From NCBI RefSeq assembly GCF_000143415.4, contig NW_003314272.1, forward strand, positions 1,306,628 to 1,370,627: a stretch of 64,000 nucleotides of DNA, given 5' to 3'. This DNA comes from Selaginella moellendorffii. Lineage: Eukaryota; Plantae; Lycopodiophyta. Below, piece after piece: positions 1 to 64,000 of the stretch (its first letter is position 1; each line of letters opens with the position of its first letter). The position numbers and the translations under genes were made by a program. Below the pieces are notes generated by a model, which was given only the letters and a program-made list of their open reading frames with translations, did not search any database and was not told where the DNA came from.

Positions 1-1115
1 CGCATCTATTGAGTGCAATTCTCAGCAGGGCCAGCCATGGGCAGGCGCTGGATTTGAGGAAGACCCTGTCGGTGTTCACATTCAACAGCATAACCGGCGC
101 CCTCATGAGCAAACGGTACCTCAGCCACGATACCGGTGCGGCTAGCTCAAAGGAGGCCATGGAGTTCAAGAATTGGTTAATCGAAGTGTTGCAGCTTGTT
201 ATGGAGCCCTCTTTGAGCAACTTCGTGCCTTGGTACTTGAGATGGCTTGACTGGAAGACTCCTGGATTGAGACGCCTTCATGCAAAGCTGGATAAGTTCT
301 TGCAAATGGTTGTGGAAGAACACAAGAAGAGCACCCGAGAGCAGAAGGACTTCCTTGACATCCTGCTCAAGGCTTTCGGAGAGGAGGAAGCTTATGCAAA
401 AGCTAATCTGTTGGTACGTGCGTGAGGATGAAGAACAAGATAGTGCTTCTGACATTCATATTCTTTCTTTCAGGACTTGATGGTGGCAGGAACTGAAACT
501 TCCGTCACTGGGACCGAGTGGCTTATGGCAGCAGTGATCCAGGAGCCCCGGATCCTGAAAAAAGCCCAGCAAGAGCTTCACGATGCCGTGGGCAACAGGC
601 GGATGGTGCAAGAATCAGACCTCTCCAAGCTCGGCTACCTCGACGCCATCATCAAGGAGTCACTCAGGCGCTACCCAATAGTCCCGATCTACATCCGCGA
701 GTGCCAAGGCCAAGCGTCAAAACTCGGGGGCTACGACGTCCCAAAAGGAACCATCGTGATCGTCAACTCGTGGGCGCTGGGAATGGACCCCGTGGTGTGG
801 GAGAATCCCACACAATTCTTGCCGGAACGCTTCCTCGCGAGCTCCATCGACATCAAAGGCCAGGACTTTGAACTCCTTCCATTTGGATCTGGGCGGAGGA
901 GATGCCCAGGGATGCCCTTGGGCCTAAGAACCATGAAGCTGCTCGTGGCAAATCTCATACATGGCTTTGACTGGAGTGTGGAGCCTGGGAAGATCCAATC
1001 CATGGAGGATTGCTTCAAATCTACTTGCATCATGAAGCATCCACTGCGGCCAGTGGTTACTCCAAGGCTGCACAAAGATGCCTACACTACCCAAATACAT
1101 GATTTCTTCATATGA
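1..1115 (+). CDS. Cytochrome P450, CYP71 clan (A-type), copy 1; 5' end lies outside the window; exons <1-413 and 474-1115
   Basis: GT-AG intron 414-473 at the A-type position just before the I-helix; motifs AGTET, ESLR (ExxR), PERF and heme FGSGRRRCPG; open to TGA 1113-1115. Near-identical to 13745-14840. Confidence 0.93.
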
Positions 1116-1509
1116 TAAATTTTAATTTAGCTTTTTGCGAGATCCAAATGTACAATTACAAAATTATATACTAATATTAGTGTAGTGGAATTTTGGTAAT
1201 TAATATTAACGTAGTGGAATTTTAGTACCTGTCGGATTGATTTCAATTTAAACCATTCACTTGAGCTAGGGTTTTTGGATTAATTAATATATACATTTTT
1301 TATATTCCCTTTTTCATATCCCTAAGGAGTGTTTGGATTTGGGATTTTGGTTTAGATTTAACTTTAGTATCATCTAGATCTAATTTTTTCCATTTCCTTT
1401 CTTTTATTTATTTCTTTTAAAATTTTGGTTTAGATTTAACTTTTCCATTGTTTAGATCTCCTTTTCCTTTTAGTTTTTTTCACTTCTCTTCTTTTACTCT
1501 TTCTTTTTT

Positions 1510-1721
1510 ATTCATCTTCATAGTAGAGCAGTAGTTTTCTTCTCTTTTGACTCTGGAGCAATATTCATCTTCATAGTAGAGTAGTAGTTTTCTTCTCTTT
1601 TGACTCTGGAGCAATATTCATCTTCATAGTAGAGCAGTAGTTTTCTTCTCTTTTGACTCTGGAGCAATATTCATCTTCATAGTAAAGTAGTAGTTTTCTT
1701 CTCTTTTGACTCTAGAGCAAC
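1510..1721 (+). repeat. Tandem repeat, 4 x 53 bp, spanning the gag start region of element A
   Basis: Unit ATTCATCTTCATAGTAGAGCAGTAGTTTTCTTCTCTTTTGACTCTGGAGCAAT. Present once in element B (~8905-8955, -) and in the 54 kb remnant. Confidence 0.9.
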
Positions 1722-2469
1722 ATTTGATGCAATTGCTTGATGCTATATGATTGCAATTGAACAACCAAACTTAGTTGATGGCGGCATTCATGGCATGTGG
1801 TACAACTCCTCCTACTCTTGATGCTAATCCTCACGTTCGGCTGGAGTTCTTTTATGGGAATCCTAGAGATGATGTGTACCATTGGTTCGATCATTTCACG
1901 ATGATTGCTATATATCATTCTTGGGATGATGCTCGACGTTTGCATGAATTTCCCATGTGTCTCCAAGGGATGGTGTTGGAATGGTACAATGGTTTGAGTG
2001 CAGCCACTCGTAGGGATTGGAGTGTTCTCCCAAACATCTTCAAACGCGTTTACAAATATGCTGATGATTGTGATGATGCCTTCTAACAATTGCATCGTTT
2101 TTGTCAAAGGCCATCTGAGTCTATAATGCAATTTGGTGTTAGTTTCTGAAGCCTCTTGCTTCATGCAGAGTTAAATATGTTGAAGCGGATCAAGTTGGGA
2201 ATGTTATAGCTAACACTTCATCAAGATCTTGTTGAACTTGTGCATGCATTTGCTCCAACCACCCTTGATAATGCTCTTCGCTTGGCACAATGTTATAAAA
2301 TATCGCCTTTTCCACTTCTCGTTGCATGTCCTTTAGCTCCACTTTCTGTGGGCAATGGTCCTATTTCAATGAAAGTTGATGTTGCTGCTGCTCGAGTCCA
2401 AAGACAAGTGCGAGGATGTGGTCGTAGTTATGATGTTCATTGCTAAGTGTGTGATGAAGTTAGTCACAC

Positions 2470-2937
2470 TGTAGTGTATATGATCATGGGATGAGATTTG
2501 GATATACTGTCACCGTGGATCCTTGGAACCTTAGGGGATAAATAGGGATAAAATAGCCACTAAGGGCTCTCTCATCAAGCAATTGCCCCAGTTAGCTTAA
2601 GAGGAGAAAGATAAGGTGTGCTACATGTGGTATTAGAACAAATGGCACGGAAGGATTGGTACATTCAGTGCGGAAATGGAGGTGTTGGTTCCTCTTGGCT
2701 TTGGTTCCTTTTAGCTCAATGGGGGTTGTTATTCAATAGTCAATAAGGACATTGACATCTCTGAAGGGGGGGTGAGTGTAGCACATATGATCATGGGATG
2801 AGATTTGGATATACTGTCACCGTGGACCTTTGAAACCTTAAAGGATAAATAAGGATAAAATAACCACTAAGGGCTCTCTCATCAAGCAATTGCCCCTTTT
2901 CCAATTGGCTTAAGGGAGAGAGATAAAGTGCATTACA
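2470..2937 (+). mobile_element. Complete TRIM (terminal-repeat retrotransposon in miniature), 468 bp, nested in element A gag
   Basis: LTRs 2470-2625 and 2777-2937 (TGTAG...TACA); PBS-like TGGTATTAGAAC (tRNA-iMet type) at ~2628; PPT AAGGGGGGGTGAG; TSD CACAC/CACAT; non-coding ~150 bp interior. Confidence 0.9.
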
Positions 2938-4253
2938 CACATTTATCGACGTTGTTAGTGTTTTTCAAATTGGCAACCTCCATTTCTTGGATGGAGAATT
3001 TGGCATCAATAATGTTTTGTTAGTGTTATTACAGTGGAAGGTTTGGACACCAAGATGCATCCGGGAAACGAGGAATCACCCAAGTAATGGAGGAACCTTG
3101 CACGAATAAGTTAGTGACCCCTCCATCTTTCTTGCAAGAGTATTATCAAGGGGTTCACTTAGCACCAGTTCATCTAGTGTTTACTTTCCAAGTTCGTTTT
3201 TATAATAAAAGGTCTTCTATTATTCTCTCCGTGTTAGTTGATACAGGTTTGAATTTATCTTTTATTGTTTGACCTGTTGCCACATATTGCCATCTACATT
3301 TGCATTGTGTGGCAGAGCCAGTTTTCATTCTTTATGGCAACGGCTGTACACATACATGTGCACTGGATGAGGTGGACCTAGTTGTGGGTATAGGCAATCT
3401 TAAGCTTGAGTTGCAGTCATTGTGGGTGGTGCCAAGTCAAACTTTTGACTTCATCCTTGGTATGGATTGATTGCAACATAATTATGCCAAATGTGACTTT
3501 GAGGCTTCTCCCCCTTGTCTCATACTTCCTTATATTTCATCCATTCCTTTCACTTCCATACCTTTTCGTCCCTTTGCTTATACCTCTACTTCAATTACTT
3601 TTGTTTCCTTATTACTTCCTCCTATGTTTCCGTGTTGTTCCACTTTTCCCTTTTCCGATCCCTTTGATAATCTTTGTATTGTAGCGGTTGACTAGTTCAT
3701 GAAAGAGTATGGCGATCTCTTTGATTTGAGGTATTGTCTGGGGCCAAGATTGCCACATGTCATCCAATTCTAACCAGGGATGCTTGTCTAATCAAAGTTC
3801 ATGTTTGTTATTAGTCACTCAAAGAGATCAAGATTTTACATGCAAACATCAAAAAGATGTTGAAAAAGGGTATTATTCTAAAGTTGTGGAGTCCTTAGGC
3901 ATGTGAATCTCATCTGGTGATAATGCTTGAAGGGAGTATTCATTTCTGCATCAATTATTATCCATTAAATGAAGTGACGATCCCGAATGTGTACCCTCTT
4001 CCTCACACTGTTGATCTTTTGGATCGTCTGGGGAGAAGTCATTGGTTCACCAAGCTAGATCTTGCTTTTATGTATTGGCAAGTACCGATGGCCGAAAAAG
4101 ATATTCCTAAGACTGCTTTTTGTACATTTTTTAGTTTGTATAAATTCTTGGTGATGCTGTTTGGTTTGTAAAATGCCCTAGCAACTTTCCAGCGGATGAT
4201 GGATGAGGTTCTTTGTGATATGCTAGAGGTAACTGCTAACTTCATTAATGATA

Positions 4254-4447
4254 TGTAAGCAACCAAAGGGAACGACTTGAGAGATGATCCATGGGGTTCA
4301 AATATAGAGGGAAAGGGCCCATGAACAAGAGTGCACCCCCTTTTCCAATCGGTTAAGGGTCTTGGGATAGTTGGGGTTAAGCGTCCTTGGGTTTGAATAG
4401 TACTGGGCTGGGTGACCTCCCGGGAAGTCCAAATTCAAGAGCTTACA
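4254..4447 (+). mobile_element. Solo LTR (194 bp) carrying a 5S rRNA-derived segment; Cassandra-like
   Basis: Perfect terminal inverted repeats TGTAAGC...GCTTACA; perfect 5-bp TSD TGATA (4249-4253 and 4448-4452); contains a 5S-like internal control region. Confidence 0.88.
4376..4430 (+). promoter_or_regulatory. 5S rRNA-like Pol III internal promoter (box A, IE, box C) inside the solo LTR; not a complete 5S gene
   Basis: GTTAAGCGTCCTTGGGTTTGAATAGTACTGGGCTGGGTGACCTCCCGGGAAGTCC matches about 47/55 positions of the plant 5S 3' half as I recall it (GTTAAGCGTGCTTGGGCGAGAGTAGTACTAGGATGGGTGACCTCCTGGGAAGTCC). The 5' half of 5S is absent. Confidence 0.85.
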
Positions 4448-4637
4448 TGATATCTTGATCCACTCGGAGGGGACATGGGAGGAACACATCCCATGATGTT
4501 TGTAAAGTGTTAGATTGGCTATGGGACGTTGGTTTAATACTGAAGAGGTTGAAGTGTGTGTTTGGGTCCAAAGACATGACTTATCTTGGGTATTATATTT
4601 CTCATGGGTTTGCAAGTTGATCCTGACAAGCTTGTGG

Positions 4638-5272
4638 TGTGAGACACAAATCCCTTAGCCCCAAAGTGGAGCCAAAAGGGTGCCATGTGGTAGTGGCCGA
4701 AGCAAAAGCCAAACAAGCATAATACATTTGGACTAAAAGCTTCGACTTGAAAAGTCGAGAGTAGGAGTGGAACTCCCAATGAAGGGCTCGAGGAACGAGT
4801 TCGAAGCAAGCAATAAGTGAATCTCTAGAAAAGGGACACAAAAGGACCAATATATAACATATAGAAGTGTCAAGATGGACCCGAGAGGGAATCCAAGGAG
4901 TTTGAGATGGACCCGAGAGGGAATCCAAGGAGTTCGAGATGGACCCGAGATGGAGTCCAAGATGGAGTCTAAGATGGAGTCCAAGATGGATCTGAGATGG
5001 ATCCAAGATGGAGTCTGAGATGGAGTTTGAGATGGAACCGAGACTGAGACTGAGACCGAGACCGAGATCGAGACTGAGTTTGAGACTGAGACCAAGACTG
5101 AGTCTGAGACCGAGACAGAGACCGAGTCCGAGTCCGAGTTTGAGTGCAAATACTAATATAGGTTGTTGGGTGAAAGCCCAAAGTGATCGGTGCAAGGGAT
5201 TCTAAAAGTATAGTAAGGAGAGTGTGGGGGTTGGACCCTAATGGAGCCAATTTGGCCAGAAAAGGCCAGTCT
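4638..5272. mobile_element. Unrelated insert, probably a partial LTR of another family, replacing RNaseH and the integrase N-terminus; contains a tandem array at 4873-5145
   Basis: Starts with TGTGAGAC immediately after RT-linker codons (VDPDKL); TATATAA at ~4851; 32-, 12- and 6-bp repeat units; host integrase resumes at ~5273. No matching CA end or TSD found. Confidence 0.55.
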
Positions 5273-6165
5273 GATGTCTCGGTTGGGGATACACCACACT
5301 TTCACAAGTGTTTATCATGCACAGTCAGACGATTTAGTGGAACAACTCGTTCGAATGTTCAAAGGGATGATCGCGAAGTACGTGAACTTTCAGCATTTGG
5401 ATTGGGATGGTTATTTGCTATCTTTTCAGTATACATATATCACAGGAGTGTAGAGTTCTATTGATGCTTCACCATATAAACTCTTGTATGGTCATGATCT
5501 AATATTATAAACGAAGCTAGGTTTACCTTTGCAATTGCCATGAGTTGCCGATACTAGGTCATGGGATCAGTAATTGATGAGCATCCTTCCACTTGCCCGA
5601 GTAGAGTCTGTTGAACACTTAAGTCGCATACAAGTGGGACAACAACAGTGCTACAACTCCCATCATCATCCACCTACAGAGTATTAAATGGATGACTTAG
5701 CGTTAATACATTTTCCGCATGGTTTATTTAAGGGGCTCCTTGCTCAATAGAAAGGACTGTATCAGATGTTGAGGCAAATTGGACCACAAGTTTATGAGGT
5801 TTGGCATGATGTCCAATAGGCCGATCCTCTAGAAATTGTGTATATGCAACGGTTGAAATGCTTTATACAAAGGGATCAAGAATAGTTGGTACCACCTATA
5901 GATCCACTAATGCCTCCTCCTAACGTTGCACTAGATCTCAACTCGTTTATAAGAGAACCTTGATAGTCTTCCATTATTCCAAGAGGAGGGGATGATGTGA
6001 GGTCTAAGTGTACAGCTATGATGCCATATACTAATATTAGCATAGTGGGATTTTGGTAGCCGTCAGATTGGTTTCAATCCAGACCACTTGCTCCTATATA
6101 TAAGCTAGGGTTTTTGGGCTAATTGATATACACATTTTCTATATTCCCTTTCCATATACCATGCA

Positions 6166-9100
6166 TATACAAAAAATATACATATCAATTAGCCCAAAAA
6201 CCCTAGTGTTCGTCAAATACTAATCCCATGACCTAGTATCGGCAGCTCATGGCAATCACGAAGGTAAATATAGCTTCGTTTATAATATTGGATCATAACC
6301 ATACAAGAGTTTATATGGTGAAGCATCAATAGAACTCTATACTCTTGTGATATATGCATACTGAAAAGACAGCAAATAACCATCCTAATCCAAATGCTGA
6401 AAGTTCACGTATTTCACAATCATCCCTTTGAATGTCCAAACAAGTTATTCTACCAAATCGCTGACTGTGGATGATAAACACTTGTGAGAGTGTGGTGTAT
6501 CCCCAACCGAGACGTCAAAACATGAAATGCCTTAGCCATAAATGCTGGACCATTATCCAAAAAAATCTATAGGAACACCACTCAATTGAGGAGGAAGTAT
6601 CTAACAGCAGTTGCAAAAGTGCTAGCAAGAGCATTAACTTCCACAAGTAGTTAGAAGCAATAATATTGCCAGCAGTCGATCGTGGAAAAGGTCCCATAAG
6701 TTCAAATGCCACCAACTCAAACGAATGGGAAACTGCAATTGACGCCAATCGTCCTTCCGCAACATAAAGGGAGTATTACAAGCTTGACACCAAACGTAGC
6801 TACGCACAACATCATGTCGCATCTCCAGCCAGTAGAAAGACTTACACAAATTCTCGGTCACATGACGATGTCCCATATACTTACCTAGAACAAAAGAATC
6901 ATGGTAAGCATAGAGAAACTGTGGAATAAGATTGAGGGCACCACTAGCCATAAATGATCATCAGGATCCATTCCCACAAAATAAAGAAGGTCGTTTTTAA
7001 GGCGATATTGAGAATGTAAATGCTAGAATGGTAAGTCATCAGTAAATCATGCAAGATTTTCAAACTTCTAGAAGCCTTTGAATCCACGGCTCAATCTTTT
7101 AAACTTTATGAACCTCATCAAGAGAAGGTAGTTCTTTTTTTGTACCTTGTGGACACTAAATGTCAAATACAGCAACCGCCAATGGCATAGAATCCTCGTC
7201 TAGAAAATCCATAGATGCTAAAACAATAGTTTCGTCAAAAATATGAGAAGAGAGCGAAGAAGGAAGAGGAGCTTGAGAAAGGGTGTCAACATCAGCCATA
7301 GAACTTCCCGGGCGATGAACAACATCAAAATCATATATCTGAAGTTTCAAAGCCCACCGAACAGTACGACCAATGAGATTCTTCGGTTTTAATAATGAAG
7401 TAATGACAACATGATCACCTTTTAGTAACGTCCAAGAACCATATAGATATGCATCAAGTTTATCAAAACCCCAAACTGTTGCTAAACACTCCTTCTTTGT
7501 CATGGAGTAGTTCACCTCTGCTAGTTGTAATGTACAGCTGATGTATGCAATGGGATAGTACTGACCAAGAACACTCGGGCTCTATTGCATCAACACACCT
7601 CCAAGACCAATATCAGAAGCATCCACACACAAAATGAAAGGTTGAGTGTACTTAGGATATGCCAAAACTGGAGGAGTCATCAATAGCTCTTTGAGATTTA
7701 TGAATGCCCGCTCACAATCCACAAACCAAATGAAAGATGACATTGATGAGTTTAGCAACACTCGCAACGGTGCAGTGCAATCAAAAAGATGATCCACAAA
7801 ACAATTGAAATACTGCACTTTGCCTAAGAAGTATTGCACATCATTCACACACTTCAGAGTAGGAAACTTTACAACAACCACATATAAACAACTAAATTTT
7901 CCATTCTACTGGAAAATCCCCTCCTCTCAAAATGATAGAAGACCATCAAAGTTCTCTTATAAATGAGCTGGGATCTGGAAGAACATTAGGAGGAGGCATC
8001 GGTGGATCTGTATGTGGTACTAATTGTTCTTGATCCCTGTCGAGGGCTAGAGCAGCTCAAGAATAAGGCTTGGTCGAAGAGGGCTTCCTCCTTTTTTTGG
8101 TTAGGGAATATTCTGCTGGAAAGGGGGTGTGTCTAGAGGTTGACAAGAGGAGGGATGGCCATTTTCTAGGCATAGCATATATGTAGAGTGGAGTAAAATA
8201 AAAAAGAAGGTTCTTGGAAAGAACCTCAAGTTCTTGGAAGGATGCCTCATTCAATAGCCTTGGAGCGCATGGAGTGAAGGTTGGCAATGTAGTGGCGACT
8301 ACAGTTGTTTGAAGAGTGCATCACAGCGAGGATCGCTTAAGATCAATCAATTTGTGTGAGTTGTCTAACTTGTGGGCAGCCCTAAGCTAGGTTGTTGGCA
8401 GAGGTCCTAGCAAAGGTCACCTACAAGGCTAAGGATGAGGCTAGGCAGCAATGATTCTCAACTTCGTTGATGTGTCATTGCCAGGAGTGACATCTTTTGG
8501 TGAGCGAAGCAAGTGTTAAGATTGTGGTAGAAGGGTGAGCACCCGGAAAAGCCAGGCTACCCTCACCAAATCAAGACTGTTCCTTCCTAGTGTTCAAGAG
8601 AATACTCCAATTCTCACAAGTGGCTAAGCTCAAACCATTGTACCACTATAGCACTATCCCTTGGAAACACGTGGGAAACTCATGCAATGTCAAGCATCAT
8701 CCCAAGAATGATATATGGTAATCATCATGAAGTGATCGAACCAATGGTACACATCATCCCTAGGATTCTCATGAAAAAATTCTAGCCAAATACAAGGATT
8801 GGCACCAAGAGCAGGAGGAGTTGTACCACACGCCATAAATGCTGTTATCAATTGAGTTTAGTTGTTTAATTACAATCACATAGCATTAAGCAATTGCACC
8901 AACTGCTGCTCCAGAGTCAAAGGAGGAGGAGATTGCTACTCTGCCATAAAGATGAATGAAAAGGAAATAGCAAAAAAAAAAAGAAATGAAAAAAAACTAA
9001 AAGGAAAGGGAGATCTAAACAATGCAAAAGTTAAATCTAAACCAAAATCTCGAAAAAAAATAACAAAAGAAAGGAAATGGAAAAAGCTAGATCTAGACAA

Positions 9101-9345
9101 TGCAAAAGCTACATATAAACCAAAATCCTAAATCCAAACTCCTCAGGGATAATCAAAGATGCCCTTCAACTTCACCAATATGAGTGCATGGAATATGGAA
9201 AGGGATTATAGAAAATGTGTATATCAATTAGCCCAAACACTTTAACTTATATACAAGAATGAATAGTTTAGATTGAAACCAAACTGACAGCTACCAAAAT
9301 CCCACTATATTAATATTAGTATACAGCATTGTAACTGTACCTCAT
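6166..9345 (-). mobile_element. Rearranged, decayed Ty3/Gypsy element of the same family (element B), inverted relative to A
   Basis: LTR ~9345-9180 (rc matches 5996-6165) followed by TGGTGAAGTTGAAGGG; gag 8950-8600 (rc of 1700-2030); displaced PPT-end block 7915-8040 (rc of 5871-5992); RNaseH (FILCVDASDIGLGGVL, NYSMTKKECLA, RWALKLQ) 7156-7881; integrase HHCC region 6634-6951; integrase core 6210-6520 (rc of 5270-5575); LTR-end remnant 6170-6206. Confidence 0.85.
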
Positions 9346-10436
9346 AATATCAATTATTATATTTGATTTTATACACTCTATTAAACATTAGGAGAATTAA
9401 ATTATATAAAAATTATAATTAAGAAGATATAGTGTAATATTTTATCATTTCAATCAGACTATAATTTAAATAGTTATATTTATCAATAATATATATGAAT
9501 TACCTTATGAGTATTATTATTAATTTAATAAACTTTATAATCTTTAATTTTATAATTCAGTTTTCTATACCTTTTATTAAAATAAATTATTTTTGGAATG
9601 TTAAAGCAATAGTTGCTTAATATCTAAAATTTATTCATTTCTCATAAGGTGATTTAGAAGAATACTTTAAGTTAATTAAGTAAGTTATAAAAGACAATAA
9701 TGATAAATATTCATTTAACTAAGCATATAATGTGTTTAAAATTGTTTAAATTTAAATTTTGAGTTCACAAGTAAAATAAATTATTAAAATACTATATATT
9801 ATAATTAATGTTTAACTCTTAGTTCATATAAGTTTATGCATTTTTACATATAAGTAGTAGCTAGATGATATTTTTATATAAATAACTAAAGTATAAATAT
9901 TTATATTTTAAAGTTATTTTTTCTCACCTTATCACTTTTATAATGAAATTATATTATGTTTTTTAACAGTTACATATTAATAAATTAAATAAAATTTATA
10001 AAAACATTATTTAACTTTTAGGATGTCTATTTTATATGATGGATATTTTTTAACTATCAATATATATATATAGCTCTATAATATATATTACTGAAGTTCC
10101 TCTCAACTTGCAATGTTTAATTAATATATGATATTCACACTCAATGAAGATATTACTATTATTGTTAAACTTTATAATAATTATATTTACATTCTATATA
10201 GGCATTCTAAATCTTACTAACAATTGTATCAAAAAATTTAAATAAACACCTCTTTAACTATCATATATATAAATAGCTTTTATTGCAAGAATTATTAATT
10301 TTTACATATTTAATGTTTGTTCCTAGTTGAAAATTTTACCAAATTTCTTGCCAAAATAATATATAATTCATTAATTTTTTTCATTTGACATAGCAATTAA
10401 AGATTTTTATTTTATGGTTTTGGATGTTGTTGAGGG

Positions 10437-10858
10437 TTTTGCTACATTTACAAATTGCAATCATCACTAGTAAGTAAATACCAAAATCACTAAATCCATA
10501 ATTGTAAACTAAGTAATATAACTTGAAGGAGTGTTATTGTGTTTGTACTAAATTAGTATTAAAGGCTAGAGGAACATGGATGCTCTAAATTCCACAAGAG
10601 AAAACTGTGATAAGACAAAGTTGATGTGATTATAATTATTTACAGCATTGGTTAAGAGAGTTTAGAAATTATAAACAATAAAAATCGTTAGATAGTAAAA
10701 TATTCCAAAATATGTAAGCATATTCTAAATATACCTGCCGGACACTTTTCTGTTCAAACCTACCTGAAATTTTTGATAACGGCTTTTAAAAAAGGAAACG
10801 CTAAGACCTGAGCGACTGAGGGTGTCGCATAGCTGGGATGTGCGATGGGAGTGATAAA
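10437..10858 (+). repeat. Direct duplication of 16573-17169 (non-coding, 3' flank of the TPR gene), lacking ~165 bp
   Basis: Shared blocks such as TTTTGCTACATTT...CAATCATCACTAGTAA, AAATTCCACAAGAGAAAACTGTGATA and GCGACTGAGGGTGTCGCATAGCTGGGATGTGCGATGGGAGTGATAAA. Confidence 0.9.
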
Positions 10859-11546
10859 CCTTAGCCTCTCCGACACTGTTTGTTTGTGGAGCGTCACGGT
10901 GTATTTTAAATGTAACAAGCTGGCGTTGTTTGCGAAGTTCCCGTGCTTTCTTGCGGACCTGTGCCACTGTAATGGATGGCGTTATATGAACGATGTGTAT
11001 TCCAAACGAAACATTTCACAAAAGCCATGATTTTTCGAACAAGATTTGCCAGGCAAACAACAAACACATCAAGAAAAATACGATACCTCTCCCGTATCTC
11101 CAAGTCCGCAGCTCATGTCACTTTGGCCAAAACTCGGATTGAGACCTCGGGACGCAGGCATACTGCAAGCTTGGACGTTCCCCAGGAGCTTTGGACGGCC
11201 ATTATTGCATTGTGTCACCAGCTAGCACCGTGATGCCAATTCCGAGATCACGTCAGCAGAGAGGAGAAAAATCATGTACACTCTGCCTCAAGATCGAAAG
11301 CCAAGAAACCAGGAAAGAGCATTTAACATTTTCTAACGCTGGGCCCCTTCTATAGCTCGCCGACGCGTAGCGCCAGGAAGGCATGAGACGTGTCGATCCA
11401 CGATACACTCACCTCGTGTTTGATCCTAACCGCACGAAACTCCCGAATCTAAGAGCGAGATCCGGGGTAGAGATTTGATGAAGTGACTCAGTGGAGGACC
11501 AAAAGAATATGCTCTGGTTTGAACGCGAGAGAAGAAGCCCTAATGC

Positions 11547-11858
11547 ATGCTTCGCACCTCCAAATGGGGGCGGCTCGCGCGCGCGGTGCTCCAGTCGCAC
11601 AGCCTTGACCTCCGCGAGCAGGAGAACGCGTTCGCGAAGGTGGTGCGCGAATGCGGGCAGGAGCGGGATCTGGAGCGCGGGCGGAGGATCCATGCACAGA
11701 TCCAGGACGCCGGCATCGCCTCCAACACATTCCTGGGCAATCTCCTCGTCCAGATGTATGGCCGCTGCGGCTGCTTCCACGGCGCGCGGGCGGCCTTCGA
11801 TGCCATCCAGCGCCGGAATGTCTTCTCGTGGACGCTCATCGTCACTCGTTCCTATTGA
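11547..11858 (+). pseudogene. Truncated PLS-class PPR fragment
   Basis: VVRECGQERDLERGRRIHAQI...NTFLGNLLVQMYGRCG...ARAAFDAIQRRNVFSWT (L/S PPR motifs); stops after about 2 repeats, ~100 bp from the MTPSL stop. Confidence 0.75.
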
Positions 11859-11956
11859 AGTTGCCACCCTTAATGAGCTCCACACAAGTTCTACACATCA
11901 GAAAACTCGAAAGCTTTATTTCGGTTTGTGGATTTTAGCATGCTTCATCGCAAGAT

Positions 11957-12997
11957 CTACAGAACAATCCAAATTCCATGACCAGACTCGGCATCATTCA
12001 CTCCATAACGAGAACTAATGAAGTGGAACTTGAGGTTGTTTGGAACGCACATCTTGAGGATCTGAAGGTAGCTCACAAGCTCGGCATTGCCAGAAGCCAC
12101 AGCGTTCCTCATCACAACGTCGTAGTAATGCGTCACCTCGCGTTCCTTCTCCTGGATCATTGCACAGGTCCTGTCCACCGAGTCCTGGAACGTGTTGACG
12201 CTGGGATCCAAGAGCAACTGCAAGGACGCGATGCTTCTCAGTGGCTTTTTGGCGCGCAGCTCCGCGGGGAAGGAGATAACGTCGTTGACAAGGAGGACGT
12301 GATCGTTGATGGCGTTCTGGAGCGCCAGGTAGTCCCGCGACTCCAAATCGCTGTCTGGGAGCGCAATCTCCAGCGACATCTCGATGAATGGGAAGCAGGG
12401 GAGGAGGAAGCAATCGAGCCTCCTGCGCGCCAAGTAGCTCTCGACCGTCGACGCCGATTGTGCTAGAGAAAGGACGCTCCGGTCCATGGAGGCAGCGTAG
12501 GCCTCCATCTGCGCGACCCAGTGCGCGTACACCCGGGGAGCCATGGATGATCGCAGGCGCGGAATGAGGTCCGCGCAGAACTCGAGCGATGGATGGACTG
12601 GATCGCGATGTGGGTGTGTCCCATGGAGGATGCCCTGGAAAGTCTCCAGGAACTCCTCCCGGGGGGCGCCGCCGGGGGACTCGTCCTCGAGGAGATCATC
12701 CAGCATGGTTCCAAACCACGCGAACTTGCCGCAGAGGACGGCGCTCTCGGTGGATCCGCACGGCACGAGCATGCTCATGTAGAGCGGGATTCGCATGCGC
12801 TCCAGGGAGAGCTTTTGGGCATCGCTCATGCTGGGATTGATGAATGGGAATGCCCACTCGTTCGCGAGCTTGGCAACCAGCTTGTGGTCGGGATGCCAGG
12901 CGCTGGAGGGGATGGAGCAGCGAATGGGCGGCAAATAGAACCTCTTCAGCCCCAGGAGGTGTTCCATGGCGGGAATCTTCTCCACAGCAAGTGCCAT
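11957..12997 (-). CDS. MTPSL: Microbial terpene synthase-like protein (MTPSL), 346 aa, intronless, class I alpha-domain only
   Basis: Asp-rich DDLLED, pyrophosphate-sensor Arg in YLARRRLD, NSE/DTE motif NDVISFPAE, C-terminal RY pair; no beta/gamma domain and no obvious transit peptide; N-terminus resembles Selaginella MTPSLs (from memory). Confidence 0.93.
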   Translation of the reverse strand: MALAVEKIPAMEHLLGLKRFYLPPIRCSIPSSAWHPDHKLVAKLANEWAFPFINPSMSDAQKLSLERMRIPLYMSMLVPCGSTESAVLCGKFAWFGTMLDDLLEDESPGGAPREEFLETFQGILHGTHPHRDPVHPSLEFCADLIPRLRSSMAPRVYAHWVAQMEAYAASMDRSVLSLAQSASTVESYLARRRLDCFLLPCFPFIEMSLEIALPDSDLESRDYLALQNAINDHVLLVNDVISFPAELRAKKPLRSIASLQLLLDPSVNTFQDSVDRTCAMIQEKEREVTHYYDVVMRNAVASGNAELVSYLQILKMCVPNNLKFHFISSRYGVNDAESGHGIWIVL

Positions 12998-13302
12998 GAT
13001 CAGTAGGAGATTTAGATAATCGGGATTTTGGAGAACGACATTTTATAGTCATTTTTGTTACACTGGATCATGTTGGACATTGCTATTGGAGTGGCACGAA
13101 TTCATATCGACTTTGTACTGAATGCTCGAAAATTCTATCGCAGTGGCTCGATGGTCATTGTACATCCCAGACGAAACATCGGGCGGCTGGAATATTGAAA
13201 GAAAAGTTTCATGCTCGTGTTTTCTCACCCCTCGTTGAAAAAACTGATCGATCCATTGTATTTAAGAAGGTGGCAGTCCAGTGTTACTAGCAGAAAAGAG
13301 AG
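12998..13302. promoter_or_regulatory. Candidate 305-bp bidirectional promoter shared by MTPSL and the CYP
   Basis: Divergent ATGs at 12997 (-) and 13303 (+); CTATAAAA on - at 13041-13048 and TATTTAAG on + at 13259-13266, each about 40 bp upstream of its ATG. Confidence 0.7.
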
Positions 13303-14862
13303 ATGGATGTTGTAAGCTCTCTCCTCCTCCTTTTTATCCTGGCCGTCGTGATAATCAGCTACAAATCCAGAGTGACTTCTCCACCAGGGCCATGGGGATT
13401 GCCCTTGATTGGCCACCTCCACTTGCTAGCGAGAATGCCCCTCCACCGAGCTCTGCAATCCATGTCACAAAAGCACGGCCCCATTGTGTCCTTGAGCCTG
13501 GGAATGAGGCCAGCGATTCTCATATCAGCTCCGGCTCTGGCAAGAGAGCTCTTCACCTCGCAGGATGTGAATTTTCCATCCAAGCCATATATGAGTGTCG
13601 CAGAGCACATAGACTACAACTTTAGAAGCATCGGGACTGCCCCTTATGGCGAGTACTACAGCAGCATCCGGAAGCTGTGCCTGACGGAGCTCTTCACCGC
13701 CAGGAACATCGATTCGTTTTCATGGATTCGAAGCGAAGAGCTCTCGCATCTATTGAGTGCAATTCTCAGCAGCGCCAGCCATGGGCAGGCGCTGGATTTG
13801 AGGAAGACCCTGTCGGTGTTCACATTCAACAGCATAACCGGCGCCCTCATGAGCAAACGGTACCTCAGCCACGAGCATGCCGGTGCGGCTAGCTCAAAGG
13901 AGGCCATGGAGTTCAAGAATTTGGTATTCGAAGTCGTGCACTGTATTATGGACCCCTGTTTGAGCAACTTCGTGCCTTGGTACTTGAGATGGCTTGACTG
14001 GAAGACTCCTGGAATGAGACGCCTTCATGCAAAGGTGGATAAGTTCTTGCAAATGGTTGTGGAAGAACACAAGAAGAGCACCCGAGAGCACAAAGACTTC
14101 CTTGACATTCTGCTCGAGGCTTTTGGGGAGGAGGAAGCTTATGCAAAAGCCAATCTGTTGGTACGTGCGTGAGGATGAAGAACAAGATAGTGCTTCTGAT
14201 ATTCATATCCTTTCTTTCAGGACTTGATTATGGCAGGAACTGAAACTTCCGTCATTGGGACCGAGTGGCTCATGGCAGCAGTGATCCAGGAGCCGCGGAT
14301 CCTGAAAAAAGCCCAGCAAGAGCTTCAAGATGCCGTGGGCAACAGGCGGATGGTGCAAGAATCAGACCTCTCCAAGCTCGGCTACCTCGACGCCATCATC
14401 AAGGAGTCATTCAGGCGTTACCCGGTTGTCCCGATCCACATCCGCGAGTGCCAAGGCCAAGCGTCAAAACTCGGGGGCTACGATGTCCTAAAAGGAACCA
14501 TCGTGCTCGTCAACTCGTGGGCGCTGGGAATGGACCCCGTGGTGTGGGAGAATCCCACACAGTTCTTGCCGGAACGCTTCCTTGCGAGCTTCATCGACAT
14601 CAAAGGCCAGGACTTTGAGCTCCTTCCATTTGGATCCGGGCGAAGGAGATGCCCCGGGATGCCCCTGGGCCTAAGAACCGTGAAGCTGCTCGTGGCAAAT
14701 CTCATACATGGCTTTGACTGGAGTGTGGAGCCCGGCTAGATCCAATCCATGGAGGATTGCTTCAAAACTGCTTGCATCATGAAGCATCCACTGCAGCCAG
14801 TGGTTACTCCAAGGCTGCCCAAAGATGCCTACAACATGATTTCTCCATCTGATACGTCCTAA
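13303..14862 (+). pseudogene. CYP71-clan P450 copy 2 with a premature TAG at 14737-14739; exons 13303-14160 and 14221-14739, ancestral stop 14860-14862
   Basis: TM anchor, PPGPWGLPLIGHLHLL, AGTET, ESFR, PERF and FGSGRRRCPG are all present. Copy 1 has AAG (Lys) where copy 2 has TAG, and the downstream frame IQSMEDCFKTACIMKHPLQPVVTPRLP is still conserved. Confidence 0.85.
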
Positions 14863-15861
14863 TAATTACAACATATAAGCTTTTGTTATAATTCAATAAA
14901 TATTTGTTTATGCTGCTGAATTAACTTTGTCATATTTTTTATTTCAACAATATGATCATTCAGTGTGGCATGTGTTGGGAAGGGCATAAAAGTGGAGTTT
15001 TGGTTGAGAAGGTGGAGAGTTTGTTGGTGTCAAGTGGCTGGCCATGTAGTTAGTTGTGTCAATCTTGAAGCTATGGTGGTCACTTATAATGGAGCCTGTT
15101 GTCAATGAGGTTGTGTGTTGAGTTCCTTCTTAAATTTTGATGCACCTTTGTATACTAGAATTTTTAAAAGTTACACTTAAAAGGTAAAGATTTTCTTATT
15201 TGACTTAGATTTCTATCAGGTGACATTGTGTAGCAGTATAAAATGTGCATTGGTATGAATTTCTTTCCTATCATCTCTATTGGTAGTCATTGTTTAACAA
15301 AGGCAGCCGAAGGTAAGTCTTTTTACAAACATGAAAAATGGAATTTTTATGGCTTACAAAGGGATTCTTTGACTGTGTTCCTATTGCTGGTGATCTGACT
15401 GAGCTTAAATTCTCATGGAGGGTCTTGTATATGAAGGCTGGGAAATCGTGTTATTCAGCCTGGTCATTTCTTGGAGGTTTTCTTTTTCCTCCAGCTGAGC
15501 TTTGCTTCCTGCTAGTAAGAGGATATGAGAAACAAACAAAAAGTTTCTTTTGGAGAAACTAAACACAGTTTCTATTAATAATAATTAAAAAAATGAAATT
15601 AAAATTTGATTACAAATGAATTAGAGAAATTTTAAGAGTATTAAAATCACAATTAGAGAATAGGCTTGGGTATTCTAGATACATTCCTTCCATAAGAAAA
15701 ATTTAAAAAAAAGTAAAAAAGAGCCACAAGAGACTATAAAAAATATTTGATAAAATGAAAAGAGAAATAGCCAAGAAATGCCAGAATCTATATTAAAATT
15801 AAAAATGATCATCAAAAACATTTTATACCAAATAAAAAACATTTGGCTTCAACTCATAAGT

Positions 15862-16058
15862 GCTAGGAATGGACCTTACAATATAGGACAGCCAAAACAC
15901 TTCCATTGACATCAAAGCTCAAAACTTTGAGCTCCTTCCATGGAAAAGATGCCCTAGGATGCCTTTAGGGAATTTCATCCATGAAGATTCAATCTATTGA
16001 GGATTGCTTTAGATCTGCTTGCTTTATGAAGCATGCAATATGCTCCAAAGTTGCCTAT
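15862..16058 (+). pseudogene. Heavily deleted remnant of a P450 3' exon (same family)
   Basis: GGAATGGACC; TCCATTGACATCAAAGCTCAAAACTTTGAGCTCCTTCCA (SIDIKAQNFELLP); AGATGCCCTAGGATGCCTTTAGG; GAGGATTGCTT...ATGAAGCAT. Confidence 0.75.
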
Positions 16059-17197
16059 TAATTTAGGAAAATTATTTATAACTGAATATAGTAATAAATA
16101 AATATTATATGTCATTGATTCATACATACTATTTAGAAGGTCTAATAGTTGCCCTTAAATATGAGATGGACTAATCAATTATTATATTTGATAATATACA
16201 TGCTATTAAACATGAAGAGAACTAAATTATATAATAATTTGTTGTGCATTGCATGCAACAACACTTGGTTTGCTTAATATTAGTGTCAGTGAATAATCTA
16301 ATTAATTAATAATTATAAACATATTTATACTTTATAAATCGAGACTAATCTTATTGCATATTAACCATTAGATGATAGAATAAAAAAGATTATACTAGGA
16401 TGTGTTTAGTAAAGTTTATAAATTATAAACATGTTTATAAATTATAAATAAAAGATTAATATAAATGAATAACAACTATTGGATGGTAGATTATCTTAAA
16501 ATATTCTGGCATATTTAGATTAGATCTAGCAACTATAGATTTCTATTCTATGGTGTAGGATATTGTTAAACATTTTGCTACATTTGCAAGTTGCAATCAT
16601 CACTAGTAACTAAATACTTTTCTCAAGATTTCAAGCGATTTTACCTTTTATTTTTGTTAAAACCTTTGTTTTGCTAGTGATTAAATTACCATAAGTACTA
16701 TTTTGATGCAGGAAATAACCAATACTCGGCATGCTTGACTAAATTATAAACATCTTATATCCCAAAGTTTGACAAAGATGTTCAGAATCACTAAATCCAT
16801 AGTTGTAGACTAAGCAGTATACTTTGAAGGAGTGATATTGTGTTCATGTACTAAATTAGCATTATAGGGGCTAGAGGAACATGGAAGCTCCAAATTCCAC
16901 AAGAGAAAACTGTGATAGGACACAAAGTTGATGTGATTATGATTATTTAAAGCATTGTTTAAGAGAGTTTATAAATTGTAAACACAAATGAATAACAATC
17001 GCTAAATAGTAACATATCCTAGAATATTCAAGCATATTTTAAATATATTTGCCGGACACTTTTCTGTTCAGACCTACCTGAAATTTTTTATAACGGCTTT
17101 TAAAAAAGGAAACGCTAAAGAAGCGACTGAGGGTGTCGCATAGCTGGGATGTGCGATGGGAGTGATAAATCCAGCGAGAGCTTCGCTATGGAGCCCA

Positions 17198-19167
17198 TTA
17201 ACGAGCAAGAGGGCTGGTGGTGGCGGTGATGTCCTGGAACACGCGAAGTCGCCGGCTCTGCTCCTGGAGCTGCTGCTGGAATGAAGAAGAGGTGGAAGAA
17301 CTCGAGGGCAATGGCCTCGGATCGTTGAGCCCCAGCCCCTTGGGACTCTGGATGAATCCCAGCTCGCCACCCAGGCACGACGCGGACGGCAGCAGCACCT
17401 GGAAAGGCTGGTGTTGACGACGATCATCGCTGTCTCCTCCGCTAAACAGCTGCTGCTTCACGGGAGACGAAGCAGCCGACTTGGAGATTCCGGGAGGTGG
17501 TCGTAGAGAAGCATTGCCAGGAGGAGCTGCTGCAACCAAAACCAGAGCCTCATGGGTCCATCGATCGAAAGAAGCAAGAAGCAGGAACTTTTCTTTACCT
17601 CCCAGATTGTCGAAGGACTCGAGCGAGAGGGATCTCCGAGCGGTGGCGGAGGGGCGTGGCGGCTTGCTGGGCGAGAACTTGAGGCTGTTGCTGCTCGCGT
17701 TGGTGGTGATGGCGCCAGAGTTCGAGTTTGCATTGACGCACAGCAGCTCCAGCTTCTTCTTGAGCGCCTCCGCCGCAAGAAAATGGTGATCCTGCTGCTG
17801 CTGGGCGATGATGTTTACGTTGGCGTTCTCATCCGCATCGTCAACAAGATTATACTCCTCCTCCTCCTCCTCCTCGTAGTCCCAGGAATCGTACGTGGGG
17901 ATCTGCTGGCTTCGCGGCTGGGTTTGCTGCTGCTGCTGCTGGAGGCGATGTTGGTGGATTTCAATCTCTTGCTTGAGCTTGGATTGAGCTTGGGGAGCGT
18001 GGGCAACAAGACGCAAAATGCCGGTGCTTGGCAAGTGCTGCGGCTGATGTTGCTGTCCTTGCTCCATCTCCGCCAGCATCTCCTGTGCGCGCTCGTAAGA
18101 CTTAAGGTGCGAGTCGGCGCCCCAACGAGTATCTGAGGATGCCGGCATCACGCTCTTGAGTAGTACTTTGGCCTCGTCCACGCGACCTTGCTTCATCAAG
18201 CAAATGCCCAGGTTACACATCTTGTTATTGTCCGGTTCCATGGACAGAGCTTTCCTGCCAATGATCCACAGCTTATGATCAATCGATTCAATGGCATTGC
18301 TTACCTGTAGACTGCCTCCGCTGCGATGAAATCGGATTGCTGCATGTACGCCCAGCCCAGATTCCCCTGCAAAGGACAAGATCGATCGATCGATCGATGA
18401 GAAAGAGCAAGAGCAAGAGCAAGAAGTTTCTTTCGCTGACCAGCAAGCGTGTGGCCTCCTGCTCGATGGAAACTTGGAACTTCTTGCCTTGCGAGCGCGC
18501 GGTCTTGGTCCGCTTGCCATTGAAGGCGAGGCCCGCGTAGATCAGCTGGAGCTTGTGCTTGAGGAGAGCGATCTGATCGTCCAGCCGGCCACACCTCTGG
18601 GAGAGAGAGAATCGCCCAAGTCAGCGATTTCATCGATACATGTCCGAGAGACTGGATTTGGGGGAAAAAGGGGGCTTACCTTGTAGAGATCGAGGAGGAC
18701 ATTGTCCAGGGACTCCTGGGCTTGATCCGAGCAGCGCCCGCGCAGCGATTTTATGGCCTCGATCGCCTCCTCGGGCCGGTTCTGCTGCTTCATCACGATC
18801 GCCATGTCCTTGAGCGCGCTGTCCACACGGTCGCCCGCATTGATCGCCGCCCAGAAGAGCGCGATGGCCTTGTCGGGCTCCTTGTCCACCAGCTGCCAAA
18901 AGGGGGTTCTCTCAGAGATGCGATGCGAGACAGTGCGCGACCGATCGATCGATCGATCGGATGGAATTGGTCCCTTTCTTTTACCTGGACGTGCTTGGCG
19001 CGGACGTAGGGCGAGTCCCCCAGCGGCACCTTGTGGATGACGTGAAAGGAATCGGCGCGCGAGGGAGGGCGCTTGCCGGCGGCGACGAGCGGCTTGACCG
19101 GCGAGCAGGGCGCCGATTTGCTCATCCTGGGATGCGGGGGAAGATTGCTAGAGCTGCTGTTCCACAT
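17198..19167 (-). CDS. TPR protein of the MS5/POLLENLESS3/SDI1 family; exons approx 19167-18985, 18892-18680, 18596-18441, 18366-18305, 18254-17198
   Basis: SAPCSP, FHVIHKVPLGDSPYVRAKHVQ, ALFWAAINAGDRVDSALKDMAIVMKQQNRPEEAIEAIKS, GNLGWAYMQQ, EPDNNKMCNLGICL and C-terminal RRLRVFQDIT; canonical splice sites. Confidence 0.92.
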
Positions 19168-19300
19168 TCTCCTTTCCTCCGCGATCGCTGGAGCGAGCTA
19201 GCAGCTAGAAAATCGAGAGGAGCGAGAGCGGGAGGAGGGCGCGCGAGAGAAAGAAGAAGAAGGAGAGAGATTTTCTAACAGCCACAATCCCTGCTCTGCT

Positions 19301-19341
19301 GCCCGTTGGAACACTTTAGGGCAAGCGCTCTCCCAACGGTC
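19301..19341. promoter_or_regulatory. Two MSA-like (MYB3R, G2/M) elements upstream of the TPR gene
   Basis: GCCCGTTGGA (rc TCCAACGGGC) and TCCCAACGGTC, about 135-175 bp upstream of the ATG; both match the YCYAACGG consensus. Confidence 0.55.
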
Positions 19342-19531
19342 GAATCCAGGTGCGTACGGTATCGCGCGTACGGAGGGAGCGTACGGCGCGGTGGAGCATA
19401 TTTGGAGAATTAGATCCGCTTGTTCTCCTCGCAAGTTGGATGGCTTCGTTCCAGACAAGAAAGAATTTTTCCAGTTGAATCACTGTGATTTTTGTTTGTT
19501 TGTTTTTTTTTTTCATGAGATCATCGGCTAC

Positions 19532-20667
19532 TTATTTGGTTCTTTGTTGCGAGAGAGCGAGTCGCGGATGAGAGTGTGCGTGAGCTCCTTGGGCAATCCC
19601 ATGACGCTGTCAAGAGTTCCAATCTAGAAAAACCAGAGCAAAGGCACGCTTTTGGTTTGGTGCTTGGATTCTTCAAACCGGAAATTCCTTTTACCATGGA
19701 CTGGACAAATGGAGAGACGAGGGGATGCTCCACCAGGAGGCCGCCGGCGGCATACAGGACCGACCCTTCCTTGATCTGAAACAACAAACGAGTAAAGTTT
19801 TGGAATCCTTGCCAAGCTCTCGGGAAGGCAAAGCAAAAGACAAAGAGCTATTTACCAGATCGTCGATTACTTGCTCGGGAATAGGATGGAAGTAAATCTG
19901 CGAAGAAGAAACCAAGCTCGAGAAAGACCAAAAAAAAAAAGAAGCTTTGGTTTTCTTGCCTCGGCTTTGTCGATGCTACCATTGCTGACTCCAGTGGTCA
20001 CATTTGTCACAAGCACGGCACTCACTGTGATGGCTGGGTCTCGCGCGTAGCCTGCCAAAACAAAGCATGGAAGAATCACAAAGTGGAAACGAAGAACCAC
20101 GTAAGAATGAATCTCAAGCTTACCAGCGATGAAGGTGCGAGCTTCGTCGCCATTCAATGGCTTCTCGCGCACAACACCTCCGTTCACCACGACCGGTATT
20201 TTCAAGAACGAGGGAGATTGATCGGGTGAGACAACGTTGTACGAGCGACAGGAATAAGAACTCACCTGGTCCGCGGTGATGAGAAGAACTTCTTCGTCCG
20301 AAGTTTCGAGGCTTGTGATCCGTGGCAAGATAGCTTGAGCCTGCGAAAACCGCTGATGGTTGATGCGCGTGAACTTAAGGACGTCTCACCTTGGCGTGAG
20401 CAAGCGCCATGACCAGCTCTTCCGGAGTTTCTCTTCGAATGGCACGCTCATCGATGTCCGCCGACTGGAAAAAGAAGAGTATGAGAAGGAAAAAGAAGAG
20501 AGAGAGGCTACCATCACAGTGAAGTTGTAACCCATCTCTCGAAGAACCGCTTGCCGCGTTTGTGAGGAAGAACCCAGTATGATCTACCAAAGGAAAATGG
20601 CGGTGGAACGCTTGTATATCGATCGAACACCGCATACCTTGACACTCCCGAGCTCTTCCAAGCCCAT
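19532..20667 (-). CDS. Maf-like nucleoside triphosphate pyrophosphatase (multi-exon)
   Basis: IILGSSSQTRQAVLREMGY, ADIDERAIR, LAHAKA, LITADQV, VREKP, AGGLLVEHP, SVMGLP; one GC-AG intron (donor GCAAG at 19959). Confidence 0.9.
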
Positions 20668-20704
20668 TCTTACACAAGTTTAGGGCACCCAGAGGCGCTG
20701 AGCC

Positions 20705-21762
20705 ATGGCTGAGGACGTTCGCTCCTACCTCGAGCCTTCATACTGGTAAGCCGTTAGCAACTTTGGTGGATCATCATCCCTTGCAGGGACGAGAGGTTTT
20801 CCAGGGAGAGCCACTACGAGTGGTTCAAGGACTACTCCCAGTTCCAGCATTTGATCCACGCTCATTGCAGTGGCAAAAACGCAAAGGTACGTGTTTGGCT
20901 AAGCAAGGCGCTGGTTTCCTCACGTAGAGGAGGAGTTCACACTAGATTTTGGAACTTGGATGTGGCAACTCGCGCATGAGCGAAGATATGTACCGAGACG
21001 GCTTCACGGACATCACAGCGACTGATCTCTCGCCTGTGGCTGTGGAGAGCAAGCGACGGAGATGCTCCGACTTGAACTATGGTATTCTTCTCGGCATTTC
21101 TTCTTTTCAACTCTGTCATTCTTGTCTCTCCAGGCATCAAAGTTCTTGTAGCTGATATCATGGACATGCCATTCAAGGACGCGAGCTTCGACGTTGTGAT
21201 CGAGAAGGGAGTGATGGTATGATACAGAGATAATGTTTGGCTTTTATATCGGATCAAAATCAAAGGAACAAACAGGATGTTCTCTTCGTGGACAGCGGGA
21301 GTCCCTGGGATCCAGAGCCCCAAACAAGAGCCCGAGTTGACGCGACGCTCAAAGAGGTACACCGAGTTCTTGGAGCGAATGGTGTTTTCATCTCAATAGC
21401 ATTTGGCCAGGCAAGAAAGACTTTGATCTTAGAGCTTCTACTCTCTTTTAACTCCTTGCCTTGACAGCCTCACTTTCGGCGCCCCTTTTTCGAGGCCAGT
21501 GACTTCGAGTGGTCCATGGAGTACTCAACCTTTGGAGACTCGTTCCACTATTATTTTTATACGCTAAGAAAGGTTGTCTCTTTCCTCCCCGATCAAACTT
21601 TTAAACACTCTAACATCGTTTCACCAGGGAATGGCCAGAAAGGTTTTGCCTCGAGACTCGATGGAATTCACAAGCATTGACATGGTGCAGGAGCAAATGG
21701 ATGACGAAGATTATATCATGAGAACCATGATGGTCGATGACGACAAAACCACGTCCAGTTGA
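20705..21762 (+). CDS. SAM-dependent methyltransferase, EEF1AKMT4/ECE2-MT-like (7 exons)
   Basis: YWDERF...YEWFKDY, ILELGCGNSRMSEDMY, DASFDVVIEKG, VHRVL...FISIAFGQPHFRRP, TFGDSFHYYFY; GC-AG intron 21411-21467. Confidence 0.9.
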
Positions 21763-21799
21763 TCGATCATTCCAAATGTCCTCGACGTCCTAGCGGCCC

Positions 21800-22400
21800 G
21801 GAAACTCTCTCGCAGCCTATATCCCCATCGTGTAACTGGCAGGCCGTCCAGGCAACATTGTCGCATGGCGGGCCAAATCCTTGGCGAGCACTCACTCGCA
21901 CCACACACCCCGCCGACCAGCACGCTGCTCTAGTGTGGCAGCACGCCAAAGTCGATGCAGCGCCATCCGGGGTCCAAATCGCCGCAGTGCTTGCAAGCGA
22001 GAAGAGCGCTCAAGAACGATGTCTCATAGGGCCAAACCGACGTAGCAGCACGCTTGCAATCCCCACAGCTCGAGCACCACGCTATCATGGGGCACTGTGT
22101 CTAAGACTATCAAGCAACCGGAACGTCCGATCCTGGCAGTCCAGACGTTTCTTGCTGGCATTCTCACAAAGGTGGCCTCCGCTTCCAGAAGATAGATATA
22201 TGCACAGGCGGTCCGTCTGGAGTCCGAGGTAGTGGACAAAACGCCCGTGGTTGTGAAGATGCTGGCTGGAGCTGGATTCGTAGGCGATGCCAGGAACGTT
22301 TTTGAGAGCTGCAAGAGTTCGCGTAACGATCCGGTGTCGTGATCAAGGCGTATGCACAGCATGGAAACATGAAGGAAGTTATCGATATTTTCCGGGGACC
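21800..22400 (-). pseudogene. Deleted, degenerate copy of the PPR gene at 27580-29283
   Basis: Blocks such as AAGAGCGCTCAAGAACGATGTCTCAT and CCAAACCGACGTAGCAGCACGCTT-CAATCCCCACAGCTCGAGCACCACGCTATCATGG are shared with 27590-28100; broken by indels. Confidence 0.85.
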
Positions 22401-23199
22401 GTCACCTTCGTGAGTGCATTCTCATCGCTTGCAGCCGGGCCGGTTTGCTGGAGGAATCCATCTACCAGTTTGGATCTATGAGCTCGGATCACTGGCTCGC
22501 TGGGTGTAAGATCCACAGAACGAGCGAGGAAACTCTGAGAACGATGGAGTCCCGGTCGGGCGGGCTGTGGAGACCAGGGAGAGGATGCTCTCGTCTAACC
22601 GGGGCGGGAAGAGTGTCGTGCTCGTGGGATTGTTCGATCCGAGGCGAGCAAACAGCAGATTGATCAGGATTCGCTCGTCATTCTCACCAGCGCTATGCCC
22701 GAAGATGAAGATCCAGCATCCGGTGGAAGACAAGAGTTGCTCCCCCGGAAGAGGTATGACTATTTTCTCTGCCTGTGATCTCTTGTCCATGTGGATTGGA
22801 TTGGCCAAAAAGACACAAAGTTCCTCTTTGGGTTCCTTTAGATTTGGAAGAAGAAATATTTGTCCACTACTGACGTACACTATCATCCGGAACAACAAGC
22901 CTGGTGGATTTAGCTCAAGGACGACGAGCTGCTGAACACTAGCACCAAGAGCATCCCAAGAGAAGATGGGTACTCACAGCTTAGAAAGTCTAGCACTACT
23001 TTTGCTGAATTTTGTCTTGGAAGCCAAGACCAAGTATCAAAGAGTGATGAAGCTAGAATCGAATGATCTACGATGGTTGCTGGCTATAAACATTGGCCAC
23101 GATCGAGCAAGCTCCAACCACGTTCCATCACTACTTAGCAGCGAATCACCCATTGGCAAATAGAATATTCTAGGGTATATAGATTTCTCTTGTTTTTAG

Positions 23200-23700
23200 G
23201 TGGTCCGTTGTGGAGATGGATCACATGGCACTGTTGTACAATAGCCACATACTTTCATGGTGACCATAGTCAGTGGGGTGTGGGGAAAAAGGTGAAAGTT
23301 TAAAGCTCAAAATGCACAAGATCGTGTCCTAATCAGATTTGGTACTTCTCAAGTCTAATGGCCAAAGCATGCTTGCTCCAGTGGTTAACATTGAGGACCC
23401 AATCAGCCTATGTGGCATGAAATATATGCTAATTGAGTTATCAGCGCGAAATGCTAGTCTCCTTCCACGGGAAAGTATTCTCCAAGGCTGGATCCATTTA
23501 TGATAGGTAAGCTCACTTTGCTTTCATTTCTTTCTAATGTTATAGAACGAATGTAGGTTCGAGTGGGTCAAGCAAAGGTGACTCTGGCGGTGGTGTATTC
23601 GACATCAACAACCCCAGGATTTTATTGAATATTGGACACAGTCCCAGCATCACAGATGCGGTTCAAGGTCGATAGCGGCATGGATAGTACCAGGTCAAGC
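23200..23700 (+). pseudogene. Possible decayed trypsin-like (S1) peptidase fragment
   Basis: In-frame SKGDSGGGVFDIN at 23571-23609 after an AG acceptor; weak DRVLIR upstream; no intact ORF. Confidence 0.35.
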
Positions 23701-23942
23701 AATCAAGGCACCATGATCACTGTCTTCTGTCTATTTATGCTCTATCTACGTTTGCTTGTTATTCAGATTTTCAAGTGTGCTATGTTTACTTTTCAGCGTT
23801 GTAATTTGATAAGTGTGCTGTCCTTTGTTTATTCACTTGGCTCGACCGGATGTGCCGGAGCGGCTCCAGCTGTTTCAAGTTAAACTTGCCTTGAATTTAG
23901 AGTTGCACGCTAGATTTGTTAAGATTACCTGAAAGATGTCAT

Positions 23943-24810
23943 AGGGGAATCTGGGCTGGGCGTACACGGAGCATCGCTCGCTCGATGAATCGATTGATCA
24001 TGCATCATCAAACCGGACAACAACGAGATGTGTAACCTGGGCATCTGCTTGATCAAGCAATGTTGCGTGGACGAGGACAAAGTGCTACTCAAGAGCATAA
24101 CGAAGGTATCCTCAGATAATCTCAGGGGCGTTGAATTGCATTTTAAGACTTACGAAATAGCACAGGAGATGGAGAAAGGACAGCAACATCAGGCGTAACA
24201 CTTGCCAAGCATTGGCATTTTGCGTCTTTGTGCCCACGCTCCCCAGCTCGAGCAAGAGATTGAAATCCCCTCCAGCAACAACAGCAGCAGCAAACCCAGC
24301 CGGAAAGCCAGCAGATGCCCACGTACGATTCCTGGGACTACGACGAGGAGGAGGACGAGTATAATCTTGATCTTGCGGTAGAGGCGCTCAAGAAGAAGCT
24401 GGAGCTGCTGTGCGTCAATGCAAACTCCAATGCCAAGCAACAGCCTAAACTTCTCCGCCATCGCCAAAAGTTATTTCTTATTCATTCTCCTGATGGTCGA
24501 TCGACCCATGATGGCTCTCGTTTTGGTTGCAGCAGCTCCTCGTGGCAATACTTCTCTACGACCACCACCCGAAATCTCCAAGTCGGCGGCTTCCTCTCCC
24601 GTAAAGCAGCAGCTGCTTAGCGGAGGAGCTAGGGATGATCGCAAGGCCACCGCCCTCGAGTTCTTTCACCTCTTCGTCATTCCAGGAGCAATTGCAGCAG
24701 CTGCAGGAGCAGAACCGGCGACTTTGCGTGTTCCAGGACATCACCGCCACCACCAGCCCTCTTGCTCGTTAATGGGTTTATCACTCCCATCAGCGATGCG
24801 ACACCTCAGT
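23943..24810 (+). pseudogene. Inverted partial duplicate of the TPR gene 3' half
   Basis: GGGAATCTGGGCTGGGCGTAC, CCGGACAACAACGAGATGTGTAACCTGGGCATCTGC, PTYDSWDY, EALKKKLELLCVNANSN and ALVLVAAAP match 18366-17130 on the opposite strand; frameshifts and deletions. Confidence 0.9.
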
Positions 24811-25089
24811 CGCTCGGATCTCTGTCTTTAAAATTTGTAGCGATTCCTTCTTAAGCAAACGGAAATTGCCACAAATGTTCCACAATATCCTCGGCGTACA
24901 TGAAGCCAGAACTTAAGATTGATTAAGAAAAGAAACTCTTGCCGTTCACATGTATGCAGAACATGCAGGATGGATCTCTTTCGTCCTTGGCTACGTAGAG
25001 CCTATTTTGCACAGTTGCAGCTCTTCCATGTTAATCTCGAAGTCCAAAATTTAGTTCAGTAACTATTCGCTTATCAAACGACCACCTTT

Positions 25090-26022
25090 CTATGCCATGG
25101 TAGGCCGATACTGTGCCACCGCCTGGAGTCGCCCTGGGTATTTTACTCGGTACCAGTCCTTCTTGTAGGCCTCCATGAAAAACACCGTGGCGTTGTCGAT
25201 GGGGAGCCCATAGACACTACCATCCTCGTCTGTCCTGACAACAATCCCACTCACCCTGAGCTCCTTGGCCGAGTCCCATCTCACGATAATATCGCCCGTT
25301 TGGACACCAGGTACGATGCCAGCCGGTTCCTTTGATAGGTAGAGCTTCTTGATGATCGCAGGGAGCTCAACTCCCCCAGCCCCATCCTGCGCCCGCCGCA
25401 CAAAAACTGCCTCTTCGTTTTGAGGCCCACCCGGCATGAGGGGCACCCCAGGCAGTTTCAGCTGAATCAGAAAAACAGCCAATCAGGGTGAATCAGGATT
25501 TTGAAGCAGCAGCTTACAGGTTCCAAGAGCTCAACAGCAGCCACCCAGGGGTGCACCAGGGAAACAACTTCGCCTTTCACAGTCTGCCCATTGATCGTCA
25601 CAGTAACTTCTTCGCCTTCCTTCCACACAATCGTGTCTTTGTAGCCCACAACGATGCACGTCGGTTGTGGGCTCAGTGCTAAGGTCGTATCAGGGAGTCC
25701 AATGAAGAGTGCAGTACCTTTATTGTCACAGGTGCCCACAAACCGGAGCAGATCCAATGCGCCAGGAGGCGGGTTCACAGCCGTCGCCACAGAGGAAGAA
25801 CCAGATACCATGGAGGTCATCACGGAGGAAGAACCAGAAACCATGAAGGTCTTCATATGCGCCTCCATTTGCTGTGAAAGCTAATGAGGTTGTCATTCCC
25901 AATCGAAGCTATTTACTTACATCAAGTTTCCTCTGCATCTCATCCAGCCTCTCATCCAAATTCTTCCGCTGCATCTCATCCAGATTCTTCCGCTGCATCT
26001 CATCCAGCTTCTTCCGCTGCAT
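25090..26022 (-). CDS. Orphan 3-exon protein (~275 aa): MQRKNLDE repeats, Ser-rich linker, beta-rich domain; exons 26022-25921, 25871-25518, 25461-25090
   Basis: Both introns are canonical (GTAAGT..CAG and GTAAGC..CAG), phase 0, and join the ORFs 25467-25868 and 25090-25482 in frame with no stops; 24-bp tandem repeat at 25935-26022. Confidence 0.65.
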
Positions 26023-26104
26023 CTGAAAGCAGCAGCAACCTGAAGGACAAGGCACGAGTTATAGGAACGCAAGGGCTCAGTTACCTGCAAGCTTCATACC
26101 GACA

Positions 26105-26512
26105 AAACTTTAGGGCACCCCACCTAGAAATAGCATCATTGAGATTTTGGATGAGTACCAAGACGGCTTCACGGACATACATTGACTGATCTCTCGCAAA
26201 ATCAAAGGAAGGATGGGTTTCAAACAGGATGTTCTCTTCGTGGACAGCGGGAGTCCCACCCCAAGAGTTGACGCGACACTCAAAGAGGTACACCGAGTTC
26301 AAGAAAGACTTTGACTTTCAACGCGGCTACTCAACCTCGTTCCACTATTATTTTTATACGATGAGAAAGGTTGTCCCTTTTCTCAAACTTTAGAACGCAA
26401 CGTTTCACCAGAGAAAGATTTCGAGACTCTCTGGAAAGCACAAGCATTGACATGGTGCAGGAGCAAAGAGATTACTTCATGACAACCATGATGATCGACG
26501 ACAAGAAAACCA
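26105..26512 (+). pseudogene. Degenerate methyltransferase copy 2
   Basis: GACGGCTTCACGGACAT, GGATGTTCTCTTCGTGGACAGCGGGAGTCC, TTCCACTATTATTTTTATACG and CAAGCATTGACATGGTGCAGGAGCAAA are shared with 20990-21750; large deletions. Confidence 0.85.
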
Positions 26513-26514
26513 TT

Positions 26515-26710
26515 GAAAGAAGCTACTGGAGGCTTCACAGCAGGAAGAGGATTCACAGGAGGAGGGTTCGTAGCCGTCGTCACAGAGGAGGAAGAACCGG
26601 AGGTCTTCACAGGCGCCTCCATTTGCTATAGAAGGAAGCGAGCCTGTCATTCCCAATTCAAGCTATTTACTTACCTCAAGTTTCCTCAGCATGTCATCCA
26701 GCTTCTGCTC
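26515..26710 (-). pseudogene. 5' fragment paralogous to the orphan gene
   Basis: MEAPVKTSGSSSSVTTATNPPP vs MEAHMKTF...SGSSSVATAVNPPP; same intron sequence (TGTCATTCCCAAT...AAGCTATTTACTTAC). Confidence 0.75.
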
Positions 26711-26767
26711 AATCTTGCTCGCAAACAGCTCTGCACTCGTCTTGCTCGTAATTCACGCTAACAGCCT

Positions 26768-27551
26768 CAGGGCACCCAGAGCCGGTGAGCGATCGTAGCA
26801 ACCTTGACGGATCATCTTCCTCACAGGGTTTCCAGACTCCAGCGTTTAATTCATGCTCACGGTACGAGTTCATTCACAGCGAGCGGATTATCTGGAAGGG
26901 AACTTGGATGTGGCAACTCGCGCACGATATGTACCAAGATGGCTTCACAGACATCACAGCGACTGATCTCTCGCCTGGAGCGGAAGCGACGGAATGCTCC
27001 GACTTGTGGCATACATGCCATTCAAGGACGCGAGCTTCGACATTGTGATCGAGAAGGTAGGATACAAAGATAGTGTTTGGCTTTTAGATCGGATCAAAAC
27101 TAAAGGAAGGATGGGTTTTAAAGAGGATGTTTAGCGGGAGTCCCTGAGATCCCGAGATGACGCGACGCTCAATGGGGTACACGGAGTTCTTGAAGCAATG
27201 ATGTTTTCTCTATCGCATTTGGCAAGATCGAAAACTTGGATCTTAGAGCTGCTCTCTTCTGACTCTTTGCCTTAAGCCTCACCTATTTCGAGGCCAGTGG
27301 CTTCGAATGGTCCATGGAGTACTCAACCTTTGGAGACTCGTTCCACTATTATTTTTATAAGCTAAGAAATGTTGTCTCTTTCCTCCCCGATCAAACTTTA
27401 AAACGCTCTAACATCAGGGAATGGCCAGAAAGGTTTTGCTTCGAGAGTCGACGGAAATCACAAGCAATGACATGGTGCAGGAGAAAATGCATGACGAAGA
27501 TTATCTCATGAGAACCATGATGATCAACGACGACAGAACCACGTCCAGGTG
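26768..27551 (+). pseudogene. Degenerate methyltransferase copy 3
   Basis: Includes the upstream motif AGGGCACCCAGAG, ELGCGNSR, MEYSTFGDSFHYYFYKLR and the 3' end GATCGATCATTCCAAATGTCCTC; frameshifted. Confidence 0.85.
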
Positions 27552-27579
27552 ATCGATCATTCCAAATGTCCTCAAAGTT

Positions 27580-29283
27580 TCAGAGTTTCTCTTGGGCTAT
27601 ATCCCCATCATGTAACTGGCATGCAGCCAGGAAGGCCGTCCAAGCAACATGGTCGCACGGCAAGCTCTGGGCCACATCCTTGGCGAGCTCCATCTCCCCG
27701 GACTTTGCGAGTAGCTCCAGCACGCAGCTGTAGTGTGGATTGCCTGGCAGCACTCCAAAGTCGAGGCTGGCGGAGACGAAGCAGCGCCATCCGGCATCCA
27801 AATCGCCGCAGTGTTTGAAAGCAAGAAGAGCGCTCAAGAACGATGTCTCATCGGGGACTTCTCCAGCCAAGACCATCTCGTGCCAAACCGACGTAGCAGC
27901 ACGCTTACAATCCCCACAGCTCGAGCACCACGCTATCATGGTGTTCCACGATACCAAGTTTCGGATGGGCATTCTGTCGAAGACTAGAACCAAGCGGTCG
28001 AGGTGACCGGCGCGTCCAAAAGCAGCGATACTGGCAGTCCAGGCCGTGACGTTTCTTGCAGGCATTCTCGCAAAGGTGGCCTCCGCCTCCATAAGATGCC
28101 CATTATAGATATAACCCGCTAAGAGGGCGTTCCAAGAGACCACGTCGGGAGCCTCTGTGGTATCAAACAATACCTTTGCTTGCTCGACATGCCTGGCTCG
28201 GGCATATGCTGTCAGCATTGAGTTTACGGTGACTGTAGTCCGCTCCGGCATAGTTTCAAACACACAGCTTGCCTGCTCAACTTTACCAGATTGGGAATAT
28301 ACTTGCAAGAGCAAAGTCCATGACACCACGTTAGTTTCTGGCATTTTGGTAAACAACATTTCGGTTTCTTTACAAAGCCCATTTTCGGCAAATGCTCTAA
28401 GGAGTATGTTATATGACACTAAGTTTCTTACTGGCATTGTGCTAAACACGTTCATGCAAGAATCCAAATCACCACTAATCAAGTAACCACTTATCATGAT
28501 GTTCCAGGACACTATATTTCTTTCGGCCATGCTCTTGAACAACGCTTCTGACTTACGCATATCGAGGCTTTCGCCATATGTGGCAAGCAAGGAGTTACAA
28601 ACCATGAGGTTTTGTACAGGCATATCCAAGGAAATCGCTAACACCATATCCACATCACGTACTTCAGACAGCGCTTGCATCAGTGTCGCGCAAGAAACCA
28701 CGTCCCTCTCGGGCATTCTCGAAAAGATTATCTTTGTTTGTTCAAGCTGCCCACTCAAGGCATATGCTGAAAGGAGAGCGTTCCAAGACACTAGGTCGTG
28801 CTCAGCCATTTCGTCAAAGACATGCTTGGCTTGCTCCAGCTGACCATTATTTGCAAAACCCGTGATTTTTGTGTTCCATGAAAGAATGCTAAACTCCGGC
28901 ATGCGCTGCGCTAACGCTTCCATTTCTGACAGGTACCCGGAATTGGCATTTGCAAGCAGTATCACATTCCAAGCCACCACATTTGTCAGCGGCATCGCAC
29001 CGAACAAGAGCATCGCCTCGTGAACGCAGCCACTGTGGGCATACGCAGCGAGGATGGCAGTCCATGAGAAAAGGTTTGGAACGCGAATGGAATCGAAGAC
29101 CGCCCGAGCGTCGATGATGCTTCCACATCGATCGTAGGTTCCTATGAGCAAGTTCGCCAGGAACTTCTCGTGCCGCAGTGCTGGGTTCTGGGAAATGCAA
29201 CTGTGGATGCGTCTGGCATCCACCAAGTCACTGCATTTGTGGAGAAGGCTGGCCAGCTCGGGTCGGAATGTATTTGCCACCAT
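27580..29283 (-). CDS. PLS-class PPR protein (long run of short S-type motifs plus E-like domain, no DYW), 567 aa, intronless; probable organellar RNA-editing specificity factor
   Basis: About 31-aa repeats of the form F..MPERxVVSWNALL..YA..G; E-domain-like HYSCVLELLAKSG...VAWTAFLAACQLH at the C-terminus. Confidence 0.9.
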   Translation of the reverse strand: MVANTFRPELASLLHKCSDLVDARRIHSCISQNPALRHEKFLANLLIGTYDRCGSIIDARAVFDSIRVPNLFSWTAILAAYAHSGCVHEAMLLFGAMPLTNVVAWNVILLANANSGYLSEMEALAQRMPEFSILSWNTKITGFANNGQLEQAKHVFDEMAEHDLVSWNALLSAYALSGQLEQTKIIFSRMPERDVVSCATLMQALSEVRDVDMVLAISLDMPVQNLMVCNSLLATYGESLDMRKSEALFKSMAERNIVSWNIMISGYLISGDLDSCMNVFSTMPVRNLVSYNILLRAFAENGLCKETEMLFTKMPETNVVSWTLLLQVYSQSGKVEQASCVFETMPERTTVTVNSMLTAYARARHVEQAKVLFDTTEAPDVVSWNALLAGYIYNGHLMEAEATFARMPARNVTAWTASIAAFGRAGHLDRLVLVFDRMPIRNLVSWNTMIAWCSSCGDCKRAATSVWHEMVLAGEVPDETSFLSALLAFKHCGDLDAGWRCFVSASLDFGVLPGNPHYSCVLELLAKSGEMELAKDVAQSLPCDHVAWTAFLAACQLHDGDIAQEKL

Positions 29284-29421
29284 CTTTTCATGTTGCTTGG
29301 CTTGTGACTGATCATATCATGTTTATTTATATGCTTTTGGCATCCGTGGCAGTGGGACTCTTGCCAGATGTCGCTACACAGATACGTACTTACATGGTTA
29401 AAGATGATTGAAACTTTGTCA

Positions 29422-30060
29422 ATGGACCTAATGATCGTGTTGTGCTCCTCAACTTTCATCATTCTCTTGGTTGTTTGGAGTTACAAGGTGTGCACAAATC
29501 TTCTACCAAGTCCATGGGGATCGGCACTTGCTCAGAGAAATATATTAAGTGGTGTTGTTTCAAGCCAGGAGCTAGTCAAGGAGCGCTTCACTTTGGTCAA
29601 TTTTGTCCCTTGGTATTTGAGATGGCTGGTTGGCGGATTCCCCAGCACAAAGGTGTGCATGCAAAGCTAGACAAGTTCTTGTAAAAGATTGTGGACGAGC
29701 ACAAAGGCAACACCCGGGAATGCCTTCCTTGACACCACGCTCCTCTTCTTTGGTGAGGGAACACAAGGAAACTTGCATAGAAGTGTCAAAGTTTTTTGTG
29801 GGGTTTCTTTCAGGACATGTTTGCTGCCAGAACTGATTCATCTGTTGTTCCAAGCGACTGGCTGCTGGCAGCGGTACTGCAAAAGCCTCGGGGCTTAACA
29901 CAAGCTCAAGAGGAGCTCGACAGGGTTGTGGGAAACGGGAGAATTTTGAGAGAGTCAGACTTTTCCAAGCTGGAATACCTTGGAGCAATCATCAAGGACA
30001 CATTTAGACGATAGCAGCAATCCTTGGTATGAGATTCCCAAAGGAACCACAGCTTGCTGG
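29422..30060 (+). pseudogene. Deleted CYP71-clan P450 pseudogene (same local family)
   Basis: TM anchor, LPSPWG, VVSSQELVKE, NFVPWYLRWL, HAKLDKFL*, QEELDRVVG...ESDFSKLEYLGAIIKDTFRR and EIPKGT; large deletions and no heme motif. Confidence 0.85.
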
Positions 30061-31689
30061 TTAATGTGGGCAGTGCAAATCCACCCTATTTCTACCCAAC
30101 CACTTTATTTTGAGCCAAGACTTTTTGATCTCTGGCTTTTGAACATTTCATTAAATCACTTTATTTATCCATTTTGACTCTTCATTATTTATATCATCAC
30201 CTACCATGTGTGAATAATATATTTTGGTAGAAAGATTTATTAAACCCCCTAGGGTTTTAAAAGTTGATCATTTTAGGCTTTCACTCTATGGTGAAGTGCA
30301 ATGGTTTTAATATTATTTCATTTCAAGTCTTTAGATTTTAGAATTTTAGTTTTAATATTTTTATATGTCATTACTTTTATCCCGTGTTAGTCATTCTTTT
30401 ATCCTTTTTTAAAGATTTGTTTATCAATTGGTTCATTTTAATCTTTCAAATGGTTGTTTAGGTATTTCATTCGTGCTTTAGATTTTTCAAATTAAAGCTT
30501 CTAGTTTAAACATATTACACTTATTTAAATTTTACCTCTCAACTATTTCTATATGTTATATATTTAGTTTCACTATGAGATTTATAGATTTGTGTTTTAC
30601 AATTAAATGATTCCATTGATAAAAAATCTTCTAGAATTAAAAGATTGACAACTTACATAAAGTAGAAAGCAATATATATCATAATACATGATATTGGCTT
30701 AGAGGCCATAAAGGGTAGTCAAAAAGTAAAGATCCTTTAGATTTAAACATCAAGAGATAAAATTAAAATATAATGCTTTATTGTGAGTTGTTAAGGATAT
30801 AAAATGTGATTAACATTGCATCCTATAATACAATACCTTTATACTTTCTAAAGAATGTTTCCCCTTTTTACCAAATCTATTTTAAAACAGAGGAAGTTTT
30901 TTAGATATAAAGATAAAAAAATTGCATAAAGAATGCAAGGATAAAAGAAGTAACATTTAAGCTAAGAGAAGTTTGAGTAGAAGTAGAAACTAACATAAAA
31001 GAAAATAAACTTTCAAAACAAAAATTAAAGTAAAATGTACAAATTAAGTAAAATTTTAGTGAGGATGCAAAATATGTTGGATCCTAAGTGGTAATAGAGT
31101 GGTACATTTGTGTTGTCTAGACCATAAATACAATTAAAATTATATTTTAATTAACATATGATATAAAACATGACATAGAGATGTATGGATATTCTCTAGA
31201 TTGAAGACAGAAAAATTTACACTAGAAAACAACAAAAATTGTTTAAAAGTATTGTAAAAATTAATGAATAATGAAGAGATTTTGGTTATTACTGTTATTT
31301 GAAGTAAAATTTCATTATAGCTCATAATAAACTTCTTAAAACAAAGCATCTCCAAACAAAAAATTTTTTGGGCTCAATTTTTGCAAAGATTCTTTTGGAT
31401 CAAACAGGTTACTAAATTGCTACAAACCCATTTGATTTTGTGGGCTAAGAACAAGGTACAACCTTTTTCTTGGCTTCAAAAGTTTCTAATGAACAAGTGG
31501 AAACTTCTGGCTAAGAATTGTGTGTGCTTTTGAAATAACAGATCACTGGGTCCTTTGGAACTCTCATGTTATTGGAAGGACTCAATGTGGGCCAATCAAG
31601 GCGACTTAGACTGGTACAAGGTGGCTACTAACCATTCTTTATAGTCCAATTTAAATAGTTGGGGCAATATTGACACAAGCACCCAAGAA

Positions 31690-33227
31690 ATGGATCTAGC
31701 ACTTGTTGTGAGCTCTGCAGCTTTCATCACTCTCTTGGTCTTGTGGTTCTGGAAATCTTCCTCAAATCTTCCACCAGGTCCATGGGGATTGCCCCTGATT
31801 GGCCACTTACACTTGCTAGCAGGAATGCCCCCACACAGAGCATTCCAACGCATAGCCAAGAAGTATGGTCCTATTACTTCATTGAGGCTGGGAATGATCC
31901 CAACGGTGGTGATTTCCAGCCAAGAGCTTGCCAAGGAGATCTTCACCACACACGATCTAAATTTTGCTTCCAGGCCATACTTGGTTTCAGGTGACCACTT
32001 CAGCTATAACTTTTCTGGAATTGGAACCAGTCCCTATGGAGAGCTATGGCGAAACACCCGCAAGCTGTGTACAATGGAGCTCTTCACGGCCAAGTGTATT
32101 GACTCCTTCTCTTGGGTCAGAAGGGATGAGCTTTCTCGTACCTTGGAGGGGATTTTGAAGGACCATGGCGATGACAAACCTGTGGAGGTGAGAAAAGTGG
32201 CCAGTGTTTTCTCCTTCAACATCACATCACGAATTTTGATGAGCAAGAGGTACTTTGGTGATGAAAACGTAGATGCCCATGCCATGGAATTCAAGGAGCT
32301 CAATGACAAAGTTCTTGAGCTGGCGATCAATCCCTGCATTAGCAACTTGGTGCCCTGGTACTTGAGATGGCTGGACTGGCAGATTCCTCGCTACAAGCGA
32401 ATCCATGCCAAGCAAGACGAGTTCTTGCAGAAGATTGTTGAGGAGCACAAGGAGACGACACGGGAATGCAAGGACTTCCTCGATATCATGCTCGACTTCT
32501 TTGGAGCAGGGACACAAGGGGAGACTTACGTAAAGGCGAATCTCATAGTAAGCTTTGCAAAACTTCTCCTTGATTGCTTATTTCTTATGCTACAAATGCC
32601 CAGGAGATGTTAATGGCTGGTACTGATACCATCACCACCGTGAGCGAGTGGCTCATGGGTGCAGTGATGCACAATCCTCGAGTCATGGCCAAGCTCCACG
32701 AGGAGCTCGACAGTGTTGTGGGCAACACTCGGATGGTGCAAGAGTCGGACCTCCAAAAGCTCGAGTACCTCCAGATTGTCCTCAAGGAATCACTCAGACG
32801 CTATCCTCCGGGAGCCTTACTCATACCGCGCATCTCAAGCCAAGCAGCAACCGTTGGCGGCTTTCACGTTCCAAAAGGGACCACTCTCCTGGTGAATGCA
32901 TGGGCGATTGGAATGGATCCGGCAGTGTGGGAGAATCCCACACAATTCCACCCGGAGCGCTTCTTGGGGAGCTCCATCGATGTCAAAGGCCAAAACTTTG
33001 AGCTCCTCCCGTTTGGATCTGGGCGGAGACAGTGTCCGGGAATGGGCATGGGATTGCGATCAGTGGAGCTGCTCGTGGCAAATCTCATCCATGGCTTCGA
33101 CTGGAGCTTTGTGCCTGGGACAACGCCGTCCATGGAAGATGTTTTCTTCACTACTGCGCAGCTCAAGACCCCATTGCAAGCCATGGCGACTCCAAGGCTC
33201 CCCAAGGAGGTCTACATCAAAGTTTAG
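31690..33227 (+). CDS. Intact CYP71-clan P450 (~493 aa); exons 31690-32547 and 32604-33227
   Basis: TM anchor, PPGPWGLPLIGHLHLL, AGTDT, ESLR, PERF and FGSGRRQCPG; 56-nt intron at the same position as in the other copies. Confidence 0.94.
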
Positions 33228-33505
33228 AGATCACTTAGTGGACTTTGCTACAAAGACTATTCTACTCGTATTAAATAGCTGGTTTTTCCATGTCTATATG
33301 CTCATATGTAGGCTTTTGGATTGCAGCAATTTGTTTGTCAGATCCAAATTCCAAGGAGTCCTCAAGGCCTCGCTCGATCAATCCAAAAGAGTCTCCTTCT
33401 CATTTATGTACTAAGTAAGCATCTACAAAGGTTGGAAGAGATTTTCTTCCACTGTGAAAGAAAGGAGACACCGATAAAAAGAGGCCCACGAAAGCTTTGC
33501 TTGTG

Positions 33506-35527
33506 TCACAGAGTGTAGCAGTCCAAGTGGTGATTATTCTGAGTGGCATTGCATGCTCGAGCTGGCCCAAAGATCAGCTCCACGCAAAAGTTTTGGCCGA
33601 TTATCGATCGTCCGTTCCTAGTCACCTTGTCGAGATCGCCTTTGCCCAGCTGCCAAACATTCCAATCATCAGATCTAGCACTTTATTTGCTTTTTGGCAG
33701 AAAATTCTAGCCTCTTTTGCTTACCTGCATCATGCTACCCGATATAAAGTAAGTGTTGAAGCAAAAGTAGAAGAGCCTTCCACCGTTTTTGTTGTAGAAA
33801 ATCGCCCTCACATCGCCTGATACCTGGATTTGCAAGGTTTCATGTCAAAAAAGCCCTGGAAACGAACGAAAACGATGCCACTCACGCATATAGGCTTGTC
33901 GAAGTAATGGTCGAGGCAGTCCTTCTTCAAGAGGTTCGGCCTCTCCGTGTCCATCTGGACGACGAAGCGCGGTTGATTCTCCTTGCTCTTCTCATCGCCT
34001 TCCTTTGGGAGGAAGGATAAGTAGTAGCGTGGACTTACTGTGCGAACAAATCCTTTCTTCAATGGCTCGCACTGCCCCGACGCAATCTCCACGGGAGACT
34101 TGTAGAGCTCTCCTGGCTCCTGCATCAAGTCAGTCACGAGACGTGATTGCTTGGAGATAGTTGAGCGCGACGATAGATTGTTACGTACCTCTTGGATTTC
34201 CTTGATCGAAAACTTCACAGCATCCGTCGAATTTGTATCATACAGACGAATCCTTCGCAGTTCTCGGGGCTTTGGAGGTGGAATGCGAACGTCCGGGACA
34301 CCTCCATCGCTCGGAAAGACAAGGATTTTACTCCAGTAGCGAACATACCTTCGCTGGCTCGGGATCGTCACCTGGAAAGCTCTAGCTGGTCAGTTTCGAG
34401 AAAAAAAAAAAGGAAAAAGAAAAAAAGTCTAGTGCCAGGCTTCTTACTCCTTGGTTATTATATGTGCGACGACTCCCATACAACTGCAAAGCTTCCTCGG
34501 CTGGCATTCCTTTGTACACGAGATACGCGCAAACCATCAAGCCCGTCCGGCCTTTCCCAGCCTGTGCAGACACAAAGGCAGAAAATAATCAAACATGGAG
34601 AGCGTTTTGGTACGAGCAATGTAGCTGCCAAGCTACGAGACAAAATGCCAAACTCTGGAACAAAGTGGAATGCAAAGTCTAAAATCTAGGCTTACTTTGC
34701 AGTGGATCACCGCCACGTTCCGAGGGTCCTGTAGAAGCCAGTCCTCCACGCTCTCGCAGAAGAGCTGGATGAGCGACAGTGGCGGTACGTGCATATCGTC
34801 GAAGGGAAACGTCTCGACTCGGCCATGGAAGCTGCCGGGATCATAGCTGCATTCCACGCAGAGATTGTAAACCTGGTGGAAGAAGAAAAACCCCAAGCAT
34901 CAGGAAAGGAAATCTATGATACCAAAGAAATGGAAAAGCTTACTTTGTAGTAAGATCCGTGCTTGAGGTCGAGCGCTCGCTGGACTTGCCACATAGGATT
35001 CCGATACATGGCGGTCATGTCCTCGGCGGGGAAGGACATGGCCACGAGTCTGTCCGTGATGTAGGACATATCCAAGTTATAGCCCCCGAGAACAAGGCGG
35101 CGGCGCTCCTTGGAGACGAGGCTCCGGAGATAGTGCGACCCGGCAATGAATTCGATAAGCCTTCCTTTGAGGAATCCTCCATGGTTTGTCAATTGCCCGC
35201 CACCACCAGCAAGAGAGTGCTTGGCCCCCGTCGTGCCCGCCCTTTGTTGTTCTTCCCCTTTTCCTTGTGCTTCCTCTCCCTACTGTGGAGAATATCGAGA
35301 CGAGAGAATCGCTACTTGTCCTTGGCGAGAGGCCCTGCTACATTGTTGCATCCCTGCTGCTTCCTGCCCGATAGGAACGATTCCACGCACCCCTTCCTGA
35401 ATTTGCACTTCCGGCCTTGCCCGATGCTAATCGGCAGTGAGGGCGCCACTGGAACCGCGGCAACGGCGCTCACAGCCACGGCCGCTGCCCAAGCGGGAGA
35501 TCGCGGATCGATCTTGACGGATTCCAA
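33506..35527 (-). CDS. PTEN: PTEN-like phosphoinositide 3-phosphatase (multi-exon; exact start uncertain)
   Basis: LRSLVSKERRR...YNLDMSYIT, AMSFPA, YRNP, VYNLC, FPFDD, catalytic HCK|AGKGRTG, TIPSQRRYV and C2 region GDVRAIF...FCFNT; TGA at 33506-33508. Confidence 0.9.
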
Positions 35528-36145
35528 GGCGGGCGGATGAGCGCTGCGGGAATTTGACCGCGCGGAGCACCAATGCGGCCGGCTTACATCCGATGCCGCG
35601 TGGAATTCGCGATAAGTGACCCCGATCTGAGCTCCCGATCGACGATCTAGCTAGCCTAGCGCCTCTCCTCTCCAATCGCTCCGAGGACGCACAGACACAC
35701 AATCACGGACACCCAAATCCCTAGGTTGCTGCCAGCCGTTGATAGCATGCCCGGTTATCTAATGGCCACGACAACAGCACTCCTCGTGGCCGTCCAATTT
35801 ACAACGTACGGTCACGATGCAAAGGCGGCCGTCCACGTGTCCTTTTTGCCACGTTGGATTTCCGGACGTTGCGTAACACACCATGTGTCCTTGGAGATTT
35901 GACTTTCTCCAAAAACCCAAAAACTCTCTCTCGCGTCCCTCGCTCTCACGAAGAAATACGCAAACAAAAACACCGTCTTTTTTTACATTTTCATGTTCTG
36001 GGTCATGATCTTGGCGAAGTTTCGTAAGCTAGATGATTGCCAGCAAGGAGTTTGCTGCGTGATCACTACTGGATGATGCGTGTCCCACATTGTCCGAGTC
36101 GTGATAGCTGCGCTGCGCAAATTCCCTGTAGTGATTGCCGCAAAG

Positions 36146-36899
36146 CTAGCTTCCACGGGGAGCTGGAAAAAGAAAAAAAAAAAAAAGCGTTTGATTGATC
36201 ACGCGAGCTTCTGGATGAAACTTTTGGAAATGGAATGGAAAGTTTTACGTACCTTGCGGCTTGGTCGTGGTGGTGGCTTTGGGATCCTCTTCGCTCTTGG
36301 GTGTTTTCTTCTCCGTGGAAGCTCCCCTGTTCTTGAGCTCCGGAATGCCCAGCTCCTCCGCGAGATCGCCCTTGACGCTCTCGTGGAAAGGATCCATGCC
36401 TTCCTCGCTGGCGGCGTGGCCGAACCCCTCCTCGACTGACCTCGTCGCGTACTTGTCTCCGTACGCTTCAAACATAAACTCCTGGCTGCGAAAGAAAGAA
36501 ATAAAAAATCACGATGATCAGCAAAGCTCTCCCAAGATCATCACGAGGATATAAATGCTTCGCTCATTAAAATCTTTGGCCTAAAAGCTCTCACGGGAAG
36601 AACGCACGATCACGGAATGCCTATCGAAATTTCGAGAAATGCCAGTACCTGGATTTGGCGCCTCCTTTCCCGGCCTCCACCGGCTGCTGGTTAGATGGAT
36701 TCACAGGCTGATGGAGATTGTGCTCGTCCTTCTTCGTGCCCTCCCGCTGATCCATCGCCTTGCAGCAAACGAAGCCCCGGCCGCGCGAAGGAGGAGGAGG
36801 AGCAAGAAAGATGAGCGGCGATGGAGGACGATAGATCGACGCCGCTACCGCCGAGCCGAAGACCTGCTGGCGAAGAAATGAGGCTGAGAAGGGCAACAT
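36146..36899 (-). CDS. Small hydrophilic protein with transit-peptide-like N-terminus and YATRSVEEGFG motif (uncharacterised, possibly LEA-like)
   Basis: Three exons with canonical junctions; S/A/R/P-rich N-terminus followed by a charged body; last exon uncertain. Confidence 0.55.
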
Positions 36900-37036
36900 C
36901 CTGTTCTTCCCTCGGCATTCCTCTTGGGCTAGGGCTTACCTTGTATCGACGCGTGGCCCTCCTGCATGGTCAACACGTGTCGTGGAGAAGATTCTGGGGT
37001 ATATGCTGCTAGGGTTTTGGTAGGGTTTGCGGGAAA
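36900..37036. promoter_or_regulatory. 136-bp divergent spacer with ABRE/CE3-like boxes, two telo-boxes and an E2F site
   Basis: ACGCGTGGC (~36949) and CACGTGTC (~36974); TAGGGTTT twice (37010-37028); GCGGGAAA (rc TTTCCCGC, E2F) at 37029-37036 abutting the RFC ATG. Confidence 0.6.
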
Positions 37037-38533
37037 TGGCGTCCCGGGAGGAGTATGATCTTCCGTGGGTGGAGAAGTATCGGCCGCAGAAGCTCGCGGA
37101 TGTGGTTGGGAACCAGGATGCGATCGGGAGGCTCCAGGTGATTGCTCGCGATGGCAACATGCCCAATCTCATCTTCTCGGTGAGTGAAATGCGATCCCGA
37201 TTGAATGCTCGATTCTCAATCGCGTTTTGTGTGTGTCAAGGGTCCTCCCGGGATTGGGAAGACGACGTGCATTATGGCGATGGCTCACGAGATGCTGGGC
37301 GCTTTAGCCAAAGAAGCGGTGCTTGAGCTCAATGCCTCGGACGACAGGTTAGTGTTCTTCTCCATTGTTTCAAAGTTCTTCCATTCGTTTTTCAAAGTTC
37401 TTCCATTCTCTTCCAAAGTTCTTCCATTCTTTTTCCAAAGTTCTTCCATTCTTTTTCCAATTCTTTTTCCAAAGTTCTTCCATCCGTTTCTTTGTTCGTG
37501 CTTTGCATTGATCGAGGGAGCGTGATTGATCCTTTTTTTTTCTTTCAGAGGCATCGACGTTGTGCGAAACAAGATCAAAATGTTCGCTCAGAAGAAACTC
37601 ACGCTTCCGCGTGGTCGTCACAAGGTTGTCATCCTGGACGAAGCCGACAGGTTTTTACCGATCGGAAGAAAAATCATCTTTCCTGTGACGAGATCATTCT
37701 GAACTCCATTCTTCACGTGTTGTGGCAGTATGACTTCTGGTGCTCAACAAGCTCTCCGACGAACCATGGAGATTTATTCCTCCAGCACCCGCTTTGGCCT
37801 GGCGTGTAACCTGTCGTCCCAGATCATCGAGCCCATCCAGAGCCGCTGCGCTATCGTGAGATTCACGAGGCTCTCTGAGCAGGACATTCTCGCGCGGCTT
37901 CTCAAGGTCGCTGCCGCCGAGAAGGTACTCTTGGAACTTTAAAAACCATTTTTTCTAGATCTTCTTGCAATCTTGTTCTCCAGGTCCCCTATGTTCCGGA
38001 AGGCCTGGAAGCGGTGGTTTTCACCGCCGACGGTGACATGCGCCAAGCTCTCAACAATCTGCAAGCTACGTATAGCGGTTTCCAGTTTGTTAATCGAGAG
38101 AATGTGTTCAAGGTAAGGAAACCAGTCTCTTTTATTTTTGATGTTTAGAGTTTCCATATGTTTGTTTTGCAGGTCTGTGATCAACCTCATCCCTTGCTTG
38201 TGTCGACTATGATCCAGAATACACTGGCTGGAAAGATCGATGAAGCGTACCTGGGGATGAAGCAGCTGTATGATCTTGGTTACTCGGCCTCGGACATCAT
38301 CACAACGCTGTTTAGAGTCGTAAAGAACTTTGACATGCCGGAGTTCCTCAAGCTGGAATATATCAAGGTCGGTATCACGGAGTTAATTAGAAACTTTACG
38401 ATAATCAAATTCTCTTGTATTGCAGGAAGTAGGCTTTGCGCATATGAGGATCGCAGAGGGTGTAGGCTCGCTGCTGCAGCTAACTGGGCTCTTAGCGAAG
38501 CTTTGCTTGCTCAGGGAGAAAGCGAAAGCGTGA
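37036..38533 (+). CDS. RFC2: Replication factor C small subunit (human RFC2 / yeast Rfc4 type)
   Basis: [55 protein letters not shown] motif, [12 protein letters not shown] and KVCDQPHP. Confidence 0.95.
37368..37490. repeat. Intronic minisatellite, about 5 x 21-22 bp (CAAAGTTCTTCCATTCTTTTC)
   Basis: Visible tandem units in RFC intron 2. Confidence 0.8.
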
Positions 38534-38571
38534 AAGCGTCGAGTCGTCGAACACGAAAATTTGTTACCTCC

Positions 38572-41058
38572 TTACATCTTCGCTGCGCCTGCTTCCTTGA
38601 GAGCTTTGGCGTGCTTCAGTATGGCCGAGGCCGCAGTTTCGTTTCCCGCGGAAGACAAAGCTCCTCCGGGAGGAGTATCCACCAGCCTCTCCAATGCCTC
38701 GAGTTGATCGTATGGTGCAACCTGCGTGACAATGTTTAACACTTGTGCTAACTTCCTTTTCATATAAATCGTTACCTGATTGAATCCATCGGGCCAGCTT
38801 ATCATCACGGCATAATTTCCCAGAGGCTGAATGGCCTCGGGTTCGATGTCTTCGCGCACGTCTCCATAGCGTAGCTTTTGTTCGCCTGTCCATTCGTCCT
38901 GCTCAGAAAAGCATAAGATTCTCCGAAGTCTATTTCTAGGTAGACTTACTATACTTTTCGCGGACCGATCATTTCGACGAACAGTTGCTGGATGCAAATA
39001 AAATGGTTCTTCTGTTCCGGGGACTTTGACTTTGATTGCCCGCATTGCTTCGTCATAAGTTACTGCTGTGGACACTTGCTGGCGTATTTTGGCACACTGT
39101 TGAACTACACACACTCCCAGCTCGGAAAAGGACCTTGCAACGTCGCCTTGAGGGTCATGGACGACTTCCGGAGTGCCACTATCTCCTGCTGCAGAGAGCT
39201 GGGACAAAACAGAAAGAGTAAGTAAAGGCAACTACGGCTTTGTACAGTCTTGCCTCTGGTCTAATGGGAAATTCGAACAAGTTGGAGATGCCAAATTGTT
39301 GGACCACCTACAGAATCAAATATCAGGCTGCATCTTCAAAGGCTAAAAAGGTGTCACCTGTTTTCCCGAGCCCCTGCCGAAAGGGTAGTACCTCTTGCCA
39401 TCTGCATCGAAGTAGCACATATTCTCCACCACGGCCAAGCACGGGACCTAGCATTCGGAAAAGATGCTAATAACTCTACTGAAGAAAGTCAAAAAACGCT
39501 ACCTTAAGCTTTGAAAACATTCGCACTCCTTTGGCAACGTCAATGAATGCAAGCTTCTGTGGCGTCGTAACTATAACAGCTGCTGTCAAAGGCACAACCT
39601 GCCGAAAAGCTAACAAAGATTAGTATGCCAAAAGCTAGTCGAAGATAGTAACCTGGCAGAGTGTAAGCTGAATGTCTCCTGTTCCAGGCGGCATGTCAAT
39701 TATCAGATAATCCAGCTCTCCCCTGAAAATCAACTCTGAATTATGCCTGTTCCTCAAGAGCACGCATGAAACATACCAATCGGTAGTTGTGAGGAGCTGG
39801 TTAATGACTCCAGAAACCATTGGTCCCCTCATAATTGCTGTACCCTGTCCAGCGAAACCGAATGATACTAGTTTGACTCCAAGGTATTCGGTCGGTATTA
39901 TCTGTTTGGTGTCTTCGACCTATAGCAACAGAAACTTCAATGAAATCCCTTGGAAGTAAATGAAATGAAGAAAGTGATGAAGACTTACTACCTCACCATT
40001 TGCAACACCCGCAGCTCTGGAGACACCATTGTCGGCAAGCTTGGCCCATAAACATCAGCGTCGAAAATTCCAACTTTGGCTCCCATTCCCGCCAGGGAGT
40101 ACGCAAGATTTACCGCAACTGTGGACTTGCCGACGCCTCCCTGAGTAAATGGCATTGACAAAGTCCTCGAACAGTAGAACGGGAGATGGATACCTTGCAG
40201 CTGGAAACTGCGATGATGTTGGAGACGTTTTGGAGACTTCGTGGGAGGCCCTCGGCAGCGAGAGCCTTTGCTGGTTGTGCGCTCATGGTGACTTTCACAT
40301 TGGTGACCCACGGGAGAGCGGCGACCTTCTCTTTCGCTTGCTGCTCAAACTGTATGCAAAGAGCTGCAAGATGTTTAGCTGACTAGATGGTGAATAAAGC
40401 AGCAAACTTACCATGTCCTTGACAGGGCAGGCCGGCGTTGTGAGCTCAAGTCGGAAGGCGACCTGGTTGCGTTATGATAGAAGAAAACAAAGTCGTTGCT
40501 GTCACGAGAGTTTTTGGGAGCAAACCAAGAACGCACCAACCTCACCAGAAGATTTGTCCGCTTGCAAGTCTTTCACAAATCCACAGGTTACAATGTCTGC
40601 GCCAAAGTCGGGATCGATGATGGTGGAGAGCGCAACAAGAACGTCATGGCCACCATTCGTTGCAACCTCTACGAAGAAAAAAAAAAAGGATTCAAGCGTC
40701 ACGAATCTGAGATTCGAGCTCATACCTGTACTGGAGATCGTACTGCGGCGTGTGAAAGAATCCGCAGAACCTCGCTTTCGTCCAATGGAGAGACACAAAG
40801 TCTCTTTCTCGACTTTAAATTTGATGCAAGAAGAAGAGGATGGAAGTCTCATCAAACGAAGATTGCGCTCGCTAGTTCGGCTGGTGAGTTTGGTAAGAAG
40901 ATGCGCAGCTGTTCACGACATGACCGCATTGTTAGAGAAAGAATCCATTCGATAGAACTCTCGAAGAATGCTCGCCTCGATAGCTCTAGAGGAATGCGCA
41001 AAATCACAAGAACACACTCACCGAATCCAATCGCCGGAGCGCAAGAGCTCGACGCCAT
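38572..41058 (-). CDS. HCF101: HCF101, plastid [4Fe-4S] scaffold (DUF59 + Mrp/NBP35 ATPase + C-terminal DUF971)
   Basis: [43 protein letters not shown]|[41 protein letters not shown] and [13 protein letters not shown]...PLGNYAV..WPDG; start codon approximate. Confidence 0.93.
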
Positions 41059-41715
41059 ACCGCGATGCTCCTGCCCTAGCATAAACCCCTTGCTGGAGAA
41101 TTTGTATGGCGCAGAGGCGGTCTATCCAAACCGGACACGTGTCGACATCCCAGCGGTTGAGAATCCGTGAACGTTGCCGAGTCAGCCCTAAATATCGCCG
41201 CCGTTGAAGCGTTACGATATCGCCGCCGTCCACGTGTAGCCGTCAGGTGACGGGCATGACGGGCGCTGGCATATTTCTCGAGCAGGAGTAGGGGTTATTA
41301 CAGGGCTGTGCGCAATCAACGCAGCGGAGGGCGCTCGCCACGGCGCCTCCTCAGCTATGGTGGACGAATGTCGCCACACTCGCCGCGAAATCCACTCTTC
41401 CAGGGCCAGCGGCGTCGCCAATCCGCAGCTCCACGGCTCGTAGCGGGAATGGTGGATTTCGGGGCTTTGACGGCGCAGCTGGATGGAGCAATGCAGCTAT
41501 GCTGATGAGGAGAATGGAGGCGCCGGGTAGCATGCAGTGAAGCTCTCCCAGAGATTGAAAGGTATGGCTCGGTTTGATCCAGTAGAGGCGTAGATCAGGC
41601 AATCCTAGTGCTTCCATACTCGTGATGTTCTTGGATCTTCACACGCTTTCCTTCTCTGTTTTTATTTTTCTTTTTTCGAAATTTTTCTGTAGTAAGGTGT
41701 TTACATTCGCAGGCG

Positions 41716-44700
41716 ATGGCTTGCGATGTGAAGTCCCCGCCGGTGCAGAGCTTGAGGATTTCTCCGACACTCTCGGGGATGGAAGATCCGGACGGAGTTC
41801 TCGCCAGCGTTGCCCAATGCATCGAGCAGCTCCGGACGACTTCCACGACTCCCCAAGACAAGGAATCGGTCTCCAGGAAGCTCTACGCTCTTGCGGACTC
41901 TCGGGAAGACGCACGAGTCGCCGTGAGCTCTCACGCGCAGGCGATCCCGCTCTTGGTGACGTTGCTCAGATCGGGAACTGTGGCGGCTAAGATCAACGCA
42001 GCAGCCACTCTGGGAGTTCTTTGCAGAGAAGAGGACCTGCGAGTCAAGGTACTACTCGGTGGATGCATACCACCTTTGCTCTCGCTGCTCAGGCTCGGGT
42101 CCGCGGATGCTCAAACAGCGGCAGCAGTGGCCATCAACGCAGTGACGCGAGGGGGAATCAGAGATCATGTTGGGTCACGGATCTTCTCCACGGAAGGTGT
42201 GGTGCCGAGTCTGTGGCAGCAGCTGCAATCTTCGCCAAAACTGGATTCGGCAGTATATGGTCTTCTCACAGGTGCCTTGAGGAATCTATGCAACAGCACA
42301 GACGGGTTTTGGTCAGCCACCTTACAGGCAGGAGGTGTGGACATTTTGGTGGACCTGTTGCAAACGGGACGTTCGGATGCTCAGGCAAATGCTTGCTCGC
42401 TCCTGGCGTGCTTGATGACAGCTGCCGAGTCCAGCCGCTCACTAGCGCTGAACGCTGGCGTGGTGCCGCCACTGCTCAAGCTCCTGGCACCTGGGAATGA
42501 AGTGTCAGTTCGAGCGGAAGCAGCCGGAGCACTTCGAGCAGTGTCGCTCGAGCACAGGGACGCAAGCCAGGCGATTGCAAGCGCAGGGGGGATCACTAAG
42601 TTGATTGCCGCAACGGTGGCACCATGTAAAGAATTCATGCAAGGGGAATACGCTCAAGCTCTGCAGGACAATGCTATGGGTGCTCTTGCAAATATATCCG
42701 GGGGGATGTCAGCTGTGATCTTGAGTCTCGCCAAGGCCGTGGAGGCTTCGCAGTCGGATTCTCAATCGGCTGACACGATTGGAGCTCTTGCTTATGCGCT
42801 TATGGTGGTTGACGGGAAATCAGAGAATGCAGAGACCGTCAACCCAACGATTATAGAGCGGATTCTGGTAAAGCAGCTCGACACTAAAAAGGCTGTCCTA
42901 GTTCAAGAACGTGTGATTGAGGCAATGGCTAGCCTCTACGGGAACGCATTTTTGGGTCAGCGATTACAGCACGCCGATGCAAAGAAGATGATGGTTGGTT
43001 TGGTTACCTTGGCCAACACTGACATTCAGGAGGAACTTATGACGTCTCTTAGGAAGCTGTGCGGTGGTAAAGAGGATTTGTGGCGATCACTTCGGGGCCG
43101 AGAGGGAGTGCAGCTACTTATATCGTTACTCGGCCTTTCGTCAGAGCAGCAGCAAGAATATGCAGTTTCGCTGCTTTCCATCATGTGCGAGGAGATTGAC
43201 GAAAGCAAGTGGGCCATCACTGCTGCTGGTGGCATACCTCCGTTGGTACAGCTTCTCGAAACGGGTTCTACGAAAGCTAAGGAGGACTCGGCTGCTGTGC
43301 TTGGAAATCTCTGCAGTCACAGTGAGGAAATTCGTGCATGCGTGGAAACGGCGGACGCGGTGCCTGCACTGCTTTGGCTTCTCAAAAATGCTGGTCTTAA
43401 AGGACAGGATATCGCAGCACAAACTCTCACGCAGCTGGTTCGAGACTCCGATGCAAGCACAATCAGTCAACTTAGTGCCATGCTGACAGGGGATCTGCCC
43501 GAGTCGAAGGTTTACGTCCTGGATGTGGTCGGCTGTTTGCTCTCGGTTGCCTCTGAGAACGATATCCTTCGGCATGAGGCAGCGGCAAACGACGCCCTGC
43601 AGACTGTTGTCCGTCTGTTAACTTCGGGCAAAACGGATACACAGGGCCGTGCTGCTTCCGTCTTGGCGAACGTCTTTAACTTGAGGAAGGACATGAGGGA
43701 GAGCCAGGTCGTTGCGGAGAGCATTGGACCGTTGATTCATCTTGTGAAAGACGGACCAGAGGCGACTGCGATGCAGGCTGCAAAAGCACTTGCTGCACTT
43801 TTCCGTTCGGTTGAAGCAAACTACTGGATATCCAACGCTGCGAAGCATGCCATCCTGCCGTTGATATCGCTCGCAAAGTCTTCGAACAACGAAATAACTG
43901 AGGTCGCGATTACGGGACTGGCTTATCTTCTACAAAAGACTGAAGTAGCCGTGGAGGCTCCAGCGGAGGAAATTATTCTACCTCTCACCAGAGTTTTACA
44001 TGAAGGCTCTCCAGTAGGGAAGGAGAATGCAGCAAGAGCTTTGGTGCAGCTTCTGAATGCTTGTCCAGTGGATGATGCGTTTGCTGATCGCATCCACGAG
44101 TGCGGGACGGTTCTTGCACTCGCGGCGACAGGCTTTGAAGTGGCTGTTTCGTCTCAGGCACTCGAGGCACTGGCTTTACTAGCTAGAGCAAAGCGCGGAG
44201 GCACTTCTGGCCGCCCTCCATGGGCTGTTCTCTCCGAAGTTCCCGAGAGTATCAGTCCCCTCGTCACTTGTCTCGCTAGCGCAGTACCGGAGTTTACAGA
44301 GAAGGCAATCAAGGTCCTGTCAAGGCTCTGTCGTGACCAGCCCGTGGTCTTGGGAGACATGATTGCAGGCACGTCTACCTGCGTCAGAGCACTGGCAGAC
44401 CGGGTGGTAAACTCCTCCAGTTTAGAAGTACGAGTTGGCGCAACCTCTCTTTTGATTTGTGCCGCCAAAGGACACCGAGAGGACGTCATAGACGTCTTGG
44501 ATGAAGACAACAGCACTCTTTCTCTCGTTCACGCACTCGTGGAGATGCTGTTACTGAACTCACCTGAAGACAACTTGAGCAGTGGGGATTTCGACAACGC
44601 AGAAACTCGGTCGAGTGTTCAAGCAGGGCAGCACGAGTGTGATCCAGCTGCTGCACTCGGCGCTACTGTCGCTCTGTGGCTGCTTGCTCTAGTAGCATCG

Positions 44701-47700
44701 CATGATAACAAGCACAAGGTAGCAATCATGGAAGCGGGTGTCATCGATGTTCTCACCGAGAAACTGGCGAACTTTGTTCCAAATGCGCGTCAGGTAATTT
44801 ATCTCTTATGTTTATTGGTCGCTCAACTGACTTGTGTTTCCCTTTGCAGGCGGAGGTTGAGAATATTGGAAGCACCTGGGTGAGTGCTTTATTACTAGCT
44901 ATATTGTTCCAAGATCGAGAGGTTACTCGTTCTCCGGCAACAATGCGTGCTGTTCCGTTCCTTGCCATCCTTCTAAAGTCCGAAGAAGCCACCGACCGGT
45001 ACTTTACTGCTCAAGCTCTTGCCAGCCTCGTATGCAATGGTAGTCGGGGAACAGTTCTGGTGGTAGCTAATTCTGGAGCGGTTAGTGGCCTTATACCGCT
45101 TCTTGGCAGTGTGGAAGCTGATATCTCCAACTTGGTTACCTTGTCAGAGGAGTTTTCTCTCGTAAGCAATCCTGACCAGGTTGCTTTGGAGAGACTATTC
45201 AGGGTGGATGACGTAAAGTATGGTGCGACTGCTCGGAAAGCCATTCCTGGTTTGGTGGATCTTCTCAAGCCGATAGCAGACCGACCTGGTGCTCCTCCAC
45301 TGGCCTTGGGTTTACTGACGCAGCTCGCAAGCGGAAACAATTCAAACAAGCTGGCAATGGCAGAAGCCGGAGCACTTGATGCACTGACGAAGTATTTGTC
45401 TCTCGGCCCTCAAGACACCTACGAGGAGGCTGCTGCCGAGCTACTTAGGATTCTTTTTACTTGCCCCGACCTCCGACGTCACGAGTCTGCTCCTGGTGCT
45501 GTTGATCAGTTGGTAGCTGTTTTACGACTTGGCACACGGAGTGCCAGGTTCACTGCTGCCAGGGCCCTGCAAGGTTTATTTTCTTCGGACAACATCAAGG
45601 CTTCCGACGTAGCTGGTCAGGCTATTCAGCCGCTAGTCGAGATGTTACAGTCGGGTGCAGAAAGGGAGCAGCAAGCTGCAGTTGGTGCTCTGATGAAGCT
45701 ATCAGCGGACAATCCTCCGAAGGCTCTTGCTATAGCAGATGCGGAACCAAATGCACTGGAAAGCTTGTGCAAAATTCTCTCTACGAATTGCACTCTGGAG
45801 CTCAAGGAGGAGATCGCCGAACTCTGCCGGGTTCTCTTTTCAAGCTCCCGTGTTCGGGCGACACCAGCTGCTACAAGCTGCATTGAACCTTTGGTGACAC
45901 TTCTCTGTTCTGAGAGCGACACTGCGCATTACGCCGGTGCTCGAGCTCTGGACAACCTCCTCGATGATGAGCAGCAAGCAGAAGCAGTAGCAGCCTATGG
46001 TGCGGTGGTTCCATTGGTGGGAATGATGGTCGGTGCCAATTATAACGTACACGAGGCTGCAGTTAGCTGCTTGATCAAGCTGGGGAAAGACAGGCCTCTC
46101 TGCAAGCTGGACATGGTGAAAGCCGGGGTCATTGACAACGTTCTCGAGAGCTTGTTCGCGGCTCCGGATTCTCTATGCTCGTTGAACGCGGAGCTCTTGA
46201 GAATTCTGACAAACAACAGCAGCATTGCAAAAGGAGCGTCGGCATCAAAGGCAGTTGAACCTTTATTCCTGTCGCTGAGTCGGCCTGAGCTGAGCACCTC
46301 CGGGCAGCACAGTGCAATGCAGGTGCTCGTCAACATTCTGGAGAAACCACAACGTGTGGCAAATTTGAACCTGTCTCCCAATCAAGCGGTCGAGCCTCTT
46401 GTGCTACTTTTAGACTCGGCATCACAGCCCGTGCAACAACTCGCTGCGGAGCTGCTCTCGCTACTGCTTGCCGAGGAACACTTTCAGAAGGATATCGTGA
46501 CGCAGCTGGCCGTTGCGCCACTGGTGAAGCTTGTAGGAGCTGCAGTGCAGGGACTGCAGCAGAAGGCACTCAAGGCACTGGAGTGGGCTTCAAACAGCTG
46601 GCCAAATGCTGTTGCGGACGCTGGTGGAATCGCGGAAATTTCCAAGGTTATTTTACAGGTTGATCCTCTGCCACCCCATGCTCTGTGGGAGTCTGCAGCT
46701 TCGGTTCTCTCCAACATACTGCGGTTCAGCTCTCAGTACTTTTTACAAGTTCCAGTTGCGGTGCTGGTCAAGCTGCTGCGTTCTATCTCGGAGGCTACCG
46801 TCGTCGTGTCACTGAGCGCACTCTTGGTCATCGAGAGGGACGACGCATCTAGCGCTGAGGTAATGGCGGAAAGCGGGGCTGTCGAAGCTCTGCTAGAACT
46901 TTTGCGCTGCCACCAGTGCGAGGAAGCGACAGCACGGCTTTTAGAAGCGCTTTTCAACAATGTGAAGGTCCGTGACATGAAGGTCTGCAAGCTGGCGATC
47001 TCTCCGTTGTCGCAGTACCTTCTGGATCCTCAAACCAGGATTCAACCGGCGAAACTTCTAGCAGCCTTGGCTCTGGGGGATATATTCCAGAACGAAGGCC
47101 TTTCACGAACGACAGACGCCGTCTCGGCATGTCGTGCTTTAGTCAGCTTGCTGGAGGATCAACCGACCGAAGAGATGAAGATGGTAGCTGTCTGTGCTCT
47201 GCAGAACCTGGTCGTAAACAGTCGCTCGAACAAGCGTGCTGTCGCCGAAGCTGGAGGTATCCAGGTTGTGCAGGAGTTGCTCTCCTCTAGCAACTTGGAG
47301 ACTGCTGCACAGTCGGCTGCTTTGCTGCGATTATTGTTTTCGAATCACACCATCCAGGAGTACGCGTCAAGCGAAATCATCCAAATACTTTCAGGTAATG
47401 GTCACCCTTTCACGTTTTCGGTAAATAACTAATTTCTGTTTTCGGCTGCAGCAACTATAGAAAAAGATTTGTGGTCCACCGCGTCGGTGAGTGAGGACGC
47501 GTTGAGGGCCATGGACGTCCTTTTCCTCAACTTTCCCAGGCTCCGGGGCACGGAAGAGGCGACGCTTTGCATCCCTCAGCTCGTTGCGGCGCTCAAAGCT
47601 TCTAGCTCGGAAGCAGCTCAGGAGGCTGCACTGGATTGCCTTTATCTGCTAAGGCAAGCCTGGTCGTCAAGTCCCGCGGAGGTTGGCAGAGCGCAGTCGT

Positions 47701-48282
47701 CAGCAATGGCGGAGGCAATCCCGGTATTGCAACTTATGATGAGGTCGGGGCCCCAGCATCTTCACGAGCGGGTGGACAGCCTCCTGCAATGCCTACCGGG
47801 GAGTTTGGTTGTTACTATCAAGCGTGGTATGAACTTGAAGCAATCGATGGGCAGCACGAATGCTTTTTGCAAGCTCACCTTGGGAAATGGCCCTCCTCGG
47901 CAGACAAAGGTGAATTCCAGTTCTCTCTTCTTGAGGTTCTTATACGTTTCTATCGCATGATTGCAGGTTGTGTCGCACAGCACTACCCCGGAGTGGAAGC
48001 AAGGCTTTGCATGGGCTTTTGACACGCCTCCAAAAGGACAGAAGCTACATATTTCCTGCAAAAGCAAGAATGCATTTGGAAAGGTTTTGAAACTTCTCAG
48101 TAGCCTCTCAGTCGCTGATGTGTGCTTTTGGTTGACAGGGCTCGCTAGGAAAAGTAACAATTCAAATCGATAGAGTAGTGATGGTTGGCACCATAAGTGG
48201 CGAATATCAGCTGAAACCGGACATGAACCGAGATGGTTCTGCACGAGTATTGGAGATTGAGTTCCAGTGGTCTAACAGGTAA
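41716..48282 (+). CDS. CSI1: CELLULOSE SYNTHASE INTERACTIVE 1-like (ARM repeats plus C-terminal C2 domain), ~2100 aa
   Basis: [95 protein letters not shown] and [10 protein letters not shown]. Confidence 0.95.
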
Positions 48283-48952
48283 CCCGAGAAGGTATCTTCT
48301 TCCAAGTTTTTGTTCCTTTTTTTTTCTTTTTTCTTTCTTTCTTTCTTCCTGTCTTTCTCTCTTTTCTTTCGTCCCCATTCACATAACCCCAGAGGAGAAC
48401 TAGCAAAGCAGGTGGCTTGGCTTGGATTTACTCCTGTATATGTTGTAGGCATTCTTAAGATTTGTAGTCCTTCGCTTGGGACGATGGTATTCATCGTCCC
48501 TTACTTGCTCCTGGCTGGCTTGTTTACATAGCTGGCTGCTGAAATGTGTAAAGTGGTGGTGTTGCTGCTGAAAAATAGGAAATTTTTGTTGTTTTTTAGG
48601 AAGGACAAGCGAGTCGGCTGAGTTTTCCTTGTGTGCTTTTGTTTGTTTCGTGTGATTATTGCTTTGTTATTATTGAGCTATCATGATCTCCATCAAACCA
48701 AAAGGTTAGTTCTCTGGTTCTTGCTGGTCAAAGCCATTTGAATCAGGGTTTGTGTTTCATAGGTGGGAGCAAAAACTAAAGAGCCGACTTGTCGGCTGGC
48801 AAGCGGATCGGACAAAGCCTGTGCATCGACTGGTTATATTGCCTTCGCAGGTTTGGTTGTTTTTCTTTCTTTTTTCTTCTTCTCGGTTTGTTAGAGTTTT
48901 TTTCCCCTTTTTCTCTGGCACAGTCTCCGCTGTGTAGGTGGTTTGGAGAAAC

Positions 48953-51013
48953 ATGGCGCCGGGAGGAATGCCCAATTATACCAAGCTCGGCAACGGAGGT
49001 AATACGGGCTCGTATGCAATCCCACCGTCGCCGCCGGCCGATCACAGCAAGGTCCGATCTTCTCATCACACTCTCTTTGAGATGCTGAGCAGTGATCAAG
49101 GCTCGTCCTCGTCTCTGGAACAGCCCCAGTTGTCTACTGCTGCTCAGCACTTCCAGCAAGTCCTTGGGAATCCTCTTCTCCCCCCTCTCCCTCCGCCTTC
49201 GATGTCTCTCATCTCCGTGGTGGATCAACAGCAGCAGCAGCAGCAGCAAATGATCAGGCAACAGCCGCCACAGCAGCCGCAAAATCACTCTTTTCCCATT
49301 CGAAGCAACGCCGGCGCACAGCAGCAGGCTTTAATGCTCGCCCAACAGCAGCAGCAAGAGAGCAGCAAACAGGAATCTCTGCAAGAACGGGTCAATGCGA
49401 TTCTCAGTTGTCCGCTCAACACTTTCAACGACGCATCCACCAGCGATGTCAAGCTCACACTCATCAGTCGGGACGTAGTCGGGGGCCTCACAGTCACTGT
49501 CCATGTCCACACGCGGGTTCTCGTTGCCTCGAGCAGGTATTTTGCCGCTAAGCTTGCTTACAGGCAGCAGCAAGTCCACACTGCGGCCCCTTATTCCGTC
49601 GAGATCTCCGACTGCGAGGACGTCGAGATTTATCTCCTCACTATCCGGCTTATGTACTCGTCCGACTTCAAAAGAATGCTACTCCACGAGAACGTACAAA
49701 GAGTGCTCGCCATTCTCAAGGTTCGTCTTTTCCTTGTTGTCCAAGTTTTTTTTTGTGTTTGTCTGTCGATTGATTTCATGCGGTGTTTCCTGTGGCTGCC
49801 TTGTCCTCGTGCATGGCTTGGCTTTTGTGTGCTGTTATCTATATTCTGGAGATCGTGTTTGATGCCCACATGTTCTTGCTTGATAAGAAAACTGGCTAAA
49901 TGCTGTGAGGTGCGACAGGTTGCATCTGCCATCGTTTTCGAGGCGGCCATTGTAGCAAGTCTGGAGTATTTGGAAGCAGTGCCGTGGTGCGAGGACGAGG
50001 AGGAAAAGATCTTCTGTCTCGTCTCGCAATTACAAAACGACTATCCCTCGGTCGCCGGTAGCGTCCTCGGCAGGCTCGTAAGGCCTGCAAGGCCGTCCGT
50101 GTTGGCTCTCCCGCCACCGATCTGTCCTTCACAAAGGAGCAGTGACAACGACTTCTCGCTACTCCAGCCGGAGGAGGTACTGGTAAAGCTGGTGCGCTGC
50201 GTCATCAAAGCTACCGATGAGAAAGCCCGGCGGGAGATGAAACCACTCGTCTCGAGGCTCTTGCGAGAGAACACAGCAGCACTAGCAAGCAACAAAAGCT
50301 CCACGGCAGGCCTCAACACCACCGCCACCACCACAGTGGTCGACGTGAGCAAAGAGTCGCTCTACGACGCATGCAAGGAGTGCCTCCAGGAGCTGTCGGA
50401 CGCCTTCTCTCGGCTGACCGAGCAGCAGCAGCAGCCAGCATCGTCTGCTCAAGCTCCGAGCCTGGTTTCAGCGGCCATTGCCCGTCACGTCGACAACATC
50501 CAGTGGCTGGCGGAGCTGCTCATCGACCGAGGCGTCGCGGAGGAGCTGGTTCACATCTGGTCCCGCGAGAGTCAGTTGGCCGCGATGCACAGGCTACTCC
50601 CGGCGATGCAGCGGCACGAAGTGAGCCGGATCACGGCGAGGCTGTGCATTGGCATCGGCCGGGGGCAGATAATGGCTCCACAGCAGGTCCGCGCGCTGCT
50701 CCTCGCGACTTGGCTGGAGCCGCTCATGGACGACTTCTCGTGGATGCAAAGGCTGGGCTCCAAGATTACTTGTTCCAGCCTCTGCTACGCCGGTGGCAAT
50801 GGTGGTGGGTTTCTAGTCTTGGATAAGAAGACCGTGGAGGAGGGGCTGTGCCAGACGATTCTCACTCTCTCGCTCGAGGAGCAGCGCTCCATCCTCATGT
50901 CGTGGTTCGAGAAATTCTCCCGGGATGGTGACAATTGTCCGAATTTGCAGCGCGCTTTCGAGGTGTGGTGGAGGAGAACTTTTGCTTCGGGCATTGGGCG
51001 ACAGCCGCAATGA
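48953..51013 (+). CDS. Plant-specific BTB/POZ domain protein (At1g63850/At5g60050-like); exons 48953-49720 and 49919-51013
   Basis: FND..TSDVKLTL, VHTRVLVASSRYFAAKL, CEDVEIYL, LEYLEAVPWCEDEEE, DEKARREMK and CPNLQRAFEVWWRR. Confidence 0.9.
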   Translation: MAPGGMPNYTKLGNGGNTGSYAIPPSPPADHSKVRSSHHTLFEMLSSDQGSSSSLEQPQLSTAAQHFQQVLGNPLLPPLPPPSMSLISVVDQQQQQQQQMIRQQPPQQPQNHSFPIRSNAGAQQQALMLAQQQQQESSKQESLQERVNAILSCPLNTFNDASTSDVKLTLISRDVVGGLTVTVHVHTRVLVASSRYFAAKLAYRQQQVHTAAPYSVEISDCEDVEIYLLTIRLMYSSDFKRMLLHENVQRVLAILKVRLFLVVQVFFCVCLSIDFMRCFLWLPCPRAWLGFCVLLSIFWRSCLMPTCSCLIRKLAKCCEVRQVASAIVFEAAIVASLEYLEAVPWCEDEEEKIFCLVSQLQNDYPSVAGSVLGRLVRPARPSVLALPPPICPSQRSSDNDFSLLQPEEVLVKLVRCVIKATDEKARREMKPLVSRLLRENTAALASNKSSTAGLNTTATTTVVDVSKESLYDACKECLQELSDAFSRLTEQQQQPASSAQAPSLVSAAIARHVDNIQWLAELLIDRGVAEELVHIWSRESQLAAMHRLLPAMQRHEVSRITARLCIGIGRGQIMAPQQVRALLLATWLEPLMDDFSWMQRLGSKITCSSLCYAGGNGGGFLVLDKKTVEEGLCQTILTLSLEEQRSILMSWFEKFSRDGDNCPNLQRAFEVWWRRTFASGIGRQPQ

Positions 51014-51170
51014 AAGTGTTGTTACATTTGCTTGACATAGTCTCCAAAGTTTTTTTTTGCTTTTTTATTTTGTTTTCTTACTGTCCATAGCTAAACAAGC
51101 ATAAGAGCCTCGGAAAATATAGGATCTTTAAGCTTGAGAGAGTTTAAACTCTCCTACGATTTTCACAACC

Positions 51171-52726
51171 ATGGCTGTGATATTTGGTGTATGCTTTGCT
51201 AGTTCCATCTTTCTCTTGGTTGTGTGGAGGATCTTGTCTTCCAAGTTGAATTGTCTTCCACCGGGGCCATGGGGTCTGCCTCTGATCGGCCATCTCCACA
51301 TGCTAAGAGGAATGCCGCCTTACAAGGCACTAGAATCTCTATCTCGGAAGTATGGTCCTATTATGTCCTTGAGGCTGGGAATGATCCCCGCTGTTGTCAT
51401 CTCCAGCAAAGACTTGGCAAGAGAGCTCTTCAACACACACGATGCAAACTTCTCCAACCGGCCATACATGATCATTGGAGACCCTCGCTATGGCTTTGTG
51501 AGCCTGGCAACTTCTTCGTATATTGGGCGGCACTGGAAGAACGTTAGCAAGCTCTACACCAGGATGCTCTTCACGGCCAAGTGTATCGATTCCTTCTCCT
51601 GGGTGAGGAGTGACGAGCTCTCTCATGTCCTTGATTTTGTCTTGAAGTCCAGTGACAGGACCATCGCCGTTGACGTGAGAGTTCTATCGTCGACATTTTT
51701 GTTCAATATCATGTCCCGGATCCTGATGAGCAAGAGGTACTTTGGCCACGGTGGGGCTGATTCTGGCGTGGATGAAGACGCGGTGGAGTTCAAGCAAGTG
51801 ACCCAGGAAGTTATGAGCTTGATCTTGAAACCTTGTGTGAGTAACTTTGTCCCGAGCTACCTGAGGTGGCTCGACTGGCAGATCCCCCGCTACAAGCAAG
51901 TCCGTGCCAAGCAGGACAAGTTCATGCAAAAGGTTGTGGATGAGCACAAGAAGACGACGAGAGAGTCCAAGGACCTCGTGGACATGGCGCTCGAATTCTT
52001 TCGAGGAGACGCACAAGCCGAGCTCTACACTAAAGCCAGCTTGTTGGTAAGAACACCTTTTTTCTTGGATAATCGTCCATATGCAATCAACTTTCAGGAA
52101 ACCCTTTTGGGTGGAACTGAGACAACTGGCGTCACTTGTGATGGATCATGGCGGCAGTGATGCACATTCCGCAGGTCTTAACAAACCTCCAGGAAGAGCT
52201 CCAAAGAGTTGTGGGAAGCACAGGAATGGTTCGAGAATCGGACATCTCGAAGCTGGAGTATCTTCAGGCCGTCATCAAGGAAACGTTCCGGCGGTATCCT
52301 CCAGCAACACTCCTCATGCCACGCACCGCCCACAAAGCAACCACGATTGGAGGCTATCACATCCCAAAGGGCACCACCTTGCTCGTAAACTCGTGGGCGA
52401 TTGGGATGGATCCGGCAGTGTGGGAGGATCCCACCCAGTTCCTCCCCGAGCGTTTCCTGGGGATCTCTATCGATATCAAAGGCCATGACTTCGAGCTCAT
52501 CCCATTTGGATCCGGTAGACGAAAATGCCCAGGAATGGCATTGGGATTGCGAGCAGTGGAGCTGCTCGTGGCAAATCTCATCCATGGCTTTCACTGGAGC
52601 TTCGTTCCCGGGATGACATTGTCCATGGAGGATGAGTGTCACAGCGTCTCTCAGCTAAAGATTCCATTGCAAGCAATAGCCGTGCCAAGGCTACCAAAGG
52701 AAGTATATGCTAATTATTTAGAATAA
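51171..52726 (+). pseudogene. CYP71-clan P450 with a single 1-bp frameshift at ~52141 in the I-helix; exons 51171-52046 and 52098-52726
   Basis: All motifs are intact (PPGPWGLP, GGTET, ETFR, PERF, FGSGRRKCPG). TGT-GA-TGG lacks one base compared with paralogous GAG-TGG (EW). Confidence 0.85.
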
Positions 52727-53824
52727 TTTTAGAATATTCAAATGGGGCACCATTAAATTAAAGGACTAGCTAGGATCCCAGCTCCGAGTACACCAAAGTA
52801 TAATAAATTATTTAAGCTACAATTTTTATTACATTCATGAAAAACTTTGTGAGGACACTAAATAGCATTAGAGAGAATATATGTTGGATCTAAGAAATGC
52901 TTAATAATTTGTAGCAACAAACTGTTATGGATTAAAGATGAAACATTAGTTATAAACACAATAATGGATTTATTCTTTAAAAGCAAGTTATATGGTGAAT
53001 ATGAATCATTAGATTACAGCAAAGAATAGTCATATGTGGGAAAGAATAAGTTTCTGTCATTGGTTGGTTAGTTGTGTATGTATGTTGGACTTATATGTAG
53101 TAAAGGGTACTTTGTGGCCAACCTAGAAATAATATTTTGTAATAAGAAATTGAGAAAACTATCAATGTCTTAATTTACCATTCACTTGTAAGGCTGTCTT
53201 GAGCATATACACATACACACACTTTTTCTCCAACAATGGCAGAAAGAACTTTATATATACTTGAGTTAGAAAGTAATCAGTATAAAAGTGGAATTCTCTC
53301 CCTACTTGAGTAGTTTAAATAAACGCTAAGTTTATTTTCATTAATAAAAAGAAAAAGATATCAGAAATGCTTTGGAGAACCATGTGTTTCCTTTTGGATT
53401 AGCCATTAGGTTACAGCTGTATAAAAAGCTTTTCTCTTAGAGCACATATTTGCAATGATTAATATGGTTGTTATAGAAAGATAATGCCATAAGGGATTCT
53501 AATGACATGGATTGTCCCATTTCCAAGCTACATCAAGAGCATTTAACTTCATGAATTTGGGGAGTTGTTGTGTTAATCACAGAGTTAATGCCTTTTAATA
53601 AAATTAATACTAGCATAGAAAAAGTTTTATTTAGGGTTTACTTATTTATCTTTATCCTCCAAACAGTCTCAAAGAAATTAAAGTAAAATGATTGAAGATC
53701 TTTTATTAAAGGTTGAGATTGACATCTTTTAGAGTGCTTCGATTAATTGATAAATAAAATCTTTATTCTTTTCTTAATAAATTTATAAGATTTAGAAATA
53801 TTTACAAAGGATTATTATTATTTT

Positions 53825-54490
53825 ATGGCTATGATGTTGTTTACTATTATTAGCATAGTAACAATTGAATTAGTTTTAATCCATATATAAGCTAGGGTTT
53901 TTGGGCTAATCAAATACATTTCTATATTCCATACACCTACATTAGTGAAGATGAAGAGTAATTTTAATTCTCCTTGACAAGTGCTTAAATTTGTGTATTT
54001 GGTTTAGTTTTTGCATTGTCTAAATCTCTTTAATTCTTGTAGCTTTTCCATTTATTCTCTTTTGCTTTTTTTATTTTCATTCATCTTTATGGCATAATAG
54101 AATACTCCTCCTTTGCAGAAGCATCTTCCTCTTTTGACTCTAAAATAACAATTGATGCAATTGCTTAATGCTATGTAGTTGCAATTGAATAATGAAACTT
54201 AGTTGATAGTAATATTCATGATGTATGGTGAAACTTCTCTCGCCTTTGATGCCAATCTTTATGTCTGGCTAAATTTCTTCAATGGGAATCTTGATGATGA
54301 TGCATATAGTTGGTTTGATCACTTTATGGTGATTGATGATGCCCAATATTAATATGAGTTTCCCACATGTCTCAAGGGACAGCATTGTAATGGTACATTG
54401 GTTTAAGTACAACCACTCATGTAAATTGGAACTTTCTCCCTAACATATGGACCTAATATTTCAAAATAGATCAAGTTGGGAATGTTGTGC
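53825..54490 (+). mobile_element. Third remnant of the A/B Gypsy family (LTR, leader, gag fragment)
   Basis: ATATATAAGCTAGGGTTTTTGGGCTAAT, TTAGTGAAGATGAAG, TGATGCAATTGCTTAATGCTATG, TGGTTTGATCACTTT and GATCAAGTTGGGAATGTT match 1250-2210 and 6095-6150. Confidence 0.85.
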
Positions 54491-55789
54491 TCAGTAATAA
54501 TATTTTCAAAATATATTAAAATTTAAGTTTATTTTAATTTTATTTTATTTTAAAATAATATGTATTGTTTCAAGATTATCATTTGTGAATAAAGTTTCAA
54601 ATTCTTCATTCTCTAAATTATATTTTTGATATGTTCATTATAAAGAACATAAAAATAAATAAATAAACTTAGATCTAACATATTACAATATACAAGAATA
54701 ATATAATGACATTTTTATTTTTTAAAGTATAACATAATATAATTGCTAACATATAATATCAACTATAAACTATTTCTTAAATGAATTTCTTAAAAAAAAC
54801 TTATAATCTACATATATAGCTTTGATTTACATTAATTTTAAGTTTGATATTTTTTGAGGATTTTTATAAGTGAGAATAATTTTCGTAAGTCTTCAAGAGT
54901 AGAGTTCTCTACAAAAATAATGATATTTTTGAGATGTTCTTAAGAATTGCATGTTTGGAATATATACATCTCCAAAAATTTCTCTAAATAGCAAAATACA
55001 ATACATCTTTATGAAATATATGCTTGTGTCATTCTGACCTTGTAAGCATTGGTTTGTAGTCAAACAAAGCCACAAAGGCTACAACAGGCAGTACAATGTA
55101 CTTCTATTTAACTATTTATTAGAGCAAGAAAATATCATACTACACCTTATAGTTTCTCATTCCCTAGACATTCCTCAAATGTTGCTTGTAGAATTCCAAA
55201 AGTTGTAACTTGACTACCATAAAACATAAAAGAAGCAGCAAAAAAGTACCATTCATGTTTTAAAAGTTTTTCTCTGTTATTGAAAGATATCCAAAGGAGG
55301 TTAACACTTCAAAGCCTCACAAGCACCTCATAAATTTCCCTTAAAGAAATGATGTGCAGTTCTATAGTTCTTTAAGAATATTTGCCAGTTTGCATCTGTC
55401 TTCGAACATGTCTTTGTTAGGTCCATTGGAGCAAAGGGTAAACATAAATGCAAAGTTTTCATAAATATCATTTCCTTCCAAAATACAGAAGCAACAGAAA
55501 TGAATTAGAATAGTGGAGGCATGAGAATACATAGGGTATCATCTTGTATGAGGTACAATTCAGTAGAATATTTTTTTCTTTTTTAATTACAGAAGTTTTG
55601 AAACTTTTATAGAATAGTCTGGATGTGGCCTAAAGAAGGAAGATTGTATGAAGGAAATTTTGTATGAAATTGTAAATGTTTATCTTCACTTTCTCGAGCA
55701 CATCAAGATTTTGCTTTAGGAAACCATCAGCCATTGAGTTGTGACCAGCATTTATGTACATGTTGAGCATGTCCAGAGACTCTCCTTTG

Positions 55790-56292
55790 TCATCCAACTC
55801 ATCCATGCTCCGTAGGCCACCTTGCAAGGCATGCTGTTGTAGGGGCACATACTGCTTAAGAGCTTTGGGATTGTTCACAGTGACTCAGTAAGCTTCTGGA
55901 GCTTCAAGTAGCTCTCTTCAGTTAATCTCACAAACAGATTTCGTCCAATGAGCACAACAGCACTCTTTGGCCATCCTGTCTCAAAGCTGTCTTTGGAGAG
56001 CACGAATTTGCATGCCTCTGGTGTGGCAACCAAGATGGTGGGCTGCTAGAACAGAAACACCTTGTAAAACCCACTCGATTATACCTGAAACCAAGAAGTG
56101 ACCCATGAAAGAGCATGGTAATCCAGACTTGAAGGCTCTGAGAAAAGCAGCCATGTTGATAAAGATGGGCCATCCAAGCGGACCCGGTGGAAGTACCGGC
56201 TCATAGTACCACTTGTGTAAAAATCTCAAGAATGTCGGCAAAGCAGTCACTGCCATGTTGCTTTTCCAGTGATGGAGGAGGAAGAACCCCAT
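55790..56292 (-). pseudogene. CYP88 / ent-kaurenoic acid oxidase-like N-terminal fragment
   Basis: Joining frames gives WYYE..LPPGPLGWPIFINMAAFLRAFKSG..SF, YKVFLF*QPTILVATPEACKFVL..DSFETGWPKSAVVLIGR..F, KLQKLT...VNNPKALKQYVP, matching KAO (LPPGDLGWP.IGNM..FLRAFK, F.PGWP.ST..LIG). Confidence 0.8.
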
Positions 56293-56399
56293 AATGGTAC
56301 AGCGTTGGCACTCAACTATGGCGTCTGATTAATTGAGCAGCCAGTCACGTTCATATTAGTGGCTCCAATGACGATAACTCGAGAGCACCAGTGCTGTAT

Positions 56400-58330
56400 T
56401 GGCAGTGCACTCCTCGTTGGGAAATTTCAAGCAAATACTGGATATTTTGATCGGCTCCAAAACTGTAAAAAAGTAATAAAACACAAATTTCAGGATTGTA
56501 TCCCCACTGCAAGAATATGGCAACCATAAATTCTCTGCCTTTCATTATAGAGCTCAATGCTGAATCTCAATAGTTTCCAATCAAAAGAACCAAAATAAAT
56601 AAATCCCAGTTTCTGCCACTCCTGGGAATAAGAAGGGAGACCTGCAATAGGAAAAACAGGCTGTAAAACACACAAGCACCTCCAAAAGCTCATTCATTGG
56701 AAATAAGAACAACTACTTTTTCTAGAATTCAACATATTCTACTTTACCATAAATTACCTGGACACAGTTTCATGAGTTTAAGGTTGATTAAACCTGCAAT
56801 CCTTACTATTATGTGCTGAGATTACTTCATTTTCACATTTTTACATCTTCATTTTCCGATCCATCTTTTCTCCTATAGAAACATCAAACATCAGTAAGTG
56901 ATCCACATCAATGAGAAAAAAATGTGCCACAAAGATATCAGAGTAAATAACAATAAAAAGAATAGTTGTATTGATCGTGAGCCATTAACTTGAATGCCAC
57001 AGCAGTTTGTAAAATAATCACAAGACTGGATGTGTAGTTTAAAATGGCACAAAAGGGAAGAGACCTCTCTTACCTCACTTATTTGATCAAGAAAAACATG
57101 ACTTGTCATCTTTCGCTCTGAAACATATACAAAGTGAGCAAGTGAAAGGAGTTGAGAATGTAAAGGCACACATACCTGGTGAGCTTGATGACACAGCAAA
57201 AGTGTCCATGCCAACATCAATCCTAGAGGCCCCACCTTGATAAGGCTACTTGCATTCTACAATTGCTGCTGGATCATTGCTGCCATCTTCACTCAGACTG
57301 GGACTCAGCTCAAAAGTAACAATGTTTGTCAAGATAAATGCTACTTTCTTCATGAATGACAAATATCATTGGTGTTATTCAGACTGAGAAGGACTGTCTC
57401 CATTATAAAGCCACATTAATAAAAAAGAGCATAAGTGAAAGCAATGGAAAACATGAGAGCAATACCAAGAAAAGAACAAAAGAAGGAAGCAAGAACAAAT
57501 GTTGGAGTTCTGTACTGGTGTTTGTAAGTGAATCCAAGCGTTCCCTTGCTGGCCTGGCATACTCACAAGAGGAGGACAACAAAAGGCCTCGTCCAGTAGT
57601 TTGCGCCGCCAAGGTTTCACTGCCATCAAGGCCAGCAAGCCAAATTTCCGTCCAGTTGCTCACCTAAAGAGATTGTAGGATTTTGCAACTTCTACCACAT
57701 TCTGTTCATCATTTGGTTTTACTATTACTTTAAAGATTGAATCAGCAACTCACCACAGCTGAGAATAGTTTGAACCAGCTACGTTCTGGCACATAAGAGA
57801 ATTGGTATGCTATTCACATGGAATCACGTCAAGGAGTGAGCAACTGAAACTAAGCTTTTCATGAAGGCAAGAACAAATAAAAAATGAAATAAAATTACCA
57901 GTCCTCCCCCCTGGGTCAAGCAGATAAATTCTAATTGCTGACCCACTGTATTGGCCAGTGCCGGGTGCTTCCTAGCCTGAGTGGCATGACACAAGATCAG
58001 ATCACCCGAAAGAACACAAAACCTAAGGAGTTACCTGCTAATTTCCAGAGCTTTCTCATGGAACCCAAGGAGAGCCTCTTCCCACAATAGTCCACTTTCT
58101 TTTTTATTGAAACGACCAAGGAAACAAACAGTTGTCAAACACACTTGAGGAGAGTTACTTACCTCCTAAACTTGATTAGCTGCTGATGGTGAATGTATCA
58201 CCTGGCTCTTTTCAATCTTGGCATATGCAACTCACTGTCCTTGGCAAATAAAAAGGTTCTGTAGGATGCTTGTCAATGCTCTGGTATGGAGTGCTGAGCA
58301 TGTTGACCACATGCAAACCAGCCAGTTCTC
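56400..58330 (-). pseudogene. Unidentified multi-exon gene fragments
   Basis: Repeated minus-strand donor/acceptor pairs flanking short coding-like blocks that contain stops; product not recognised. Confidence 0.35.
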
Positions 58331-58794
58331 GCCTCTCTAGGATGTTCCTTTTGACAGAAGAATAGTACACAATGGCCAGCTCAATCTAGGGCATTGGAAT
58401 TTGAAGACATCACAGCCAATTCTTGCATCTACAAGAACAAACAATGGAGGCTGAAGTGGAATCCAGAAAAGCTTACCTTCCATATACCAACTTATAGCAT
58501 GGAAGGAGAGTCCTGCAGCCAAGTTGTGACACAGAGAAAGAGAGGCCAAGCTGTGACACACACACACACACACAGCTTGCAGCTCACAATCTGCCTTAAA
58601 AATTTCCTTGATTTGGAGCGTCATTAAAATCACATTGAAGCATTGCCACCCCTTTGGCACTTGATCTATGCTGTCTATTTGAAGTTTTTGAATTTAAACC
58701 GTTAGATTATAAGCATATTCACAAATAATATTCTCAAAATGGAATAAAAGACGCCAGATGCCATATGCCAATATCACTTTTAAATAAGGGAGTA

Positions 58795-58821
58795 CTAGCA
58801 AAAGTCCCAGCTACGCTGGGA
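58795..58821 (-). mobile_element. Helitron 3' terminus (hairpin plus CTAG, followed by T)
   Basis: Minus strand reads TCCCAGC-GTA-GCTGGGA (7-bp stem), CTTTTG, CTAG, T. A related degenerate end ACTAGCTAGGATCCCAGCTCCG lies at 52765-52786. Confidence 0.7.
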
Positions 58822-59825
58822 GCATCGTGTTTATTCCTGATGTTTTAGTAATTTCAAAGAGTTGTAATTGTAATTGTAATTTTTAACATAATCATTATTA
58901 TAGCATACATAATTAAACATAATATAATATTTATATTGAAAGTCCCTTTTACATAATTTATGCTTAATATATAAATTATTGTTATATTATAACATGCTAT
59001 ATTATAATGTATATATAATTTTTTGTTTTTTTAGTATCATGATTTTAATGATATTAAAATATTATAGAATAAGTTATTAATATCTTAAATCATAATTTAT
59101 AGTATAATTTGTGTAACCAGAAGCCCATGCATGCATTTTCATAAAGTGTGGAATACAAATAGATTTCCTATTCCATCTACATGATCAACAAGAAATAGAT
59201 GTGACTCACTCTTATTGTTTAATGCTAGCTTCCAATAGTGCTGGCTGGATGGTGTCACCCTAATAACTTGGATATGAGCATACATCACTTTTTTTCTCTG
59301 TGGCAAGTTGGCACATTGTGGCAGCATTACATCTTGAATCTCTATCAGATCCTCATCACTATCAAGCTTCAAAAAAGCTAATCAGCTCACTACCCTGGCC
59401 TGAATTACCCTAATGCCTGGCTAGATAAAGAAGATATATCTTAGCCCACATATCAATGTAGAGTTCAAATGGCCAGTCCCGCATGTAGAGCTTCTACATT
59501 GGAAACAATTTTCCAAAGATATTTGTCATCACAACGTCTGCTTTCCATTGAAAAAAAATGCAAAGGAGACATGATAATGCATTGAGAGAAAAAATACAAG
59601 AAACAACCTTGTGTTTCTTTCAGTTAGATTCACTGTTTGTTTCAGAGTTCAAGTAAAAAAGGTTTCTCACGAAAAGAATAGCAGATTGTATAATTTATGA
59701 TGTTGAAGTGTTCAGAGTACATCCACACTTTCATACTTTGCATTTATACATTTTTATAAGTAACTAAAATTTATTTTCAAATATAATACCTACAGTCAAA
59801 AAAGTTATATGTGTATTAATACTAA

Positions 59826-59970
59826 ATTATAATAGTGCATTAGCATTTGCATCAATAGGTGCAAACATTGAAGAGGTTGCAGTAGGTGACCCTTATTATT
59901 TTAAAATACATGGACAAGTTTATCATAATATTGGTTTATTCACAGTTATATATTTTAGATACTGCTCAAG
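59826..59970 (+). mobile_element. Helitron RepHel protein fragment
   Basis: Translates as NYNSALAFASIGANIEEVAVGDPYYFKIHGQVYHNIG...QLYILD, the conserved RepHel motif (N..FAF.S.G....GPY.F.I.GQ.YH.IG; QLYI.D). Confidence 0.75.
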
Positions 59971-62229
59971 TAACAGAAATAAGTATGGTAAATAAGTATT
60001 GAAATAATAAATCAGTGATATGATTTGTGATTTTTTGAGAACATTTGCTTGTGCTTCATCAGCATTTCACTTGACAAGTTCTTGTCAACTCATCCATGAT
60101 GTTTTGCATTTTATCTAACACTTATTTTGCTTTTACTTTTGATTGTTGCCTACTTGACGGTTTGTTTGCATGGTTGGGTGTGTAGAATTTATTGTCTTTA
60201 TCCATCTTCCTCTTGCCACTTTTTATGATTAGAAACTTAATACATACATAGGTAAACTTCATGTTTATGTTAAGCATTAGTCCTTAATTCTTACCATCAC
60301 ATCTCACCATTGTGGAGTTATCATTCTCCATCTCTTAAAAAATTTGGAGAGGTTTTTTTTTAATCAACCTAACTTCTTTTGAGCCATCCATCAAAACTCT
60401 TATTCAGTTTCTATATAATAGTTGTGCTAACAGTGCATATACACGTGACTTAGATAGAAAATAAAGAGATAGTTTGAATTCAAGTCTCGGCAATAATGAA
60501 GCTCCTACAAAGCACAGAACTCATATGCTCACGCTTCACACACTTAAGCATATCCATCGCCACCTTTTGATCATCTCTCCAAGTCCTCATGAACTTTACA
60601 GGCACTAAGCAGTCACTAAGAAGTGAATGACATTCTCTTGATGAACCTATCTGCATCTTGTATTAGTTTAGTTCTCTTGAGAAAGTCTCCCACAGTACGT
60701 GCTCGTGTGATAAGTCCACATTATCCACATTCTCATTATCATCAGGGTCATACAAGAGTGGAAGTGCCTGGAAATTTAGAAGCAGAGAAAACATTGTTCA
60801 AGTTATTACTTTCTGATCATTCCCAGAAGAAATAAGTGAAGAGTTAGGCAGCACACTGAGTACAAGAGTCACCAAATCTGTGATCCATACGCCACAAATA
60901 GTTGAGAACCGTATGGAACTGTTTGCAGGACTTTCCCAGAGGCTCATTATGCGAAGCCAATGTTGTTGTTGTCCTTGTGTTCTCCACCACATCATGTGAA
61001 GGAAAGACAGAGACAAATAGGGATCATCATAACAATCTCGAGGCTACCCCACCATGTGGAGATGATTCCAGTGGAGTGGTTCCATAAAGCTTCTCGATCT
61101 AGGCCCCAAGAACATGTTATATTGAAATCCCTAGCAATGGCACTACCACAGAGAATGCTACCGTCCCAACTCCATGCTCAAGCCCTGGAAGAATGCGTGA
61201 AGCCCTATCTTCCGGCCTGCTATGAGAGTTCTAAACAGCACGGGAGGGATTTTTTTTGGTGGGTTCCTCTTCGCAGTGAATGGATTCTCTTTAGTGAGTG
61301 TGCAGTTCCATGTGCTGATATCAGTAGCACTAAAGAGGAGGAAAATTCTGTATTGGGACAGCGAGCATAACTGCGAGTGTGCGCTCATATTTACATGATT
61401 CTGAGTCTGCGCAAGCGTGGAATTTAAGTAAGCTTTTGCAAAAGTGACCGTGAGTGATATGGTGTAAGCTTTGCATTGCTTACTTGTTGCTTAGTGCTTC
61501 AACAGGAATACCAGAGGAGAAGAGACATCTTGTGACAGGCCAACTCTAGGCTCCATGGTTCATGTGGAGTACACAGCCTGATTATGTAGAGGAGCTGTTG
61601 ATATAAATGTAGAGAAGCAAGGTGACTTTGAGCTTGAACTGAGCAGTGGGCTTGTACTTGGCCTTCTCGACACATATGTTACTGTTATGTGTGTTGGTCA
61701 GAGTGCTCACTTAGAGCAAAGAGGGAAAGACATTTGCTATTTTTTGTAGCCAGTCAAGGGTAGAAGACACCTTATATATAATGTAGTATTACAACACAAA
61801 TACAATTGAATCTGGCACCACTTCACTTAATTTGTCCTCAGACATGTGATGCTAATAGTAATTGGATTTGTACAGCACCATGTCCTTGTAGAGAAACGCA
61901 TGGTCATCATTACCACTTCTAGAGCTGCTGCTCTGGATCACTGCCACCACGTTGAAGCTCACCTTGCCTCAAAGTGATAGAGCAAACCAGGACCTCATCA
62001 ATCGGGTGATGACGGACCCTGTAAGATCTTCATCCCTGTCCCTCGTGAGATCTTCGTCCCTGTCCCTCGCACTGCCCTTCTCACCTGGCTGCTACGTACA
62101 TGTGACTGATCCCAAACTGGTGGAGGATTCTCATGGCCTTGAGATCTTCTCACTGGTGATGCTGCTGCTGCTACTGCTGTGATTCAGACTCCAAATCTCC
62201 TCTCTCTCTCTCTCCAGCCACTGCTGTCG

Positions 62230-63570
62230 TTGATCAGATAGCGATATGTAGTGGAGCTTAAATTTTGTATCCTGGATCCACATGAGAATGACGTGATAGC
62301 AAAGAGCAAGACTTACCTGTAGCATTAAGTCGACTCTACCATTGGGACTTCTAGATAGCCTTTCTGTCACCATACTACCATAAAAAGCTGTGACAAAACC
62401 ATACCCCAACCGAAGAACTTCCTCTAGCTTTGATAGCAAAACTTACAAAGCACTATGTTTACCTGTATCCCAAGATATTCACTGACTTTCTCCAAAAGGA
62501 ATAGATATCAGAGGTTCCACTCTGTAATCAAGACGAAAGGATAAATGTAAACACTGCTAACACAGCAGTATATTGATACCTGTAAGTGACCGGATCATAT
62601 GGGTGAAATATGTTTGTTCATCATTTGCCTGCATGCTGGCTTTTTTTCTTCAATGCCTTCATCTTCCCAGTACTCATGACCTGTTCTTTTGCAAACACAT
62701 TCAACTTACGTTGCAAAGACTGTAAATCACATACATACCCATTTCCAAAGCATTCATTGTGGAGACTCAGAAACAGTGACAACTGCAAAAAATGCGAGAA
62801 AGAAACTTATCAACAGTGAAGAATCAAGGAGCTCACTCTCCTTGTTTCGTTCCTAATGCTGCAAAGTGACACGAGAGAGAGTTAGACATGAAACCCTCAG
62901 ATATGAACAGCCATAACTGTTATAAGAGAGTATTCCATCATGTCCTTCAAGCCAGTTTTTTTGTGCTTGACTGCCAACATTTCCTCAAGAGAACTTGTCA
63001 TAAACTGAAGAGCACCATGTATGGCTGTCCCGTATGACTATCCATGTTGAGACTACAGGGTTTATAGCGCTGCAAAATAGAAATCCCTCTCAATGCTTTA
63101 AAAATGCAAAACTGAAGAACAAGGAAGCAAACCGTGGACGAAAATTTCTATTTTTTCTCTTGGTTCCAGCCTCAAGGACCTGGAACAAACAGGAACTTTA
63201 AGCCTCGAAAGAGAATAGCGAAGAGCAAGAGAGTGAAAAACCTTGATTCTAGTCGTGGTTCCAGCCTTGAGAACCTGGAACAAACAGGGACTTGAGAGAC
63301 CCGAAAGAAGAATAGCGACAAGCAAGAGAGTGAAGAACCTTGATTCTAGTCGTCGATGACAACGTGAATCCCCTCATTGTCCGAGACGTCGTCCCTGTCG
63401 TAGCTCCATCCATCATAGCCTCTTCGCCTTTCACTCCCAATCCTCGTCGCATTTCCGAGCAGAGCACGTCGATCTGCCAAATGCACCTGTGCAGGGGAAT
63501 GCTGGTGGATTTGTTCCCTGCATAAGTCTGGAAGGCGTCGATCCTGTTCTCACTGATCATCGAGCACAAC
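62230..63570 (-). pseudogene. SGR2-like DDHD-domain phospholipase A1 fragments
   Basis: Spliced remnants GHEYWEDEGIEEKKPAC, IFHPYDPVTYR|VEPLI and ERLSRSPNGRVDLMLQ resemble SGR2 (YWEEE...MPACR..NIFHPYDPVAYRVEPL; RLTG..DGRIDHMLQ). The 5' boundary is uncertain. Confidence 0.7.
63161..63351. repeat. Two ~95-bp direct repeats
   Basis: GGTTCCAGCCT...CCTGGAACAAACAGG...GAATAGCGA..AGCAAGAGAGTGAA.AACCTTGATTCTAGTCGT occurs twice. Confidence 0.8.
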
Positions 63571-64000
63571 TATGGCGACACAGAGAAAGCCGTGAGCCTC
63601 TCAAACCTTTGCAAATGGAGAAAAAAACACAACCTTGTTGTAATAGGCTGGAGCTTTCAGCTGCTTAGGATCGTTATCCAGTGCTGTTCCCAGGACTTCT
63701 TCCGGAGCTGTCGAAAAACGAACGCATTAGAGTTTTTTCTAGTGTCTAAATCGAAGGAACTCACTCAAAGGTGTTGGATAAGGAACAAATGCGGGTTGCG
63801 GCTTTTGGTAGGAGGTTTTTGGTCCCTCGCCAGGCTCGATGCCACCATTGCTGCGATTGGCCGTAATATCTTGGTCATCCTGGAACATCTCAAGTTAGAA
63901 TCGCAGGGACGACAATAGGGGGTCGAGACTCTTTTACCAGATGATATTCTGCATTAGTACTTTTTCCATAAGTGCGACTCGCGCTAGTCCAAATTCTTCA

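Follow-up and report, generated by a model that had tools for sequence, protein, structure and literature searches.

Layout of the gene pair and its spacer

The window, a 64,000-nucleotide stretch of Selaginella moellendorffii scaffold GL377576.1, holds a terpene synthase of the microbial type (MTPSL; 11957-12997, minus strand) and a two-exon CYP71-clan P450 (13303-14862, plus strand) that diverge, head-to-head, across 305 bp. Both genes are already present in the public annotation, and the P450 bears the UniProt name CYP797B2, from a family, CYP797, that is large in Selaginella. The genes neighboring the MTPSL are of plant type (PPR, ARM, BTB, and P450), and TPS and P450 are the only biosynthetic classes in the window, the remaining genes being PPR, TPR, RFC-like, ARM, and BTB. 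The locus falls short of the strict cluster definition of genome miners (at least three enzyme classes) and is a TPS-CYP pair in the sense of physically adjacent, non-homologous biosynthetic genes, with a 305-bp spacer in a unit that is repeated four times.

The open reading frame at 11957-12997 encodes 346 amino acids of the SmMTPSL family and is interrupted by neither a stop nor an intron. Its product is 100% identical to protein P0282, and the RefSeq model, P0283, is 443 amino acids long. The sole Pfam match is PF19086 (Terpene_syn_C_2, E 1.4e-22, residues 91 to 286), with no plant TPS domain at E<=0.01 in the Pfam search, which places the protein in the single-alpha-domain class of ~320 to 400 amino acids that is without the plant beta or gamma domains. 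Residues 18 to 332 align with the bacterial enzyme VenA (377 amino acids), and the motifs DDLLED (residues 100 to 105), NDVISFPAE (238 to 246), and R330-Y331 fall in register with the RY and metal-binding motifs of two bacterial synthases, VenA itself and caryolan-1-ol synthase. All 17 of its solved relatives are microbial or microbe derived, the best being VenA, and every one of the nearest proteins is an MTPSL of S. moellendorffii. Two of these, SELMODRAFT_429098 and 429100, share 97 to 98% identity with the window MTPSL, and together the three form a subfamily whose identity to other SmMTPSL family representatives does not exceed 41%.

These features identify the cyclase, as far as sequence can, as a genuine MTPSL. 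The original prediction of an intact, intronless gene with these three motifs is supported by the reading frame, the Pfam match, and the alignment, and that of a microbial-type cyclase in a plant genome by its solved relatives and its plant neighbors; the head-to-head layout across 12998-13302 also proved correct. A sesquiterpenoid derived from FPP, the product foreseen for the MTPSL, is a guess, as VenA is a diterpene synthase and a lycophyte MTPSL making diterpenes is known (PMC13118282). The RefSeq label of the gene, "(E)-2-epi-beta-caryophyllene synthase-like," is one given to most SmMTPSLs.

The spacer between the two start codons (12998-13302) has a GC content of 41%. On the minus strand, a TATAAAA box (13041-13047) precedes the MTPSL ATG by 50 bp, within the sequence TTT(T)ATAGTC found in all three of the unit spacers that were aligned; on the plus strand, a TATTTAAG box (13259-13266) precedes the P450 ATG by 44 bp. 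The two genes have separate TATA-like cores, as had been proposed, and both boxes are retained in a paralogous unit on scaffold GL377675.1 (U1), where the P450-facing box is identical. Only 0.65% of shuffled spacers contain both. The P450-proximal 193 bp (13110-13302) are 89% conserved with U1 and the TPS-proximal 112 bp (12998-13109) are rearranged; in the second unit on that scaffold (U2), the TPS-proximal half carries an insertion of ~400 bp. The distance between the diverging genes, 305 bp here and 247 bp in U1, is under the 1 kb expected of a bidirectional promoter. The proposal of one such promoter for both the MTPSL and CYP797B2 is nonetheless conjectural, given the separate TATA-like cores and a conservation between units that is confined to the P450-proximal part of the spacer. 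No contig from the RNA-type runs lies over spacer positions 13008-13275, part of which is covered in a DNA run.

The P450 partner and the surrounding P450 array

CYP797B2 begins with an exon of 286 codons that includes the PPGP hinge (13303-14160, plus strand), as delimited by the open reading frame, Pfam, and protein P0281. A 60-nt GT..AG intron in phase 0 follows (14161-14220) and is absent from a spliced contig of run X1 (joint 14159/14220); contigs of runs X5 and X11 keep the intron. The second exon (14221-14739) encodes the I-helix AGTETS, the ExxR and PERF motifs, and the heme loop FGSGRRRCPG, and PF00067 matches both exons. Read directly, the P450 motifs of the protein are SPPGPWG, AGTETS, ESFR, PERF, and FGSGRRRCPG. 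Among solved structures it is most closely related to CYP76AK1 (E 5e-50) and CYP76AH1, and the closest solved and database relatives taken together also include CYP93C and CYP71/75/736-like proteins of seed plants.

The partner is a native plant CYP71-clan enzyme, and both the solved relatives and the spliceosomal intron uphold the original assignment. TPS-P450 neighbors are common in bacteria, fungi, and Dictyostelium, and the MTPSL is itself of microbial type, which would suit the acquisition of both genes at once from a microbial donor that already had them joined in an operon or cluster. We consider that origin effectively refuted. The closest database as well as solved relatives of the P450 are plant CYP71-clan enzymes, the gene has a GT..AG intron, and it belongs to the large family CYP797; being of native plant type, it was not co-transferred with the cyclase, and we rejected microbial co-transfer.

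The P450 had been taken to extend to position 14862, but it is not intact: an in-frame TAG at 14737-14739, as read from the assembly (the coverage of DNA run X2 leaves 14737 without a contig), ends the protein early, and the frame resumes only past the stop. Paralogs have AAG, ACC, or ATG at this position. Beyond the TAG lies a former coding tail of 40 codons plus TAA (14740-14862, plus strand), whose counterpart in intact paralogs forms the C-terminal strands (SRS6 region). The stop costs CYP797B2 its last 41 residues, which are kept in paralogs A, C, and D and in CYP797B17 of U1, and the C-terminal region that should follow the heme loop and L helix, with the final beta strands and SRS6, is incomplete. 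In CYP76AK1 and CYP76AH1, ~28 structured residues extend beyond the point aligned to the CYP797B2 stop. As assembled, this copy is therefore not an intact two-enzyme module.

These lesions bear on whether the window P450 is simply a dying pseudogene, with the MTPSL acting alone as a volatile-terpene synthase and any functional pair being the intact U1 on GL377675.1. Besides the TAG, CYP797B2 has lost, relative to U1, 15 nt of the membrane anchor and 10 nt whose loss shifts the final codons; the public models P0281 and P0280 stop at 458 and 414 amino acids, respectively, both at ...WSVEPG; and characterized SmMTPSLs need no P450 to give mono- and sesquiterpenes of ordinary kinds in vitro (PMC7826640, PMC6779861). 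We nevertheless judge this reading improbable, because the dN/dS between CYP797B2 and U1 indicates constraint for most of the divergence time and because B-like transcripts, which resemble CYP797B2, have AAG instead of the stop in two runs (see below).

Five more P450 copies or remnants had been claimed for the window. The count was right, but only two of the five, A and C, are intact. The 3' two-thirds of CYP797B paralog A (P0279, 500 amino acids) occupy positions 1-1115 (plus strand), and the gene it faces head-to-head, immediately upstream of the window, is an MTPSL pseudogene with a frameshift. Paralog C (P0153, 493 amino acids; 31690-33227, plus strand) is CYP797-like, 54 to 64% identical to CYP797B2, and has no adjoining MTPSL, as is also true of the CYP797-like paralog D (51171-52726, plus strand), which is frameshifted early in exon 2. 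The two remnants, both on the plus strand, are an exon 2 fragment 1.2 kb downstream of CYP797B2 (15851-16037; repeat families D8 and D11) and a degenerate copy with several stops (29422-30011). When the six-frame translation of the window was searched with an HMM of ten SmMTPSLs for further MTPSL remnants near C, D, or the fragments, there was no second match below E 1.7.

Duplication, selection, and transcription of the unit

Comparison by blastn with U1 and with the upstream unit on GL377576.1 sets the limits of homology at 11843-14863, and paralog RNA and DNA contigs part from the window sequence exactly at 11843 and 14863. These shared boundaries indicate that the MTPSL and P450 were duplicated together as a 3-kb unit. 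The unit is present in four copies on two syntenic scaffolds, each decayed differently. On GL377576.1, unit 1 combines a pseudo-MTPSL containing six indels with the intact P450 A, and in unit 2, the window pair, the MTPSL is intact and the TAG cuts CYP797B2 short at codon 459; on GL377675.1, U2 has an intact MTPSL and a broken P450, and in U1 both the MTPSL and CYP797B17 are intact.

Direct repeats (~9349-10858 and 16174-17169) lie on either side of the window unit, with a spacing of ~6.3 kb. We also considered capture of the unit by a transposon and rejected it, since there are no terminal inverted repeats and the flanking direct repeats fit tandem duplication better.

Between the window unit and U1, dN/dS is 0.26 for the TPS (p 0.006) and 0.32 for the P450 (p 3e-5), values that exclude the partial copy A (misaligned, dS above 1). 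A dN/dS of about 0.3 shows purifying selection on both genes. Their dS values in the same comparison, 0.039 for the TPS and 0.089 for the P450, are two-fold apart, suggesting mosaic histories. The P450 has decayed in two of the four units, as well as at two MTPSL loci elsewhere in the genome (L002 and L005), and the TPS in one of the four, which means that selection has not preserved both genes intact as neighbors.

Three RNA-type runs (X1, X5, and X11), kept as contigs that record presence rather than expression level, have contigs over both coding regions and none over the spacer or flanks. B-like and U1-like copies are transcribed and spliced. The TPS in the RNA contigs is of the U1 type, and the window's own variant was not detected among them; a search for contigs encoding the window MTPSL, P0005, or P0006 has no match on record. 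In two runs, RNA-type contigs that fit CYP797B2 far better than U1 have AAG at the stop position, indicating expression of an allele or copy without the interruption. The TAG may accordingly represent a single allele, a very recent change, or an error in the assembly. The 90% cluster has no B-like copy with AAG among its annotated members, and such a copy probably lies farther along GL377675.1.

Proposed coupling, chance adjacency, and precedent

Taken together, these observations suggest a two-gene unit assembled within the plant from an SmMTPSL (microbial-type, class I) and a CYP797B P450 of the CYP71 clan. The two genes would be transcribed divergently from separate TATA-containing core promoters 250 to 300 bp apart, the short spacer perhaps helping to co-regulate them, and the unit, which was duplicated as a block, would be undergoing birth-and-death evolution at a locus of variable structure on GL377576.1 and GL377675.1. 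The cyclase would make a terpene scaffold from a prenyl diphosphate, which an intact CYP797B (paralog A, CYP797B17, or the AAG-bearing B-like allele) may then oxidize; the window cyclase would have to act on its own or rely on a P450 provided in trans. For this reading as a whole, a plant-assembled, block-duplicated MTPSL-CYP797B unit under birth and death whose cyclase product is oxidized by the P450, we give a probability of roughly one in two. Functional coupling of the MTPSL and CYP797B, like a shared promoter or a sesquiterpene product, is an inference. We put forward more tentatively, and at less than even odds, a Selaginella-built terpene mini-cluster, in which a horizontally derived, microbial-type cyclase and a native, product-oxidizing CYP797B share a co-regulating spacer of ~300 bp and have spread as a unit.

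The pair may alternatively be a product of neutral hitchhiking, in which an MTPSL landed or was duplicated beside a member of the P450 array and unequal crossing-over copied the neighbors together, with no common pathway and two independent promoters. Because the window lies within a CYP797 tandem array, chance adjacency is locally likely. Array copies C and D and the two remnants have no MTPSL, the direct repeats flank the unit as tandem duplication predicts, the partner genes decay independently, and the two-fold dS gap falls within one unit. Of seven SmMTPSL loci sampled in the genome, the present one included, three have an adjacent P450 and the other four (L003, L004, L007, and L009) have no P450 within 10 kb, which favors neutral adjacency.

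Other features of these loci count against hitchhiking. At L002 the P450 is convergent with the MTPSL, and L005 has two head-to-head units of an MTPSL and a P450 fragment, so that adjacency recurs in both orientations with MTPSLs that are only 36 to 41% identical and P450s of a different family. P450s make up roughly 1% of genes, and an adjacent P450 at two of the six other loci is more than this share would predict. Both genes of the unit are, moreover, under purifying selection and transcribed in the same samples. We regard neutral hitchhiking as a serious possibility, although not the one on which we would settle.

In non-seed plants, MTPSLs serve as the main synthases of mono- and sesquiterpenes, and to our knowledge almost nothing is known of the fate of their products. 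A physically linked P450 is a direct and cheaply testable candidate for the step that follows. If the proposed coupling is true, the unit would be the first TPS-P450 pair of a plant to have an MTPSL as its cyclase and a convergent copy of those in bacteria, fungi, and Dictyostelium; the microbial "cyclase plus P450" layout would have been rebuilt from a foreign-type cyclase and a homegrown P450, which bears on the origins of clusters. If it is not, the case is a caution that neutral processes can create and spread TPS-P450 adjacency within P450 tandem arrays. The four copies, each decayed in its own way, offer a natural series for distinguishing selection on a pair that is kept together from selection on one good copy per gene per locus.

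Terpenoid gene clusters are familiar from seed plants, among them those for rice momilactone and tomato terpenes, and TPS/CYP gene pairs there were reportedly surveyed by Boutanaev et al. in 2015. As in those clusters, the Selaginella TPS stands beside a CYP71-clan P450, with block duplication and frequent pseudogenes. The seed-plant TPSs, however, have beta-alpha or gamma-beta-alpha architectures and 12 to 14 introns, whereas the Selaginella enzyme is an intronless, alpha-only MTPSL, and the Selaginella pair is limited to two classes of enzyme.

The SmMTPSL family of the same species has been reviewed (PMC6779861), and eight members have been assayed (PMC7826640); like the window MTPSL, they have ~350 amino acids, zero or one intron, and DDxxD-type and NSE/DTE motifs. 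P450 neighbors go unmentioned in these two papers, and our literature search, which covered work other than Li et al. 2012 and Jia et al. 2016 (PNAS), returned no paper describing an MTPSL-CYP797 pairing.

Precedents also exist outside the lycophytes. MpMTPSL2-MpCPT5 of Marchantia polymorpha is a miniature biosynthetic gene cluster served by a bidirectional promoter (Wei et al. 2026, bioRxiv 10.64898/2026.07.16.738752) and likewise places a microbial-type TPS of a non-seed plant head-to-head with a second pathway gene. There the partner is a cis-prenyltransferase upstream of the cyclase, whereas the Selaginella P450 is proposed to act downstream; the spacer is 1.5 kb, compared with 0.3 kb; and its function is proven by knockouts and reporters, while the Selaginella pair is known from sequence. 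According to the preprint that cites it (10.64898/2026.07.16.738752), Dictyostelium discoideum has a TPS-P450 pair with a bidirectional promoter that converts discoidol to discodiene. This pair, as described there, also consists of a microbial-type, single-domain TPS and a P450 diverging from a short spacer, but it belongs to an amoeba, its P450 is of an unrelated family, and that P450 is shown to modify the TPS product, a coupling that is hypothesized in Selaginella. Among lycophytes, HsMTPSL1 of Huperzia serrata has been proposed to feed P450 tailoring enzymes (PMC13118282); its product is a diterpene, and its candidate P450s, of the CYP781 family, come from co-expression rather than physical linkage.

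The terpene synthase and its truncated P450 partner

The MTPSL (microbial terpene synthase-like) reading frame on the minus strand (11957-12997) encodes 346 aa without a stop, and its sole Pfam match is Terpene_syn_C_2 (PF19086; E = 1.4e-22). Every relative with a solved structure is a microbial-type class I enzyme, with VenA, a diterpene synthase, and caryolan-1-ol synthase ranking best. In alignment with these two, DDLLED (residues 100 to 105), NDVISFPAE (238 to 246), and R330-Y331 lie in register with the metal-binding and RY motifs, which bears out the original prediction of an intact synthase. The predicted lack of a transit peptide also holds, since the alignment to these bacterial synthases begins at residue 18 and leaves no space for one.

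One database entry (P0282) is 100% identical to the window's protein, and SELMODRAFT_429098 and SELMODRAFT_429100 are 97 to 98% identical. The RefSeq model (443 aa) is named "(E)-2-epi-beta-caryophyllene synthase-like," a name borne by most SmMTPSLs. After 429098 and 429100, identity to the nearest family representative drops to 41%, too low for the product to be inferred. Directly 3' of the gene lies a PPR-like fragment (11409-11885; plus-strand ORF 11547-11858), onto whose antisense the last codons of the 443-aa model are spliced. That splice joint was found in none of the contigs of four sequencing runs (three RNA-type, one DNA-type), and paralog contigs pass unspliced through the TPS stop codon.

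The claimed divergent pairing with a P450, CYP797B2, stands, but the integrity of the P450 does not. The plus-strand gene comprises exon 1 (13303-14160), a 60-nt GT..AG intron (14161-14220, supported by a spliced contig in run X1), and exon 2 from 14221. Its core motifs are complete (PPGP hinge, AGTETS, ExxR, PERF, and FGSGRRRCPG); codon 459, however, is an in-frame TAG (14737-14739). The matching codon is AAG in paralog A (3' part at 1-1115) and in CYP797B17, the P450 of unit U1 on scaffold GL377675.1, ACC in copy C (31690-33227), and ATG in copy D. After the TAG the former frame runs on for 40 homologous codons to a TAA (14860-14862), the end originally assigned to the gene, and the public models stop at the TAG (EFJ29873.1, 458 aa, named CYP797B2 in UniProt; XP_002968757.2, 414 aa). 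Compared with the best solved relatives, CYP76AK1 and CYP76AH1, the truncation removes about 28 structured C-terminal residues. In P450s these residues make up the final beta strands and substrate-recognition site 6, so truncation has probably left the protein inactive. Two deletions also set CYP797B2 apart from CYP797B17, one removing 15 nt in frame from the membrane anchor and another, of 10 nt, altering the last few codons. Copy D (51171-52726) is itself probably a pseudogene, as its frame shifts near 52142-52151, just past the I-helix motif, and no matching public gene model was found.

Copies of the unit and its spacer

Homology between the window's MTPSL-P450 unit and its other copies is bounded exactly at 11843 and 14863, 114 bp beyond the TPS stop and 1 bp beyond the P450 stop. 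A locus on the window's own Selaginella moellendorffii scaffold, GL377576.1 (L006; assembly GCA_000143415.2), matches window 1-8839 in reverse at 100% identity and contains a second unit just upstream of the window. There, an MTPSL pseudogene (L006:9538-10580, 0.7 to 1.7 kb upstream of window position 1) stands head-to-head with P450 A, an intact gene of 500 aa whose 3' part is window 1-1115. Six indels (-21, +5, -10, +1, -10, and +1) interrupt the pseudogene, which matches SELMODRAFT_429098 at 97.4% identity; its only annotation is a fragment of 148 aa (P0003). With this MTPSL broken and P450 A intact, the two units on GL377576.1 have lost different partners.

Scaffold GL377675.1 is syntenic with GL377576.1 (DHHA2, lipase, FPN1, and EamA in the same order; 97% identity over 11 kb) and represents either the alternative haplotype or a recently duplicated segment. 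Of its two units, U2 pairs an intact TPS with a broken P450 (annotated length, 348 aa), and U1 has both TPS and CYP797B17 intact. Identity between the window's unit and U1 is 98.4% in the TPS, 70% in the spacer, and 95% and 92.6% in P450 exons 1 and 2. The dN/dS ratios, 0.26 in the TPS (Fisher P = 0.006) and 0.32 in the P450 (P = 3e-5), indicate that constraint acted on both genes during most of the period after duplication. Between window 11957-14862 and U1 (L001:2204-5066), dS is 0.039 in the TPS and about twice that, 0.089, in the P450, and all three intact TPS copies lie at about the same distance from one another; this suggests a mosaic history of the unit or gene conversion among the TPS copies.

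Direct repeats (9349-10858 and 16174-17169; 82 to 100% identical, ~6.1 to 6.8 kb apart) enclose the PPR fragment, the MTPSL, CYP797B2, and a P450 3' remnant. They resemble the trace that a tandem duplication would leave, though an LTR-like capture could also have produced a segment flanked in this way.

The spacer contains a TATAAAA box on the minus strand, 50 bp from the TPS ATG, and, on the P450 side, a TATTTAAG box 44 bp from the P450 ATG. Only 0.65% of shuffled spacers contain both, and both are kept in U1, in agreement with the proposal that a TATA-like box faces each gene. The P450-proximal 193 bp is the only well conserved part (89%); the TPS-proximal part is rearranged between units, with an insertion of ~400 bp in U2. 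This arrangement fits two closely spaced core promoters, and a regulatory element common to both genes is possible.

Transcripts across the premature stop

Contigs of three RNA-type runs (X1, X5, and X11) and one DNA-type run (X2) were compared with window 11400-15400. The RNA-type contigs cover both coding regions and leave the spacer (13008-13275) and flanks uncovered, and one from X1 carries the spliced P450 joint, so these runs behave as RNA. The majority of their variants agree with U1. None of the RNA-type contigs carries the window's own form of the TPS, and contigs can drop minor variants.

X1 contigs at 13774-14090, 14532-14710, and 14681-14863 differ from the window at 0, 0, and 3 positions; the corresponding counts for U1 are 12, 9, and 28. 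At the position of the TAG, the CYP797B2-like X1 contig and one X11 contig read GGG AAG in place of GGC TAG; thus, a near-identical, stop-free allele or copy of CYP797B2 is transcribed. This copy is absent among the annotated cluster members, and the AAG reading comes from RNA-type contigs, the DNA-type run having no contig at that position. The TAG may therefore reflect a null allele of one haplotype, a lesion that arose very recently, or a fault in the assembly. Contigs of X5 and X11 run through the intron, which contains an in-frame TGA; this suggests that the intron was retained or that some DNA was carried over.

Known systems and adjacency elsewhere in the genome

Terpenoid clusters of seed plants characteristically contain TPS-CYP pairs. 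SmMTPSLs entered the literature in 2012 (review, PMC6779861; assays, PMC7826640), and no paper on a Selaginella MTPSL-P450 pair was found in a full-text search whose scope did not take in the two PNAS papers likeliest to mention it. The closest case is MpMTPSL2-MpCPT5 of Marchantia, an MTPSL mini-cluster whose bidirectional promoter is functional; that preprint (July 2026) states that no such terpene mini-cluster was previously reported in plants and draws a microbial parallel with a TPS-P450 pair of Dictyostelium (10.64898/2026.07.16.738752). In Huperzia, CYP781-family P450s are tied to an MTPSL through co-expression only (PMC13118282). MTPSL-P450 coupling is a reasonable hypothesis, with the intact U1 (TPS and CYP797B17) and not the window's copy as its main basis, and the single bidirectional promoter, sesquiterpene product, and enzymatic coupling are putative and directly testable.

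Adjacency was sampled from the genomic context of SmMTPSL representatives from an exhaustive HMMER search, at seven distinct loci. Besides the head-to-head window locus (window, L001, and L006), P450s adjoin MTPSLs at L002 (degenerate, convergent, 313 bp from an MTPSL 41% identical to ours) and L005/L008 (where two units in tandem each set a P450 5' fragment head-to-head with an MTPSL, 36% identical, and one further P450 is present). The four-copy array at L003 and the loci L004, L007, and L009 have no adjoining P450. If P450s are taken as ~1% of genes, a P450 neighbor at 2/6 loci, query locus excluded, is more than expected, in a small sample whose pairs may share descent. The window lies within a CYP797 array, in which no other MTPSL remnant was found, and the partner P450s are mostly pseudogenes.

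At L005:6500-13300 (GL377664.1), the two tandem units are followed by another partial P450; they are a second, much older, heavily decayed case of the layout. L002 (GL377566.1) and L009 (GL377671.1) have common neighbors in inverted order (HECT, LTP_2, PH_TRF2_HOY1, and polyphenol oxidase) and MTPSLs that are 70% identical; the degenerate P450 stands beside the MTPSL only in L002, and a PP2C gene occupies the corresponding place in L009.
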